Assembly (NCBI GenBank): GCA_965655095.1
Contig: OZ296653.1
Coordinates: 81,716,001 to 81,780,000, forward strand
Direction: 5' to 3'
DNA from: Haplodiscus bocki
Lineage: Eukaryota
Length of the DNA stretch: 64,000 nt
Shown here: piece after piece, positions 1 to 64,000 of the stretch
Layout: each line of letters begins with the position of its first letter
Position numbering within the stretch: the stretch's first letter is position 1
Translations under genes and position numbers: made by a program
The notes under the pieces: model-generated
Databases searched by the model: none
The model's input: the letters and a program-made list of their open reading frames with translations, nothing else
What the model was told of the DNA's origin: nothing

Positions 1-3000
1 TCTATCGAATGTCCAGCAAGACATTCTCGTACTTTGATTGGCGATGTTTCGGGAATGTTATCAAGACATCATTCTATGCATCCAGTGTAACATTTCCGCT
101 GAACAACTCTTCAAAATGATCGTGAATTTGCTGTCAGGTTTTGAGTAAATAAGGGACCCAAGCAAAAAAAGTCTGTAACTCGATCGTAAAAACTATAGCA
201 AAGTTGTCAACTCGGCATTGTACGCTCCAAAGGAACAATTTAAGAAAAAAACGTTCTGGTTACTAGCTTCAACAATTTTTCTCTCACCTCCGTCGACATG
301 TTATCGGACTTTGTGCGAAACACCTTCGACTGTGTTACCAAAACTGCTCTATACGTGTCCGCATGAACACTTTGGGAAAAATAAAAGGTTCGAATTTTCA
401 CAAATTTTTTGTGATATAGCACAAAAGCTACCGTGTTTGAGCTAAATCTACAGGACACGGATGTCAATTCTGCATTTTCTGTGGCCTGACAAGCCGTTTG
501 GGAAAAAAACGTTTCGAAAAATTGTAATCTTTTATGATCGTTTGAGCAAAAAAAACTTTCGCACATTGAGCGAAAGATTTTCGGCAAGTTTCTGAAAGCA
601 GCAATCTACGTGCCCAGAGAAAAATTTCGAGTGGCAAATTTTCCGTAAAAAGTTTCAAGTTTCCGAAGTTTTGTGTCGGACTTTCTGAGGAAAAGTACCG
701 TCAATTGTGCGAGCAAACTTCTACAGGGTTATCGAAACTTCGTTCTATGAACCATGAAGAACACTTTGAGTCGAAAGGTCGTTCCAAAGTTTTTTGAAAA
801 ATTTTGTCATCAGATGTCCACTAAAAAAATTTCGGGCTACGATGGAGGAACATTCGGCATTTCGGCAAGGTTGTTGAAAATGCCTTTTGTGTTCTCGAAG
901 GAACACTTTACGCGGAAACGTTGATCGAAAACTTCTTCCATATTCAGTTTTTTTGTTTTAATTTCCCTCAACACGTTTTTCTACCTTGATTGGTAAAACT
1001 TCGGCAATGTTATCAAAACGTCACCCAATGCATCCACAGAAGCATTCTGGTTAAACAAATTCCAAGAGTTTTTTTTGTTTTCTTTCCGTATTTCGAGCAA
1101 AACTATTGGCACTTGATCCACAAAAATTCAGCAAAGTTGTCCAGTCTGATTTTTACGTAACCAAAGGAACAATTTTGGAGAAAAATCCCCAAAAACAGAC
1201 AGGACATCTTTTTGTGAGGTTCACGGAAGTGATATCAGTTTTTCGTAGAAGTTTTTTGGAAGTCATATCAAAAATTCTTCTGTTGTGTTCAGGAAAAGGG
1301 GTGATTTTGAGAAACATTTTTCTTTTGAAAATTTTCCATTTCAAAACTCTTTGATTTCAGTCAGCGTGAAAAACTCGGACACTGAAGCAAACAATTTCGA
1401 GTTTTATTTTAAAAAACTTTGAAAGCTGTCAAATCTAGAGTTTGCGTGTCAGAGAGAACAGTTTCGAAGATAGATTTTCGAGAACAGATCAGAAATTATT
1501 CTCAGAACTTCACCATAATAAGATCGGTCCTTAGCACATTTTTTTCGGCAGTGTTATCAAAACTGCATTCTACGTGTGAAGAGAAACATTTTCTGTCTCG
1601 AGTCTTTGCCAAAAAAATCAAGTTTTTTTATTTCGGTTTTTCTTTTGAAAAACACCGTTCTTTGCGCAAACATGTTTTGGCAGGCTCATCAAAACTGCAA
1701 TATATGTATTGTTAGCACCATTTTGGGTTGAAAAGTTGTTCAAATTTTGATTGAAGAAATTTTCTATCGAATGTCCAGCAAGCCATTCTCGTACTTTGAT
1801 TGGCGATGTTTCGGGAATGTTATCAAGACATCATTCTATGCATCCAGTGTAACATTTCCGCTGAACAACTCTTCAAAATGAACGTGAATTTGCTGTCAGG
1901 TTTTGAGTAAATAAGGGACCCAAGCAAAAAAAAGTCTGTAACTCGATCGTAAAAACTATAGCAAAGTTGTCAACTCGGCATTGTACGCTCCAAAGGAACA
2001 ATTTAAGAAAAAAACGTTCTGGTTACTAGCTTCAACAATTTTCTCTCACCTCCGTCGACATGTTATCGGACTTTGAGCGAAACACCTTCGACTGTGTTAC
2101 CAAAACTGCTCTATACGTGTCCACATGAACACTTTGGGAAAAATAAAAGGTTCGAAGTTTCACAAAATTTTTGTGATATAGCACAAAAGCTACCGTGTTT
2201 GAGCTAAATCTACAGGACACGGATGTCAATTCTGCATTTTCTGTGGCCTGACAAGCCGTTTGGGAAAAAACGTTTCGAAAAATTGTAATCTTTTATGATC
2301 GTTTCAGCAAAAAAAACTTTCGCACATTGAGCGAAAGATTTTCGGCAAGTTTCTGAAAGCAGCAATCTACGTGCCCAGAGAAAAATTTCGAGTGGCAAAT
2401 TTTCCGTAAAAAGTTTCAAGTTTCCGAAGTTTTGTGTCGGACTTTCTGAGGAAAAGTACCGTCAATTGTGCGAGCAAACTTCTACAGGGTTATCGAAACT
2501 TCGTTCTATGAACCATGAAGAACACTTTGAGTCGAAAGGTCGTTCCAAAGTTTTTTGAAAAATTTTGTCATCAGATGTCCACTAAAAAAATTTCGGGCTA
2601 CGATGGAGGAACATTCGGCATTTCGGCAAGGTTGTTGAAAATGCCTTTTGTGTTCTCGAAGGAACACTTTACGCGGAAACGTTGATCGAAAACTTCTTCC
2701 ATATTCAGTTTTTTTGTTTTAATTTCCCTCAACACGTTTTTCTACCTTGATTGGTAAAACTTCGGCAATGTTATCAAAACGTCACCCAATGCATCCACAG
2801 AAGCATTCTGGTTAAACAAATTCCAAGAGTTTTTTTTTGTTTTCTTTCCGTATTTCGAGCAAAACTATTGGCACTTGATCCACAAAAATTCAGCAAAGTT
2901 GTCCAGTCTGATTTTTACGTAACCAAAGGAACAATTTTGGAGAAAAATCCCCAAAAACAGACAGGACATCTTTTTGTGAGGTTCACGGAAGTGATATCAG

Positions 3001-6000
3001 TTTTTCGTAGAAGTTTTTTGGAAGTCATATCAAAAATTCTTCTGTTGTGTTCAGGAAAAGGGGTGATTTTGAGAAACATTTTTCTTTTGAAAATTTTCCA
3101 TTTCAAAACTCTTTGATTTCAGTCAGCGTGAAAAACTCGGACACTGAAGCAAACAATTTCGAGTTTTATTTTAAAAAACTTTGAAAGCTGTCAAATCTAG
3201 AGTTTGCGTGTCAGAGAGAACAGTTTCGAAGATAGATTTTCGAGAACAGATCAGAAATTATTCTCAGAACTTCACCATAATAAGATCGGTCCTTAGCACA
3301 TTTTTTTCGGCAGTGTTATCAAAACTGCAATCTACGTGTGAAGAGAAACATTTTCTGTCTCGAGTCTTTGCCAAAAAAATCAAGTTTTTTTATTTCGGTT
3401 TTTTTTTGAAAAACACCGTTCTTTGCGCAAACATTTTTTGGCAGGCTCATCAAAACTGCAATATATGTATTGTTAGCACCATTTTGGGTTGAAAAGTTGT
3501 TCAAATTTTGATTGAAGAAATTTTCTATCGAATGTCCAGCAAGACATTCTCGTACTTTGATTGGCGATGTTTCGGGAATGTTATCAAGACATCATTCTAT
3601 GCATCCAGTGTAACATTTCCGCTGAACAACTCTTCAAAATGAACGTGAATTTGCTGTCAGGTTTTGAGTAAATAAGGGACCCAAGCAAAAAAAGTCTGTA
3701 ACTCGATCGTAAAAACTATAGCAAAGTTGTCAACTCGGCATTGTACGCTCCAAAGGAACAATTTAAGAAAAAAAACGTTCTGGTTACTAGCTTCAACAAT
3801 TTTTCTCTCACCTCCGTCGACATGTTATCGGACTTTGAGCGAAACACCTTCGACTGTGTTACCAAAACTGCTCTTTACGTGTCCGCATGAACACTTTGGG
3901 AAAAATAAAAGTTTCGAAGTTTCACAAAATTTTTGTGATATAGCACAAAAGCTACCGTGTTTGAGCTAAATCTACAGGACACGGATGTCAATTCTGCATT
4001 TTCTGTGGCCTGACATGCCGTTTGGGAAAAAACGTTTCGAAAAATTGTAATCTTTTATGATCGTTTGAGCAAAAAAAAACTTTCGCACATTGAGCGACAG
4101 AGTTTCGACAAATTTGTGAAAGCAGCAATCTACCTGCCCAGAGAAAAATTTTGAGTGGCAAGTTTTTCCGTAAAAAGTTTCAAGTTTCCGAAGTTTTGTG
4201 TCGGACTTTCTGAGGAAAAGTACCGTCAATTGTGCGAGCAAACTTCTACAGGGTTATCGAAACTTCGTTCTATGAACCATGAAGGACACTTTGAGTCGAA
4301 AGGTCGTTCCAAAGTTTTTTGAAAAATTTTGTCATCAGATGTCCACTAAAAAAATTTCGGGCTACGATGGAGGAACATTCGGCATTTCGGCAAGGTTGTT
4401 GAAAATGCCTTTTGTGTTCTCGAAGGAACACTTTACGCGGAAACGTTGATCGAAAACTTCTTCCATATTCAGTTTTTTTTGTTTTAATTTCCAGCAACAC
4501 GTTTTTCTACCTTGATTGGTAAAACTTCGGCAATGTTATCAAAACGTCACCCAATGCATCCACAGAAGCATTCTGGTTAAACAAATTCCAAGAGTTTTTT
4601 TTGTTTTCTTTCCGTATTTCGAGCAAAACTATTGGCACTTGATCCACAAAAATTCAGCAAAGTTGTCCAGTCTGATTTTTACGTAACCAAAGGAACAATT
4701 TTGGAGAAAAATCCCCAAAAACAGACAGGACATCTTTTTGTGAGGTTCACGGAAGTGATATCAGTTTTTCGTAGAAGTTTTTTGGAAGTCATATCAAAAA
4801 TTCTTCTGTTGTGTTCAGGAAAAGGAGTGATGTTGAGAAACATTTTTCTTTTGAAAATTTTCCATTTCAAAACTCTTTGATTTCAGTCAGCGTGAAAAAC
4901 TCGGACACTGAAGCAAACAATTTCGAGTTTTATTTTAAAAAACTTTGAAAGCTGTCAAATCTAGAGTTTGCGTGTCAGAGAGAACAGTTTCGAAGATAGA
5001 TTTTCGAGAACAGATCAGAAATTATTCTCAGAACTTCACCATAATAAGATCGGTCCTTAGCACATTTTTTTCGGCAGTGTTATCAAAACTGCAATCTACG
5101 TGTGAAGAGAAACATTTTCTGTCTCGAGTCTTTGCCAAAAAAATCAAGTTTTTTTATTTCGGTTTTTTTTTGAAAAACACCGTTCTTTGCGCAAACATTT
5201 TTTGGCAGGCTCATCAAAACTGCAATATATGTATTGTTAGCACCATTTTGGGTTGAAAAGTTGTTCAAATTTTGATTGAAGAAATTTTCTATCGAATGTC
5301 CAGCAAGACATTCTCGTACTTTGATTGGCGATGTTTCGGGAATGTTATCAAGACATCATTCTATGCATCCAGTGTAACATTTCCGCTGAACAACTCTTCA
5401 AAATGAACGTGAATTTGCTGTCAGGTTTTGAGTAAATAAGGGACCCAAGCAAAAAAAGTCTGTAACTCGATCGTAAAAACTATAGCAAAGTTGTCAACTC
5501 GGCATTGTACGCTCCAAAGGAACAATTTAAGAAAAAAAACGTTCTGGTTACTAGCTTCAACAATTTTTCTCTCACCTCCGTCGACATGTTATCGGACTTT
5601 GAGCGAAACACCTTCGACTGTGTTACCAAAACTGCTCTTTACGTGTCCGCATGAACACTTTGGGAAAAATAAAAGTTTCGAAGTTTCACAAAATTTTTGT
5701 GATATAGCACAAAAGCTACCGTGTTTGAGCTAAATCTACAGGACACGGATGTCAATTCTGCATTTTCTGTGGCCTGACATGCCGTTTGGGAAAAAACGTT
5801 TCGAAAAATTGTAATCTTTTATGATCGTTTGAGCAAAAAAAAACTTTCGCACATTGAGCGACAGAGTTTCGACAAATTTGTGAAAGCAGCAATCTACCTG
5901 CCCAGAGAAAAATTTTGAGTGGCAAGTTTTTCCGTAAAAAGTTTCAAGTTCCCGAAGTTTTGTGTCGGACTTTCTGAGGAAAAGTACCGTCAATTGTGCG

Positions 6001-9000
6001 AGCAAACTTCTACAGGGTTATCGAAACTTCGTTCTATGAACCACGAAGAACACTTTGAGTCGAAAGGTCGTTCCAAAGTTTTTAGAAAAATTTTGTCATC
6101 AGATGTCCACTAAAAAAATTTCGGGCTACGATGGAGGAACATTCGGCATTTCGGCAAGGTTGATGAAAATGCCTTTTGTGTTCTCGGAAGAACATTTTAC
6201 GGGGAAGCGTTGATCGAAAACTTCTTCTATGTTTGGTATTTTTTGTTTTAATTTCCAGCAGCACGTTTTTGTACCTTGATTGGTAAAACTTCGGCAATGT
6301 TATCAAAACGTCACCCAATGCATTCACAGAAGCATTTTGGTTAAACAATTTCAAAGAGTCTTTTTGTTTTGTTTCCGTATTTCGAGCAAAATTATTGGCA
6401 CTTGATCCAGAAGTATTCAACAAAGTTGTCCAGTCTGATTTTTACGTAACCAGAGGAACAATTTTGGAGAAAAGTCCTTGAAAACAGACTGGACATGTTT
6501 TTGTGATCTTCACGGAAATGATATTCGTTTTTCGTAGAAGTTTTTCGCAAGTCATGTCAAAACTGCTTACGTCGTGTTCAGGAGTAGGGGTGATTTTGGG
6601 AAACATTTTGCTTGCAAAAGTTTTTCACTTTAAAACTTTTTGGTTTCTTTCAGCGTGAAAAACTCGAATCCTGACTGAACCAATTTTGAGTTTTTATTTA
6701 AAAAATTTCAAAAGCCGTCAAATCTAGATTTTGTGTGTCAGAGAGAACAATTTAGAAGATATGTTTTCAATAACAGATCAAAAATTTTTCTCAGAACTTC
6801 ACCAAAATAGTATCGGACCTTCAGCACAATTTTTTTGGCAATGTTTTTGAAACTGCATTCCACATATGCCAAGAAACATTTTCTGTTTCAAGTGTTTTTC
6901 CGAAAAAAACTTTCAAGTTCATTTTCTTTCGCTTTTTTTTGAGAAACTCCGTACCTTGAGCAAACATGTAGTGGCAGGCTCATCAAAACTGCAATATATG
7001 TATTGTGAGCACCATTTTGGGTTGAAAAGTTGTTCAAATTTTGATTGAAGGAATTTTCTATCGAATGTCCAGCAAGACATTCTCGTACTTTGATTGGCGA
7101 TGTTTCGGGATTGTTATCAAGACATCATTCTATGCATCCAGTGTAACATTTCCGCTGAACAACTCTTCAAAATGAACGTGAATTTGCTGTCAGGTTTTGA
7201 GTAAATAAGGGACCCAAGCAAAAAAAGTCTGTAACTCGATCGTAAGAACTATAGCAAAGTTGTCAACTCGGCATTGTACGCTCCAAAGGAACAATTTAAG
7301 AAAAAAAACGTTCTGGTTACTAGCTTCAACAATTTTTCTCTCACCTCCATCGACATGTTATCGGACTTTGATCGAAACACCTTCGACTGTGTTACCAAAA
7401 CTGCTCTTTACGTGTCCGCATGAACACTTTGGGAAAAATAAAAGTTTCGAAGTTTCACAAAATTTTTGTGATATAGCACAAAAGCTACCGTGTTTGAGCT
7501 AAATCTACAGGACACGGATGTCAATTCTGCATTTTCTGTGGCCTGACAAGCCGTTTGGGAAAAAACGTTTCGAAAAATTGTAATCTTTTATGATCGTTTG
7601 AGCAAAAAAGCTTTCGCACATTGAGCGACAGATTTTCGGCAAGTTTCTGAAAGCAGCAATCTACGTGCCCAGAGAAAACTTTCGAGTTGCAAAATTTCCG
7701 TGAAAAGTTTCAAGTTTCCGAAGTTTTGTGTCGGAATTTCTGAGGAAAATTACCGTCAATTGTGCGAACAAACTTCTACAGGGTTATCGAAACTTCGTTC
7801 TATGAACCATGAAGAACACTTTGAATCCAAAGGTGGTTCCAAAGTTTTTGAAAATTTTTGTTATCAGATGTCCACTAAAAAAATTTCGGGCTACGATGGA
7901 GGAACATTCGGCATTTCGGCAAGGTTGCTGAAAATGCCTTTTATATTCTCGAAGGAACATTTTATGAGAAAACGTTGATCGAGAACTTCTTTCATATTCG
8001 TTCTTTGATTCGATTTCTAGCAAACTGTTTTCGTATTTTGATGGCAAAATTTTTGGCATTGTTGGCAAAACATCATTCAATGCATCCAGAGAAGCATTCT
8101 GGTTAAACAAACTCCAAGAGTTTTTTTGTTTTCTTTCCGGTTTTCGAGCAAAAATTCTGGAACTTGATCCATAAGTCTTCAGCAAAGTTGTCCAGTCTGA
8201 TTTTTACGTAACCAGAGGAACAATTTTGGAGAAAAGTCCTTGAAAACAGACAGGACATGTTTTTGTGATCTTCACGGAAATGATATTCGTTTTTCGTAGA
8301 AGTTTTTCGCAAGTCATATCAAAACTGCTTACGTCGTGTTCAGGAGTAGGGGTGATTTTGGGAAACATTTTTCTTGGAAAAGTTTTCCACTTTAAAACTT
8401 TTTGGTTTCTTTCAGCGTGAAAAACTCGAATCCTGACTGAACCAATTTTGAGTTTTTATTTAAAAAAATTCAAAAGCCGTCAAATCTAGATTTTGTGTGT
8501 CAAAGAGAACAATTTAGAAGATAGGTTTTCAATAACAGATCGAAAATTTCCCTCAGAACTTCACCAAAAGAGTATCGGACCTTCAGCACAATTTTTTCGG
8601 CAATGTTAATGAAACTGCATTCCACATATGCAAAGAAACATTTTCTGCTTCAAGTGTTTTTCCAAAAAAAAATTCAAGTTCATTTTCTTTCGCTTTTTTT
8701 TGAAAAACTCCGTACCTTGTGCAAACATGTATTGGCAGGCTCATCAAAACTGCAATACATGTATTGTGAGCACCATTTTGGGTTGAAAAGTTGTTCAAAT
8801 TTTTATTGAAGTATTTTTCTATTGAATGTCCAGTAAGACACTTCCGTACTTTGATTGGGAATGTTTTGGGAATTTCAGCAAAACATTAACCTAGACATCC
8901 GCAGGAACCTTTTCGTTGAACAACTCTTCCAAAAGAACGTGAATTTGCTGTGAGGTTTTGAGTTAAAAAATGAACCCAAGCAGTACAAACCTGTAACTTG

Positions 9001-12000
9001 ATCGTAAAAATGCTACAAAAGATGTCAACTCGGAATTGTACGCTCCAAAGGAACTTTTTAAAAAATGTTTCGAGAGAGCACCTGCCACAAAATTTCTGTC
9101 ACATCCGCCAAATTGCTATTGGATTTCGAGCGAAACTTTTTCGAAGGTGTTATCAAGACTGCTCTTTACATGTCTAGATGAGCATTATGAGAAAATCAAA
9201 AGTTTGAAAATTTTTACAAACTTTTTGTGATTTAACACAAAAGCTACCGTGTTTGAGCTAAATCTTCACGACAAGGATGTCAAATCTCCAATTGCTGTGT
9301 CCCGGGAAAACATTTGGGGAATAAAATTTCGAACATTTGTATTATTTTCGAACATCTGCGCAATAAAAGCTTTCGCACATTGAGCGACAGAGTTTCGACA
9401 AATTTGTGAAAGCAGCAATCTACCTGCCCAGAGAAAAATTTTGAGTGGCAAGTTTTTCCGTAAAAAGTTTCAAGTTCCCGAATTTTTGTGTCGGAGTTTC
9501 TGAGGAAAAGTACCGTCAATTGTGCGAGCAAACTTCTACAGGGTTATCGAAACTTCGTTCTATGAACCATGAAGAAAACTTTGAGTCGAAAGGTCGTTCC
9601 AAAGTTTTTAGAAAAATTTTGTCATCAGATGTCCACTAAAAAAATTTCGGGCTACGATGGAGGAACATTCGGCATTTCGGCAAGGTTGCTGAAAATGCCT
9701 TTTATATTCTCCAAGGAACATTTTATGAGAAAACGTTGATCGAGAACTTCTTTCATATTCGTTCTTTGATTCGATTTCTAGCAAACTGTTTCCGTATTTT
9801 GATGGCAAAATTTTTGGCATTGTTGGCAAAACATCTTTCAATGCATCCAGAGAAGCATTCTGGTTAAACAAACTCCAAGAGTTTTTTTGTTTTCTTTCCG
9901 GCTTTCGAGCAAAAATTCTGGAACTTGATCCATAAGTCTTCAGCAAAGTTGTCGAGTCTGATTTTTACGTGTCCAAAGGAACAACTTTGGAAAAAAATCC
10001 CAAAAAACAGACAGGACATCTTTTTGTGATGTTCACGGAAATGATATCAGTTTTTCGTAGAAGTTTTTTGGAAGTCATATCAAAAATTCTTATGTTGTGT
10101 TCAGGAAATGGGTGATTTTGAGAAACATTTTTCTTTTGAAAATTTTCCATTTCAAAACTCTTTAATTTCAGTCAGCGTGAAAAACTCGGACTCTGAAGCA
10201 AACAATTTCGAGTTTTATTTTAAAAAACTTTGAAAGCTGTCAAATCTAGAGTTTGCGTGTCAGAGAGAACAGTTTCGGAGATAGATTTTCGAGAACAGAT
10301 CAGAAATTATTCTCAGAACTTCACCATAATAAGATCGGTCCTTAGCACATTTTTTAGGCAGTATTATCAAAACTGTAATCTACGTGTGAAGAGAAACATT
10401 TTCGGTCTCGAGTCTTTGCCAAAAAAATCAAGTTTTTTTATTTCGGTTTTTCTTTTGAAAAACACCGTTCTTTGCGCAAACATGTTTTGGCAGGCTAATC
10501 AAAACTGCAATATATGTATTGTGAGCACCATTTTGGGTTGAAAAGTTGTTCAAATTTTTATTGAAGAATTTTTCTATTGAATGTCCAGCAAGACACTTCC
10601 GTACTTTGATTGGGAATGTTTTGGGAATTTCAGCAAAACATTAACCTAGACATCCGCAGGAACCTTTTCGTTGAACAACTCTTCCAAAAGAACGTGAATT
10701 TGCTGTGAGGTTTTGAGTTAAAAAATGAACCCAAGCAGTACAAACCTGTAACTTGATCGTAAAAATGCTACAAAAGATGTCAACTCGGAATTGTACGCTC
10801 CAAAGGAACTTTTTAAAAAATGTTTCGAGAGAGCACCTGCCACAAAATTTCTGTCACATCCGCCAAATTGCTATTGGATTTCGAGCGAAACTTTTTCGAA
10901 GGTGTTATCAAGACTGCTCTTTACATGTCTAGATGAGCATTATGAGAAAATCAAAAGTTTGAAAATTTTTACAAACTTTTTGTGATTTAACACAAAAGCT
11001 ACCGTGTTTGAGCTAAATCTTCACGACAAGGATGTCAAATCTCCAATTGCTGTGTCCCGGGAAAACATTTGGGGAATAAAATTTCGAACATTTGTATTAT
11101 TTTCGAACATCTGCGCAATAAAAGCTTTCGCACATTGAGCGACAGAGTTTCGACAAATTTGTGAAAGCAGCAATCTACCTGCCCAGAGAAAAATTTTGAG
11201 TGGCAAGTTTTTCCGTAAAAAGTTTCAAGTTCCCGAAGTTTTGTGTCGGACTTTCTGAGGAAAAGTACCGTCAATTGTGCGAGCAAACTTCTACAGGGTT
11301 ATCGAAACTTCGTTCTATGAACCACGAAGAACACTTTGAGTCGAAAGGTCGTTCCAAAGTTTTTAGAAAAATTTTGTCATCAGATGTCCACTAAAAAAAT
11401 TTCGGGCTACGATGGAGGAACATTCGGCATTTCGACAAGGTTGTTGAAAATGCCTTTTGTGTTCTCGAAGGAACATTTTATGAGAAAACGTTGATCGAGA
11501 ACTTCTTTCATATTCGTTCTTTGATTCGATTTCTAGCAAACTGTTTTCGTATTTTGATGGCAAAATTTTTGGCATTGTTGGCAAAACATCATTCAATGCA
11601 TCCAGAGAAGCATTCTGGTTAAACAAACTCCAAGAGTTTTTTTGTTTTCTTTCCGGCTTTCGAGCAAAAATTCTGGAACTTGATCCATAAGTCTTCAGCA
11701 AAGTTGTCGAGTCTGATTTTTACGTAACCAAAGGAACAATTTTGGAGAAAAATCCCCAATAACAGACAAGACATCTCTTTGTGATATTCACGGAAATGAT
11801 ATCAGTTTTTCGTAGAAGTTTTTTGGAAGTCATATCAAAAAATCTTATGTTGTGTTCAGGAAATGGGCGATTTTGAGAAACATTTTTCTTTTGAAAATTT
11901 TCCTTTTCAAAACTCTTTGATTTCAGTCAGCGTGAAAAACTCGGACTCTGAAGCAAACAATTTCGAGTTTTATTTTAAAAAACTTTGAAAGCTGTCAAAT

Positions 12001-15000
12001 CTAGAGTTTGCGTGTCAGAGAGAACAGTTTCGAAGATAGATTTTCGAGAACAGATCAGAAATTATTCTCAGAACTTCACCATAATAAGATCGGTCCTTAG
12101 CACATTTTTTTCGGCAGTGTTATCAAAACTGCAATCTACGTGTGAAGAGAAACATTTTCTGTCTCGAGTCTTTGCCAAAAAATCAAGTTTTTTTATTTCG
12201 GTTTTTCTTTTGAAAAACACCGTTCTTTGCGCAGTTATGTTTTGGCAGGGTTATCAAAACTGCAATATTTGTATCGTGATGACCATTTTGAGTTGAAAAG
12301 TTGTTCCAAATTTTTTTAAAGAATTCTTTGTCGAATGTCCAGCAAAAATCTTTCGTAGTTTGATTGGGAAAGTTTCGGCATTATTAGCGAAACATCATTC
12401 TATGCATCCAGAAGAACATTTCCGTTGAACAACTTATCGAAATGAACGTGAACTTCTTTCAGGCTTTGAGTAAAAAAATGGACCCAAGCGAAACATTTCT
12501 GTAACTTGATCGTAAAAACGGTGGGAAAGTTGTCAACTCGGCATTGTACGCTCCAAATGAAGATTTTTTAAAAAAACTTTCCAGAGAAAAGCTTCAACAA
12601 AATTTCTGTCATCTCCGCCGAATTGTTATTAGACTATGAGCGAATTTTTTTCGACAGTGTTATTAGGACAGTTCCTTACCTGTTCAGATGAACATTTTAG
12701 GAAAAACAAAAGTTTCAAAATTTTTACAATTTTTTTGTGATTTAGCACAAAAGCAACCGTGTTTGAGCTAAATCTTCACGACAAGGATGTCAAATCTGCA
12801 TTGTCTGTGTTCTGACAAAACGTTTGTGGAAAAACGTTTTGAAAATTTCTAATTTCTTAAGGCGTTTGGGCAAAAAATCATTCGCACATTGAGCATCGGG
12901 TTTTTGGCAAGTTTGTTAAAGCAGCAGTCTACGTGCCCAGAGAAATAATTTGAGTACTAAGTTTTATCTTACATTTTTTTCATGTTGTCGATGCTTTTTT
13001 TCGAAACTTCTGTGGAAATTTGTCGTTAATCGTGCGAACAAGTTTGGGCTAGGTTATCGAAACATCGTTTTATGCACAAAGATGAAAACTTTGAGCGGAA
13101 AGTTCGTTCCGAGATTTTTGAAAATTTTTTCATCAGATGTCCTGTAAGACTCTTTTGGACTTCGATCGAAGAACACTTGGCAATTCGGCAAGTTTGTCGG
13201 AAAATTATTCTGTGTTCCCAAAGGAATATTTTAAGGGGAAACTTCGATCGAAAACTTCTTTCATATTCGGTTCTTTGATTCGAATTCCAGCAAAATGTTT
13301 TCGTAGTTTGATTGCGAATTTTTCGGCAATACTATCAGAACATCATTTAATGCATCCGGAGAAGCATTGTGGTTGATCAACTTCGAGGAGCCTTTTTGTT
13401 TTGTTTCCGGTTTCAAGAAAAATTTTTATAAAATGGTCCAAAAATCTCCAGCAAAGTAGTCAACTCTGCTTTTTACGAGTCCAAAGAAACCATTCCAGAG
13501 AAGAGTCGTGGAAATTGGATAGGGCATGTTTTTGTGATCTTCACAGAAATGATATCAGATTTTGGTAGGAATTTCTTCAAAACTGCTTACGTCGTGTTCA
13601 GAGGTAGGGGTGATTTTGAGAAATGTTTATCTTCGAAAAGTTTTCCAAATTCGTAACTTTTTTGATTTTCGCTAGCGTGAAACTCTGTGCTGAGGAAAAC
13701 CATTTCGGGTTTTAATCTGAGAACACTTCAAAAGCTGTCAAGTCTAGATTTTACGTGTCTGAGGGAACAATTTTAGAAAATGAGTAGTCAAAAACAGATA
13801 TAGATTTTTTTCAGAACGTCAACAAAAGAATATCGGACTTTCAGCACAACTTCTTCCGCAGTGTTAACAAAACTGCATTCTACGTGTGCAGAGAAACATT
13901 TTCTGTTTCAAGTTTTTTTCCAAAAAGACTTTCAAGTTCATTTTTTTCGCTTTTTAGGCTGAAAAATTCCGTTCTTTGCGGCAACATGTTTTGGCAGGAT
14001 TAACAAAACTGCAGTATATAAATATTCTGAGAATCATTTGGGTTTGAAAAGTTGTCCAACATTTTTTTCAAGTTAACTTGTCGAATAACCAGCAAAACAC
14101 TTTCGTATTTTGTTTGGGAATATTTCGGCAAGGTTAGCAAAACATCATTCTATGCATCGAGAAGAACATTTTCGTTAAACAACTCTTCACAATGAACGTG
14201 AACTTGCTTTCAGGTTTCGAGTGAACAAACGGATCGAAGCGAAACAAATCTAACTTGATCGTAAAAACGGTAGCAACGTTGTCAACCTGGCCTCGTACGC
14301 TCCAAAGGAACAATTTAGGAAGAAAACTTTGCAGAGAATAGCCTGAACAAAACTTCTGTCATCTCCGCCAAAGTGTTACCGGACTTTGACCGAAACTTTT
14401 CGATAGTGTTATCAAAACTGCTCTCTACGTGTCCAGATGAACATTCTGGGAAAATCAAAAGTTTGAAAATTTTTACAAACCTTTTGTGATTTAGCACAAA
14501 AGCTACCGTGTTTGAGCTAAATCTTCACGACAAGGCTGGCAAATCTGCATTGTCTGTGTCCGGACAAAACGTTTGTAGAAAAACGTTTGTAGAAAAACGT
14601 TTCAAAAATTTCGATTTCTTTGGACGTTTGGGCAAAAAAAAACATTCACACATTGAGCGACACATTTTTGGCAAGTTTGTGCAACAGCAAACAGCAAATT
14701 ACGTGCTCAAACAAACTATTTGGGTGGCCAGATTTTCCGTAGGAAGTTTCAAGTTTTCAATTTTTTTGGAAAAAATTACCGCCAATTGTGCAAAAAACAT
14801 TGGGTAGGGTTATCCAAATATCGTTCTATGCACCAAGAAGAACACTTTGAGTGGAACGGTCGTCCAAATTTTTTGAAAAAACTTTTGTTAACCGATGTCC
14901 TAAAAAACACTTTTGGATTTCGATCGAAGAACATTCGGCAATTTGGCAAGGTTGTCGGAATTACATTCTGTGTTCCCGACGGAACAATTTACGGAAACAG

Positions 15001-16756
15001 ATGATCGAAAATTTCTTTGTTTTTGGCTTTTTGCTCCAATTTTCAGCAAACCGATTTTGTAGTTCGATTGGGGAAACTTCGGGAATGTTATCAAAACCTA
15101 ATTCAATCCATCCAATGAAGCATTCTGGTTCAACAACTTCCAGGAGTCTTTGTGTTTTGTTTCCGGATTTCGAGCATATCTTTGGGACTTGATCCAAAAT
15201 TTTTCAGCAAAAGTGTTCAGTCTGCTTTTTACGACGAGTCTAGAGGAACAGTTTCAGAGGAGAGTCCCCGAAATTAGATAGGACATGTTTTTGTGACCTT
15301 CGAAGAAATGATATCAGACTTTGGTCTAACTGTTTTTCGGAAGTGATGTCAAAACCGCGTACGTCGTGTTCCGGGGTAGGAGTGATTTTGAGAAGTGTTT
15401 TTCTCGAAAAAGTTTTCTACAATCGAAACTTGTTTGATTTTCTTCAGCTTAAAAAATTAGACTGAGGGAAATAATTTCGGGTTTTTACTTAAAAAATTTC
15501 AAAGGCCGTCAAATCTAGATTTTGCGTGTCAGAGAGAACAATTGTACAAGATAAGTCGTCGAAAACAGATTTAAACTTTCTCTCACAACTTCACCAAAAT
15601 AAGATCGGACCGTCAGCACAACTTTTTTACCAGTGGTAGCAAAATTGCTATCTACGTGTGCAGAGAAACACTTGTTTTCGACGTTTTTTCCAAGAAAACA
15701 TTCAAGCTCAATTTTTATTTCGCTTTTTATGCTGAAAAGTTCTGTACTTTGAGCTAATATGTTTTGGCAGGGTTATCAAGACTGCAGTATATGTATAGTG
15801 AGGACCCATTTGGTTTGAGAAGTCGTTCAATATTTTTTTAAAGACTTTTCTGTCGAATGTCCAACAAAACACTTTTGTTTTTTGATTGGGAATTTTTCCG
15901 TAATGTCATCAAAACATCATTTTCGTTAATCAACTCTTTACAATGAACGTGAACTTGCTTTCAGGTTTTGAGTAAAAAACGGACCCAAGTGAATCATTTT
16001 TCTGTAACTTGATCGTAAAAATGTTGGCAGAGTTGTAAACTCGTCATCGTACGCACCGAAGGAACAATTTAGGAAAAAAACTTTGCTGAGATTAGCCTGA
16101 ATAAAATTTCTGTCATCTGCGCCCAAGCGTTTTTGGACTTTGACCCAAACTTTTTGACAGTATTATGAAAAGTGCTCTTCACTTTACCAGATGAACATTA
16201 TGGGAAAAACAAAACTTTGAAACTTTCTACAAACTTTTTGTGATTTAGCACAAAAGCTACCGTGTTGGAGCTAAACCTTCACGACAAGGTTGTTAAATCT
16301 GCATTGTCTCTGTCCTGATTAAGCGTTTGTAGAAAAACGTTTCGAAAATTTGTAACTTGTTTGGGCGTTTGGGTAAAGTTTTTTCTTTAAGAACTTTTCA
16401 AGTTCCTAAACTTTTCTTTCGAAAATTCTGCCAGAAATTATCGCTAATCGTGCGAAAAAGTTTCGGCATGGTTATCGAAACATCGTTTTATGCACCGAGA
16501 ACGTTTTGTGCAGAAAACTCCTTCCTATTGTTTCAACGAATTTTTCATCAGATGCCCTGCAAAACATTTTCGGACTTTGATCAAAAAACACTGGGCAATT
16601 ACGCAAGGTTGTCAAAAAAGCATTCTGTGTTCCCAAAGGAACAATTTACGGTGAAACATTGATCGATAACTTCTTTCATATTCGTTTTTTTTATTCGATT
16701 TCCAGCAAAACCTTTTTTGTACTTTGAGAAAGAAAATTTCGGCAATGTTATCCAAT
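1..16756. repeat. Tandem satellite array, ~1.76-kb unit (about 9.5 units), each a 13-mer of ~135-bp monomers; starts before the window
   Basis: The marker TCTATCGAATGTCCAGCAA and its variants recur at 1, 1763, 3524, 5288, 7057, 8818, 10573, ~12327, ~14077 and ~15849, a spacing of 1750-1772 bp. Identical spurious ORFs recur at the same period in the ORF track. Confidence 0.97.
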
Positions 16757-19700
16757 AGTAGTATAGGCTGGGGGTGTCCCCGCACAGTTTCATGGTTTCC
16801 TATATGAAGTCATCAAACTCATACATGTTGTCTAAGAGTGCAAAGTACAAATTCAACCGAAACTGAATTTTGTTGAATAAGTACACAGTAAGTAAACCAA
16901 CTGTCAATATTCGTTGACATTGCAAATTTTCTACATAGATTTGACAGTTTTACAAAGGCTACCTCAAACATTTTTGATATCTGTTTGCGAGCTATCCGTT
17001 ATATGACAAAAGCTTTTACATTGACAGTAATGATACAAGTTTTGAGAAAAAAAAACATCTTTTTTTCAATAACCAAATTTTGTACGTTTCGTGTAATCTT
17101 AATATTTCAGTTACACTCTACGGATGGGAAACGTTTAAACTCGAGACCGAACACTAGCGTCAAGTTGGACATTATCAGTTCGCGAAAGGTAAAAAAAACG
17201 TTCAATTTCAGATTTGGGTTATGATTTACCTTCCATTTTTACATATGGGCGGGAAATTTAATAAAAGCCAGCGAGTCCAAAAACCGCGATGGGCAACACT
17301 TGAATGGTAATCTTAAACTGCCTAAAATCGAAAATTATCCTGAAAAACCGTGGTTTAGCAAACTCACATCAGAAGAGATAATTTTGGGTCTCCGAACACT
17401 GTTCAACATTTGATGCATAACGGTGGGCGATTCCAAAACCGTACTGCGAAACAATAAAATGGCAGTCTAACAATGTTTAAAACGCAAAAAATCTGAAAAT
17501 TCCGAACTGAAACCCAACCAAATCAACCGTTTCATGAAAAAGTGGGTGAGTCGAAAATCATATTGGAAAAACAATGAAACGTTAATGTCACAACGTTTTA
17601 AACCAAAAGTCTTAGAAAAAGCCGTTCTTCCATAAACTCACATCAAGATTTTGCTTTTACAATTCCGAACTCCATTAAAAGTTTGTGGGCGAGTCGAAAA
17701 ACTGAAAAACGATCAAAATCCGAGCTCAATTAAATTTGTATTTTTTTGACTTGGGAAACCCGAGATGCCATTGGTAGCAATTAAAAGCTAATGTTATAAA
17801 ACGGGAAAATAAATTTCTGTCTGAAAATGCCTTGGTTAGCAAAATCATGTCAAAAGGGTTGTGCTATACCTGCAACTAAACTTTCGATATACTAGTCTTG
17901 GGGAGCAAAAAAAGCTATCTTTTGTGAAAATTCAAGTCAACTCTCAATGCCGATGAGCAAAATGGTTGTTTGAAACTGCAATCTTCGATCCAATCCATAT
18001 CAAGAAACGCAGTTTCACACAGTTAAAAATCTCAACTACACAATTTATTCACTAGATTTAAAGAGCCGAAAACTAGATTGAAAAACTACTAAGTGTTGGT
18101 ATCACATTACATAAAATCAAAGCACTTTCTAAAAAAACGTTCTCTTCCAAACTCCCTGACAAATTGTGGCTTCAGTTTCCTAAATTGTACTACACTATTG
18201 GATAGCCTTGTGCAAACCCAAATGCGATTTGGAAGCAGTTAAACATTCCTACTTTATTACGGTAAACACAAAGTTTGTCTGAAAATGCCGTGGTCTTGAT
18301 AATTCATCTCAAAAGGGTCATTCTATACCTTCGGCTCCAAGTAAACATGCAAACACAAGGTGTACAAGTATCGCTAACACCAAAACCATAATGGAAAACA
18401 ATTGACCGTTAGCATGATATTACAAAAAAATAAAACTCCCTCAAAAGCGCTATGCTTTGGCAAAATCCTAAGCGAGAAGGTGTTTGTTTTTAGTCGTCTG
18501 AACTAAAGTAAACTATCGATGTATAGCCTTTCAAAGGCCCAAAATTAAATTGAAAGCAATGAAACAAGAAAGTTGACTCCTGAATTGCAAAAAACACAAG
18601 TCTGTCTGAAAATGCTTTTCTCCTGCAAATTTACATCGAAAAGGTTGTTCTGGAGCTCTGATCATTGGTAAACAATTGACTTACAAGTCTGAATGAAGTC
18701 ACAAATGATCCTGGGAAACAACTCAGCACAATTCCAACAACTCCGAAAACTATAGTCCTGAAAATCATGCATTTTTGCAAGCTCACATCAACAATGCAAT
18801 TGAAGTTAAAGCAAACGTCTGTTGTACAATTCGGGGTAAACTAAAAACTATTTTTTGAAACACTGATGTTACTTCCACGCTACTTTAAACTTCAACTCTT
18901 TTGCAAAATGCCGCACCGCACGCATTGAAACAGAAATGTTTATAGTCCTGCTAGCGCAACTAGTGACTTCAGGTAAAGTCATGGGCAAGTCCAAAAACCG
19001 CATTGGCAAAACAATTAGACAAAAGTTAGGCATTAACTCAGAGCTATAGACTCTGAAAAAACTTCAATTTTATAAAATTGACATCATATTTTCGAATTCA
19101 AACATCCAAACACAACTGCGATAAGTTACTGCCTTCTCATTCGAGCCCGAAAAGCACAGTGACAGGAGTCCATAGTTAGTTTCAGTTAGCTGGAAGCAAG
19201 GTTTTCTGAGAAAGTCACGCTGTTGCCAACTCACATCAAAAATGTGTTTCAAGTTTCCTCACTGAGATAACGTTTACTGTACAAATGTTGAACAGTCCAA
19301 CGACCAGTTGGAAAACAGTGAAAGGTTCACTGCAAACTACCCAATCGTTCAAGAACTACCCCTGATCAATGAAATGACAACAAGAACGGTGGTTGTAGAC
19401 ATCTGTTATCTACTGAACCTTTGATGTACAAAACAGTGCGAGCGGGGAGAGAAAAATTCAAACAGCAAAAATAATGTCCAACTCAGCCAAGTCCGAAATC
19501 TGTTCTGGCAAAAATTTACAATCACCGCACGGTAGAATTTAGAAAGTGATGTTTGCATCTGAAAACAGAGTGAAAATTCCATCCAAATCTGTTACAACTT
19601 TTTTTAAAAAGCTTGAGTTTTTCGGCAATATCTCATTGTAATCATAACAGCGTAATCACAGCAAAGTCTAATAAAATTGTGAAGAGGTCTAGTAAACGTT

Positions 19701-21485
19701 ATTCAATCAGATTCCTAATAAAAAAGCAAATTTTGAACAAAATTCTTTCCTGACAGCAATGTTTTCCAGCAGTCATGAACAACGAAAGTCGAAACATTGG
19801 TTCTAGGAAAATTTCGCATTGCATTCCCAACACAATTCGAGTATAGAAAGTAAGCGCGTGAAAAAATTACTGACTACTGCTGCCGCAGCAGCAAGTTGTT
19901 GTTTATTTTGATGAGTGGAGTAATGGTTGACGCTGAAATGTATGATACTAATAACAAACGTTCCTTGATATGATTGAATTCAAGAAAGAACGCTGTTTGA
20001 ACTTCTGAAAATTCGCCTACTTTGTTTCAAAATTTATATGAAACGAACCAAAAATTTGATTGATTTAACGGATCCATAAATGTCAGTTCAAAACTTCCAA
20101 CTTTTGATGCGTTCAAACAAAACTTTCACTGAATATTTTCCAGCAGTTAAGACAACCAATGACCAAACAGTGATTTTCTGTAAAATTAACTTTTGCATCC
20201 CAAACACTATTCGAGTGTGAAAATTACGTGCGTGAAAAAAAGTATTGAATACTGTTGCCACTGAGGCAAGCAGCTGTTTTGTTTTGATCAATTGAATATC
20301 TGATGAAGCTCATGGTTTTAATGGTATTAACAACGTTCACTTGATCTGAGTGAATACAGGAAAAGCCCTGATTGTATTTCTAAACTTTTGCCCACACTGT
20401 TTCAAGTTTCACATCAAACTAATCAATTATTCAATTTGATTATAGGATCAACAAATGCCTTTTCAAAACTTGCAGCTGTTGATGTGTTGAATGAAACAAA
20501 TTACTGAGAATGCTTCGCAAAAGTTCTCGTCAGCAAATCAATTTTCAATTTGTTTTTCGGCCTCTTTTTGAATTCAACTCTAATCGTCTAGATCCAAACT
20601 CATCAAACTAGAGATCAGACCTGAAGATCTTGGTGCTGAATAGCGATTTGGGGAATGAAAGTTAAAAAAAGCCTTGACTTCGAGAAACCATGAATCAAGA
20701 ACCGTAACAATGCCCGCCCCATTTTAAACGCTGCTTTTTGATATTAGGGTTTAAATGTCTGTCTGGAGGCTTCAGTCAGCAGAATTTCAAGCCTCACTCG
20801 GAACATTGGACACTCTAGATTTTCCCGTTCGTTTTCTGCTTTCCAATATCAAGAGAAGAGAGCCATCTTGATTCTGTTCAGTGGTTAAATCCGCAGTGCC
20901 ATCTAAACTGGAAAATTCTCAAAAATATCTTCAAAAAGTAGTGTACTTCAGAGGGTACCGGAGGGCGATGCAAACTTTGGGCCATGCAGCGAGTGGATCC
21001 CATAACTCTTAGTTTGCGAAGCTCTTTGCCAACCTCTCAACTAGAGTACCTCGAAGAAAAGAATTCACAGTCATCCACAAGGAAACATCGACTCTAGCTT
21101 AATTCTGCTTTGCCAACTTGTTTGTGGTAGATGTGTTCCGTACAATATTAGCATTCGGTGTGACGCCGCCGGCGAATTTCTTTGTTTTGTTCCGAATCAT
21201 TTTTTCGGGCAACTTTTATTACCTCTCTACATCGCGCATCAAAGATTGATCCTTTTGAAAATAAACCAAATTTCAGTTTGAATTTCGTGGGTAAGAAAAC
21301 CAGAATTGTTAGAGATTTTCAGTTCAGCCGCTGGTTCTCTATTTCAGTAACTTTCGATTCACGCCTGAAAAGTTTACAACTAGGCAGAAACAAAATGAGC
21401 AGGTACTTCTTCACCGAGCCAAAGGTCAAATCTCAGGCCAAAAGTGATCTTCTCATGCCGGCTATCTAATAGGCTCTACCGAGAT
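16757..21485 (+). repeat. Left inverted arm (~4.73 kb)
   Basis: Reverse complement of 23644-28375. The inner end GCCGGCTATCTAATAGGCTCTACCGAGAT pairs with ATCTCAGTAGAGCCTTTTGGATAGCCGGC. Confidence 0.95.
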
Positions 21486-22763
21486 CCAATTGAAACCACA
21501 AGCTTTTGGACAAAATTCGACTATGTGCACAATTTAACGATTTCAGGAAAGGACACAAGCTTCTTAGAAATCAAAAACAACTACGGTAGAACAAGCAATC
21601 GCTGTTTCCAACTTTGGTTTATTGTCAAACTTTTCCCACAGAAAAGAAACCGTAAGTTTGAGAACAAATGGCATTGAAATGCAAATACTTTTAAGGAGCC
21701 TCGATCATTTGGACTGAACTGCACTTCTTGTAGGCTCAAGCACTTGTGCCTGACTATCGACTATCTACTTAGTTTGAGGCAACAAATTGATCTCGGACTG
21801 AAAGCAAGAAACAGTGTTTCAATCTCAGTAGAGCCTTTTGGATAGCCGGCATGAGAAGATCTCTTTTGGCCTGAGATTTGACCTTTGGCTCGGTGAAGAA
21901 ATATCTGCTCATATTGTTTCTGCCTGGTTGTAAAACTTTCAGGCATGAACCGAAAGTTACTGAAAAAGAGAACCAGCGGCTGCAGTGAAAAACTCTAACA
22001 ATTCAGGTTTTTTTACCCACTAAGTTCAAACTGAAATTTGGTTTACTTTCAGAAGGATCAATCTTTGATGCGCGATGTACAGAGGTATTAGAAGTTGCCC
22101 GAAAAAGTAATTCGAAACAAAACAAAAAAATTCACCGGCTGCGTCACAGCGAATGCTAATATTGTATGCAACACATCTACCACAAACAAGTTGCAAAGCA
22201 GAATTAAGCTAGAGTCGATGTTTCCTTGTGGATGACTGTGCATTCTTTTCTTCAAGGTACTATAGTTTAGTTGAGAGGTTGGCAAAGAGCTTCGCAAACT
22301 AAGAGTAATGGGATCCACTCGCTGCATTGCCCAAAGTTTGCATCGCCCTCTTTTACCCTCTGAAGTACTCTACTTTTTGAAGAAATTTTTGAGATTTTTC
22401 CAGTTTAGATAGCACTGCGGATTTAACCACTGAACAGAATCAAGATGGCTCTCTTCTCTTGATATTGGAAAGCAGAAAACGAACGGGAAAATCCAGAGTG
22501 TCCAATGTTCCGAGTGAGGCTTGAAATTCTGCTGACTGAAGCCTCCAGACAGACATTTAAACCCTAATATCAAAAAGCAGCGTTTAAAATGGGGCGGGCA
22601 TTGTTACGGTTCTTGATTCATGGTTTCTCGAAGTCAAGGCTCTTTTTAACTTTCATTCCCAAATCGCTATTCAGCACCAAGATCTTCAGGTCTGCTCTCT
22701 AGTTTGATGAGTTTTGGATCTAGACGATTAGAGTTGAATTCAAAAAGAGGCCGAAAAGCAAAT

Positions 22764-22963
22764 NNNNNNNNNNNNNNNNNNNNNNNNNNNNNNNNNNNNN
22801 NNNNNNNNNNNNNNNNNNNNNNNNNNNNNNNNNNNNNNNNNNNNNNNNNNNNNNNNNNNNNNNNNNNNNNNNNNNNNNNNNNNNNNNNNNNNNNNNNNNN
22901 NNNNNNNNNNNNNNNNNNNNNNNNNNNNNNNNNNNNNNNNNNNNNNNNNNNNNNNNNNNNNNN
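22764..22963. other. Assembly gap (200 N) flanked by a near-identical direct duplication, 21140-22763 vs 22964-24586
   Basis: Run of N. The two flanking copies differ mainly by single-base indels, e.g. AAGTTGCAAAG/AAGTTGGCAAAG and TTCGTGGGTAAG/TTCGTGGTAAG. Confidence 0.95.
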
Positions 22964-23643
22964 GTACAATATTAGCATTCGGTGTGACGCCGCCGGCGAA
23001 TTTCTTTGTTTTGTTCCGAATCATTTTTTCGGGCAACTTTTATTACCTCTCTACATCGCGCATCAAAGATGATCCTTTTGAAAATAAACCAAATTTCAGT
23101 TTGAATTTCGTGGTAAGAAAACCAGAATTGTTAGAGATTTTCAGTTCAGCCGCTGGTTCTCTATTTCAGTAACTTTCGATTCACGCCTGAAAAGTTTACA
23201 ACTAGGCAGAAACAAAATGAGCAGGTACTTCTTCACCGAGCCAAAGGTCAAATCTCAGGCCAAAAGTGATCTTCTCATGCCGGCTATCTAATAGGCTCTA
23301 CCGAGATCCAATTGAAACCACAAGCTTTTGGACAAAATTCGACTATGTGCACAATTTAACGATTTCAGGAAAGGACACAAGCTTCTTAGAAATCAAAAAC
23401 AACTACGGTAGAACAAGCAATCGCTGTTTCCAACTTTGGTTTATTGTCAAACTTTTCCCACAGAAAAGAAACCGTAAGTTTGAGAACAAATGGCATTGAA
23501 ATGCAAATACTTTTAAGGAGCCTCGATCATTTGGACTGAACTGCACTTCTTGTAGGCTCAAGCACTTGTGCCTGACTATCGACTATCTACTTAGTTTGAG
23601 GCAACAAATTGATCTCGGACTGAAAGCAAGAAACAGTGTTTCA

Positions 23644-26600
23644 ATCTCAGTAGAGCCTTTTGGATAGCCGGCATGAGAAGATCTCTTTTGGCCTGAGATT
23701 TGACCTTTGGCTCGGTGAAGAAATATCTGCTCATATTGTTTCTGCCTGGTTGTAAAACTTTCAGGCATGAACCGAAAGTTACTGAAAAAGAGAACCAGCG
23801 GCTGCAGTGAAAAACTCTAACAATTCAGGTTTTTTTACCCACTAAGTTCAAACTGAAATTTGGTTTACTTTCAGAAGGATCAATCTTTGATGCGCGATGT
23901 ACAGAGGTATTAGAAGTTGCCCGAAAAAGTAATTCGAAACAAAACAAAAAAATTCACCGGCTGCGTCACAGCGAATGCTAATATTGTATGCAACACATCT
24001 ACCACAAACAAGTTGGCAAAGCAGAATTAAGCTAGAGTCGATGTTTCCTTGTGGATGACTGTGCATTCTTTTCTTCAAGGTACTATAGTTTAGTTGAGAG
24101 GTTGGCAAAGAGCTTCGCAAACTAAGAGTAATGGGATCCACTCGCTGCATTGCCCAAAGTTTGCATCGCCCTCTTTTACCCTCTGAAGTACTCTACTTTT
24201 TGAAGAAATTTTTGAGATTTTTCCAGTTTAGATAGCACTGCGGATTTAACCACTGAACAGAATCAAGATGGCTCTCTTCTCTTGATATTGGAAAGCAGAA
24301 AACGAACGGGAAAATCCAGAGTGTCCAATGTTCCGAGTGAGGCTTGAAATTCTGCTGACTGAAGCCTCCAGACAGACATTTAAACCCTAATATCAAAAAG
24401 CAGCGTTTAAAATGGGGCGGGCATTGTTACGGTTCTTGATTCATGGTTTCTCGAAGTCAAGGCTCTTTTTAACTTTCATTCCCCAAATCGCTATTCAGCA
24501 CCAAGATCTTCAGGTCTGCTCTCTAGTTTGATGAGTTTGGATCTAGACGATTAGAGTTGAATTCAAAAAGAGGCCGAAAAGCAAATTGAAAATTGACTTG
24601 CTGACGAGAACTTTTGCGAAGCATTTTCAGTAATTTGTTTCATTCAACACATCAACAGCTGCAAGTTTTGAAAAGGCATTTGTTGATCCTATAATCAAAT
24701 TGAATAATTGATTAGTTTGATGTGAAACTTGAAACAGTGTGGGCAAAAGTTTAGAAATACAATCAGGGCTTTTCCTGTATTCACTCAGATCAAGTGAACG
24801 TTGTTAATACCATTAAAACCATGAGCTTCATCAGATATTCCATTGATCAAAACAAAACAGCTGCTTGCCTCAGTGGCAACAGTATTCAATACTTTTTTTC
24901 ACGCACGTAATTTTCACACTCGAATAGTGTTTGGGATGCAAAAGCTAATTTTACAGAAAATCACTGTTTGGTCATTGGTTGTCTTAACTGCTGGAAAATA
25001 TTCAGTGAAAGTTTTGTTTGAGCGCATCAAAAGTTGGAAGTTTTGAACTGACATTTATGGATCCGTTAAATCAATCAAATTTTTGGTTCGTTTCATCAAA
25101 ATTTTGAAACAAAGTAGGCGAATTTTCAGAAGTTCAAACAGCGTTCTTTCTTGAATTCAATCATATCAAGGAACGTTTGTTATTAGTATCATACATTTCA
25201 GCGTCAACCATTACTCCACTCATCAAAATAAACAACAACTTGCTGCTGCGACAGCAATAATCAATAAGATTTTCACGCGCTGATTTGCTATACTCGAATA
25301 GTGTTGGGAATGCAATGCGAAATTTTCATAAAACCAATGTTTGGACTTTCGTTGTTCATGACTGCCGGAAAACATTGCTGTCAGGAACGAATTTTGTTCA
25401 AAATTGGCTTATTTCATTTGGAACCTGATTGAATAACGTTTACTAGACATCTTCACACTTCTATTGTACTTTGCTGTGAATACACTATTATGAATACAAT
25501 GAGATTTTTCAGAAAAACTCAAAGATTTTTAAAAAGTTGTAATAGATTTGGATGGAATTTTCACTCTGTTTTCAGATGCAAACATCACTTTCTAAATTCT
25601 ACCGTGCGGTGATTGTAAATTTTTGCCAGAACAGATTTCGGACTTGGCTGAGTTGGACATTATTTTTGCTGTTTGAATTTTTCTCTCCCCGCTCGCACTG
25701 TTTTGTACATCAAAGGTTCAGTAGATAACAGATGTCTACAACCACCGTTCTTGTTGTCATTTCATTGATCAGGGGTAGTTCTTGAACGATTGGGTAGTTT
25801 GCAGTGAACCTTTCACTGTTTTCCAACTGGTCGTTGGACTGTTCAACATTTGTACAGTAAACGTTATCTCAGTGAGGAAACTTGAAACACATTTTTGATG
25901 TGAGTTGGCAACAGCGTGACTTTCTCAGAAAACCTTGCTTCCAGCTAACTGAAACTAACTATGGACTCCTGTCACTGTGCTTTTCGGGCTCGAATGAGAA
26001 GGCAGTAACTTATCGCAGTTGTGTTTGGATGTTTGAATTCGAAAATATGATGTCAATTTTATAAAATTGAAGTTTTTTCAGAGTCTATAGCTCTGAGTTA
26101 ATGCCTAACTTTTGTCTAATTGTTTTGCCAATGCGGTTTTTGGACTTGCCCATGACTTTACCTGAAGTCACTAGTTGCGCTAGCAGGACTATAAACATTT
26201 CTGTTTCAATGCGTGCGGTGCGGCATTTTGCAAAAGAGTTGAAGTTTAAAGTAGCGTGGAAGTAACATCAGTGTTTCAAAAAATAGTTTTTAGTTTACCC
26301 CGAATTGTACAACAGACGTTTGCTTTAACTTCAATTGCATTGTTGATGTGAGCTTGCAAAAATGCATGATTTTCAGGACTATAGTTTTCGGAGTTGTTGG
26401 AATTGTGCTGAGTTGTTTCCCAGGATCATTTGTGACTTCATTCAGACTTGTAAGTCAATTGTTTACCAATGATCAGAGCTCCAGAACAACCTTTTCGATG
26501 TAAATTTGCAGGAGAAAAGCATTTTCAGACAGACTTGTGTTTTTTGCAATTCAGGAGTCAACTTTCTTGTTTCATTGCTTTCAATTTAATTTTGGGCCTT

Positions 26601-28375
26601 TGAAAGGCTATACATCGATAGTTTACTTTAGTTCAGACGACTAAAAACAAACACCTTCTCGCTTAGGATTTTGCCAAAGCATAGCGCTTTTGAGGGAGTT
26701 TTATTTTTTTGTAATATCATGCTAACGGTCAATTGTTTTCCATTATGGTTTTGGTGTTAGCGATACTTGTACACCTTGTGTTTGCATGTTTACTTGGAGC
26801 CGAAGGTATAGAATGACCCTTTTGAGATGAATTATCAAGACCACGGCATTTTCAGACAAACTTTGTGTTTACCGTAATAAAGTAGGAATGTTTAACTGCT
26901 TCCAAATCGCATTTGGGTTTGCACAAGGCTATCCAATAGTGTAGTACAATTTAGGAAACTGAAGCCACAATTTGTCAGGGAGTTTGGAAGAGAACGTTTT
27001 TTTAGAAAGTGCTTTGATTTTATGTAATGTGATACCAACACTTAGTAGTTTTTCAATCTAGTTTTCGGCTCTTTAAATCTAGTGAATAAATTGTGTAGTT
27101 GAGATTTTTAACTGTGTGAAACTGCGTTTCTTGATATGGATTGGATCGAAGATTGCAGTTTCAAACAACCATTTTGCTCATCGGCATTGAGAGTTGACTT
27201 GAATTTTCACAAAAGATAGCTTTTTTTGCTCCCCAAGACTAGTATATCGAAAGTTTAGTTGCAGGTATAGCACAACCCTTTTGACATGATTTTGCTAACC
27301 AAGGCATTTTCAGACAGAAATTTATTTTCCCGTTTTATAACATTAGCTTTTAATTGCTACCAATGGCATCTCGGGTTTCCCAAGTCAAAAAAATACAAAT
27401 TTAATTGAGCTCGGATTTTGATCGTTTTTCAGTTTTTCGACTCGCCCACAAACTTTTAATGGAGTTCGGAATTGTAAAAGCAAAATCTTGATGTGAGTTT
27501 ATGGAAGAACGGCTTTTTCTAAGACTTTTGGTTTAAAACGTTGTGACATTAACGTTTCATTGTTTTTCCAATATGATTTTCGACTCACCCACTTTTTCAT
27601 GAAACGGTTGATTTGGTTGGGTTTCAGTTCGGAATTTTCAGATTTTTTGCGTTTTAAACATTGTTAGACTGCCATTTTATTGTTTCGCAGTACGGTTTTG
27701 GAATCGCCCACCGTTATGCATCAAATGTTGAACAGTGTTCGGAGACCCAAAATTATCTCTTCTGATGTGAGTTTGCTAAACCACGGTTTTTCAGGATAAT
27801 TTTCGATTTTAGGCAGTTTAAGATTACCATTCAAGTGTTGCCCATCGCGGTTTTTGGACTCGCTGGCTTTTATTAAATTTCCCGCCCATATGTAAAAATG
27901 GAAGGTAAATCATAACCCAAATCTGAAATTGAACGTTTTTTTTACCTTTCGCGAACTGATAATGTCCAACTTGACGCTAGTGTTCGGTCTCGAGTTTAAA
28001 CGTTTCCCATCCGTAGAGTGTAACTGAAATATTAAGATTACACGAAACGTACAAAATTTGGTTTTTGAAAAAAAGATGTTTTTTTTTCTCAAAACTTGTA
28101 TCATTACTGTCAATGTAAAAGCTTTTGTCATATAACGGATAGCTCGCAAACAGATATCAAAAATGTTTGAGGTAGCCTTGGTAGAACTGTCAAATCTACG
28201 TAGAAAGTTTGCAATGTCAACGAATATTGACAGTTGGTTTACTTACTGTGTACTTAGTCAACAAAATTCAGTTTCGGTTGATTTTGTACTTTGCACTCTT
28301 AGAAAACATGTATGAATTTGATGACTTCATATAGGGAGCCATGAAACTGTGCGGGGCCCCCCAGCATATACTACT
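23644..28375 (-). repeat. Right inverted arm (~4.73 kb)
   Basis: Reverse complement of 16757-21485. Confidence 0.95.
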
Positions 28376-28381
28376 TCCAAT

Positions 28382-29820
28382 CATCTTTCAATGCATTCGG
28401 GAAAGCAATCTGTTAAAATAACTTTCTAGAGTCTATTTGGTCTGTTTCCGGATTTCAAGCAAAGTTTTTAGAAATTGGTCCGAAAACACTCAGCAAAGTA
28501 GTCAAGTCTGCTTTCTACGAGTCAAGAGGAACAATTTCAGAGAAGAGTCCCTGAAATTAGATCGGACATGTTTTGGTGATCTTCACAGAAATGATAAGAA
28601 ATTTTCATAGAAAATCTTTCCGTAGTGATATCAAAACTGCTTACGTCGTGTTCAGGGGTAGGGGTGACTTTCAGAAATGTTTTTCATAGAACAGTTTTCC
28701 AAATTCGGAACTTGTGTGACTTTCTTCAGCGGAAAAAACTGGACTGAGGAAAACATTTTCGTGTTTTAATTTAAAAAACTTTAAAAGCTGTCAAACCTAG
28801 AATTTACGTGTCTGAGAGAACATTTTTAGAAGATGAGTTTTCAAAAACACATATAAATTTTTTCTCAGAATTTCAACAAAAAATATCGGACTTTCAGCAC
28901 AACTTTCTCCGCAGTGTTAACAAAACTGCAATCTACATGTGCAGCAAAACTCTGCGTGTTTCAAGTTTTTTTCCAAAAAATTTTTCAAGTTCATTTTTAA
29001 TTTCGCTTTTAATGCTGAGAAGTTCCGGACTTTGCGCTAATATGTTTTGGCAGGGTTATCAAAACTGCAGTATATGTATCGTGAGAACCATTTTAGTTTG
29101 AAAAGTTGTTCAATTTTTTTCTAAAAATCCTTTTGTCGAATGTCTAGCAAGACACTTCCGTACTTTGATTGAGAATGTTTCGGGAAGTTTAGCAAAACAT
29201 CAATCCCGGCTTCCAGGGGAACATTTTCGTTAATCAACTCTTCACAATGAACGTGAACTTGCTTTCAGGTTTTGAGTGAACAAACGGAGCGAAGCGAAAC
29301 AAATTTGCAACTTGATCGTAAAAACGGTAGCAACGTTGTCAACTAGGCCTCGTACGCTCCAAAGGAACAAATTAGGAAGAAAACTTTGCAGAGAATAGTC
29401 TGAACAAAACTTTTGTCATCTCCGCCAAAGTGTTATTGGACTTTGACCGAAACTTTTCGACAGTGTTATCAAAACTGGTCTCTACGTATCCAGATGAACT
29501 TCATGCGAAAATCAAAAGTTTGAAAACTTTTACAAACTTTTTGTGATTTAGCACAAAAGCTACCGTGTTTGAGCTAAATCTTCGCGACAAGGATGTCAAA
29601 TCTGCATTGTCTGTCTCCTGACAAAACGTTTGTAGAAAAACGTTTGTAGAAAAACGTTTCAAAAATTTCGATTTCTTTGGACGTTTGGGCAAAAAAAAAC
29701 ATTCACACATTGAGCGACACATTTTTGGCAAGTTTGTTCAAGCAGCAAAGTACGTGATCAAACAGACTATTTGGGTGGCCAGAATTTCCGTAGAATGTTC
29801 CAAGTTTCAGAAGTTTTTTT
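28382..29820. repeat. Continuation of the 1.76-kb satellite after the insertion; array end
   Basis: Resumes in register after the TSD. Unit marker at ~29132. Same monomer motifs, e.g. GCTACCGTGTTTGAGCTAAATC. Confidence 0.95.
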
Positions 29821-29829
29821 CAATGACTT

Positions 29830-30310
29830 AGCATAAGGCTAGTGAGACTAACAACTCCTTCACTTGGAAAGAAGAAACACAAGAAGCACTTGAGAGTTTA
29901 ACGCATCCACACAAGAACCATTCATTTTGTACACTGACGCAAGTTTAACGGCAATGGGAGCAGTATTAGCCCAAGTGCAGGACGGAAAAGAGCGAGCTAT
30001 TATCTATACATCTAAGGCATTTTCGAATTCTCAAACGAACTAACCTGCAACAGAACGAGATTTTTCAGCTATTGTAATTTTCACCCATCACTTCAAATTT
30101 TACGTTCTCGGAAGGAAGTTCAACATTGTCACTGATCAACGAGCACTGCAGTGGCTGCACAATTCTAAACATCCGGACGGATTGACAGCAAGGTCGCTCG
30201 AAAAGTTGACAGCAAGGTCGCTCGAAAAGTTGACAGCATTTGATTTTGAGGTGCAACACAGACCAGGCAAAAGTAATGGCCATGCCGACGGACTCTCACG
30301 AATACCGATT
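29830..30310 (+). pseudogene. pol: pol: RT connection and RNase H remnant
   Basis: Manual translation gives FTWKEETQEALESL ... PFILYTDASLTAMGAVLAQVQDGKERAIIYTSKAFSNSQTN*PATERD ... VLGRKFNIVTDQRALQWL ... FEVQHRPGKSNGHADGLSR, which are typical Gypsy RNase H motifs. It contains an in-frame 24-bp tandem duplication (LTARSLEK x2, ~30182-30237). Confidence 0.93.
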
Positions 30311-30370
30311 GTAAATCAAGTCACTACTTCTCAAAGCAAAGAAAACTTAAACAGACCAGAAACGATGAAA

Positions 30371-30775
30371 ATCTTTGAGATAACTCACAAAATTGGTAAA
30401 CTTTTCGAACCAAAAGACTCACTCGCACACTGCTTTTCATCCGACTTCAAAATGTCCGCAGGAATTGCCCGAAGTTTCAAGAGTGAGTTTTCCTACAATT
30501 TTCCAGAGAGCATCAATTCTGCACTTTTTTGTTCAACAAATAGATGATCGCTTCATCTACAATTCAGTAACGAAGAAACTCTTTTTCCAAAAGCCAACCA
30601 ATGATAGTTTGCGAAAATCATTAGAGGCAATGACGAATCATGCTAAAAATTACAAAGTCAACCAAATTAGTATGCGATAGCCGGTTATGGACTTGATCAA
30701 ATAGAATGGCACAAAGTTAGAGGCCTGATCAAACAAATCTGTGCACAGTCAAAATTAACCATCACAGTCTATGAT
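30371..30775 (+). pseudogene. TARG1/OARD1 (Poa1p-like) macrodomain inside pol, with two frameshifts
   Basis: Joined frames read IFEITHKIGKLFEPKDSLAHCFSSDFKMSAGIARSFK...DDRFIYNSVTKKLFFQKPTNDSLRKSLEAM...ISMR/AGYGLDQIEWHKVRGLIKQICAQSKLTITVYD. This is colinear with OARD1 motifs DSLAHCISED.RMGAGIA, RYIYYLITKK, KPTYENLQKSLEAM, SMPRIGCGLDRLQW and ITVY. Confidence 0.88.
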
Positions 30776-30817
30776 CAGAACAAAACTGAACAATCTCAAA
30801 AACAGGATGAAACACCA

Positions 30818-32713
30818 GTGCACTCTGCATTGGGCCAGGTACAACGTCAAGCAGAGGCATTGTCCAAACTTATTCGTTGGATCGAACAAGGAAATGTGCC
30901 GACATCACAAAAATTGCAAGGACTTCATAGGCTCGCCTGGCAATTCAAGAACCAACTCCCCGATGGAATTTTGTGCCGAAAATTTGAAACTGGCGACAAT
31001 GAAGTAGTATTACAACAAATAGTGCCGCCATCAATGACGCACGAAATTTTATCAGCGTGTCATTCATCACCATCAGTCGGACATTTAGGAGTTGCTAAAA
31101 CCTCAGAGAAAATAAAAGAAAGATTCTACTGGCCAGGACTGCAGGCAGACACAAAACCGTTTGTCAGTCAGTGCCCGGAATGTCAAAAACGTTCGGGACC
31201 GCCCAAGAAATATCATCATTCACTAATAGAATGGCAAGCTAGTTATCCATTTCATCACATTGGAATCGATTTCTCGGGACCTTTACCAATGTCAAACGGA
31301 AACAAACACATCCTAGTAATTGGCGATCACTTCACAAAATGGTACGAGGCAATACCATTACCAGATGAAACGGCCGTCTTAACTGCGAATGCCTTAGTTG
31401 ATCATTGGATCAGCCGATTTGGTTGCCCACACAGGCTGCACAGCGATCAAGGCCGAAACTTCGAATCAAAACTTTTTGAACAATTAATTCAACTTCTTGA
31501 AATGGACAAAACCAGAACAACACCTTTTCACCCTCAGTCAAATTCGGTGATCAAAAGATTGAATAAAATTTTACAAAATATGTTAGCAAAATGTGTATAT
31601 GAAGAGCAAAGCAATTGGTCACAGCAATTGCCGTACGTTATGATGGCCTATCGATCTTCGGTACACGAATCAACAGGATATGCATCTCAATCCCTAGTTT
31701 TTGGACAAGGATTGAGTATGCCTTTAGATTGCATGTATCCTAACCCGCAAGAAACAGAAAGTACTGATATCTATAAATTCGTGCACAGTAAATAGCGAAC
31801 ATTTCAACAAGTTTTTGAGCTAGTTCGACACAACTTGAACGAAAAACAAAAACGCCGAAATTTTATCTACAGTAAAAAGGTTCACGGCCCAACATACAAA
31901 GAAGGACAGAAAGTTTTGCTTGATCATCCAGCCACCAGAATTGGAACAACTTCTAAATCCGCAAGCCCTTGGAAGGGACCGTATATCGCTGAAAAATGTT
32001 TAAACGATGTAACGTTCAGAATCCAGGAAGAAAAATCCTCAAAACAACAAATTGTACTTTACGACAGTCTGAAATTTTTCTTTGAATCTCCGACTAAGTC
32101 CAATGTACCTACAAGAAACAAACCAAGAAAATTTCAGTCAATTCAAGAAATAGCAGATACACAAAAACACATAGATGGAACACTTAATCAAGATGATTGT
32201 CCTAGCTTCTTGCCAACACCTTCTAGTGCTTTCACACCAATACCTGCCGTAGGATGAACAACCGCATCAATCCCAACAAGTATATTTACACCAATTACTT
32301 CGTCTGCACCAATTACTTCGTCTGCCCCAAAACGAGAGGTAACGAGATCACCTCCTGTATTCTCGCTATCACCCGTAATGGAACAACTTAGTCCACACAC
32401 AGGAAATAACGTTGCAATACAACCACCGATTATCCCTGAAATCGACATACAACCTCTCATCCCGGACACAGCCTTTATCGACGAAAGACAATCACCACGC
32501 GACAAACTCACGGAAATCGTGGACGCAGCAGCTAGAAATCTTAGAACAACTCCTGCAAACACGTCCACAATGCAGTTACGAACCAATACGTCAGCACAAA
32601 GAAAAGCACAACCACTTTTCACGTCATATCTCCCAGACATAAAAACGGGTTATAACTCTCCAGATAAAAAAACCCGAAAACAGTGTCAGATGGAAAACTT
32701 AAAAAAACCTTAA
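30818..32713 (+). pseudogene. pol: pol: integrase (HHCC zinc finger, DDE core, GPY/F) plus a Pro/Ser/Thr-rich tail
   Basis: ACHSSPSVGHLG...FYWPG...CPEC; IGIDFSGP; LHSDQGRNF; TTPFHPQSNSVIKRLN (catalytic Glu replaced by Lys); WKGPYI. In-frame stops at ~31793 and ~32255. Confidence 0.95.
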
Positions 32714-32740
32714 CAAAAACAAAACTCATCATAAGCAATA

Positions 32741-35130
32741 ACGAAGATCTTCCATCAGGATTACAACACTAGTTTACATCTGGGGCACGTTTTTCAATGC
32801 AGATATCATGCAGTATTCCACGGTGAACAAACAACAGCTACCGGAATTCGAACGAGGAGCTGCTGTCATCATTAAAAACCAGGTTTTAACTTCTGAAAGT
32901 CAGAGCCAAGTTCGAATATTCTCTGTTTTCCCGACACTACCGGATGATAAAATTGACGGAGTGCATGCCATTCTTCCAGAGAGCAATCAGAAGCTGTCAC
33001 GCATCCAAAATCGCGTCGCACAGGCCAGATGCAACAACATCACGTTCGACGATTCACATGTACCAGTCACTCAACAAATGGAAAGCATGTACAAGTACCT
33101 CAAGCAAGAAGTTAATGAAGCTCAACTTGAGCTCAACACTTTGAGTGATGTTGCGTAATTCTTCTTCCCACCAGAATCAGCGCCTGGAACTACTCGTCGA
33201 CAACGCTCAATCGATGAGGAAGAACCTCACAACAGAACACGGCGACCTATTGGTGCTGTTGCCGCAGTCGCCGCTGGTACAGGATTCATCTTAGGAGAAC
33301 CAATTAGAGACGCAGCTTGCAATGCACTGTCCATTTTTTTCTCTGCGATTCCACGAAAGATTTACAACGCGAACTCGACCACGTAACCAAACAACAAAAG
33401 ACACAACAGAAAGCATTCCAAACTGTTCGAGATCAAAATATTGAAAAACTTGCCCTACTTCGAGACGAAATCCGTTTGACCCAAGAAAGTGTTGAACGAC
33501 TCAAAAAAGACATTTATACACACAATTCTTACTTGCTTGAATGTATAAACACTCTGGACGATGCACTTTGATGCTATCCATTCGAAAAAGCTCACCGCTA
33601 TTTTCTGCAATCTTCACAACATTAATTGTCACAAATTGGCACATTTTATACACACTTTTAAAATTTTCCGTGCCGCATTCTACGCCTAAAGAATTAAGTT
33701 TTCTTTCTTATGCAGCGGGACACATTACTCTACAATTCTTGCTCCCCACACAACTTGCTACCATCGTGCAAGAGCTGGCTGCTGAAGAATTTTGGAAAGG
33801 CAGCAATTTGACATCAGCTTTACCATCGGGATTCGAAGCCATCTCTTATGAACTGCAAACAGTATTAGAAGTCACGATATTATCTAAAGGTATTTCTTTT
33901 CCCCTTGGGGTTCCGATGAACACCAAATCCGCTACATATAATGTTTTCCAAGCAGAACCTTTATATCAACCCAACGACGACGGCAAGACGGCATCCGTTT
34001 ACCAATTCCCAAAAGGCTACGTCGCGATTGCAGCAGACAATACCAATTCCGCAGAATTAGCAGCGTCTACGCTACAACAATGCACGAAAAGCAATCGAAT
34101 CAAACTATGCCGCGAAGGTTTTTCGACCACTACTGATCAAACGCTAGTCTGCCTCACGTCGTTTTATTTCAGTCAACACATTCCAGGACTTCGAAATTGC
34201 CCTGTTTTCTCTGTATTTCATCCAGAAGCCCCACAGACGATCTACTTGGCAAATGGCGTCTACCACCTCATTTCTTGCAACCCCACGATGGATATTAAGA
34301 AACACAGCAGAACACATGGACTCAGTTTGTCCACCATAGATAGTCAAGCATGCGTCCATCGACCTACATGCACAAGTACTATTTATATCAATCAAGGCAG
34401 ACGATTTCGTTTTGTCAGCCGACATGGATGCATGTAAAACTACCCCGGAACCGTACATTGCTACAATTAAGCTAGCCCCTCCCCTGTATCAGGTCTTCCA
34501 AAACGTACTGTTTGAACGACTCAACTTCCCAAGGGACTCCATTGGTGCTGCCCGGAAATCAATTCTTGAGAGTGTCTAGTTGGGACTGACTGAAATTCTT
34601 GACGTTAGACGAATGGATCCCGAAACCTTGCAGAAACTGACTGAACCTATTGTTGCACATTAGACATCTCTCAATCCTGCAACCGCAGCTGCACTTGGCA
34701 ACTTTGTTTCAGCAAAAACCTCTTTCTTAATCTACGGCGGATCAATCGTACTTTCTTTTTTTTGTTTATACTTAACTTTCCACTTTTTCACAGACAGGCA
34801 CGTGCACTTTGCTGTTCCCCAGGTTATTTCTTCAAGAATGAATCTGGCCAATTTATTCACGTAACAGACGACATTGACCCTGACACTGACTCTTCGTTTC
34901 TTCTTCTCACTCCTGAGAAATTCACTGCACTGTGTGCTCTTGGAAAAGAAGCCCTGTTAAAGACTGAAGCTAACGCACCGTTTACATACTCCGGCGAAGA
35001 TGAAGTAACAATGTACCCGGACATCACTGCACAAACCAGAACCATCCGTACCACACCTCCGTTGGTTCTAACTAACTTCACTCTAGCTCCTGTGTCGACC
35101 AATGATGCCACACAAACCACCTCTTTATAA
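32741..35130 (+). pseudogene. env: env-like class I fusion glycoprotein (baculovirus/errantivirus/paramyxovirus F-type), disrupted
   Basis: Reading through the stop at 33156-33158 gives TTRRQRSIDEEEPHNRTRR-PIGAVAAVAAGTGFILG (furin sites plus fusion peptide). A heptad-like helix (33317-33571), a Cys-rich region (CTKSNRIKLC..VCL..NCP) and a hydrophobic TM (~34720-34790, SFLIYGGSIVLSF/FILNF) follow, then a cytoplasmic tail. The start position is inferred from a frameshifted signal-like stretch (ITTLVYIWGTFFNA). Confidence 0.85.
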
Positions 35131-35705
35131 ATCTTCGCTCCAAGTAATGTATCATAGTGTTGAAATGTACAAAGTTCAACTCTTTAAAATAGGTAAGTCT
35201 CAATAAGTAAAAGCGTCTCCTCGGAGCCTGTGTGCGGCACTAGCGTGCCCCCCTCTAACCCCGCCATTTAACTGCTTTCCAGCCTTCAACAATGTCTCAT
35301 TTGTCTACAAGTTGTCGCTACCCTTGTCACCACCCCCCACACACCGAACAACGTCCCGCACTACGCCAGTCCTGCTTCGACCACATGGTCTCTCACCAAG
35401 CCATACGCAGCTCATTTTGCGGCTAATCTGTCGCTTTTGTGCGAAATTCCTCTATCCCCTTGCATTTAACTTGTCATCTTGCCCCAGGCGTTTTTCATGG
35501 CTTCAATTCCCAATGCATCACAGGCCCTACTTCTACCCCTATTTGTAACCCCTGTTCTCGATCACCATATTACCTCACACACCCCTTTTGCCCCTCATGT
35601 GCTTCACCCCGACCAATTCCTCTTCATGAAAGACCCAGATATACTTTGTTACGACCCCCGCATGTCCCTTACCTGCCCAACCTCCACCTCATTCTTCCAA
35701 ATTTT

Positions 35706-36068
35706 TTATCTCTCAAAGTAGATACCCCAACCGTGACCAAAACAATCGAGACAATGATACTTAATAAACTTCAAACTTGAGTAACCGGCTTTTATAGCCC
35801 TTAAAAATTGCCTGCTAGCCTTGTTGTTCATAAGACTCATTTTTACAAGAATTAAAGCAAGTTCATCAGCTAACTCTTTTTGTAAGCTCAGCAGCTTCTT
35901 AAAAGTGAGACGGTTTCCGCGTTCCCTTGATTATTTTAGCGTACGTTCTGCATCAATGACAACTTGTGATGGGCAAACTAACAACTTTCGCGTGGGTATG
36001 TGATTCACCTCCTCAATGACAGTCAATACCGCTTACTCAAGATCGCACCTCCCCTTGGCCCAGTGATC
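35706..36068 (-). pseudogene. Candidate antisense accessory exon of the retroelement, unknown product
   Basis: A 121-codon frame with two internal TAA, starting directly after the minus-strand acceptor GGTTTGTTTTTTTCAG|. The translation looks protein-like. Confidence 0.4.
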
Positions 36069-36143
36069 CTGAAAAAAACAAACCTTTCTACATATCGCAG
36101 TTTTCTACGGGCCCCTTCACAACTATTCATCAGCACTCCTCGC

Positions 36144-36326
36144 ATGGTCAATCAATCGACCCAGACAGATTTCCAACCCACAGACACTGACGACCCCTTA
36201 GCTCGTGATACTCTTCAAGATTGTGCTCCTGCCGCTGTGGAAGCCTATCATCGAGGCGGACCTTATTGTGTTAGCGAAATCCATTTTATCGATCTTCCTG
36301 AACCCGTCACCAATGTCTCAGTTTAG
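36144..36326 (+). CDS. Small 60-aa ORF just upstream of the PPT (MVNQSTQTD...), function unknown
   Basis: Intact ATG to TAG. The N-terminus contains STQTD. Confidence 0.25.
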   Translation: MVNQSTQTDFQPTDTDDPLARDTLQDCAPAAVEAYHRGGPYCVSEIHFIDLPEPVTNVSV

Positions 36327-36345
36327 TTTGAGGGACACAAACTAC

Positions 36346-36356
36346 AAGAAGGAAAA
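36346..36356 (+). promoter_or_regulatory. Candidate polypurine tract
   Basis: AAGAAGGAAAA preceded by TTTGAGGGACAC, which resembles the TTGAGGAC motif often found upstream of Gypsy PPTs. Confidence 0.4.
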
Positions 36357-36359
36357 CTT

Positions 36360-37157
36360 TATGACAATCGATATTATCAACAACAGAAATAACATGAACA
36401 TTTTGATAAACATGAACACTTTTGACTCGACATTTTGAACTACTTTTTTCTATTTATAATTTTGGTGCTCACCTTGATTTTTCTTAAATTAGGTTGCACC
36501 TATCTTACTCCCGATCACGCCGCGTCTCGTGACAACATATCACCCCACCTCAATCTAATAAAAGTGCAGATTTTAAATTAAAATGACGAGTTTTCTGGTG
36601 CTTTAACAATTTCTTGGACACGGCCGTTACACCACAGCAACTTCTTGGAATCGTGTTGGTAACCAAAATTCCAAAACATTCCAAGCACGAACTCCAGAGG
36701 CTTCTTACCACAAAATCGCACTAGATCGACAAAAATAGCCAAAAATCGTCAAAGTACTAACAGGCGTGAAAATTGATCACGCCGGCCAGAGAATATAGGA
36801 CAGCATCGCCAACCTCTGCTTTTAGACACCCAACTTAGAAAGACCAAACTCAGCTTCTACACAATCCAGTCACTTGTTTCAATTTTGCTTTTCGAAATCT
36901 AAATTCTCAAACTTAGACGTTAGACGTCGAGCTAAAACTCGTTCAATTTGAAAATCTGATATTTAATGCTTAGTTTTGCTTCATTCTAACGAAAATATTC
37001 TTGTTCGGCTAATTCAGATACTAAACAGCAACTTTGACTTAAAATATAAGGAATAGTTTATTTTATTTGGTAGAGTCCCGGTTCGGGATCACTGAAATTT
37101 TCTAAGCAGCGATTTTGACTCCTCGTTGAAGAAGGTGCGGACCTGAGCCCTCTCATA
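36360..37157 (+). repeat. Candidate 3' LTR (~0.8 kb)
   Basis: Starts TATGAC just after the PPT and ends CTCATA. Contains TATTTATAA (~36451) and AATAAA (~36557). An unrelated dispersed repeat begins ~40 bp later. No second LTR is available to confirm it. Confidence 0.45.
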
Positions 37158-37194
37158 TCCAAAGCAATGAAACAGCTATTTCAGCGATTATTAT

Positions 37195-37652
37195 TTTGCG
37201 CCATAGAATATGAAAGCAAAATCTTCCTCTCAAATAGGTCCGTTTACCCGATGTTTGCCAATTGAGCTCGCGCAAAAACGATGTTGGCTCGTTCTGAACG
37301 TGAATTTTTTTCCACCAAATTGTTGCAAATTTGCCGTAGAATGCCACTAAAAAAGTAAGATTTCTCAAAACGTTCGAAATATGGTTTTTTTTTGGAAGAG
37401 ATGTTTTTTCATAATCGCTAAATGTGGCAATTTTTTTCTAGAATGCGTCTCAAATGGTATTTCTTTAAAATGTCTTTCCACGTTATTTTTGAGGTTTTTT
37501 GGCTGAAAATCAGAAAAAAATTAAAGTTGGAAAAATTACAATTTATGAACAAAAAGGGTATTTTGAAAAAAAAACGCTTTCATCCTTCTAAAAGGCATCT
37601 TTAACAATGTTGGAGGTCGCAAAATATCTCGGAGGTAGCCGGGTGTCTTGTT
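37195..37652 (+). repeat. Dispersed ~460-bp repeat, possibly a non-autonomous Helitron-like element (copy 1)
   Basis: Colinear with 60575-61040 (GCAAAATCTTCC..CAAA, TTACCCGATG.TTGCCA, ATTTGCCGTAGAATGC, GAGGTTTTTTGGC..AAATCAGAAAA). Ends in a GC-rich imperfect hairpin followed by CTTGT. Confidence 0.7.
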
Positions 37653-40600
37653 TTATCTGTCATTCTCATGTGCACTGGCAGTTTTCTCGCAATTTTGCAT
37701 TTCAGAATTTATTGATCAAAAAAACTATTACTTTGCAACCAATTCATTTGCGTAATAGTTCAGCATTCATGCTGTCAACGCATGACGATTCATACGCAAT
37801 AGCGAAGTTTATTTGCATACTACTTTGCCCCATTGCTCCAACAATTTTTAGAGATCAATCAGGCTATCACAGGTTTTTCATGTTTTAATTAATGATCTTA
37901 AGCCCAATTTCCGAGGCAGGCCTTACACTTTCTTCCGTCTCTCAGGAACTGATTCTGGAAATGACAGAAGGTTTCACTGCGTTATTCTGCAACAACAACT
38001 GCTGCGAGAGAATGACAAAACAAGACTTTCATCTCAACTTCACGTTAAAATCTTTCAACGCAGAGGCAAACCGGAACTTCGCAACACATTCTGACTACTC
38101 GGTTCAAAACAAAGATCAAGTTGACAGATTAAAAGTCCTGAGAGACGTTTGAAGAACCTTGACCAGATAGATGATTGACACTTTTTGAAATACTACACCA
38201 GATGGCTATCAAGAGGTTGTTCGATAAATTCGAACTGAGTCAAGAACTTGTCACAGTGTCTGATACTCGAAAAGTTGATCTGTCAATCATAGCTTTTTAC
38301 ATTCGCTATTTTGCGGCTCAATGTTTGAAAAATTTACGCAGTAAACAAAGCCAAAAAAATGAACAATACTGTGTCCTGAAAAACGTTACATGTAAAAGTT
38401 TCGAGCTCTCCAAATGGCAAATAACAGTCAACATGACGTCAAAACAACTTCAAGTTTTTTTATTTCCCATAAAGCTTTCAGAGCTTAAAAAATTTAATCT
38501 TTTCCGGGGACACCTAATACACTGCCCACGTGTCTTTTATTCAAAACATTGTTGTGTGAAACATTACCTTTCTGAACGCTGCTGTTCAACTTTCAAACCA
38601 ATGTTCGAAAATTTACACTTTCAAGAATGCAAAAAACAGGTACCAGCTAATAGGTTTCAAAAAAAGGCCCTTTTGACCATTTACATTAGATGACTAGACT
38701 CTTTCATGACGTCACAAAAATTATAAATGAGCCGATTCCCACTACACACTCTTCCTCTCAGTCACTATGTGTAAAAAATATCACAAAGTATTTGTAAGCA
38801 GGCAACTCTGCATTTGATTATTCTCGTTAATTTTTAAAAAGTATTATGTAACTGAAAGCTGAAGGGTGGGTCATTCCGATTTGAATACACATTAAATTAA
38901 TTTTAAGTCAGTAGTTTTGACATTATTGCGGATTATTTGACACAAAAATCAAAAACCTAATGACCTTTCATTCATCGTTTTATGCTATAGAATTGGATGT
39001 AACACTAGTGGATTATACACCACGGCGAAATAAATGAGCATTAATTGAAGAAGAAGTTCATAAAAATGGGGAATTTCTTCCGTCAATTTTAACCCATATA
39101 AAAAACTCCCGAAGCTTGTGATATGCCACATTCCTAGTGCAGCACTTCTGAAGCAACAGTTGGGTATATTCATGTTTCCATAGTTCTATTTTACCATATC
39201 TGCCATGATAAAATTGAAAAAAAAATTGATTTCATGCCAGTATTTCCGAGAAAAAAATTCTGCTTGTCAACCAAGAGTTAGTTCGAAAGAAAGCTATAAA
39301 AAAACCCATCAAAAATTGAAACATGTTTTGAAACTGTAAATCTCGAAAATGCAAGTATTAGTAAACAGTAGGTGAAAATGCTTCATAAATTCCTTGCCCA
39401 ATCTGTCAACCATTCGAATTATGAAAGTAAAGAGTACATCATTGCAGTAAAACAACAGTCAGCACTTTCAATATCTCACTAAAAGGCTCACGCCATTTTC
39501 ACAATTTCATATCATCTCGAGGTAAGTTTTAATTTAATGATTGACAATCAACATGGTTGACTAGAAAGCTTCAACGCTTTGCTTAATATTATAGGTTATT
39601 TTAGCCAACCCAGTAGACAACTTGAAGTGCCTTCCACACTGCCTCATACTCAAAACCTTGACCTGTCAATCATACGTTTTTGAGTCGCTCCTTTTTCTAC
39701 TTGTTCAAGAAACACTTATATTTTGAATGCGAAAACAAGTACCTGCTAGATCTCACAGAAAGGTCAGTTGTGACCAATTAGCGCTTCACCACTAGACTCC
39801 GAAGACGTCAAAAACTGCTAGTTTTGAGCCACAAAAAAGACTTCAGTTACCCGTTCCAATACACGCTTCAAAACTTCTTTTAACCATGTGTAAAACATTT
39901 GAATTTTTTCTCTCTAATTCGCTAATTTCAAAAATGTATATCATGACACTCGAGTGTTCGAAAGATTTTTTCATGTTTGAGTAAAAAGAGTCGAGTAAAA
40001 CTTCGAGCCAAAAATTTTCATTTTCTGTGAGCCAATAATCTTCATTTTCTGTTAAGTTGTCATTGGTCTTTCCAACCATCAATATTCGCAGCATTTCAAG
40101 GTGCACGATTTTTGTCTCCGCGAGAAAAGACCCAATTCTAAGCGGTGTAAAGTATTTCGGACGATTCAAGAGTCAAGAGTATTCAATTATTTTTACTAGC
40201 AAAAGTTGCAAGAAAAACGCAACTTTCCACGGGTTCGTTATTTTAAAACATTTTATACTAGCGATAGATTGACTGCAAAAAATTGATAAATTTCTTTTAA
40301 AACAGCTAGTTTACATTTTTCCGTTTTCTCAATTTCTTTAGCGCAGTTGAATACACAAAATATCGTAGTGCCACTGCACCTGTTACATACGTCGAAGCAT
40401 AGGCGCCAAGTTGAAAATACTTAACAAGATCAATGATTTGGATGTAGTGCAAGTGGGTAAAATGCCCTTAGATCGAGGACTGCTACGAAGATCGTGTTAA
40501 TTTGGCTGATATTCAGACAATCGGTGCCAATTATGAGTTACGTTTTTCCCAAAGACTTCCACGCAGAAGCCATTATAGGAACAGCAGATGCTCACTTCGG

Positions 40601-40738
40601 AATTCGAGAAAAAAATGGAGTTCGAAATATTCTATAACACTGTGAAAACCAAAAACAAACTTTAGAAATAAGTAAAGAACAAAATCTATGTTTTTGCAGA
40701 TGGGTCATTGTTATCCAACGCATTCTGTTTTGACCAAG

Positions 40739-40836
40739 TCAATCAGCTAGTTCCATCGCCTCAAACCTATCCATGTCATAAAAAGAGGCTCTCACTTGCC
40801 TTCCTCCAAACCATCGACCATTTAAGTCTACCAAAC
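40739..40836 (-). CDS. RBM17: RBM17 last coding exon (UHM C-terminus)
   Basis: GLVDLNGRWFGGRQVRASFYDMDRFEAMELAD*; acceptor TTTCAG. Confidence 0.95.
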
Positions 40837-43800
40837 CTGAAATGACAAAAACGCAATTAAGCCTTCGATATCGACCAAATCACATTGTCGACTGATTCAG
40901 CTCTCAATTCATACTATAGTTCATTTCATTCAATTGATCGTTCAAACATTAGCGATAGTTAATCGGAACCTCCCATTGCTTCTCCACAAAGCTGAAGCTC
41001 AAATACCAGAACACAATGAAAGCATGTTACTTGAATTTTAGGCCTCGAGGAACATTTTTTTGACTCCATCCTATCAATGGCAATGAACCTTTTCAAACTT
41101 ATTTTGAAAATATACTTGGCAGAGTTATGGGAGTGATTTGGCATTGCTCTCCCCCTCAGATATGTTCACCAAATCATTTCTAACTACTTTTCAAATGTTT
41201 CATCAATTTTCTGAATAAAAGAAAATGAAGGAACCTTTGATTGCAGATTCCATTCTCTTGAACTCTACGAAGATTCGCACAGCGTCGTCACAGCCCTCGA
41301 TGTTAGCAGGAGGGATGTTGGGCATTTCGAATATGACCACTTTAACAACATCTCCATATTTGGAACACTCTTCTGCAGTCTCTGGCTCCACGTCTTCGTC
41401 CACTTCCCCTGGACCTACCATGTTCTAAACAACAAAACAAGAAAATAAGGGCAAGCCCAAACATTCACTCCAAGTTAAGTTGAGTGGCGCTAAACATTGA
41501 ATGAGTATTTAATGTGAAAGCGGGCAGTACGACACCTTGCCCTAAGTGACCGACAACTCACCACAAACGACAATTTGTGCCTCAAATAGCAGAAGGCCTC
41601 AACTCGCCTCAAACTTTGCATACTGTGCCATCTTCAGTGCAATTCCTATTTCAGAAAGTTAGAAAACAAAACTTTGTATCTTGGTTACCATGAATATGAC
41701 CCTTGAAGAAGAAAAGTTACAACCTATATCTAAAAAAGCTTTGAGTAACAACAAAGGAAACCTTCAATAAGAACTAAGTTAATTATCTAGGCGAGGTCCC
41801 TTGTTACATTTTGCGGCAAGGGGTCGCCTGTGGCAAATAGTTGCTTTTCGGTGAAACTGGTAAGAATTGAAAAATATTTTTCCATTGAAAAGAACAACTC
41901 AAAATCTCATTAACTCAAGTGCAGAAAAAAATTATACAAAACATGATCACTCAATCTAATTCGAAAACCTGATCGGTGATTTTTCGAACAAGAAAGTTTC
42001 AAAGTAGCTTTGTCACAAAGTAGGAAATGGACAGTTACAGCATAATTTGTCACAAATACTTAGAAACAGTGAATTGCACCGATTCTCGATACCGGAAAAA
42101 ATACCCGATAAAAGCACATAAAGTACCGTACACGATGACTAGGAAAGGCATGATACAATACAAGAAATACAAAGATTACATTACATTGATAAGCAAAACA
42201 AAGATAAGCGTTAAAGGGTACCCCTTAAAATTTTTCAGGAAATTTTTGTTTGAACGTTTTGATCTCCTTATTATGCCCGCAAAAGGCATTAATTAACTGG
42301 TCGCAACATGCATTTTCTGTTTCATCAGGGGAAAAAGAAACGGTTACGACACATCGTTGACCTCCAAATGTTAACTATTTGACACTTACCGGAATTCCGT
42401 AAAAATACCGAATGATTAGGAACGTACAGTAATACCGGATAAAATCTCGTCTTCAAAAATACCCGATTACACGATAATCAATCCTGTTAGTATCGGTTAA
42501 TACACTGCTTGGAAGAGTGAACTCAAAAAAGACCTGTGCTGTCAAACTTGTTCTAACTTTGAGTAGGATGACTTTGGAAGGACGCTTCATCATTTCTGTG
42601 ATTGACTCTTGCTCTTCCTGTTCTCGTTTGGCTGCTTCCCTTACTTCGTGATCTGCAAACATGATCAGAAAGGTAAGGTCACGAAACAACTTGTTCAACA
42701 GAGGCGAAGCTGTGTTTCGCAACACTTGCGCAAGCGGAATACACGTGAGAAACGCTATAACATTTCAATCGGTTGATAGTTCAAATAAAAATACCCATTC
42801 TTATGCGGCAATAGAAGAGTCGGTAAGTAGATCATGCGAATACGGCGCCAAAGGTCATACTTTCGATCCTAGGAAGTACCTTCTCTTTGATCGAAATCTA
42901 CGAACGAATGCGAGTTGTAAGCGGATTGGAAGTCGGCAGAAGACTGTGATATAACACTTGCTTGCGCAAGTGTAACGACTTTACATGGACAATCGTATCA
43001 CCGTACCAGCATTGATAATCTTTCCTCCCCGTTTGCTCGTTTTCTCCACACTGAGAGCAGTTGCGATTCCTTGCCCACTTTTTCCCAAGCCAGTTCCTTC
43101 TTTGTAGCCGTACTGCTTCATGATCTTCGCTGCCACCGAAGTGCTGAAAGAAAAACTCCCGGCATTCCATCTGCCCCGCCGGATAAATCAAAATTTCTTC
43201 ATCACTTTTCGATACTTTTAGTTTTCGTTGCAAAGTTTAGCCTAAGTTTCAATTGCAAAAGAACAACTCCTCGCTAGTAAATCATAATTTTCATTTGAGG
43301 CAAAACATGCGCCATTATACATATACAAAATCTGGGGTTTCAAAGCCGAAAATTTCAAATCACGCGGAAGAAGCATTTGTTGCAATAATCAGTGAATAGC
43401 TGAGAAGCATTTTTCACATGACATGTTTATTATCAACTTTGGTAATTTTAGAGGGGAAATGTTGAAAAAGAAGATCCCGCAAACTTGCACTTTTAAAACC
43501 CTGCTCGATTTCCCAGCAGCATAATTTTTTGAAATTTTTATTGGCTTGGATGTGAAGTATAAGCAACTAGAATACTGTGACAGAAGACTCTCGATTAATC
43601 AAATAAATGATTATAGAGTATTATAATGAAAGTAATTATGTGAATGTTAGTTTCTTACCCCATTTGCATGGACGAGTCCGTTTTGTGAAATATTTTGGCA
43701 TAAGGTCTATCAGGAACTGGCGCAGCAACGATAGGATTTGCTACAGCACAACAAACAGCAAAACTATTTTCAAACGTACAAACTCAATTTTATTTACAAC

Positions 43801-46800
43801 AAACTTTACACCCAATTTTCATCCCTTTCCTGAAGTTTTCAAATCTATCAATTATTTTTCACGTAGGATCCCCAAAAACTTTACACTGTGGTTAAACTTT
43901 TCCAGAGATTCCGTCATCGGTGAAACCACAGAATTGACGCCCCTCAAAATTACCCGTTTTCTAACAACTTCCAGAAAAACAGCAACATTTTGCCCAATTA
44001 AATGAAATATGCTATCAATTCTCGAATTGGCGAATCGAATGACTAACATGAATACAAGTTCAACATTTTCACTGAATTTTCGTATACTTTTGCCGAGAAT
44101 TTCGTACCACCCAAAAAGCATCCACTGATAAAAACATAAGATGTCTTGAACACTTGGTTAAAACTAGGATTGAAGCCAAATTACCTGCGATTAGTTTTTC
44201 CTGAGCTTGCAGTTGAACTTGGGGAGGAGCTATAGCAGCACCTTTCTTGGATGGATCTAGAACATAAATTGAAATCGTTAATCATCATTCGCAATGGCGT
44301 GATTTCATATTCAAAAATAGACTTCAGATATATCTTTTACATTAGCTGCCATAAACAGACTTTCAGCTTTTAGCTACCAAACAACGCTTCATTGAGCAAC
44401 GTGAAAATTTGAAATTCACAAGTTAAACTGGGTGACAATAAAAACTGCACTACTGTGTTCAAACATAGCCGCCCAAGACGGATAGGACTTCGGAGAAGTT
44501 TTGGGATAACGAAGGTGTCCCCCTCGACCTTTATTCCGTTTTCCCCCGAATTAGGATAAATGAATTCAAAATTTCCTCGTTGACGCTTTTCTTAAGTACA
44601 TTGCCTAGGGAACAATTTTTTTTTCTAATTTGCGCGCTCTCACGGCAACTATGATGGCCCGCATGGTCCCTCCTGTACTCCCCACGCAGCTTTGATGCGT
44701 TTTCCAAAAAACTAAAATTTTTCAAAAGTCGCATGAAATTCCACATGTCGGATGAAGTCGTAAAACGTCGTAAGAAAAAGCTTTAAAAAAACAAAAATTT
44801 TCCGAAATCTAAAAATCCAAAGTAACCGATTACTTTTGTCATAAGACAGCAATCTAAAGGTTTTCTGTTCCTTCTAAAGGTGATCAACATTTGATGTGTT
44901 GTATTGACTAACTTTCAGATAGAAATCGTGTAACCTATACTTCGTGTATCTTGGCATCGTGTATCGATACCGTCGCTAAAACTTCGTGTACAGTTTCGTG
45001 TCTCCCATGCATTCAGAGATTATGAAAAACGCCAAATTTTCCGGAAAGATCAATTTTTCAAGCGTTTCTGGATTTAGTGTAAGAACTAGTTTTTGCGTTC
45101 CAAGGGATTTCAAGTTACAGACTAAGAACAAAAGGTTTTAAACTTACGTATAACGCCAAAATCTATAATTAAAAGTTAGGAAACAATCGGTCGAGATTCG
45201 CGATTTTTGGAAAAATCAAAGTTGCATTTGTTGCTGCTGAAATCGTGTACTACGCGTATTTCGATTAAACCCTGTAGTCCTCCATTACTTGGACCGTTTA
45301 ATGCAAACACCATGCATTCCGATATCAATACAAATACACTGATTTGATGGCATAGATTGGTTTAAGATTAACCATACTATCTGGTATAGCAAGTGTGGTA
45401 GAAAGAGAGCTTCACATTGATTTGAAAGACAAAATACATGAGATTCGTTCAAAAGGGTGTTTTTGGTTGAATATAGAAACAGAGTTGAAATTCATAGTGC
45501 AGCTTTAGGATATTCCATGTTTCTGCCTTCTAAAATCTGGTAGGATTTCAAATTTGGTCCCGCAGAAACTGGACTTTTTCAAAATCCGTCCCAGACCGGA
45601 ATTCCGGAACTGCGCTACGGTCAACTGTATCAGCTTGATTAAATTAATTGGTAGCCGTACCGGGTAAATTTTTGTCAGGCTCAAATTCTTCGTCTTCGCT
45701 GTCAGAATACCTTCCAGCGAATCCAGGGGTAGGTTTGTTGCCCATGATTGAGGCAATCGAGGGCGGAGCTGAGGTGGTTTCAGGTGCATGTGGTTGCATG
45801 CTGGGGACAGGAGCGATATCTGGAGAAGAGGTTCTGGCCATTTTGCTAGCTGATTGGCCACTGCCACCCTCATAGTCACGAGGACTTCTTGTTCTGCTTC
45901 TCCTGTAAACAAATATTTTAGAAAACATAGGTGTCAAAGACGCAAGTCATTAATCGCTAAGAAATAATTAGTCAAATTAGAAGAAAGCCAGCCAATTTCA
46001 CGTAAAATGACTGGTAACTTTGAAAATAGGCCCCTAGAGGGGCTCGAGACATGGAAGAGAATGAATTACAAGATGATTCAAGATGATACAAGAAGAATTA
46101 CATTTTTAATCAAAATTCAACTGTCTACAAAAAAGCCTTCATAATTAATCGATAAAACTTTTTAAAGCAGTGTTATAATTATAATAGTCACAACGAAGTG
46201 GGGAGCCAACTGACGGATGAAGTTTCAAACGAAAAATCTATAAAAAAAGTCAAAATTTTCGAAAATTTGATCAACTTCGCAGCCACAGGAAAGCGCATTG
46301 AATTACTTTGCATCCACACGAAAGCAAACGACTACGAAATAATCCGCGATAGGTTAGATTAAAAAGGTTCGCTTCTTAAAGTGTATTAGCCATAAAGAAT
46401 GAAGTTCCGGTCCGCCAGTTCGCGAAAGTAGCCATAGATTAGATAGTAGCGAAATTTGGCTGTATCAAAATCATTGTGACACACCTTTTGAACATTTTGA
46501 AAGAGAACAAGATCCAAAACATTCATGATACCCAATTGCATAAACTGAAATCTCCGAAAAAAACTAGAAATTTTGCGATAACTTTGCGCATACAAATTTA
46601 CAATGGTAATACCGACATTTGTCGTGATACCCACTTGTTTTGGACAAAAAATATCAGCTCCTAGTGACATTCACAAAATGCCTCCAAAAAACGATTGTTT
46701 TCTAAGTTACACAAAACAAATTTCAAGGACGTAACCAAAAAGGCGTGATTCCCCCTTTTGTATCCTGTATCCCCAGTATGTGCCTGGCCTACTAAAATTA

Positions 46801-49800
46801 TCTAGGATAAATCAAGCTACTGCAGTTACGTTATGAAAATTACAATTACAATACTAACACTTACGGCCGATAACGACAATTGAATTTTACAAATTTACCT
46901 TCTTACAACTTTACAATTATATTGTTTAGGGCAAACAATCGAAAGGCGATTAATCGAGTGCTGCATTCTACATTTTTCAACCTCACAAATCATTTATGGC
47001 GGATGATCAGAGTCCTTACGTTCAAGTTTACATGTAAATGAATGTGTATTCTATTCTAGCAACGTTAAACACAGCAGCCAGAGTCAGTCACTGAGTTTAC
47101 GATTTTACAATTATCTTCATTCAAAACCTTAAAACTGCCTGGAAGAAGGTCAAGAGGTGTAATTAAAATATCGAATACCTTCCGTTTCGATATTAAAAAA
47201 CAAAATGGAAATACTAACAAAAAAAACGGCCAATTTCAAAAGAAAATTGACACAGAGGCGAAGCTCTTCTTAGAAAACACATTCGAACACAATATTTAAC
47301 ACTGAGTCGAATCCGTGCTCCACAAACACATACGAATACAGTAAAAGAGATGTTAGACAAAAAAATCGGTTCCCTAGGCCTTTAGGAGGCTCACTTTTGC
47401 CTCAAAAAGCAGATCCTTTGACGATAATGCAGCTAAAAAAACCTTTTGAGGTCATATTTCACAGTAGTAGCATGTGCCTGATTTCCCTACTTGATATGGT
47501 AAATGCTTGAAAAAGCTGATTTGCAAGGCAAAAGTGCAAAAAAATATGAATTTAAAAAAATCGCTAATTTTCGGATTACACCATTTTGGACAAAAATTAA
47601 ACTCTGAAAAAAATACAAAATTAGCCACTTTTTATTCATTTATTTTAGATGCATAGTTGAACTGGATGGTAGACAGTCAAATGTTTGAAAAAACAGCAGT
47701 TTTCGTCCACTCGAAAACAGTTAATCTTTTCTCATCAAAAAAACGTAATTTATCAAGGAAAAAACTGAATACATTCTCTCGTACTTGTTTTTAATGGACT
47801 TACAGCTAAAAATTCGTACTAGAAAGCGACAGGGCAAAATTTACAGCGAAGGCGATAATTAGCTATTTTATCCTTACTTTATGGAACCGAAAAAAAACAA
47901 GGGACTATTATTCTCTTGTAATAAGTTCTGAATGTGCTTCAGTACTGTAAGGGTTGGGAATACCAGCTGAAAATCTGATATTTACGACAAAAATGCAGAA
48001 GATCCGTAAAAACCGCAAAAGTGGCTAATTTTGGTCTATTTTAAAGCGTCAAAACACTTTTTTTAAACATTTCCGAACTTTAGTAAAAATCCTCACAATT
48101 TAACTTCTCGTAATGAGTTATTGGATGAAAGACAGCGGAAAATTCCAAAAAAAAACGAAAAATTCGGGTGCTTTCGTTGAGTAAAAAATGTAAACGTGCG
48201 GTTTTCTCCGTTTTTACAAAAACGCACAAATTTTCGAAAAAAGTGAGTTTTTAGTCGGCGTTTTACTCTAGTAAAAAAGAAGCGGACAATTGCGACTTTT
48301 ACTTATAAGATGAGAAGACTCAGATAGAACTGATCGAATTTCATCAAACTAGCGATCTTGACCATTTGAAGTATATCATTGCTTCCAAATTGTCAATAAC
48401 CAACAAGTTCCTGATACCCACATGCATAGACTGCAACAGAGCGCGTTCGAACCCTGGTATAAGCTATAAATATTTTTACATTTTCTACCACAAACTAATA
48501 CAAAAGCCTACCTACTATCGGAAAATAGGGCCGTCGCTCCAAATTTTTTTTCGGCAACACCTTAAAAAAGCTAATGAAACGATAGGGAGCGTAATCGGAT
48601 CCCAGCATAAGCTACCTTTTCTTACGTTTTTTTAAACCAAAAACACCAAAATACATTTCTTGAAGCATTAAATCAACACCGTCCTATGAGCATTTTGAGC
48701 CATAAAAGCGGCACCAACTCTGGCATTCTCAGCTTCTTATTATTTTGGTCTCAATCTGTCGCATAAGTTGAGTTAATTTACTATTTAAAAGTTGAGTTGA
48801 TTTAGATTTCGCACAAACGTTTATATTTCGAAAACCAAAAAATTCCGTCATCTCCCCCTGTAAACTTTAGGGAACGCACATCAAATATTATAATTTTGTC
48901 ACAGTCATAAAACATTCAAATGCATATGAGGGGCATAATATTGACCAACGCAGATGGCGGCGATTGCAGTACATGAAATTAAACGGAAGGCAGTGCCTTC
49001 ACTTTGCTATTTTTGTGTTGTGCACGACCGGACAAAAATCCCACCGTATCCGTGTTCATGACACTTGCTATTGCCAATGTAGCAGACAGTCGAAGCAAAA
49101 CTTCGCGAAGCTGTCAACACACTAAGAGCTTGGATGGCGCCCTTATGGATACAAAGTGTTCGAGGAAATCATTTTCCAGAAGATCAAAATTCTACCTTTC
49201 AAAGTTTACAGATTGACTTTGAACATTTTCTGCAGAAAGTGAGAAAATAGAGGTCCTTGGCTTTAACCTAACCGAACGTAACCAATGGCGAATAGTTGTC
49301 CCAAAAGCGTAGAGTTGCCATCCAATTGTTCTAACAAACGTGTTCAGGAAAATTACTTTAGCAAACATCGTTGTGCTACGAAAATTAGATCTCGAAGTTT
49401 ACATTGAAGTCTGTTCCAGATAATGTACGAAAATAGAGATCACTAGAACTTCCAAACTGCCAGTAGCTAAATTAAAAGCGGATCAAAGTAAGCCCATAGA
49501 CATTTGATGGGGAAAAGTGAGTGAAAAAAACGATATATCAGTAATTATCCATTTCAACGTTCCAAGTTATTAATCTTTCTTTTTGGCCTGATTTTCAAGT
49601 TACATTAGCGCAAAAGACATAGAAATTCTGACCTGTTCCGTGAGCGAAGCAATGTTTCACTGCAAGCGATAACAAGTAAATATTCGCCATCAACTAATGC
49701 GAGATGCCTACACCCGGAGGAATAAAACCTGAATCCTAATAAGCTGGCGTTGCCAGCTGAAACAAATAACCATAGCTCCGCACAGCTGTATAACCAAAAG

Positions 49801-52800
49801 GACTCAATTTTTCGATAACCTAAAACAAATTTACAGCAGATTACACGAATGCCAAAAACGTCATTCCAGAAGTATCACAATAAAAATGTTGATATATTTT
49901 CAGTAAATCAGGAATGAGTCACAATGTAGAAACATAGGCACTTCTCACAAAAGCAAGAAAAATGTGCTGTCGCTTTTTAATAGTAAAAAACGGTATATGA
50001 AGGATTTGATTATCAATTTCTTATTTTGATTTTAACAATGTATCTTCAGAATACATCAATTTTCATGTTATTTTTTCGCCAGAAAAACCTAAACAAAACT
50101 TTTCTCCACCGTATCAAGAAAAATTAGGTACTACACTGGAGTCTCCTTGTTATGAGTCAAAAATTGTTGTTTTTCAGACTCCTCTTCCGGGATAATGGAT
50201 TAAAGTCTGACAGAAAATTTAAGTTCTCCCTGAAGTTTAAGAAAATACCATTTTGAAGTAAATTTATTGCGCAAAAATAATTTTACTGCAAAGAGATAAA
50301 CTAAACAGACTGGAGACTCTTGGCCATTCTTCTAGAAAACATCGATCATTTTCAGGACATGAAAATAAAAATGACAAAATTAAATTTACTAAAGCACGAC
50401 TTCCAAGTTCACTTGAAAAAAAAACAGCGAAAAATTTTTGACAGCAAAAGAATTTTATTATACGAGAGCCTCAGGTCGTTTTCTCACGCCCCTCGAAAAG
50501 ATTGATAATTTTCAGATTGGTCTCCCCGGATAAGGATTAAACATAACATCTTCCAAACAAAAAAAAACGACTTTCAGATTTTTTTTGCTCAAAGCACGAA
50601 ACCCATATCTTTCCGGTTGGAGTTGAAATTCAACAGGCGAACCATTGTAACTTTCAGGTTTGTCTTTCCGGATACGGATTAAATATAACATCTTCAAAAT
50701 TAAAAAAAAACTACTTCCAGCCTTTTTTGCTCAAATAACAGAACCAACATTTTACTGATTGGAATCGAAATTCAGCAGGCACACCATTGTAACTTTCAGA
50801 TTTGTCTTTCCGGATACGGATTAAACATAACATCTTCAAAATATCAAAAAAACTACTTCCAGCCTTTTTTTGCTCAAAGAACAAAACCAACATTTTACCG
50901 ATTGGAATCGAAATTCAGCAGGCACACCATTGTATTCCATTATTGGTTCCTGGAAACATCGATCATTTCGAGACTTACCTTCAAGCAAATAGAACTGAAC
51001 TTTTCCGAAGCTCCATTTTCAAGTTTCTTCCGCAAAAAAAGCCTGTCCAAAAGCTTTCCGAACGCAACTAAAACTTAATATATGAAGAGACTAGCGTCTT
51101 ATTCCTACCAAAAAAAAACACCGCTGTGAGTTGAATTCCTGGATACAAAATTAAAACTTCACAAAACATTTGTGAAAAAGGAAAAAACTCGATTTTCAAA
51201 CATTTTTCGCAAAAACCCATGACAAAATTCGCAATAAAGATTTGTTTCTAATACGTTGGAATCCCTTATTTATGTCTATACCGTTGAAGTAGTTTCAAAA
51301 CGCAGGTACCAAGAAAAAATGGAAAATTCCACAAAATACTCAAAAATTGCACGGTTTTCGCAAAAAAATCGATCGAAAAATTTTCGCGCTCGAACCAAAA
51401 TTTAGTAAGTGATAAAACTGAGTCTCCCTTGTTAAACTTTTGCAAAATTTACGTAATTTGGAGGCCCAATTTGAAAAAATAGACTTCTTACGAAAGAAGT
51501 ATAAGTAAAATACGTTAAGATCCTGTTAAGATGAGTAAGAAAACTTGCATGCACTTCAAAAGAAAGACCTCTATTACCAGGTTTCAAGCAAGTTTGTCAA
51601 CCACAACATCTTTGTTCATTACACAGAGACTAAACTTTTTAAAACCACGCTTAGGCTTTTAATGCCAATATTTAACAGCTTCCAAGTCTAACAACAACCT
51701 GACAGCAACCGCGCTCGCTTTATCAGAGATGAAACTGGGTCACTTTTGTTGACCCTGGACCCATGTGACCCAAATGAACCCTGACCCTGGACCCAGCAAA
51801 CTAATTGGAAAAAGTCAAAACTCCTTCAAGCTTGTCAAACAATTTAGTTACAGGTTTCAAAAAGGCAGAAATTTGATTGACAAGGCCAATATTAATTGGT
51901 GTAATATAGCTCAATTTTAGCCTTTCATGCAGAATGTCTCTCAAGTTCTCGTACCAGATAACACTTGAAAAAGCTTTGCTTGATTGGTCACTAACTTGCT
52001 GGAGTTAGAATGAAAGAAATTCAAATCCGAGAGTTCCCAGAAGTCTAAGCATACACTATTCTACTCGCTCCCCTCGCTTTATCCCTCATTCATGTGTTAC
52101 GTACGAATTGAGATGAAACGCAGAGAGAAAAGTGAAAGCAATATGCCTCAACTTATCGCTTAATGCCTAAAAATTTGAAAAATCATAAAAAATTTGGATT
52201 TCATTTTCAATTATTCCAGGGAAACACGGAAATTTTCTTTAAAAATCCATCGTGCAATTTTAGACGATTAACTCAACCACCTAGACACGCACATTTTTAG
52301 AGGAAAGTTGAAGAACTTTTCATGGATATTGGTCTTTGCATCCTAGAAATTCAACCGTGAGAAACAAGAAAATTCCGGTGCAAACACGCATAGTAGAACT
52401 GACTTCTCGTCAGTCTTTTATTTGCACCAGAAAACAGCCAGATGATTACGTTATTATTTCACACACGGCATTCTACAGCTGGAAACGGTGTGACGTTATT
52501 TTGCGGATAGGCGAAGAAGCAATGACGATTGCTGGGAGAATAAATTGCGTGGATTCAGACGACGGCGCCATTGTGCATGTGAACATGAAGGTTCATGCTG
52601 ATTTTAAAATCTTCTTCCACAAGCCCCACGACCGAGTAGTTGAATTCGCTATTTCGGAACGTACTTTCAAAGAACCTTTTGATCTCCCCTTACTTGGTCT
52701 AACCAGCTCTTTCCATTTATTCGGAAGTGTTGTAGAGTCTCTTTCCAAAAAGTTATTTCCATTTTCCTCAGTTCAGTAGAATGAAGTATAACCTTGAGCT

Positions 52801-55800
52801 TTATTTGACTTGAAATTTTCATTTCCTTGAGTTCTTTCATTTCAGGTGAAACATAAAGAGTGCTGTCATAAAAGAGAGCAACTTCGAAACTTTGATAAGG
52901 TTTGCAAAATTTTGATTAAATCAGTAAACACTAAGCTTTCACAGTGAACAAAGATACTCTCAGAAAGCTCAGTGAAGGGCTGTCAGGCGTTTACTTTGTT
53001 TTGCCAACTGTGGCGAGCGAAACAATTAGACAATTGCGCCCGAATTTGTTTCCTCTAAACCATCTACAGAATTTTTTTCATTTTCTTTTAATTTCCGAAA
53101 TTTTCCATTTTTTTTTTCAAAAAAAACCCAAATTTTCGTCAGAAAAAAAGCATTAAGGAAATTTTACCATTTTTTTTACAATTTACAGCAAATTAGCTAC
53201 CCTTTCTCAAATTCAAGTTTTATTGAAAAAATACATTTTCTCAAAAAAGACGTATTTTCGTACATTTTTATGAAATATAACTATTTTATTTGCATTTTTC
53301 GGCACATTTGCTTCAATTTAGTCACAAAAAATTTTGAGGCTTAAAATAATACAATCAGCAAGGAAACGTTGATACAAGGCGAGAACGGCCCAGTCGGCGC
53401 TTCCCGAAAGGCTCAAAATACTCATTACGATGATTTTCCTGTTTGAAAATTTTTGGGTTGTCGGACAAAAATGTCAAATGCAGTATTCATACGTTTCGTC
53501 CAAAGTTTTTTAGTACAAAATAATTTCGCTGAAGGGAGCCCTATAAACTACCTGGGAAGACAGTCAATTGAAAAAAAATAGGTAATAGCGTTGCGGAATT
53601 TTTGGTTTTGGCAGCAAAGGTGGCACCACGAAAATGCTTGGCTGTAAAGAAACGAAAAGGCCATTTAAATAACCGAGAGATCTCAACAATCAAACATTTT
53701 GCAAAAAATCTGCCGAATTAAGTTCGATTCGCGCTTCTGCATTGTATTACATTGCACTACTTGCTAGAAAACTATTGTTTGGAAAATAAAAGTTCATCTT
53801 CAGCTGAAAAAAAAACTGGGAATTTTGAATCGACAGTTTTTCTTGCAAAACGATTAGGCACAAACTCTACCATTCTCTACCTGCAATCACGTTGAGTTCT
53901 CAAAGTACTTCTCAAAATTATTTTAACAACTTTGGAGCGTATCATTTTTCGGTGTGCTAACCTTCTTGAAAAAACGCTCAATTCGCTACTTGAGGCGCAT
54001 TCATTGTAAAGCAGCAAAAATCCATCACTTCTACATCTTGAAAAAATTTTGAACAATCTATGAAGCTCAATGGTTTGTATTGATTTATGCTGGTTGCGTA
54101 GTTGAAAAGCTAGTTGAAAAAGTAAAAGATTGAAAATTCTGAAAAAAACTAACCAGATGAAGCACATTGGATACACAAACTCGTTTTTTTCCAAAAAAAG
54201 TTTAATTTGTTTGAAAAACTGTACGCTCATCCTAATCTGAACTATTGCTGGGCGAAAAGTTCTTTTGGCCGGTGAAATACAAAGAAAATGGTTCAAAACG
54301 CAAATTTTGGTGAAAATCTTTTCATTACATATGATTAACAATAAAAAAACCTAGAAGATACTTCAAAGCTTTCAAATTAGCCACTTTTCGGGTGAAAAGG
54401 TTCAGCGTTATTTCGCGTCTCGCGTTCATCATTGCATTTAGAATGTAACTCAGGTAACAAGTGAGGCAAAAGTGTCCGAATTCAGCCATGTCCTGTCTCA
54501 AAATAGATCAGCATCATCCCTATTACATCTTTCCTCTTCGCCTTCGATATTCAAAATGAAAAATGCCACACTGTGTCCAAAAACCAATTCCGAGAATTTC
54601 TCCAGAAAATGCAAAGTTCTTTCCTCCAAAAACTGCAGAAATATGTTAAAGGTCTAGACATATACCACTTTCACAAACGAGGTTTTCAGTTCGTCTTCGG
54701 TAACTAGAGCTCGCTCTTTACTAAGTAAGATTGTTGTAAAAAAAGAAACTTGAAGAACTAGTTCAGAGCCGTAGAACGTAATTTTAAACCTGATACAATT
54801 GTAAGCAGGTCGGCCGGCTAGCAGCGGCATATTCTTCGCCCAATTACAAAATTTTTGAACAAATTTTGCATATATTTAAAAAACGAGAATAGTATTCTGA
54901 ATCGAGTTTTCAGAGTTTTCCACAAATATCAAATCCACCAATAATTTCTGCAATTCTTGGCATTATCAATTTATCAATCTTCCGAAGCAAAATACAAAGC
55001 TCGAGATTTTTTCCAGAATCATCCTCTGAAAATTATCTCTTGAGCATTCTAGATAGAAATGCAGCCAGTACTTTTGGGGGAAAAAAGTTTGACTATCAAA
55101 AAAGCTGGCAACAGATCTCACTTTTGCCAATTTCAACTTAAGACAATATGGGTGCAGGGAACATACTTTGGAACAAGTTTATTGAAAAATCTTGGACACA
55201 AATGAAATTGTTAAGTAAGACTTTGATGGAAGAAGTCCAATAAATAGTTTTGGAACAAGATAGTTCTAATACAAAGAAGCATCATACATAAAAATGAGTT
55301 TTGGCAATTCAAGCCTATCCAAATTTCGGAGAAAGGAGGAAAAGTGAGATATGGATTTTGAGTCAATTTGTACAAAAACAAAATTATTGATTGAGACCCT
55401 GACGGAAGAAATCCTAACAATTGCTTTCAGGGAAACCGAGTTTGAACATCAAGACGAAGCAGACCAATCTTCACTTTTTGGTTAGTTAGGTTCATCAGGT
55501 TTCCGTTGCAAGGAACTCAATGTATTGTTTGGCAATCAAGAAAAAATGTCGATTGATACCCTGATGGACGAAATACAGCCAGTAGTTTTGGAAAAAAAAC
55601 GTTTGACTCTCAGGAAAAATCGAAAACTTTTCCCCCTATGGGTTTGTTGGATTATTAAAGTTTCCAATGTAATACTCATTTCCCGAAGTATCTATATGGA
55701 ATGATGCTCTAAAACTCCAAAATGGCTGATTAAGACATCGATGTGAGAAATTCAGCCGGTCGTTTTGAAAAAAAATCCAAATTGATTATCAAGACAAACC

Positions 55801-58800
55801 AAATGAATATGCATTTTTTGACAACTTCCGTCCATCAGAATTGCGTTGCGAGGAACCAGAGGCACCAATTGACATTTCCAAAAGTTTTAACAACTATTGA
55901 AAAAGTCGACTGAAATCTTGAATGAAATGCAGCCAAACGTTTTTGAGAAAAGCAAGTTTATTTTTCGGTAAAACTCATGCAACTTCCACATTATGGCCAC
56001 ATAGATTCAAGCAGTTTGCGATACGAGGTAACTTTCCGTGGAACACTGCTATCAAACGATGTTCTGCAGGTAGAAAAAGGTTGATTGAGACCTTGATAGG
56101 AAGAAATCGCGGTTGTTTTGAAAAAAAATCGAGTTTATTTATGAAAGTGATTCATACAAATGCGCAAGTGACAATTTCCGTTTATCAAGCTTCCGTTTCA
56201 AGGAACCAAGCGCAAGACAGGACAGTCGAGCAGAATTTTACAAGTGGCGATCCATCGATTGAGACACCGATTGAAGAAGTGTAGCCGATAGTTTTGGAAT
56301 CAATTAGGTTTTAATTTCGAGAAAAATCAACCCAAAATGCACTTTTTGGGTAAGTCCATTATTGAAGGTTTCTATGGAATTATTGAAATCAGTTATTGTG
56401 GTTGAAGGACACTTTGCAAGTAGAAAACTGTCAGTTGAGACATTGACAAGGGTTATAACGGGTATTTTTCAAGAACAGTTGATTTGGTTATCAACGTTGC
56501 TCATTTCGTGCTCATGCTATTTCCGGTCAAGAACGTTTCTATTGGAAAAGTTAAATCGCAAAAGAGTTTTTAACGAACAACCTTTTATATGGTGACATAG
56601 ATTGAGACGTTAATGAAAGATATTTGGAAGGTAGTTTCGAAGAAAATTAGGTTTGAATTACGATTTGAAAATTGCATATCCAAAATACTTCTAGCAGAAT
56701 TGATCCTTCCTTCCAATGCCAGGTATTCAAACGTATGTATGTCGATAACGAAAAACATTCCACAAGTGGATAATCGTCGATTGTGGTCTTGATGGAACAG
56801 GTCCGGTCGGCCGTTTCGGAGGAAAATGGCTTTAAATATCGAGAACAATAAGTACCATGGCTTTCGAGCCTGGTCTGAATCTAAGTACTATACAAGCTAC
56901 ACACGGTAGTGTTCCAGAAAAAGATGTTCATGAATTGCTTTATTGGTGTTTGGGGCCCACATCGGAAAACAACATTTAGGTACTTGAGAAATCTGCTCAA
57001 AAGTTTTGAAAACTGAAATGAACATAAAAAATTTGGATAGTAGAAAATTATCGAAAGGTTCAAAAATTTTTCGGATTTTGCTAAACATCCGAAACGAATC
57101 GAGTTGATTCACTTATGTAGAAAAGGAAGTCTTTCCCAAAAACAGAAAAACCCCCAAAGTATATCGAAAAAGACTCTTCTGGGACGAAAATTGTCAAAAA
57201 TGTAAAAAAAAAATTTCCAGGAAGCAAAACCAGGTCGTACAAGAGTTGGTGCCTTCTCAGCTGGGGCTACCTATCTGCAATGACACCGCATATATGTATT
57301 ATACAAGCGGTTTTTGAAACTTCAACACGAAGTTCACGTGACATTCAGAAGTTCTGGAAAACGATAAAAACAACACTAGTGAATTGACTAAGTTGCTTGT
57401 GCAGAATTTATGGACAGAAACGAAAACCAGCGGAGAACAGATACCAGTCGACATTATTCATCAGTCTGGCTCGAAAGATATCGGTAAAGCATATGAGGTT
57501 ATGAAAAAAAATGTTGAAAACCTCTCGTCTCACAGTATCGAAAAATTGGCGATGGAGCGCCCTCGGTGTTTTTGAAAATTTTCAAAGTTTCTGGCGCTGC
57601 CTGTTTGTCGGGTCCGATAAATTTAGTGAAGCATAGAGGGGGTATCAGATGAACAAAGCGAAAATTTTTTGTCTCCAAGAAAAAATTCGTGATGGGGCCC
57701 TCTTGTGTTATTGAAAGTTTCTGATATCAAAAAACTTATGCATGAGAAGGGATATCACGATTTTTCGTCGCAATCTTTTTGCCACAGAATACCCAAAAAT
57801 TTCGTAGAAGGGACTTTTGGTGTTTGTGAGTACTCACTTGCCTGTGCTTGGCATAGACTGCACTTCCATGCTCCAAAACAAAATTCCGGGGAAAACCATG
57901 AGCGAAAAATGTAGAAAATTCCCTGTGATCTTGAAAATAATATTAAAAAAACAAAGTACTTACAAGAGTCAACTTCTTATATCCTAAAGCACCGAAAATA
58001 AAAATTTGGTTTGGAGTACAACAGAAACAATCTTCAAAATTCAAAATCGTGTCATTAAAGTAAAAATATATAGGCTAATTCTGGGATTCTAACCCGTACC
58101 TACCGCTCCAGAACCCTGTTGTCCTACAACCTGTGCCATGGTTAGCATTGGAAATTTTGACAATTGTCAGGGAAATCAGAAAAATATATAGCGCGACAGA
58201 AATTCTAACCCGGACTTGCTGTTTGAAAAATTGTTGTCTTGACCTCACTGCCGAGAAAAATTGTTTGAAAATGAAGAAGTCTCAAGAACACAGTGAAAAA
58301 AGAAAAACGTCCGCAGTGAAATAATAGTTTTTTTCACATATTGAAAAAGATGTTGATAAAAATACAAAAAGACTGAGAGCACACGAGTGAAACCTCTGAA
58401 AAATAGCGCACTTTCGCCGTTTCTGGCCATGTTGCAAATTTTCAAAACTCAGAGAATTCTCAAAAAAAAACAATTTTCAGTTGTTATTTAGATGGATGTA
58501 TAGTGTTTTGGAAGGCAAAAAAGCAGAAAATAACAAAAATTGCCGATTCCCCATTTTTGCCGAATAGAGAACGTTAAAAAAATTTCATAGCATAAAAATG
58601 AGACCTAATTTTTAGGGAGACTTGCTGCAAATGCCCTCCCGACTTGGTCTTCAAAGCACATTTTGCTAAGAAGCAGCCATAGGTAACAAAAAAGAAGAAA
58701 TTCCTCGAATCCATAAATAACTTTTCTGGAAAAAACGAGAACCCCCATAATCGAAACTTTTGGAAATTCCTTCTGAGCTGAGTTGAATATGTGCTTCGGG

Positions 58801-61800
58801 ACCGTATTGATAAGGCCTAACAGCCAGAAAATTTAGATGGCAGTCATAACATGCGGAAACTTTGGAAATCGAAATTCTGACTATTTTTGCCCTACTGATT
58901 CGCGTCAAAACCACCATATGAGCCACCGAAAAATTTCAAAGAGAAATATTACTGCGGAAATCCACTGCGATTTTCTACATTCGAGCTTCTGTTTCGTATT
59001 ATATTGAAAAAGTAGGTAGGAAAGCGACATGCAAAAGAAAGTTGCAAAATTTCAGTCGAAATTGAAAAAATAGCTACTTTTGGCCGTTTAAAACACTACA
59101 AGAGCCAGTTTATGACAAGAAGCTTCGAAATTTAGAAAAATCAGGGAAACTTGACGTTTCCTATTAGTACATGCTTTTTACGTCAGCCAAAGACAATAGA
59201 GTGAAAGTTGCAAAAATACAGCAAAAATCAGCTAATTCTGCACTGAAAAAATATGGAAAACTGCAGTCCTTTCAGAAAACACGAAAATTTCCAAACAGTA
59301 TACGTTGGTGATGATGTCAAAGTCTGCGCGAATACGTTGAATTGATAGAAAATATAGTGGATCCCCGAGGGAAGTTGGCAAAATTGATTGTTAATGGTTG
59401 AAAGTTGGCTCAGTTTGGAAAAAGAAATTTTTTGAATACCAATTCAAATCTTGGTCTAGCAGTCGCTAAAAATCCACAAAAATTCAATGTGGAGTGAAAT
59501 TGCTTGAAAAAGCCGACAATTGATAACTCCCGATTCAAAAATTCGCTCTTTTCTCACAAACCCAACCAAAATTGAGAAACTATTGAATGCAAAAAGTGCT
59601 CGGGATTGGATTTGAAGCCAGATGTGCAGCAATCGATAGTACATGGCTGTCGTCATTAACTACTACGCCAAAGGTACCTGATCGTTCACTTACACATGAA
59701 CAATTACAAGCAGTACAGCAATTGGCAGCAAATGCGAATTGTCATCGATACGACAAAAAACGTGCGTCGGCCTTAAGAGACTGTCGCTACCAGCTTAATT
59801 AGTTTTAGACCAAGATCCTATCGTGAAATCAAACCACAAGTCGGGGATATCCAGGGAATCTGTTGAGCACAATTTTTAGAAGCGAAGCAGAACTGAAGAA
59901 AGCTAGCATAAAAAGATTCCGTCAGTTTTTGAAATATTTCGAACCACACCAAACATAAATACTAGGGACAGCTGTCGAAAGCAATACGAAAACTTCGAGA
60001 TTATCGAGACAAACTTCTACATCGGTAAAAAAATGGAACTGGCCACTAAAAAACCATTTCAACTATTCTAGCTACAAGCTGCAGAGTTTTTTGGCAACCA
60101 AAAGACGTCGGATATTCCATAGTAGGAAAATTTTGCAAAAAATGAGGAATCGTATTATCACACAAGATTTAGAAAGCGAACGAGCAAAATTAGTCAAAAT
60201 TCGTAAAATTAGCAATTTGTGCAGACTGAAAAAGCCAACAAAGACTACAATTTCGTGGCAAACTCTTTAATCCTTAATGCATAATGGAACATATCTCCTA
60301 TAGTATTGGTTTTCAATGTCTTTGTAGCTTATAAGGCACAATCGAAGAGACAGGAAGCATAAGTTCCGCAAAAGTCGAAAAATAGCTATTTGTTGTTTAC
60401 TGTAAAACAATGAAAACTTCTCTGAAGAACAAGTACAAAATTTCTTCCTGTATTTAGTGACATTTGTGTTTCTTTATCTTATCAGTATGACTGCGTGACA
60501 GGATGGTTAATAAGGAAGGCAAAAGTAGATTAGTTCTGAGGAGAGCGCGATATTAGCTATGTTGGAATGTATATTTATAAAAACATGGGAGCAAAATCTT
60601 CCACTCAAACGATGCGTTTTTTACCCGATGCTTGCCACTTGCGTTCACGATGTTCGTTCACGTTTCTGAACGTGAAGATTCTTTTTCACCAAATTGTAGC
60701 ACATTTGCCGTAGAATGCGACTGAAATTCTAAGAATTCTAAAAACGATCAAAATTTTGGTTTTTCGAAAAAAAAAATGATGGTTTTTGAAAAAACTTGAT
60801 TTTTTTCAAAATCCCTGAAGGTTGCAAAACTGCTGTAGAATGTGTATCAAATGTTAATATTTCTTCAAAATGTCTTTTCACCCTGAATTATGAGGTTTTT
60901 TGGCAAAAAATCAGAAAATTGTTAAAGTTGGAAAAAACAAAAAATATGATGGAGTTTTTCTCAAAAAAAGTTTTTGTCTTTTCAAAAGCTTTCTTCATAA
61001 AAATGGGGGGGGGCGCGAAAAATATGCCGGTGATAGCAACATAGGGACACCAAGTAGTGCCAGGTATTATACGCTAAGAACTCAGAATAGTCAAAAAACT
61101 CAGAATTACAAGTGAGCAAAAATTTCAATCGCATGGAAAAACTGCACACTAATCAGAATGTTGAAAATTTGGGAGGATACAATGGTCTACTGGTTAATTT
61201 CGACGCTTTGAAGAATTCGCAACTTTTTGGCACTGCGAATCAACAAACTTTAGACGGGATGAGTGGTCATCATTTTGAAAGAGCGGAAAACAAGATGTGA
61301 ATTAGTGTGAAAAATTTCAGAACATTTGAATCTAATCTCCGACTACGGGATGCACTTGAAATCCAATAGTAAACAAGGGCGCTCGCTTTAGGTTGGGAAG
61401 CGACAGGAAGCAAATACAAAAGAAAAATGTAAATAATAAGCAAGGACCATTTCGGTCCACTTAAGCGATCAGCATCGTCCAGTCTGAAGACATTTGAGAA
61501 GTGCAAAGAAACAAAAATTTAAAAAGTAAAATGTCTAGGCATTAAGTTTCACTTAATGCCAAAAAAAATCAACAAAACCTGAAGAAGCTGAGAAAATTCA
61601 ATTGGTAACACTATTTTATCAGAAAAAAAGACTGAATAGGCAAAGATTGGCACTTCTAAGCGGATAATCTAAACTTTCTGAATGAATAAAATGTCTTGTT
61701 TAGATCCCCTACATCAAAGTTTCGGAGAACTACATGCAACCCGCAACCATCAACAGCTCACTTAAGTGACTCCAGTTAATCAAAAATTTCATTATTTTTT

Positions 61801-63599
61801 TCTATTTTTCTATACACGAACATAAGTTCCATTAACAAGCCGGGAATACACCAAGTTGGAGCCGCCCGTATCGCTCAGTATACTTGAAGAGGGAACTGTT
61901 TTGAAAAGTTTCATTTTTTTCGCCTATTCATTATAACAGAAGGGGTTTTCACAATTTTTAGCTAGAAAACCTGCCCGACGATTTCGCGGGAGCCCTTTGT
62001 TGTTCTGAAGCATTGTGATTTTTGAGCACTTTTGATGTAGCAAAGGGCCGGAAAATTTATCTCAAAACGCCCGAAAAACTCCATACAGGGACCCTTTACT
62101 TTTTCAGAAATTATATGCTTTTCTGTACTGGTCGTATAGAATACCCTAGATGAGACGAGCAAGAGATCTCGATAAGATTCTAGCATGATTTTTTCAAATA
62201 TTGCAAAAAAAAATAGAATCTTGATGCCAATGTTCCAATATTCTAGCATAAATGAATTCCAATATTCTAGCATAAACTAGAGTCTGCAAGAATTTTTGCA
62301 AGATTTGGAATACAAGCTATAGAGCTCACAAGATTAAATTGTCAGTTCGAATCTAATAAGCTTCATAAATTTCGCAATAATCTGCCAGATACTCGTCTAT
62401 TTTTCTACATATCAAGGGCAGTAGTAGTATATTTTTCATGGTCACTCTTTCTTTCTGAGTAGTTGAAAGTGTGACTCACTTTCGTCGGTCAAATACACGG
62501 TGAACAACTAGCCATCGAAAAGTCAGGCTTTTTTCCTCAACAGTAAAAACGACGATTAAAAATAACAATCCAAGATTGACCAGATTGGGCGCCGCCGGTA
62601 AGGCTCAAAAAGGACGGAGTTGATTTTCATGTTGAAAAAATTACTTTGGTACATCATTCAAATGAAATCTAAGAAAACATAGCTTTTGCTGGGATTCGAG
62701 CCCGCTACTTGTCGATTCAGTAGATTTGTTAAGGGGGGTATCATGAAAAAATTTTGGAGCCAAGGTTCAATTTTCATTTCAAAAATAGTAATGTTTTGGT
62801 ATATTTTTGTATAGTTTCCGATATTAAATGTAACAAGCAAAAATTTTTGATACCTACTAAGAGGACATCAATTTTTGTGAATATTTTTGTCTCACAGTGC
62901 CGAAAAACGTGGGGGTACACTTTCGTGTTTGAAGAAAACTTTGAAGTCTGAAAAGTTTCGGTAAATTAAAGGGGGGTATCACGATTGTGATCGGAAATGT
63001 TAGTCTCACAGTACCGAAAAACTTCGTAGGGAGTACTTTTTAGTGTTTCGCAAAATTTGTCCCTCCCCAGCAAAGGGTTTTTATGAAACGAAGATTGGGT
63101 CGACCGCAAAAAGAAGAGCAGATCGTTTCGAAACTGGAAAACTCACAGTATTAATCGAGCATTTTTTCTTTTAAAAAGCGCCGACTAAAAACGGAAGCCG
63201 GGACATTTGTAAGCGTTCAGTTGCTTCAATACTGCAATTTTTAAACAAGGAAATTGAATGGAACACTCTTGACAAAGCAGTGAAATTATCAGGCATTATC
63301 TCTTGGCTTATCTTACCAGCCACAAACGAAGGCGTTTCGTAATGCTTAACTTACTTAGAATCATCTTCGTCGTCTCGTTTGCGTGAAATAGGTTTATGTT
63401 TCAGTTGCTGGCTTCTCTTCCGTCGGACCTCCTCGTACTCATTCGGTCTCATCGGGTCATATTCGTCCATTGCTGGCACTCCGGAGGCAAAACTGAATCC
63501 AGCTCCAGGACCTCCTACCTGAGGTACTGTTGAAACAGATTCTTCACTGCCATCGAGAGGAAAGTCTCCACTGTCTCTCTGCCCACCGGCTGACGTACT
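40739..63599 (-). CDS. RBM17: Splicing factor 45 (SPF45/RBM17), partial gene: 8 exons in the window, 5' end missing
   Basis: Exons 63599-63355, 45902-45661, 44256-44185, 43740-43659, 43143-43007, 42652-42558, 41424-41235 and 40836-40739. All introns are GT-AG and the phases chain correctly (2,1,1,2,1,0,1). The SPF45 motif, GAAIAPP, G-patch and UHM occur in the expected order. Confidence 0.95.
41235..41424 (-). CDS. RBM17: RBM17 exon (UHM core)
   Basis: NMVGPGEVDEDVEPETAEECSKYGDVVKVVIFE...DDAVRIFVEFKRMESAIK. Confidence 0.96.
42558..42652 (-). CDS. RBM17: RBM17 exon (linker and UHM start)
   Basis: DHEVREAAKREQEEQESITEMMKRPSKVILLK; TTTGCAG acceptor, GTTAGA donor. Confidence 0.93.
43007..43143 (-). 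CDS. RBM17: RBM17 exon (G-patch)
   Basis: TSVAAKIMKQYGYKEGTGLGKSGQGIATALSVEKTSKRGGKIINA. Confidence 0.95.
43659..43740 (-). CDS. RBM17: RBM17 exon (pre-G-patch linker)
   Basis: ANPIVAAPVPDRPYAKIFHKTDSSMQMG; CTGTAG acceptor and GTAAGA donor. Supplies the phase 1 to phase 2 change needed between its neighbours. Confidence 0.8.
44185..44256 (-). CDS. RBM17: RBM17 exon (GAAIAPP motif)
   Basis: DPSKKGAAIAPPQVQLQAQEKLIA; TTCTAG acceptor and GTAATT donor. Confidence 0.88.
45661..45902 (-). CDS. RBM17: RBM17 exon (RS/Pro-rich, GFAGRYSDSEDEE)
   Basis: RSRTRSPRDYE...PGFAGRYSDSEDEEFEPDKNLP; TTACAG acceptor and GTACGG donor; phase 2 in, phase 1 out. Confidence 0.87.
50530..50935. repeat. Tandem repeat, ~142-bp unit x ~3
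   Basis: TTAAA(C/T)ATAACATCTTC...TTTTTGCTCAAA...GAAATTCA.CAGGC..ACCATTGTA at ~50537, ~50680 and ~50821. Confidence 0.9.
55040..56850. repeat. Highly degenerate ~175-bp tandem array (~11 copies)
   Basis: A motif like TTGAGACCCTGATGGAAGAAAT.CAGCC...GTTTTGGAAAAA recurs at about 55050, 55220, 55390, 55552, 55730, 55910, 56085, 56260, 56435, 56602 and 56786. Confidence 0.7.
57500..57830. repeat. Short-period dispersed repeat (GGGGTATCACGA / TGTCTCACAGTACCGAAAA family)
   Basis: The same motifs recur at ~62730-63050. Confidence 0.55.
60575..61040 (+). repeat. Dispersed ~460-bp repeat (copy 2 of 37195-37652)
   Basis: Colinear similarity to 37195-37652. Confidence 0.75.
62730..63050. repeat. Short-period dispersed repeat, same family as 57500-57830
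   Basis: GGGGGTATCA.GA and GTCTCACAGT.CCGAAAAAC repeated. Confidence 0.55.
63355..63599 (-). CDS. RBM17: RBM17 exon (SPF45 motif)
   Basis: STSAGGQRDSGDFP...AMDEYDPMRPNEYEEVRRKRSQQLKHKPISRKRDDEDDS; TTTCAG acceptor and GTAAGT donor. The DEYDP..PN.YE motif is characteristic of SPF45. Confidence 0.92.
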
Positions 63600-64000
63600 C
63601 TGAAACGTTACATAAACGTTACGTAATCTACCACAAGCATCACGATGAAATTGTATGACATATGTAACATGTTATTTCAAAAAACAAATAGCGAATCACT
63701 AGAAAAAATTCCATTAAAACATTCATACAACCCTTGATTATTTTAAGGAGTCAAACAAAATGACAATTAATAGGGACATGATTTTTCACAGCTAAAAATT
63801 CTCAGTAATGTATGCGAAGATTTTACAGTCTTTAAAATCTCGAAGCCGTATGACGTCTACCTGACCGAATTGAATATACACGAGATTTTGTCCTGGTTGG
63901 TGGTTTGAGAGACAATGAATGGAAATTCAGTGATTTCTGTCAGAATTACCAGAAGAAAATTAGACCACAGTGGTCTTTAGCAACACCCAAGGGGAATGAG

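Follow-up and report, generated by a model that had tools for sequence, protein, structure and literature searches.

A 9.8-kb mobile element with no recognisable gene, built almost wholly of two inverted halves, was identified inside a host tandem repeat in a 64,000-nucleotide stretch of Haplodiscus bocki DNA (assembly GCA_965655095.1, contig OZ296653.1, positions 81,716,001 to 81,780,000; hereafter the window, whose own numbering is used throughout). The element proper occupies 16757-28375, beginning AGTAGTATA and ending TATACTACT, and is flanked by an exact 6-bp target-site duplication (TSD), TCCAAT, at 16751-16756 and 28376-28381; the interval 16751-28381 given in the initial annotation includes the TSD. 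A 6/6 match at ends fixed by the inverted repeat has a chance of about 1 in 4096. The flanks are the two parts of one interrupted unit of a ~1.76-kb tandem array (14500-16750 on the left and 28382 to about 29700 on the right). Nine other units of this array carry a single hexamer where the filled unit has two, and thus serve as paralogous empty sites.

To examine the architecture of the element, the two arms were aligned to each other. The left arm (16757-21485, + strand, 4,729 bp, beginning AGTAGT) and the right arm (23644-28375, - strand, 4,732 bp, ending ACTACT) differed by 102 substitutions and 6 small indels (97.6% identity). Identity was patchy: the first 250 bp were 94.8% alike and the inner 500 bp about 91%, whereas the longest exact inverted stretch, 17071-19590 and its mirror at 25544-28063, extended for 2,520 bp. 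About 115 differences would be expected in this tract at the divergence seen in the rest of the arms; arm-to-arm gene conversion is the likely cause, although over-polishing in assembly is not excluded. Each arm contained two tandem ~374-bp sub-repeats that were 71% alike (19758-20491, + strand, mirrored at 24643-25376), which were also present in the arms of the relatives described below; Tandem Repeats Finder found nothing inside the element. Between the arms lay a 336-bp spacer (21486-21821), comprising segment A (21486-21589, + strand, ~104 bp) and segment B (21590-21821, + strand, 232 bp), the latter contiguous with the right arm. The spacer recurred 100% identical and in the same orientation at 23308-23643, which ruled out a flip-flop of its orientation. 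Analysis of the assembly gap (22764-22963, exactly 200 N) revealed that bases 21140-22763 repeat at 22964-24586 (1,624 versus 1,623 bp) with 0 substitutions and 5 single-base indels. The end of the left contig (21822-22763, - strand, 942 bp) reads the inner right arm, the same sequence as 23644-24586, and the start of the right contig (22964-23643, + strand) repeats the last 346 bp of the left arm plus segments A and B (the same sequence as 21140-21821) at 99.7% identity, differing only by single-base indels. The two contig ends therefore overlap, both read across the centre, and the gap is a scaffolding artefact. With the overlap counted once, the element is 9,795 bp and 96.6% inverted repeat.

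We next examined the coding capacity of the element. The longest stop-to-stop piece in arm plus spacer was 110 aa, and of 72 pieces of 38 aa or more none had a Pfam hit better than E 0.0066, which is at chance level for 72 queries. No Rfam match was detected in 16000-29000, none of ten arm ORFs was present in the sequence collection by exact look-up, and a word search with the centre piece 21164-21466 gave nothing. A 110-aa piece translated from the arm had 10 relatives at 66-74% identity; two of these begin by translating the very terminus, and the reading frames differ between copies, so these are spurious ORFs in related DNA copies. The idea of a conserved terminal mini-hairpin (G-run/C-run) was rejected, being no more stable than shuffles in 11 of 12 ends. 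Every item listed in the initial annotation, namely the ends, the 6-bp TSD, the long arms, the short spacer, the gap artefact and the lack of a gene, was thus confirmed.

To place the element, we compared it with nine related loci (L001 to L009), all from one other public assembly (ERZ26859043) whose host is unidentified. The arms of these loci were homologous to the left arm at 82-88%, and all 13 ends in the 9 loci plus the window began (AGT)2 or longer. The outermost ~73 bp of the window's element (16757-16829, + strand, mirrored at 28303-28375), which we term the type-1 segment, were shared with L001, L002 and L003, but were replaced by an unrelated type-2 segment in L003b and L004-L009, while the arm from 16830 inward remained homologous. 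L001 7502-17883 was a complete 10.4-kb palindromic copy with other flanks and arms 96.6% alike; its 6-bp repeat is displaced by 4 extra bases at one junction, so that clean 6-bp TSDs number one of two complete copies. Arms grouped by copy and not by side. At the ~107 sites where the window's arms differ, outgroup copies carried one allele ~63 times and the other ~35 times, so the differences are private mutations on both arms, and no side-specific arm lineages shared between copies were found.

Analysis of the centre revealed that L001 and a much more divergent copy, L008, share one centre of symmetry with a loop of about 32 nt: L001 11330-11606 is self-complementary with a 32-nt loop, and L008 turns back at about 16470 (scores 368 and 346, respectively, against at most 43 in shuffles). 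Contigs L002, L007 and L008 end near where a second half would begin. Segment A of the window matched L001 11577-11687 at 92%, about 109 nt to one side of the L001 centre of symmetry. Segment B follows the arm directly in L001, L002, L003, L007 and L008, and in those relatives about 1.25 kb (segment C), absent from the window, lies between B and A. From these data we infer that the spacer, described as unique in the initial annotation, is not an original hairpin loop but what two deletions left of a formerly longer right half.

The initial annotation assigned the element to Polinton/Maverick transposons from its ends and TSD alone, and our analyses provide independent support for this assignment. 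The 5'-(AGT)2//(ACT)2-3' end motif with a perfect 6-bp TSD is the published Maverick signature (PMC8097293; ends also PMC4196379; 6-bp TSD also PMC10045372). In addition, relatives that share the terminus and up to 3 kb of the arm carry genes. L007, which has the full arm plus segment B on a contig that ends before a second half would begin, shares its terminus and 3 kb with L009 at 84.7%. L009 carries a broken protein-primed polymerase gene and has a same-strand run of ORF pieces, one piece matching DNA_pol_B_2 at E 1.3e-4; this piece has 2,925 relatives, 27 of the best 120 carrying PF03175, and the arm/interior junction of L009 occurs twice at 96%. L004 carries an rve integrase core at E 1.4e-6 with no H2C2 finger, as expected for Polinton integrases, and its terminus/interior junction recurs in L003. 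Both hits are below the Pfam gathering score, which only their relatives reach, and a PDB sequence search with two polymerase-region pieces gave nothing useful. The gene-bearing relatives all have type-2 ends, against which only bases 1-7 of the window's element match; none was seen with the window's own type-1 outermost 70 bp. No capsid, ATPase or protease gene was recognised by Pfam in the ~10 kb of interior examined for L004 and L009, and the window has no homologue of the relatives' gene pieces.

Taken together, these data support, with good confidence, a non-autonomous, gene-less Polinton/Maverick derivative whose whole body is a palindrome and which was inserted as one unit. That it integrated in already palindromic form, as proposed in the initial annotation, is supported by the single TSD pair and by L001. 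We infer that the family founder was a near-perfect palindrome of about 2 x 6.4-6.8 kb that arose by a fold-back event on one terminal segment of a linear replicon, either by polymerase strand switching or by replication of a hairpin-ended molecule. Such an element would carry two identical origin-bearing ends and depend on helper-encoded polymerase and integrase. The near-perfect centre of symmetry in relatives favors a fold-back origin, but no non-palindromic parent colinear with one half was identified among the partial loci examined, where gene-bearing relatives share only the outer 0.1-3 kb and L003 may be a single half although similarity breaks off; this origin is therefore not cleanly separated from deletion within a very long-TIR parent. 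The window's copy is inferred to have later lost its centre of symmetry and a further 1.25 kb, leaving an asymmetric spacer that should make a long palindrome more stable in a chromosome, since a short spacer with long, similar arms is the unstable state (PMC7999016), after which its arms were partly re-homogenised, probably by gene conversion.

Of the alternatives, the one that survives best, though unlikely, is that a gene-bearing Polinton with exceptionally long (4.7-6.7 kb) terminal inverted repeats lost all its genes by deletion between the repeats, with no fold-back event. Insect polintons with ~2-kb TIRs exist (preprint 10.1101/2025.02.07.637071), L009 has 3 kb of non-coding arm homology before its first gene, and deletion derivatives are probably the usual source of non-autonomous DNA transposons. 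However, in L001 and L008 the inverted symmetry runs to within about 16 nt of a single axis, which a deletion between two repeats would not leave; the inner 1.7 kb of the arm and segments A, B and C have no counterpart in the ~10 kb of interior examined for L004 and L009; and arm homology in gene-bearing relatives stops at different points (0.1, 0.6 and 3 kb). Membership of another superfamily is very unlikely. Several groups make 6-bp TSDs, Foldback-like elements have very long, internally repetitive TIRs (PMC3573991), and a Ty3/Gypsy-type integrase (30818-32257) lies 2.4 kb downstream. In contrast to the AGTAGT..ACTACT ends in TCCAAT observed here, published ends are TA..TA or TG..CA for IS3EU/GingerRoot and TGTNR with an RTATAY target for Ginger2; the ends of an LTR-element pair likewise do not match. 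Galileo belongs to the P superfamily, and P and FB elements appear to make 7-9 bp TSDs. The neighboring integrase has the H2C2 finger of retroelements and lies outside the TSD, and relatives carry a protein-primed polymerase. Equally improbable is inverted duplication of an ordinary insertion by the host, through a replication template switch or a hairpin-capped break; such events are well known in eukaryotic chromosomes (PMC7999016), but one exact TSD pair brackets the whole palindrome within one array unit, the same architecture and centre occur at other loci, and the inner ends of the arms carry no element termini. An assembly artefact such as fold-back chimeric reads or a mis-join is the least likely despite the central gap, the perfectly identical 2.5-kb tract and the homopolymer-type indels between contig ends, given the 102 substitutions between the arms, the host flanks with a TSD, the arm-A-B-arm order read independently by both contig ends, and the same architecture without any N in a different assembly.

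Compared with autonomous Polinton/Maverick elements, the element has no genes, is 9.8 kb rather than 13-25 kb, and is 97% inverted repeat, against repeats of 46-1,447 bp in vertebrate Mavericks (PMC8097293) and about 2 kb in butterfly polintons (preprint 10.1101/2025.02.07.637071). Gene-poor non-autonomous Polintons, presumed to depend on autonomous partners, appear to be known already (Kapitonov and Jurka 2006) and are classed in Repbase by TSD length and by bases 1-11 matching a classified member with at most 1 mismatch (PMC4455052); in our literature searches we found no description of a family whose body is a near-perfect palindrome with a conserved centre of symmetry. Foldback and Galileo-type transposons of Drosophila also have very long inverted repeats with internal sub-repeats and little or no coding capacity (PMC3573991), but differ in superfamily, transposase, ends and TSD length, and only two ~374-bp sub-repeats occur per arm here. 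Like chromosomal long palindromes stabilised by central deletion, the window's copy lacks the centre of symmetry and carries an asymmetric spacer, although here the palindrome is a mobile element and not a product of host rearrangement. Fold-back derivatives of protein-primed linear replicons, which seem to include adenovirus incomplete genomes and hairpin or palindromic derivatives of yeast linear killer plasmids, likewise have one terminal segment duplicated in inverted form around a tiny loop; those are probably extrachromosomal by-products, whereas this is an integrated, transposed and diversified family with at least three terminus versions and 72-90% identity between copies, and no extrachromosomal form has been observed.

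A more speculative possibility, which we regard as doubtful, is that the family is a true satellite of Polintons: a gene-less hairpin replicon whose single strand folds into one long duplex carrying a helper-recognised origin at its tip. It would be copied and integrated by helper polymerase and integrase, much as a defective-interfering genome is propagated, and would have persisted long enough to split into subfamilies with swapped terminal segments. Its transcripts, if any, would be perfect long hairpins able to feed small-RNA pathways against the helper. The snap-back origin and replication mode implied in the initial annotation remain inference; our data do not bear on how the element is replicated.

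Both assemblies examined broke or were mis-scaffolded at these elements, so such elements are likely under-counted. Replication of Polintons/Mavericks through a single-stranded, folded intermediate copied by a protein-primed polymerase has been proposed from sequence, not observed. If the inferred origin is correct, a transposed and diversified family that is nothing but two inverted copies of a terminal segment would be a natural record of a fold-back product that was recognised, integrated and amplified by the Polinton machinery. The family also narrows what sequence may suffice in cis, as all copies share (AGT)n ends, yet the next 70 bp are interchangeable.

To define the boundaries of the element, its termini, target duplication and arms were examined in the window. 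The interval in the initial annotation included the target duplication; TCCAAT occupies 16751-16756 and 28376-28381, and the element proper is 16757-28375, starting AGTAGTATA and ending TATACTACT. The arms, at 16757-21485 and 23644-28375 (4,729 and 4,732 bp), differed by 102 substitutions (48 transitions, 54 transversions) and 6 small indels, giving 97.6% identity. Arm identity was strongly patchy. A 2,520-bp stretch was exactly identical (17071-19590 / 25544-28063), whereas the outermost 250 bp were 94.8% alike, 19507-20007 was 91-94% and the inner 500 bp were about 91%. No other copy of the arm was identified in the window. Elsewhere in the window, a 142-bp unit repeated three times in tandem (86% matches) was observed at 50501-50934.

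We next examined the assembly gap at 22764-22963, which is exactly 200 N. Bases 21140-22763, left of the gap, recurred at 22964-24586, right of it, with lengths of 1,624 and 1,623 bp, no substitution and five single-base indels. The arms themselves were only about 91-94% alike over that stretch, and thus this is one sequence read twice: two contig ends overlap and were scaffolded with a conventional gap, and both contigs independently read arm-spacer-arm. Counting the overlap once gave an element of 9,795 bp, of which 96.6% is inverted repeat. The longest stop-to-stop piece in arm plus spacer was 110 aa, and when all 72 pieces of 38 aa or more were scanned against Pfam the best E-value was 0.0066, which is chance level for 72 queries. 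No Rfam match was detected, and a word search with the piece that straddles the arm/spacer border found nothing. As nothing coding was identified in the element, reading frame across the gap is not an issue.

Analysis of the insertion site revealed that the flanks belong to a tandem array of at least nine ~1.76-kb units, covering 1-16750 and 28382 to about 29700, with units 71-79% alike, each with a 14-bp microsatellite and minus-strand ORFs of 112-133 aa that have no Pfam match. In nine other units, the sequence that matches the left flank runs straight into the sequence that matches the right flank through a single hexamer. In contrast, the filled unit has that hexamer twice, once on each side of the element. 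These paralogous empty sites fix the ends of the element and the 6-bp duplication independently of the inverted repeat. Just past the array, within a run of plus-strand ORFs from 30.2 to 35.8 kb, a Ty3/Gypsy-type integrase (Integrase_H2C2, rve, Integrase_p58_C) was identified at 30818-32257 (+) in at least two ORF pieces, and so with at least one interruption. This is an LTR-retroelement remnant, not a Polinton integrase and not the partner of the element.

To identify relatives, the 110-aa piece from 16892-17221 was used as a query and found ten predicted proteins at 66-74% identity. Two of these begin by translating the very terminus, and the reading frames diverge between copies; they are therefore spurious ORFs called on related DNA copies. 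Nine were looked up and gave nine loci (L001-L009), all from one ENA assembly, ERZ26859043. Every locus has an end that begins (AGT)2 or (AGT)3, followed by a purine-rich stretch and a G-run. The outermost ~70 bp (window 16757-16829), however, exist in at least two unrelated versions on otherwise homologous arms. Type 1 is the version in the window and also occurs in L001, L002 and L003, while type 2 occurs in a second element in L003 and in L004, L005, L007 and L009, with a further variant in L006 and L008. Only the first 7 bases (AGTAGTA) and a following G-run of 5-13 G are common to all. From the position matching window 16830 inward, all are homologous at 72-90%.

One of these loci contained a second complete copy. 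L001 7502-17883 (10.4 kb, no N) is palindromic, with unrelated flanks and arms 96.6% alike over 3.8 kb, and contains both segments of the window's spacer (A and B) with about 1.25 kb more (segment C) between them. Its left flank ends in ATCGCC; at 17884-17893 the right flank has the same hexamer after four extra bases that follow the ACTACT end, and these could be filler or a small slippage at the junction. Comparison of the copies revealed that arms group by copy, not by side. The two arms in the window are 97.6% alike but only 84-88% like any other copy, and at the sites where they differ, outgroups carry one allele about 63 times and the other about 35 times; the differences are thus private mutations on both arms. 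The same arm segment (window 17007-19507 and the matching part of L001) is the best conserved between arms in both complete copies (100% and 98.6%), and the next 500 bp are the worst in both (about 92-93%).

To examine the centre of the palindrome, the relatives were read inward from the terminus. L002, L003, L007 and L008 run arm, then B, then C. L008 continues through A and then turns back on itself at about 16470, with its contig ending 230 nt later. The same turn was observed in L001, where 11330-11606 is self-complementary around a 32-nt loop. The self-alignment scores were 346 for L008 and 368 for L001, against at most 43 in shuffles. L008 is the most divergent copy, at 72% in the inner arm, and has a different terminus version; the centre of symmetry therefore predates the split of the subfamilies, and we infer that the ancestral element was a near-perfect palindrome of about 2 x 6.4-6.8 kb. 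Each complete copy appears to have since lost part of it. L001 lacks the inner ~2.6 kb of its left half but keeps the centre. The copy in the window keeps only the arm on the left and the arm, B and A on the right; it lacks C and the centre itself, since A starts about 109 nt from the axis. We infer that this reflects two deletions, with short (3-4 nt) overlaps of the alignment ends at both junctions. The 336-bp spacer, termed unique in the initial annotation, would therefore be a remnant of a formerly paired right half and not an original loop. Long, similar arms with a short spacer are the unstable configuration for chromosomal palindromes (PMC7999016), and survival of centre-deleted copies is thus expected. 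Contigs L002, L007 and L008 stop near where a second half would start, and the window's assembly broke at the same place, suggesting that such copies are systematically hard to assemble. Overall, four contigs of the other assembly (L002, L006, L007 and L008) end inside or just past an arm; assemblers break at these palindromes, so copy numbers from assemblies will probably be too low.

Three loci (L003, L004 and L009) included parts of gene-bearing Polinton-like elements, the domain content of which was described from separate ORF pieces. L009 shares its terminus and 3 kb of arm, at 84.7%, with L007, which has the full arm plus segment B. Beyond that point L009 has a run of same-strand ORF pieces, one of which matched DNA_pol_B_2, the protein-primed polymerase family, at E 1.3e-4. 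Judged from the bounds of the ORF pieces, the polymerase reading frame in L009 is interrupted at least five times, with at least one frameshift and the rest in-frame stops. A word search with the matching piece returned 2,925 proteins within the length limits used, nearly all from ENA assemblies; the best 120 are 70-89% identical, and 27 of them carry PF03175 on record. A neighbouring piece sits in a 124-member cluster at 90% identity. This Polinton family is hugely amplified in at least one unidentified host. The arm/interior junction of L009 occurs twice in the locus, within a 2.5-kb direct duplication at 96% (5625-8170 and 11336-13854) that may represent two nested or tandem copies, so the adjacency is a property of a repeated element. 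L004 has a type-2 end and arm homology for about 0.6 kb, and carries an rve integrase core at E 1.4e-6, matched over part of the profile only and so truncated or broken at least once. It has no H2C2 finger, which Polinton integrases lack. The terminus/interior junction of L004 recurs in L003. No homologue of any of these gene pieces was found in the window.

These features were compared with published elements. Vertebrate Mavericks have 5'-(AGT)2//(ACT)2-3' or (AG)3//(CT)3 ends, perfect 6-bp TSDs and TIRs of 46-1,447 bp (PMC8097293), and butterfly polintons have ~2-kb TIRs (preprint 10.1101/2025.02.07.637071). The short terminal tandem repeats are read as a mark of protein-primed replication (PMC4196379). 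Other groups with 6-bp TSDs have TA..TA, TG..CA or TGTNR ends. The element has the ends, 6-bp TSD and terminal inverted repeats of the superfamily but no genes, and it is therefore probably a non-autonomous member.

With respect to mechanism, which we infer from sequence, a symmetry axis with a 32-nt loop is what a fold-back event leaves. The event could be a polymerase switching from its template to the nascent or displaced strand, or replication of a hairpin-ended molecule; a deletion between two terminal repeats would not leave such an axis, although the fold-back origin is not cleanly separated from deletion within a parent with very long TIRs. The product has two identical ends, each with whatever the helper's terminal protein, polymerase and integrase recognise, and as a single strand it would fold into one long duplex. 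The central 736 nt alone were predicted to fold at -230 kcal/mol (z = -32). The very high arm-to-arm identity within each copy, compared with identity between copies, fits arms that were identical at insertion, and the patchiness fits later gene conversion, although over-polishing in assembly cannot be excluded for the 2.5-kb identical tract. The family has at least two independent complete insertions, three terminus versions and 10-28% divergence between copies, yet it has one shared centre, and these observations show that the palindromic form itself was propagated.

Follow-up and report, generated by a model that had tools for sequence, protein, structure and literature searches.

Architecture and state of the element

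The window analysed here is a 64,000-nucleotide stretch of the Haplodiscus bocki genome, and all positions are counted from its first letter. A Ty3/Gypsy copy spans positions 29832 to approximately 37155 on the plus strand and reads, in order, RNase H, a TARG1-type macrodomain, a 'mini' domain, integrase, a Pro/Ser/Thr-rich tail and a class I F-type env. A preliminary description of this DNA had proposed the order RNase H, macrodomain, integrase, tail and env, and Pfam, PDB, family-profile and relative alignments all agree with it. The alignment to relatives starts at 29832, placing a 5' break in the connection region shortly upstream of RNase H. A tandem-array unit matches up to 29817, and the element begins directly after it. 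The 5' LTR, gag, protease and RT are missing. What remains of pol is disabled by three stops and three frameshifts and env by six stops and five frameshifts, so the copy is dead in both genes. Strand skew is unbroken from 30000 to 37000, and the negative GC skew of the element stops near 37000. Rfam gave no match over 29500-38000. An unrelated repeat begins at 37207, 3' of the element.

The assignment to Ty3/Gypsy follows from domain order. RNase H precedes integrase in the window, and the relatives P0056, P0063 and P0069 carry protease, RT, RNase H and integrase in that succession. The best fold match of the Pol model is the Ty3 RT. The end of the RT connection and RNase H occupy 29832..30301 (Pfam RT_RNaseH, E = 4.8e-26, and alignments to relatives), with a frameshift near 29901, a stop at 30041 and a 24-nt duplication visible as a tandem repeat at 30182-30238. 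The 'mini' bridge domain lies between the macrodomain and integrase at approximately 30810..31015. It corresponds to residues 495-564 of the P0050 model, where the secondary structure consists of helices followed by three short strands, and it was identified solely against the verbal description in section 7 of PMC13524379. The integrase (31022..32075, stop at 31793) comprises an H2C2 zinc finger, a catalytic core and a p58-type C-terminal module by Pfam (Integrase_H2C2, 2e-19; rve, 2e-10; Integrase_p58_C, 0.004). The Pro/Ser/Thr-rich tail, recognized in the translation, extends over 32076..32741 with a stop at 32255, and is poorly conserved among relatives (27% mean identity). The end of pol abuts env, and the alignment to P0046 reaches 32710.

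Mean identity among 17 unbroken Pol relatives is 0.78 for RT, 0.79 for RNase H and 0.73 for the integrase core. The longest ORF of the window's own subfamily among the 120 Pol matches listed is 916 amino acids, and none of these matches is an unbroken protease-to-integrase ORF of that subfamily, despite large env clusters.

A TARG1-type macrodomain in Pol

The macrodomain (30365..30775) is split into three frame pieces, which cover 30365-30763, by frameshifts near 30527 and 30678. Two of the pieces match human TARG1 in the PDB (E = 5e-5 and 2e-6), and the family profile covers the domain. Codons equivalent to Lys84 (30573-30575) and Asp125 (30695-30697) can be read from the sequence, and these are the catalytic residues of TARG1 (PMC9967889, excerpt). 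The resemblance to TARG1 noted earlier thus holds. The macrodomain of an intact relative matches TARG1 by sequence at E = 5e-33, and the model of P0050, whose macrodomain takes up residues 344-483, agrees with TARG1 to an rmsd of 1.9-2.4 Å at 44-47% identity, with TM scores of 0.83-0.88 to 4j5q/r/s. Judged from sequence and predicted structure, the domain is of the TARG1/DarG class, with a fold nearest to TARG1.

The Lys84 equivalent is present in 31/31 rows and the Asp125 equivalent in 35/35, counting the rows, of 36, that have a residue at the position. In the 17 unbroken Pol relatives the mean identity of the macrodomain is 0.54, against 0.18 and 0.15 for the flanking linkers, and in trees of 27 proteins the domain evolves approximately 2.5 times as fast as integrase. 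The macrodomain is likely to be enzymatically active in intact copies.

The F-type envelope

The broken env occupies 32742..35130 and is supported by intact relatives and fold matches. Its stops lie at 33156, 33569, 33623, 33687, 34577 and 34661, and its frameshifts at about 33336, 33656, 33705, 34399 and 34757. A signal-peptide-like stretch (32760-32801) stands 3' of an AG that resembles a splice acceptor (32757-32758) and may serve as one. Two basic furin-type motifs (33195-33206 and 33234-33245) are followed by a fusion-peptide-like stretch (33246-33296), and a membrane anchor begins at 34724 with a cytoplasmic tail after it. In the position of env 3' of pol, the F fold, the furin site, the fusion peptide and the membrane anchor, the element agrees with errantiviruses in the wide sense, those that carry an F-type env.

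The window env is 79% identical to an intact relative over 758 codons, and intact relatives measure 749-771 amino acids. In a search with the model of an intact relative, all 40 PDB rows listed are paramyxovirus or pneumovirus F proteins (155 matches at E <= 1e-3), and matches in a viral structure library include baculovirus F at 1e-15. The fold scores are modest, with TM values of 0.15-0.41 and a VIA Z of 8.4 for NDV F that unrelated helical bundles equal. Pfam reported nothing above its cut-off for the window env pieces and six intact relatives, the only signal being Baculo_F at E = 0.002 in P0042; PHROGs and NCBIfam gave no env match. The relative P0166 does score above the Baculo_F cut-off, and Baculo_F or Fusion_gly occurs in Atlas neighbours of P0247, a distant relative. 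The F-type env of the preliminary description is confirmed by the identity to an intact relative and by the match of a relative's model to F proteins. An F-type env on a Gypsy element is not itself new, because the combination has been described across many invertebrate phyla (PMC13524379); the present element adds another F-type lineage.

The interval between env and the LTR

Between env and the candidate LTR lies a 1.2-kb interval (35131..36345) that is C-rich on the plus strand. It contains an antisense frame of 108 codons with one stop (36032-35709, minus strand) and a small ORF of 114 codons (35982-36326, plus strand). If these were real accessory genes, the family would be 'complex' in the retroviral sense, as had been suggested. 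The length of the interval gives some room for this reading. From 35771 to 36023 all three plus frames are repeatedly stopped, against one stop in one of the minus frames. The final 60 codons of the small ORF, which begin with an ATG, score slightly above zero for codon use like that of the element (+0.03; true controls, 0.00 to +0.12). Pol and env are broken once per 200-500 bp, and at that rate real small genes would be hard to recognize in this copy. However, the frames are no longer than chance allows: 41% of 1000 shuffles of the interval contain a stop-free frame of at least 114 codons, and local, after-the-fact P values for the antisense frame and the small ORF are 0.09 and 0.06. The antisense frame scores -0.05 in codon use, below two plus frames. 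Neither frame matches a Pfam or NCBIfam family, and the small ORF has no match in PHROGs. None of 315 env and pol relatives matches past 35161, in a set that was not gathered with these frames. With lengths within chance and no family match, the 'probable accessory genes' are not supported in this copy, and we regard such genes here as unlikely.

A candidate polypurine tract, an 11-nt purine run at 36346-36356, precedes a candidate 3' LTR running from TG at 36362 to CA at 37155 (plus strand). The purine run and both termini are present, but the window holds no second LTR, and the boundaries are therefore provisional.

Recurrence of the architecture

The macrodomain profile matches 36 of the 120 Pol relatives listed, at the same place in Pol. 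In the integrase tree, the window, 35 macrodomain-bearing rows and two ORFs that start past the macrodomain form a single clade (SH-aLRT 99). This was a quick IQ-TREE run on 120 rows, all of them search matches, with P0087 dropped for short coverage. The sister pair of the clade, P0084/P0088, has no macrodomain match. Macrodomain and integrase trees of 27 proteins correlate (Spearman 0.77) and share six of nine supported macrodomain splits, with one conflict. The macrodomain tree contains three outgroups, none of them a cellular TARG1, and is compatible with either a host TARG1 or a virus as donor.

Macrodomain, integrase and env occur together in one record only in the window, and elsewhere the connection is a chain. 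P0046, P0047, P0049 and P0050 join macrodomain to integrase, and P0051, a different copy with 85% identity, spans integrase and the tail and enters the N-terminus of env. P0051 was found at 3e-12 by an env profile that keeps its sparse N-terminal columns. The only other matches of this profile are two weak ones, in P0134 and P0148, close to the N-terminus of each. A comparison by eye of the pol and env match lists showed no contig common to both.

Chance nesting within a Gypsy relic, whether of a host TARG1 fragment or of an unrelated element with an env, would suit a truncated copy beside a tandem array, with its macrodomain divided among three frames and a single LTR candidate, but this is very improbable given unbroken RT-RNase H-macrodomain-integrase ORFs in many families, the continuity of P0051 from integrase into env, the similar divergence of window pol (73-78%) and env (79%) from their nearest relatives, and the uninterrupted skew. 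Because the macrodomain is present in 36 of the 120 listed relatives, 35 of them in the window's integrase clade, and P0051 links integrase to env, the window is not a nested chimera of the kind that the preliminary description had offered as its own refutation. Its view of a single Gypsy element with both a macrodomain and an F-type env is upheld at the level of the family by the profile, the clade and P0051, and the joint architecture is almost certainly a real family trait.

When long polyproteins from other taxa were screened for the macrodomain, at low sensitivity, 229 candidates gave seven matches, four of them from the same clade. An Atlas search with the macrodomain and its flanks produced no usable match, and P0047 gave 55 pattern matches in a genome collection, none of which was confirmed. 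The Pol alignment retrieved 78 loci from this collection, mostly Gypsy-like DNA inside MAGs and bacterial IS elements, and the 77 that were scanned (L014 was left out) have no macrodomain, env or env-LTR-interval match.

Relation to known elements

The closest comparison is with the 'ancient errantiviruses', which are invertebrate Ty3/Gypsy elements with an F-type env (Chary and Hayashi, eLife 2026, PMC13524379). These share with the window element a pol followed by env, RNase H and a 'mini' domain before integrase, multi-copy families, and an env of the F type that has a furin site, a fusion peptide and a membrane anchor. On balance we favour the reading that the window copy is a decayed, 5'-truncated member of a multi-copy, env-carrying Ty3/Gypsy family of this type. 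What sets it apart from them is a TARG1-type macrodomain that follows RNase H and precedes the mini domain. The survey covers roughly 1,500 elements and has no acoel entries, 'macro' has no match in its main text, and the supplement matches shown are species names. Its bridge-domain table distinguishes only RNase H, mini, pseudo-RNase H and 'Other', and a macrodomain could lie within the five 'Other' rows or the 'outlier' classes. No report of a TARG1 macrodomain lying between RNase H and integrase emerged from the literature searched, a scope that does not extend to Repbase/GyDB.

The Drosophila errantiviruses (gypsy, ZAM and Idefix; Metaviridae) likewise have an F-type env related to baculovirus F. 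Their env is made from spliced RNA (PMC12992720, excerpt), which fits the missing start and the acceptor-like site of the window env. In insect errantiviruses the bridge contains a pseudo-RNase H (PMC13524379, section 7), whereas in the window family no pseudo-RNase H follows RNase H and the macrodomain and mini domain stand there instead.

Capture of enzymes by retroelements has other examples. An Ectocarpus Gypsy with YbiA/NADAR in Pol and NADAR-bearing Tx1 LINEs also contain a captured, lineage-kept domain related to ADP-ribose (PMC12477816, excerpt). NADAR belongs to a domain family distinct from the macrodomain, and in the Ectocarpus element, from a brown alga, it is at the Pol N-terminus, and the excerpt mentions no env. 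Retroviral dUTPase is similarly a captured enzyme in pol and can lie between RT and integrase, and LTR retrotransposons of bdelloid rotifers have a dUTPase placed between protease and RT, which the rotifer TelKA clade combines with a paramyxovirus-like F env (PMC5408684). Human TARG1 (OARD1, C6orf130) and bacterial DarG, which are ALC1-like hydrolases, share equivalents of Lys84 and Asp125 with the family macrodomain, but each is a stand-alone gene or antitoxin, whereas the family domain sits in a retroelement polyprotein.

Possible role of the macrodomain

In this clade Pol runs in the order protease, RT, RNase H, TARG1-type macrodomain, mini domain, integrase and Pro/Ser/Thr-rich tail. The clade may owe its macrodomain to one capture at its base, with inheritance along with pol thereafter. 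As part of Pol it would be packaged with RT and integrase, either tethered to them or freed at the variable linkers. There it could act as TARG1 does and hydrolyse ADP-ribose off Glu/Asp residues in the proteins of the element or off its DNA/RNA, most likely reversing host ADP-ribosylation that would impede replication. Env would be translated from spliced RNA and cleaved by furin, and particles would pass from cell to cell as those of Drosophila errantiviruses do. Infectivity has been shown for the latter. The lineage of the window element may be infectious, and intact env ORFs exist in relatives.

A counter-defence role is plausible, and we give roughly even chances that countering inhibitory host ADP-ribosylation is the main job of the enzyme. 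The narrower proposal, that an invertebrate env-bearing Gypsy clade packages a TARG1-type hydrolase to free the element's own cDNA or genomic RNA of ADP-ribose added by the host, is speculative and rather doubtful. Nucleic-acid ADP-ribosylation is known from bacterial DarT-type systems. In human cells ZAP/PARP13 does restrict L1, but by way of RNA loss (PMC4441479, excerpt).

An active enzyme could instead do replication housekeeping, either removing PARP marks from the integration gap to let repair finish or processing the RNA/DNA ends of transposition intermediates. Its position in Pol places it with RT and integrase, and processing of RNA intermediates has been proposed for NADAR in Gypsy Pol and Tx1 ORF1 (PMC12477816, excerpt). 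However, 84 of the 120 listed Pol matches have no macrodomain match, so most Gypsy elements replicate without the domain, and none of the 77 loci scanned has a macrodomain match; by motif, 23 of these extend from RNase H to integrase. Its sporadic presence in an RNA-virus replicase, a gag-like gene model and a tyrosine-recombinase protein also fits a conflict gene better, and we consider housekeeping possible but somewhat unlikely. Still less probable is a chromodomain-like ADP-ribose reader guiding the integration complex to PARylated chromatin or damage sites: Gypsy integrases repeatedly gain chromatin-reader domains (PMC12477816, excerpt; PMC13524379, section 8) and the macrodomain is directly N-terminal to integrase, but a pure reader has no need of the invariant catalytic Lys and Asp, and known readers are C-terminal to integrase (PMC13524379, section 8; PMC12440569, excerpt).

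The genes that a parasite captures and keeps point to the defences it faces. That the catalytic pair is intact in numerous divergent Gypsy families suggests that retroelement replication in this host is affected by ADP-ribosylation, and, together with NADAR of the algal Gypsy and oyster Tx1, the macrodomain may belong to a pattern of repeated acquisition of ADP-ribose-related domains by retroelements. If host-added ADP-ribose is indeed stripped from element nucleic acid, its addition would be an anti-retroelement defence in an animal, and a reverse-transcribing, integrating element would have evolved the same counter-measure as RNA viruses. The macrodomains of coronavirus nsp3 and alphavirus nsP3 also lie within a replication polyprotein, although these viruses neither reverse transcribe nor integrate. 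The coronavirus domain counters PARP restriction (PMC6521996), and the RNA-virus macrodomains that have been studied well belong for the most part to the MacroD class (PMC4245714, excerpt). One RNA-virus replicase with a macrodomain of the TARG1/DarG class was found (P0316); the domain of the Hubei virga-like virus 22 replicase is of this TARG1 type, with 39% identity.

A TARG1-type macrodomain in the Gypsy Pol bridge

From 29832 onward, the plus strand carries a Ty3/Gypsy element reduced to its 3' portion. In its Pol, Pfam recognizes RNase H (E = 5e-26) and the integrase modules zinc finger, core and p58-type C-terminus. The stretch separating RNase H from integrase holds a pair of frame pieces that both have human TARG1/C6orf130 as a PDB match (E = 5e-5 and 2e-6), and a profile built from relatives places the macrodomain at 30365-30763 (+). 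Translation downstream of integrase gives a Pro/Ser/Thr-rich tail ending at about 32710 and then an env-like frame from about 32760 to 35130 (+). The order given in the preliminary description (RNase H, TARG1-like macrodomain, integrase, P/S/T tail, F-type env) is confirmed.

The macrodomain assignment is also borne out by an AlphaFold model of P0050, a protein relative. Its macrodomain (pLDDT about 90) matches TARG1 with an rmsd of about 2 Å and 44-47% identity, and DarG stands lower in the match list. A modeled helix-plus-three-strand unit downstream fits the "mini" domain described in the text of a survey of "ancient errantiviruses" (PMC13524379). Among 17 unbroken relatives, mean identity is 54% for the macrodomain, 18% and 15% for its linkers, and 73-79% for RT, RNase H and integrase core. 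The Lys84 equivalent is kept in 31/31 rows and the Asp125 equivalent in 35/35 rows having a residue there; the numbering is taken from the PDB alignment and shifted to full-length TARG1. PMC9967889 describes these residues as catalytic.

Distribution and apparent novelty of the macrodomain

The best 120 of 1652 matches to an unbroken integrase piece were taken as Pol relatives. A macrodomain profile built from 20 of them matches 36 of these best 120, several being unbroken protease-RT-RNase H-macrodomain-integrase ORFs of 1560-1650 aa. In a quick integrase tree of 120 rows (one match, P0087, was left out for short coverage), a single clade with SH-aLRT 99 unites the window copy, 35 macrodomain-bearing rows and two ORFs whose start lies downstream of the macrodomain. 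Its sister pair has no match to the profile, and the pseudoscorpion, eel, oyster and sponge matches fall outside the clade and are without a macrodomain. For 27 proteins, the macrodomain tree and the integrase tree are broadly concordant (Spearman 0.77; six of nine supported splits shared, one conflict), and the macrodomain evolves about 2.5-fold faster. Judged from sequence, the macrodomain is a trait of the whole clade and not of the window copy alone.

Beyond this clade the macrodomain is rare in the searches made. None of the 77 genome-collection loci scanned has a match, including 23 whose motifs extend from RNase H to integrase. A low-sensitivity search returned only three others with the same TARG1-type domain, which are possibly independent captures by mobile elements: the Hubei virga-like virus 22 replicase (P0316), a Frankliniella (thrips) gene model that includes a retrotransposon gag domain (P0317), and a 1634-aa protein whose C-terminal part matches tyrosine recombinases (P0318). 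Gypsy pol genes also turn up on many MAG contigs of the bacterial genome collection (L001-L041), probably as host DNA binned with symbionts.

Macro (Appr-1-p) domains have also been described in certain non-LTR and DNA transposons. A TARG1-type macrodomain in the Pol bridge, with its catalytic pair kept across a clade, appears undescribed within the largely open-access literature searched, Repbase reports and GyDB aside. The text and bridge table of PMC13524379 mention none, and figures or supplements there may label one differently. PMC12477816 reports that the Pol of one Ectocarpus Gypsy lineage carries a NADAR domain, a close conceptual precedent, and PMC5408684 reports rotifer elements that combine an F env with a dUTPase within pol. 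The env is already known in kind, env-F Gypsy elements being widespread among invertebrates according to the text of PMC13524379.

An F-type env linked to pol

An env piece used as query finds 45 relatives. Some are unbroken ORFs, 749-771 aa long and 81-84% identical, and the largest of their clusters has 188 sequences; a profile search finds 794. For a model of the relative P0007 (mean pLDDT 76, 44-row alignment), all 40 PDB rows listed are paramyxo- or pneumovirus F (155 matches at E<=1e-3, best 4e-6). The viral library returns chuvirus-like glycoproteins, an abalone herpesvirus protein and baculovirus F (1e-18 to 1e-15), and another relative, P0166, passes the Pfam Baculo_F cut-off. The F-type assignment proposed earlier stands on model and profile matches, with modest fold scores (TM 0.15-0.41; VIA Z 8.4 for NDV F, equal to unrelated helical bundles). 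In 11 of 12 close relatives (alignment A1; window 33195-33245, +), two R-X-K/R-R motifs on either side of a short acidic spacer are followed by a hydrophobic Ala/Gly stretch; two more distant relatives have one motif. The twin furin-type motifs recall RSV F, which is doubly cleaved.

P0051, a different copy whose integrase is 85% identical to the window's, extends beyond the tail through the first ~100 env residues (matching window 32730-33026), so a second copy also has env next to pol. Divergence from the nearest relatives is alike for window pol (73-78% identity) and env (79% identity). As read in these two copies, the env belongs to the Gypsy element. A chance or nested chimera is very unlikely given the macrodomain clade, the P0051 continuity and the equal divergence. 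Env clusters of this subfamily hold 188, 117 and 86 sequences and pol clusters (656-2000 aa range) 1-8. This difference is a search artefact, or else many copies combine an intact env with a pol that is broken or deleted.

A signal-peptide-like stretch (32760-32801, +) has no in-frame ATG upstream and follows a pyrimidine run and an AG (32757-32758, +). Together with the translation of Drosophila errantivirus env from spliced RNA, as described in PMC12992720, these features suggest that this env may also be translated from spliced RNA. Among eight close relatives reaching this region, seven start calls are later and one is at the stretch. The alternative is read-through from pol, and the relatives' env does continue in the same frame as pol.

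Possible role of the macrodomain

According to PMC9967889, TARG1 strips ADP-ribose both from Glu/Asp and from thymidine in DNA. The macrodomain may have been captured once, at the base of the clade, and would be packaged together with Pol; the predicted enzyme would hydrolyse ADP-ribose from the element's proteins or nucleic acid, with cell entry by way of env. The chances that its role is one of conflict with the host, countering ADP-ribosylation, seem about even, and we favor this role over its rivals because macrodomains occur patchily in unrelated parasites. A housekeeping role in integration or RNA processing is distinctly less probable, and use as an ADP-ribose reader for targeting is improbable.

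State of the window copy and its surroundings

The window copy is dead, judging by the stops and frameshifts that frameshift-aware comparison with stored relatives finds in pol (three and three) and env (six and five). Its 5' break, just upstream of RNase H, directly abuts a 1.76-kb tandem-array unit (match up to 29817); the 5' LTR, gag, protease and RT are absent, and the 64-kb window holds no second copy of any element part. The array has about ten copies (1-16750 and 28382-29817), 60-100% alike and most similar between adjacent units, and the Gypsy copy's cut-off point is the end of the last unit.

Downstream of env are a candidate polypurine run (36346-36356, +) and a candidate 794-bp LTR (TG at 36362 to CA at 37155, +). 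The preliminary description also saw probable accessory genes here. The frames are present, an antisense frame at 36032-35709 (minus; 108 codons, one stop) and a small ORF at 35982-36326 (+; 114 codons), and their lengths are within chance: 41% of 1000 block shuffles of the env-LTR interval have a stop-free frame of at least 114 codons, and the local P values, computed after the fact, are 0.09 and 0.06. Codon-use scores are negative for the antisense frame and slightly positive only for the small ORF's last 60 codons, and neither has a family match. Accessory genes are not supported by these sequence tests, though decay could hide real ones. A dispersed repeat (37207-37548 and 60582-60949, 72% alike) starts 50 bp past the candidate LTR end.

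An 11.6-kb element at 16757-28375 sits in register within the array. Its inverted arms are about 4.7 kb long and reach 99% similarity, and a 200-N gap (22764-22963) interrupts its middle. The element is probably non-autonomous, since its left half has no long ORF. Its ends read AGTAGT...ACTACT, and a 6-bp direct repeat, TCCAAT, flanks it (16751-16756 and 28376-28381). This duplication and the 5'-AG ends recall Polinton/Maverick elements.
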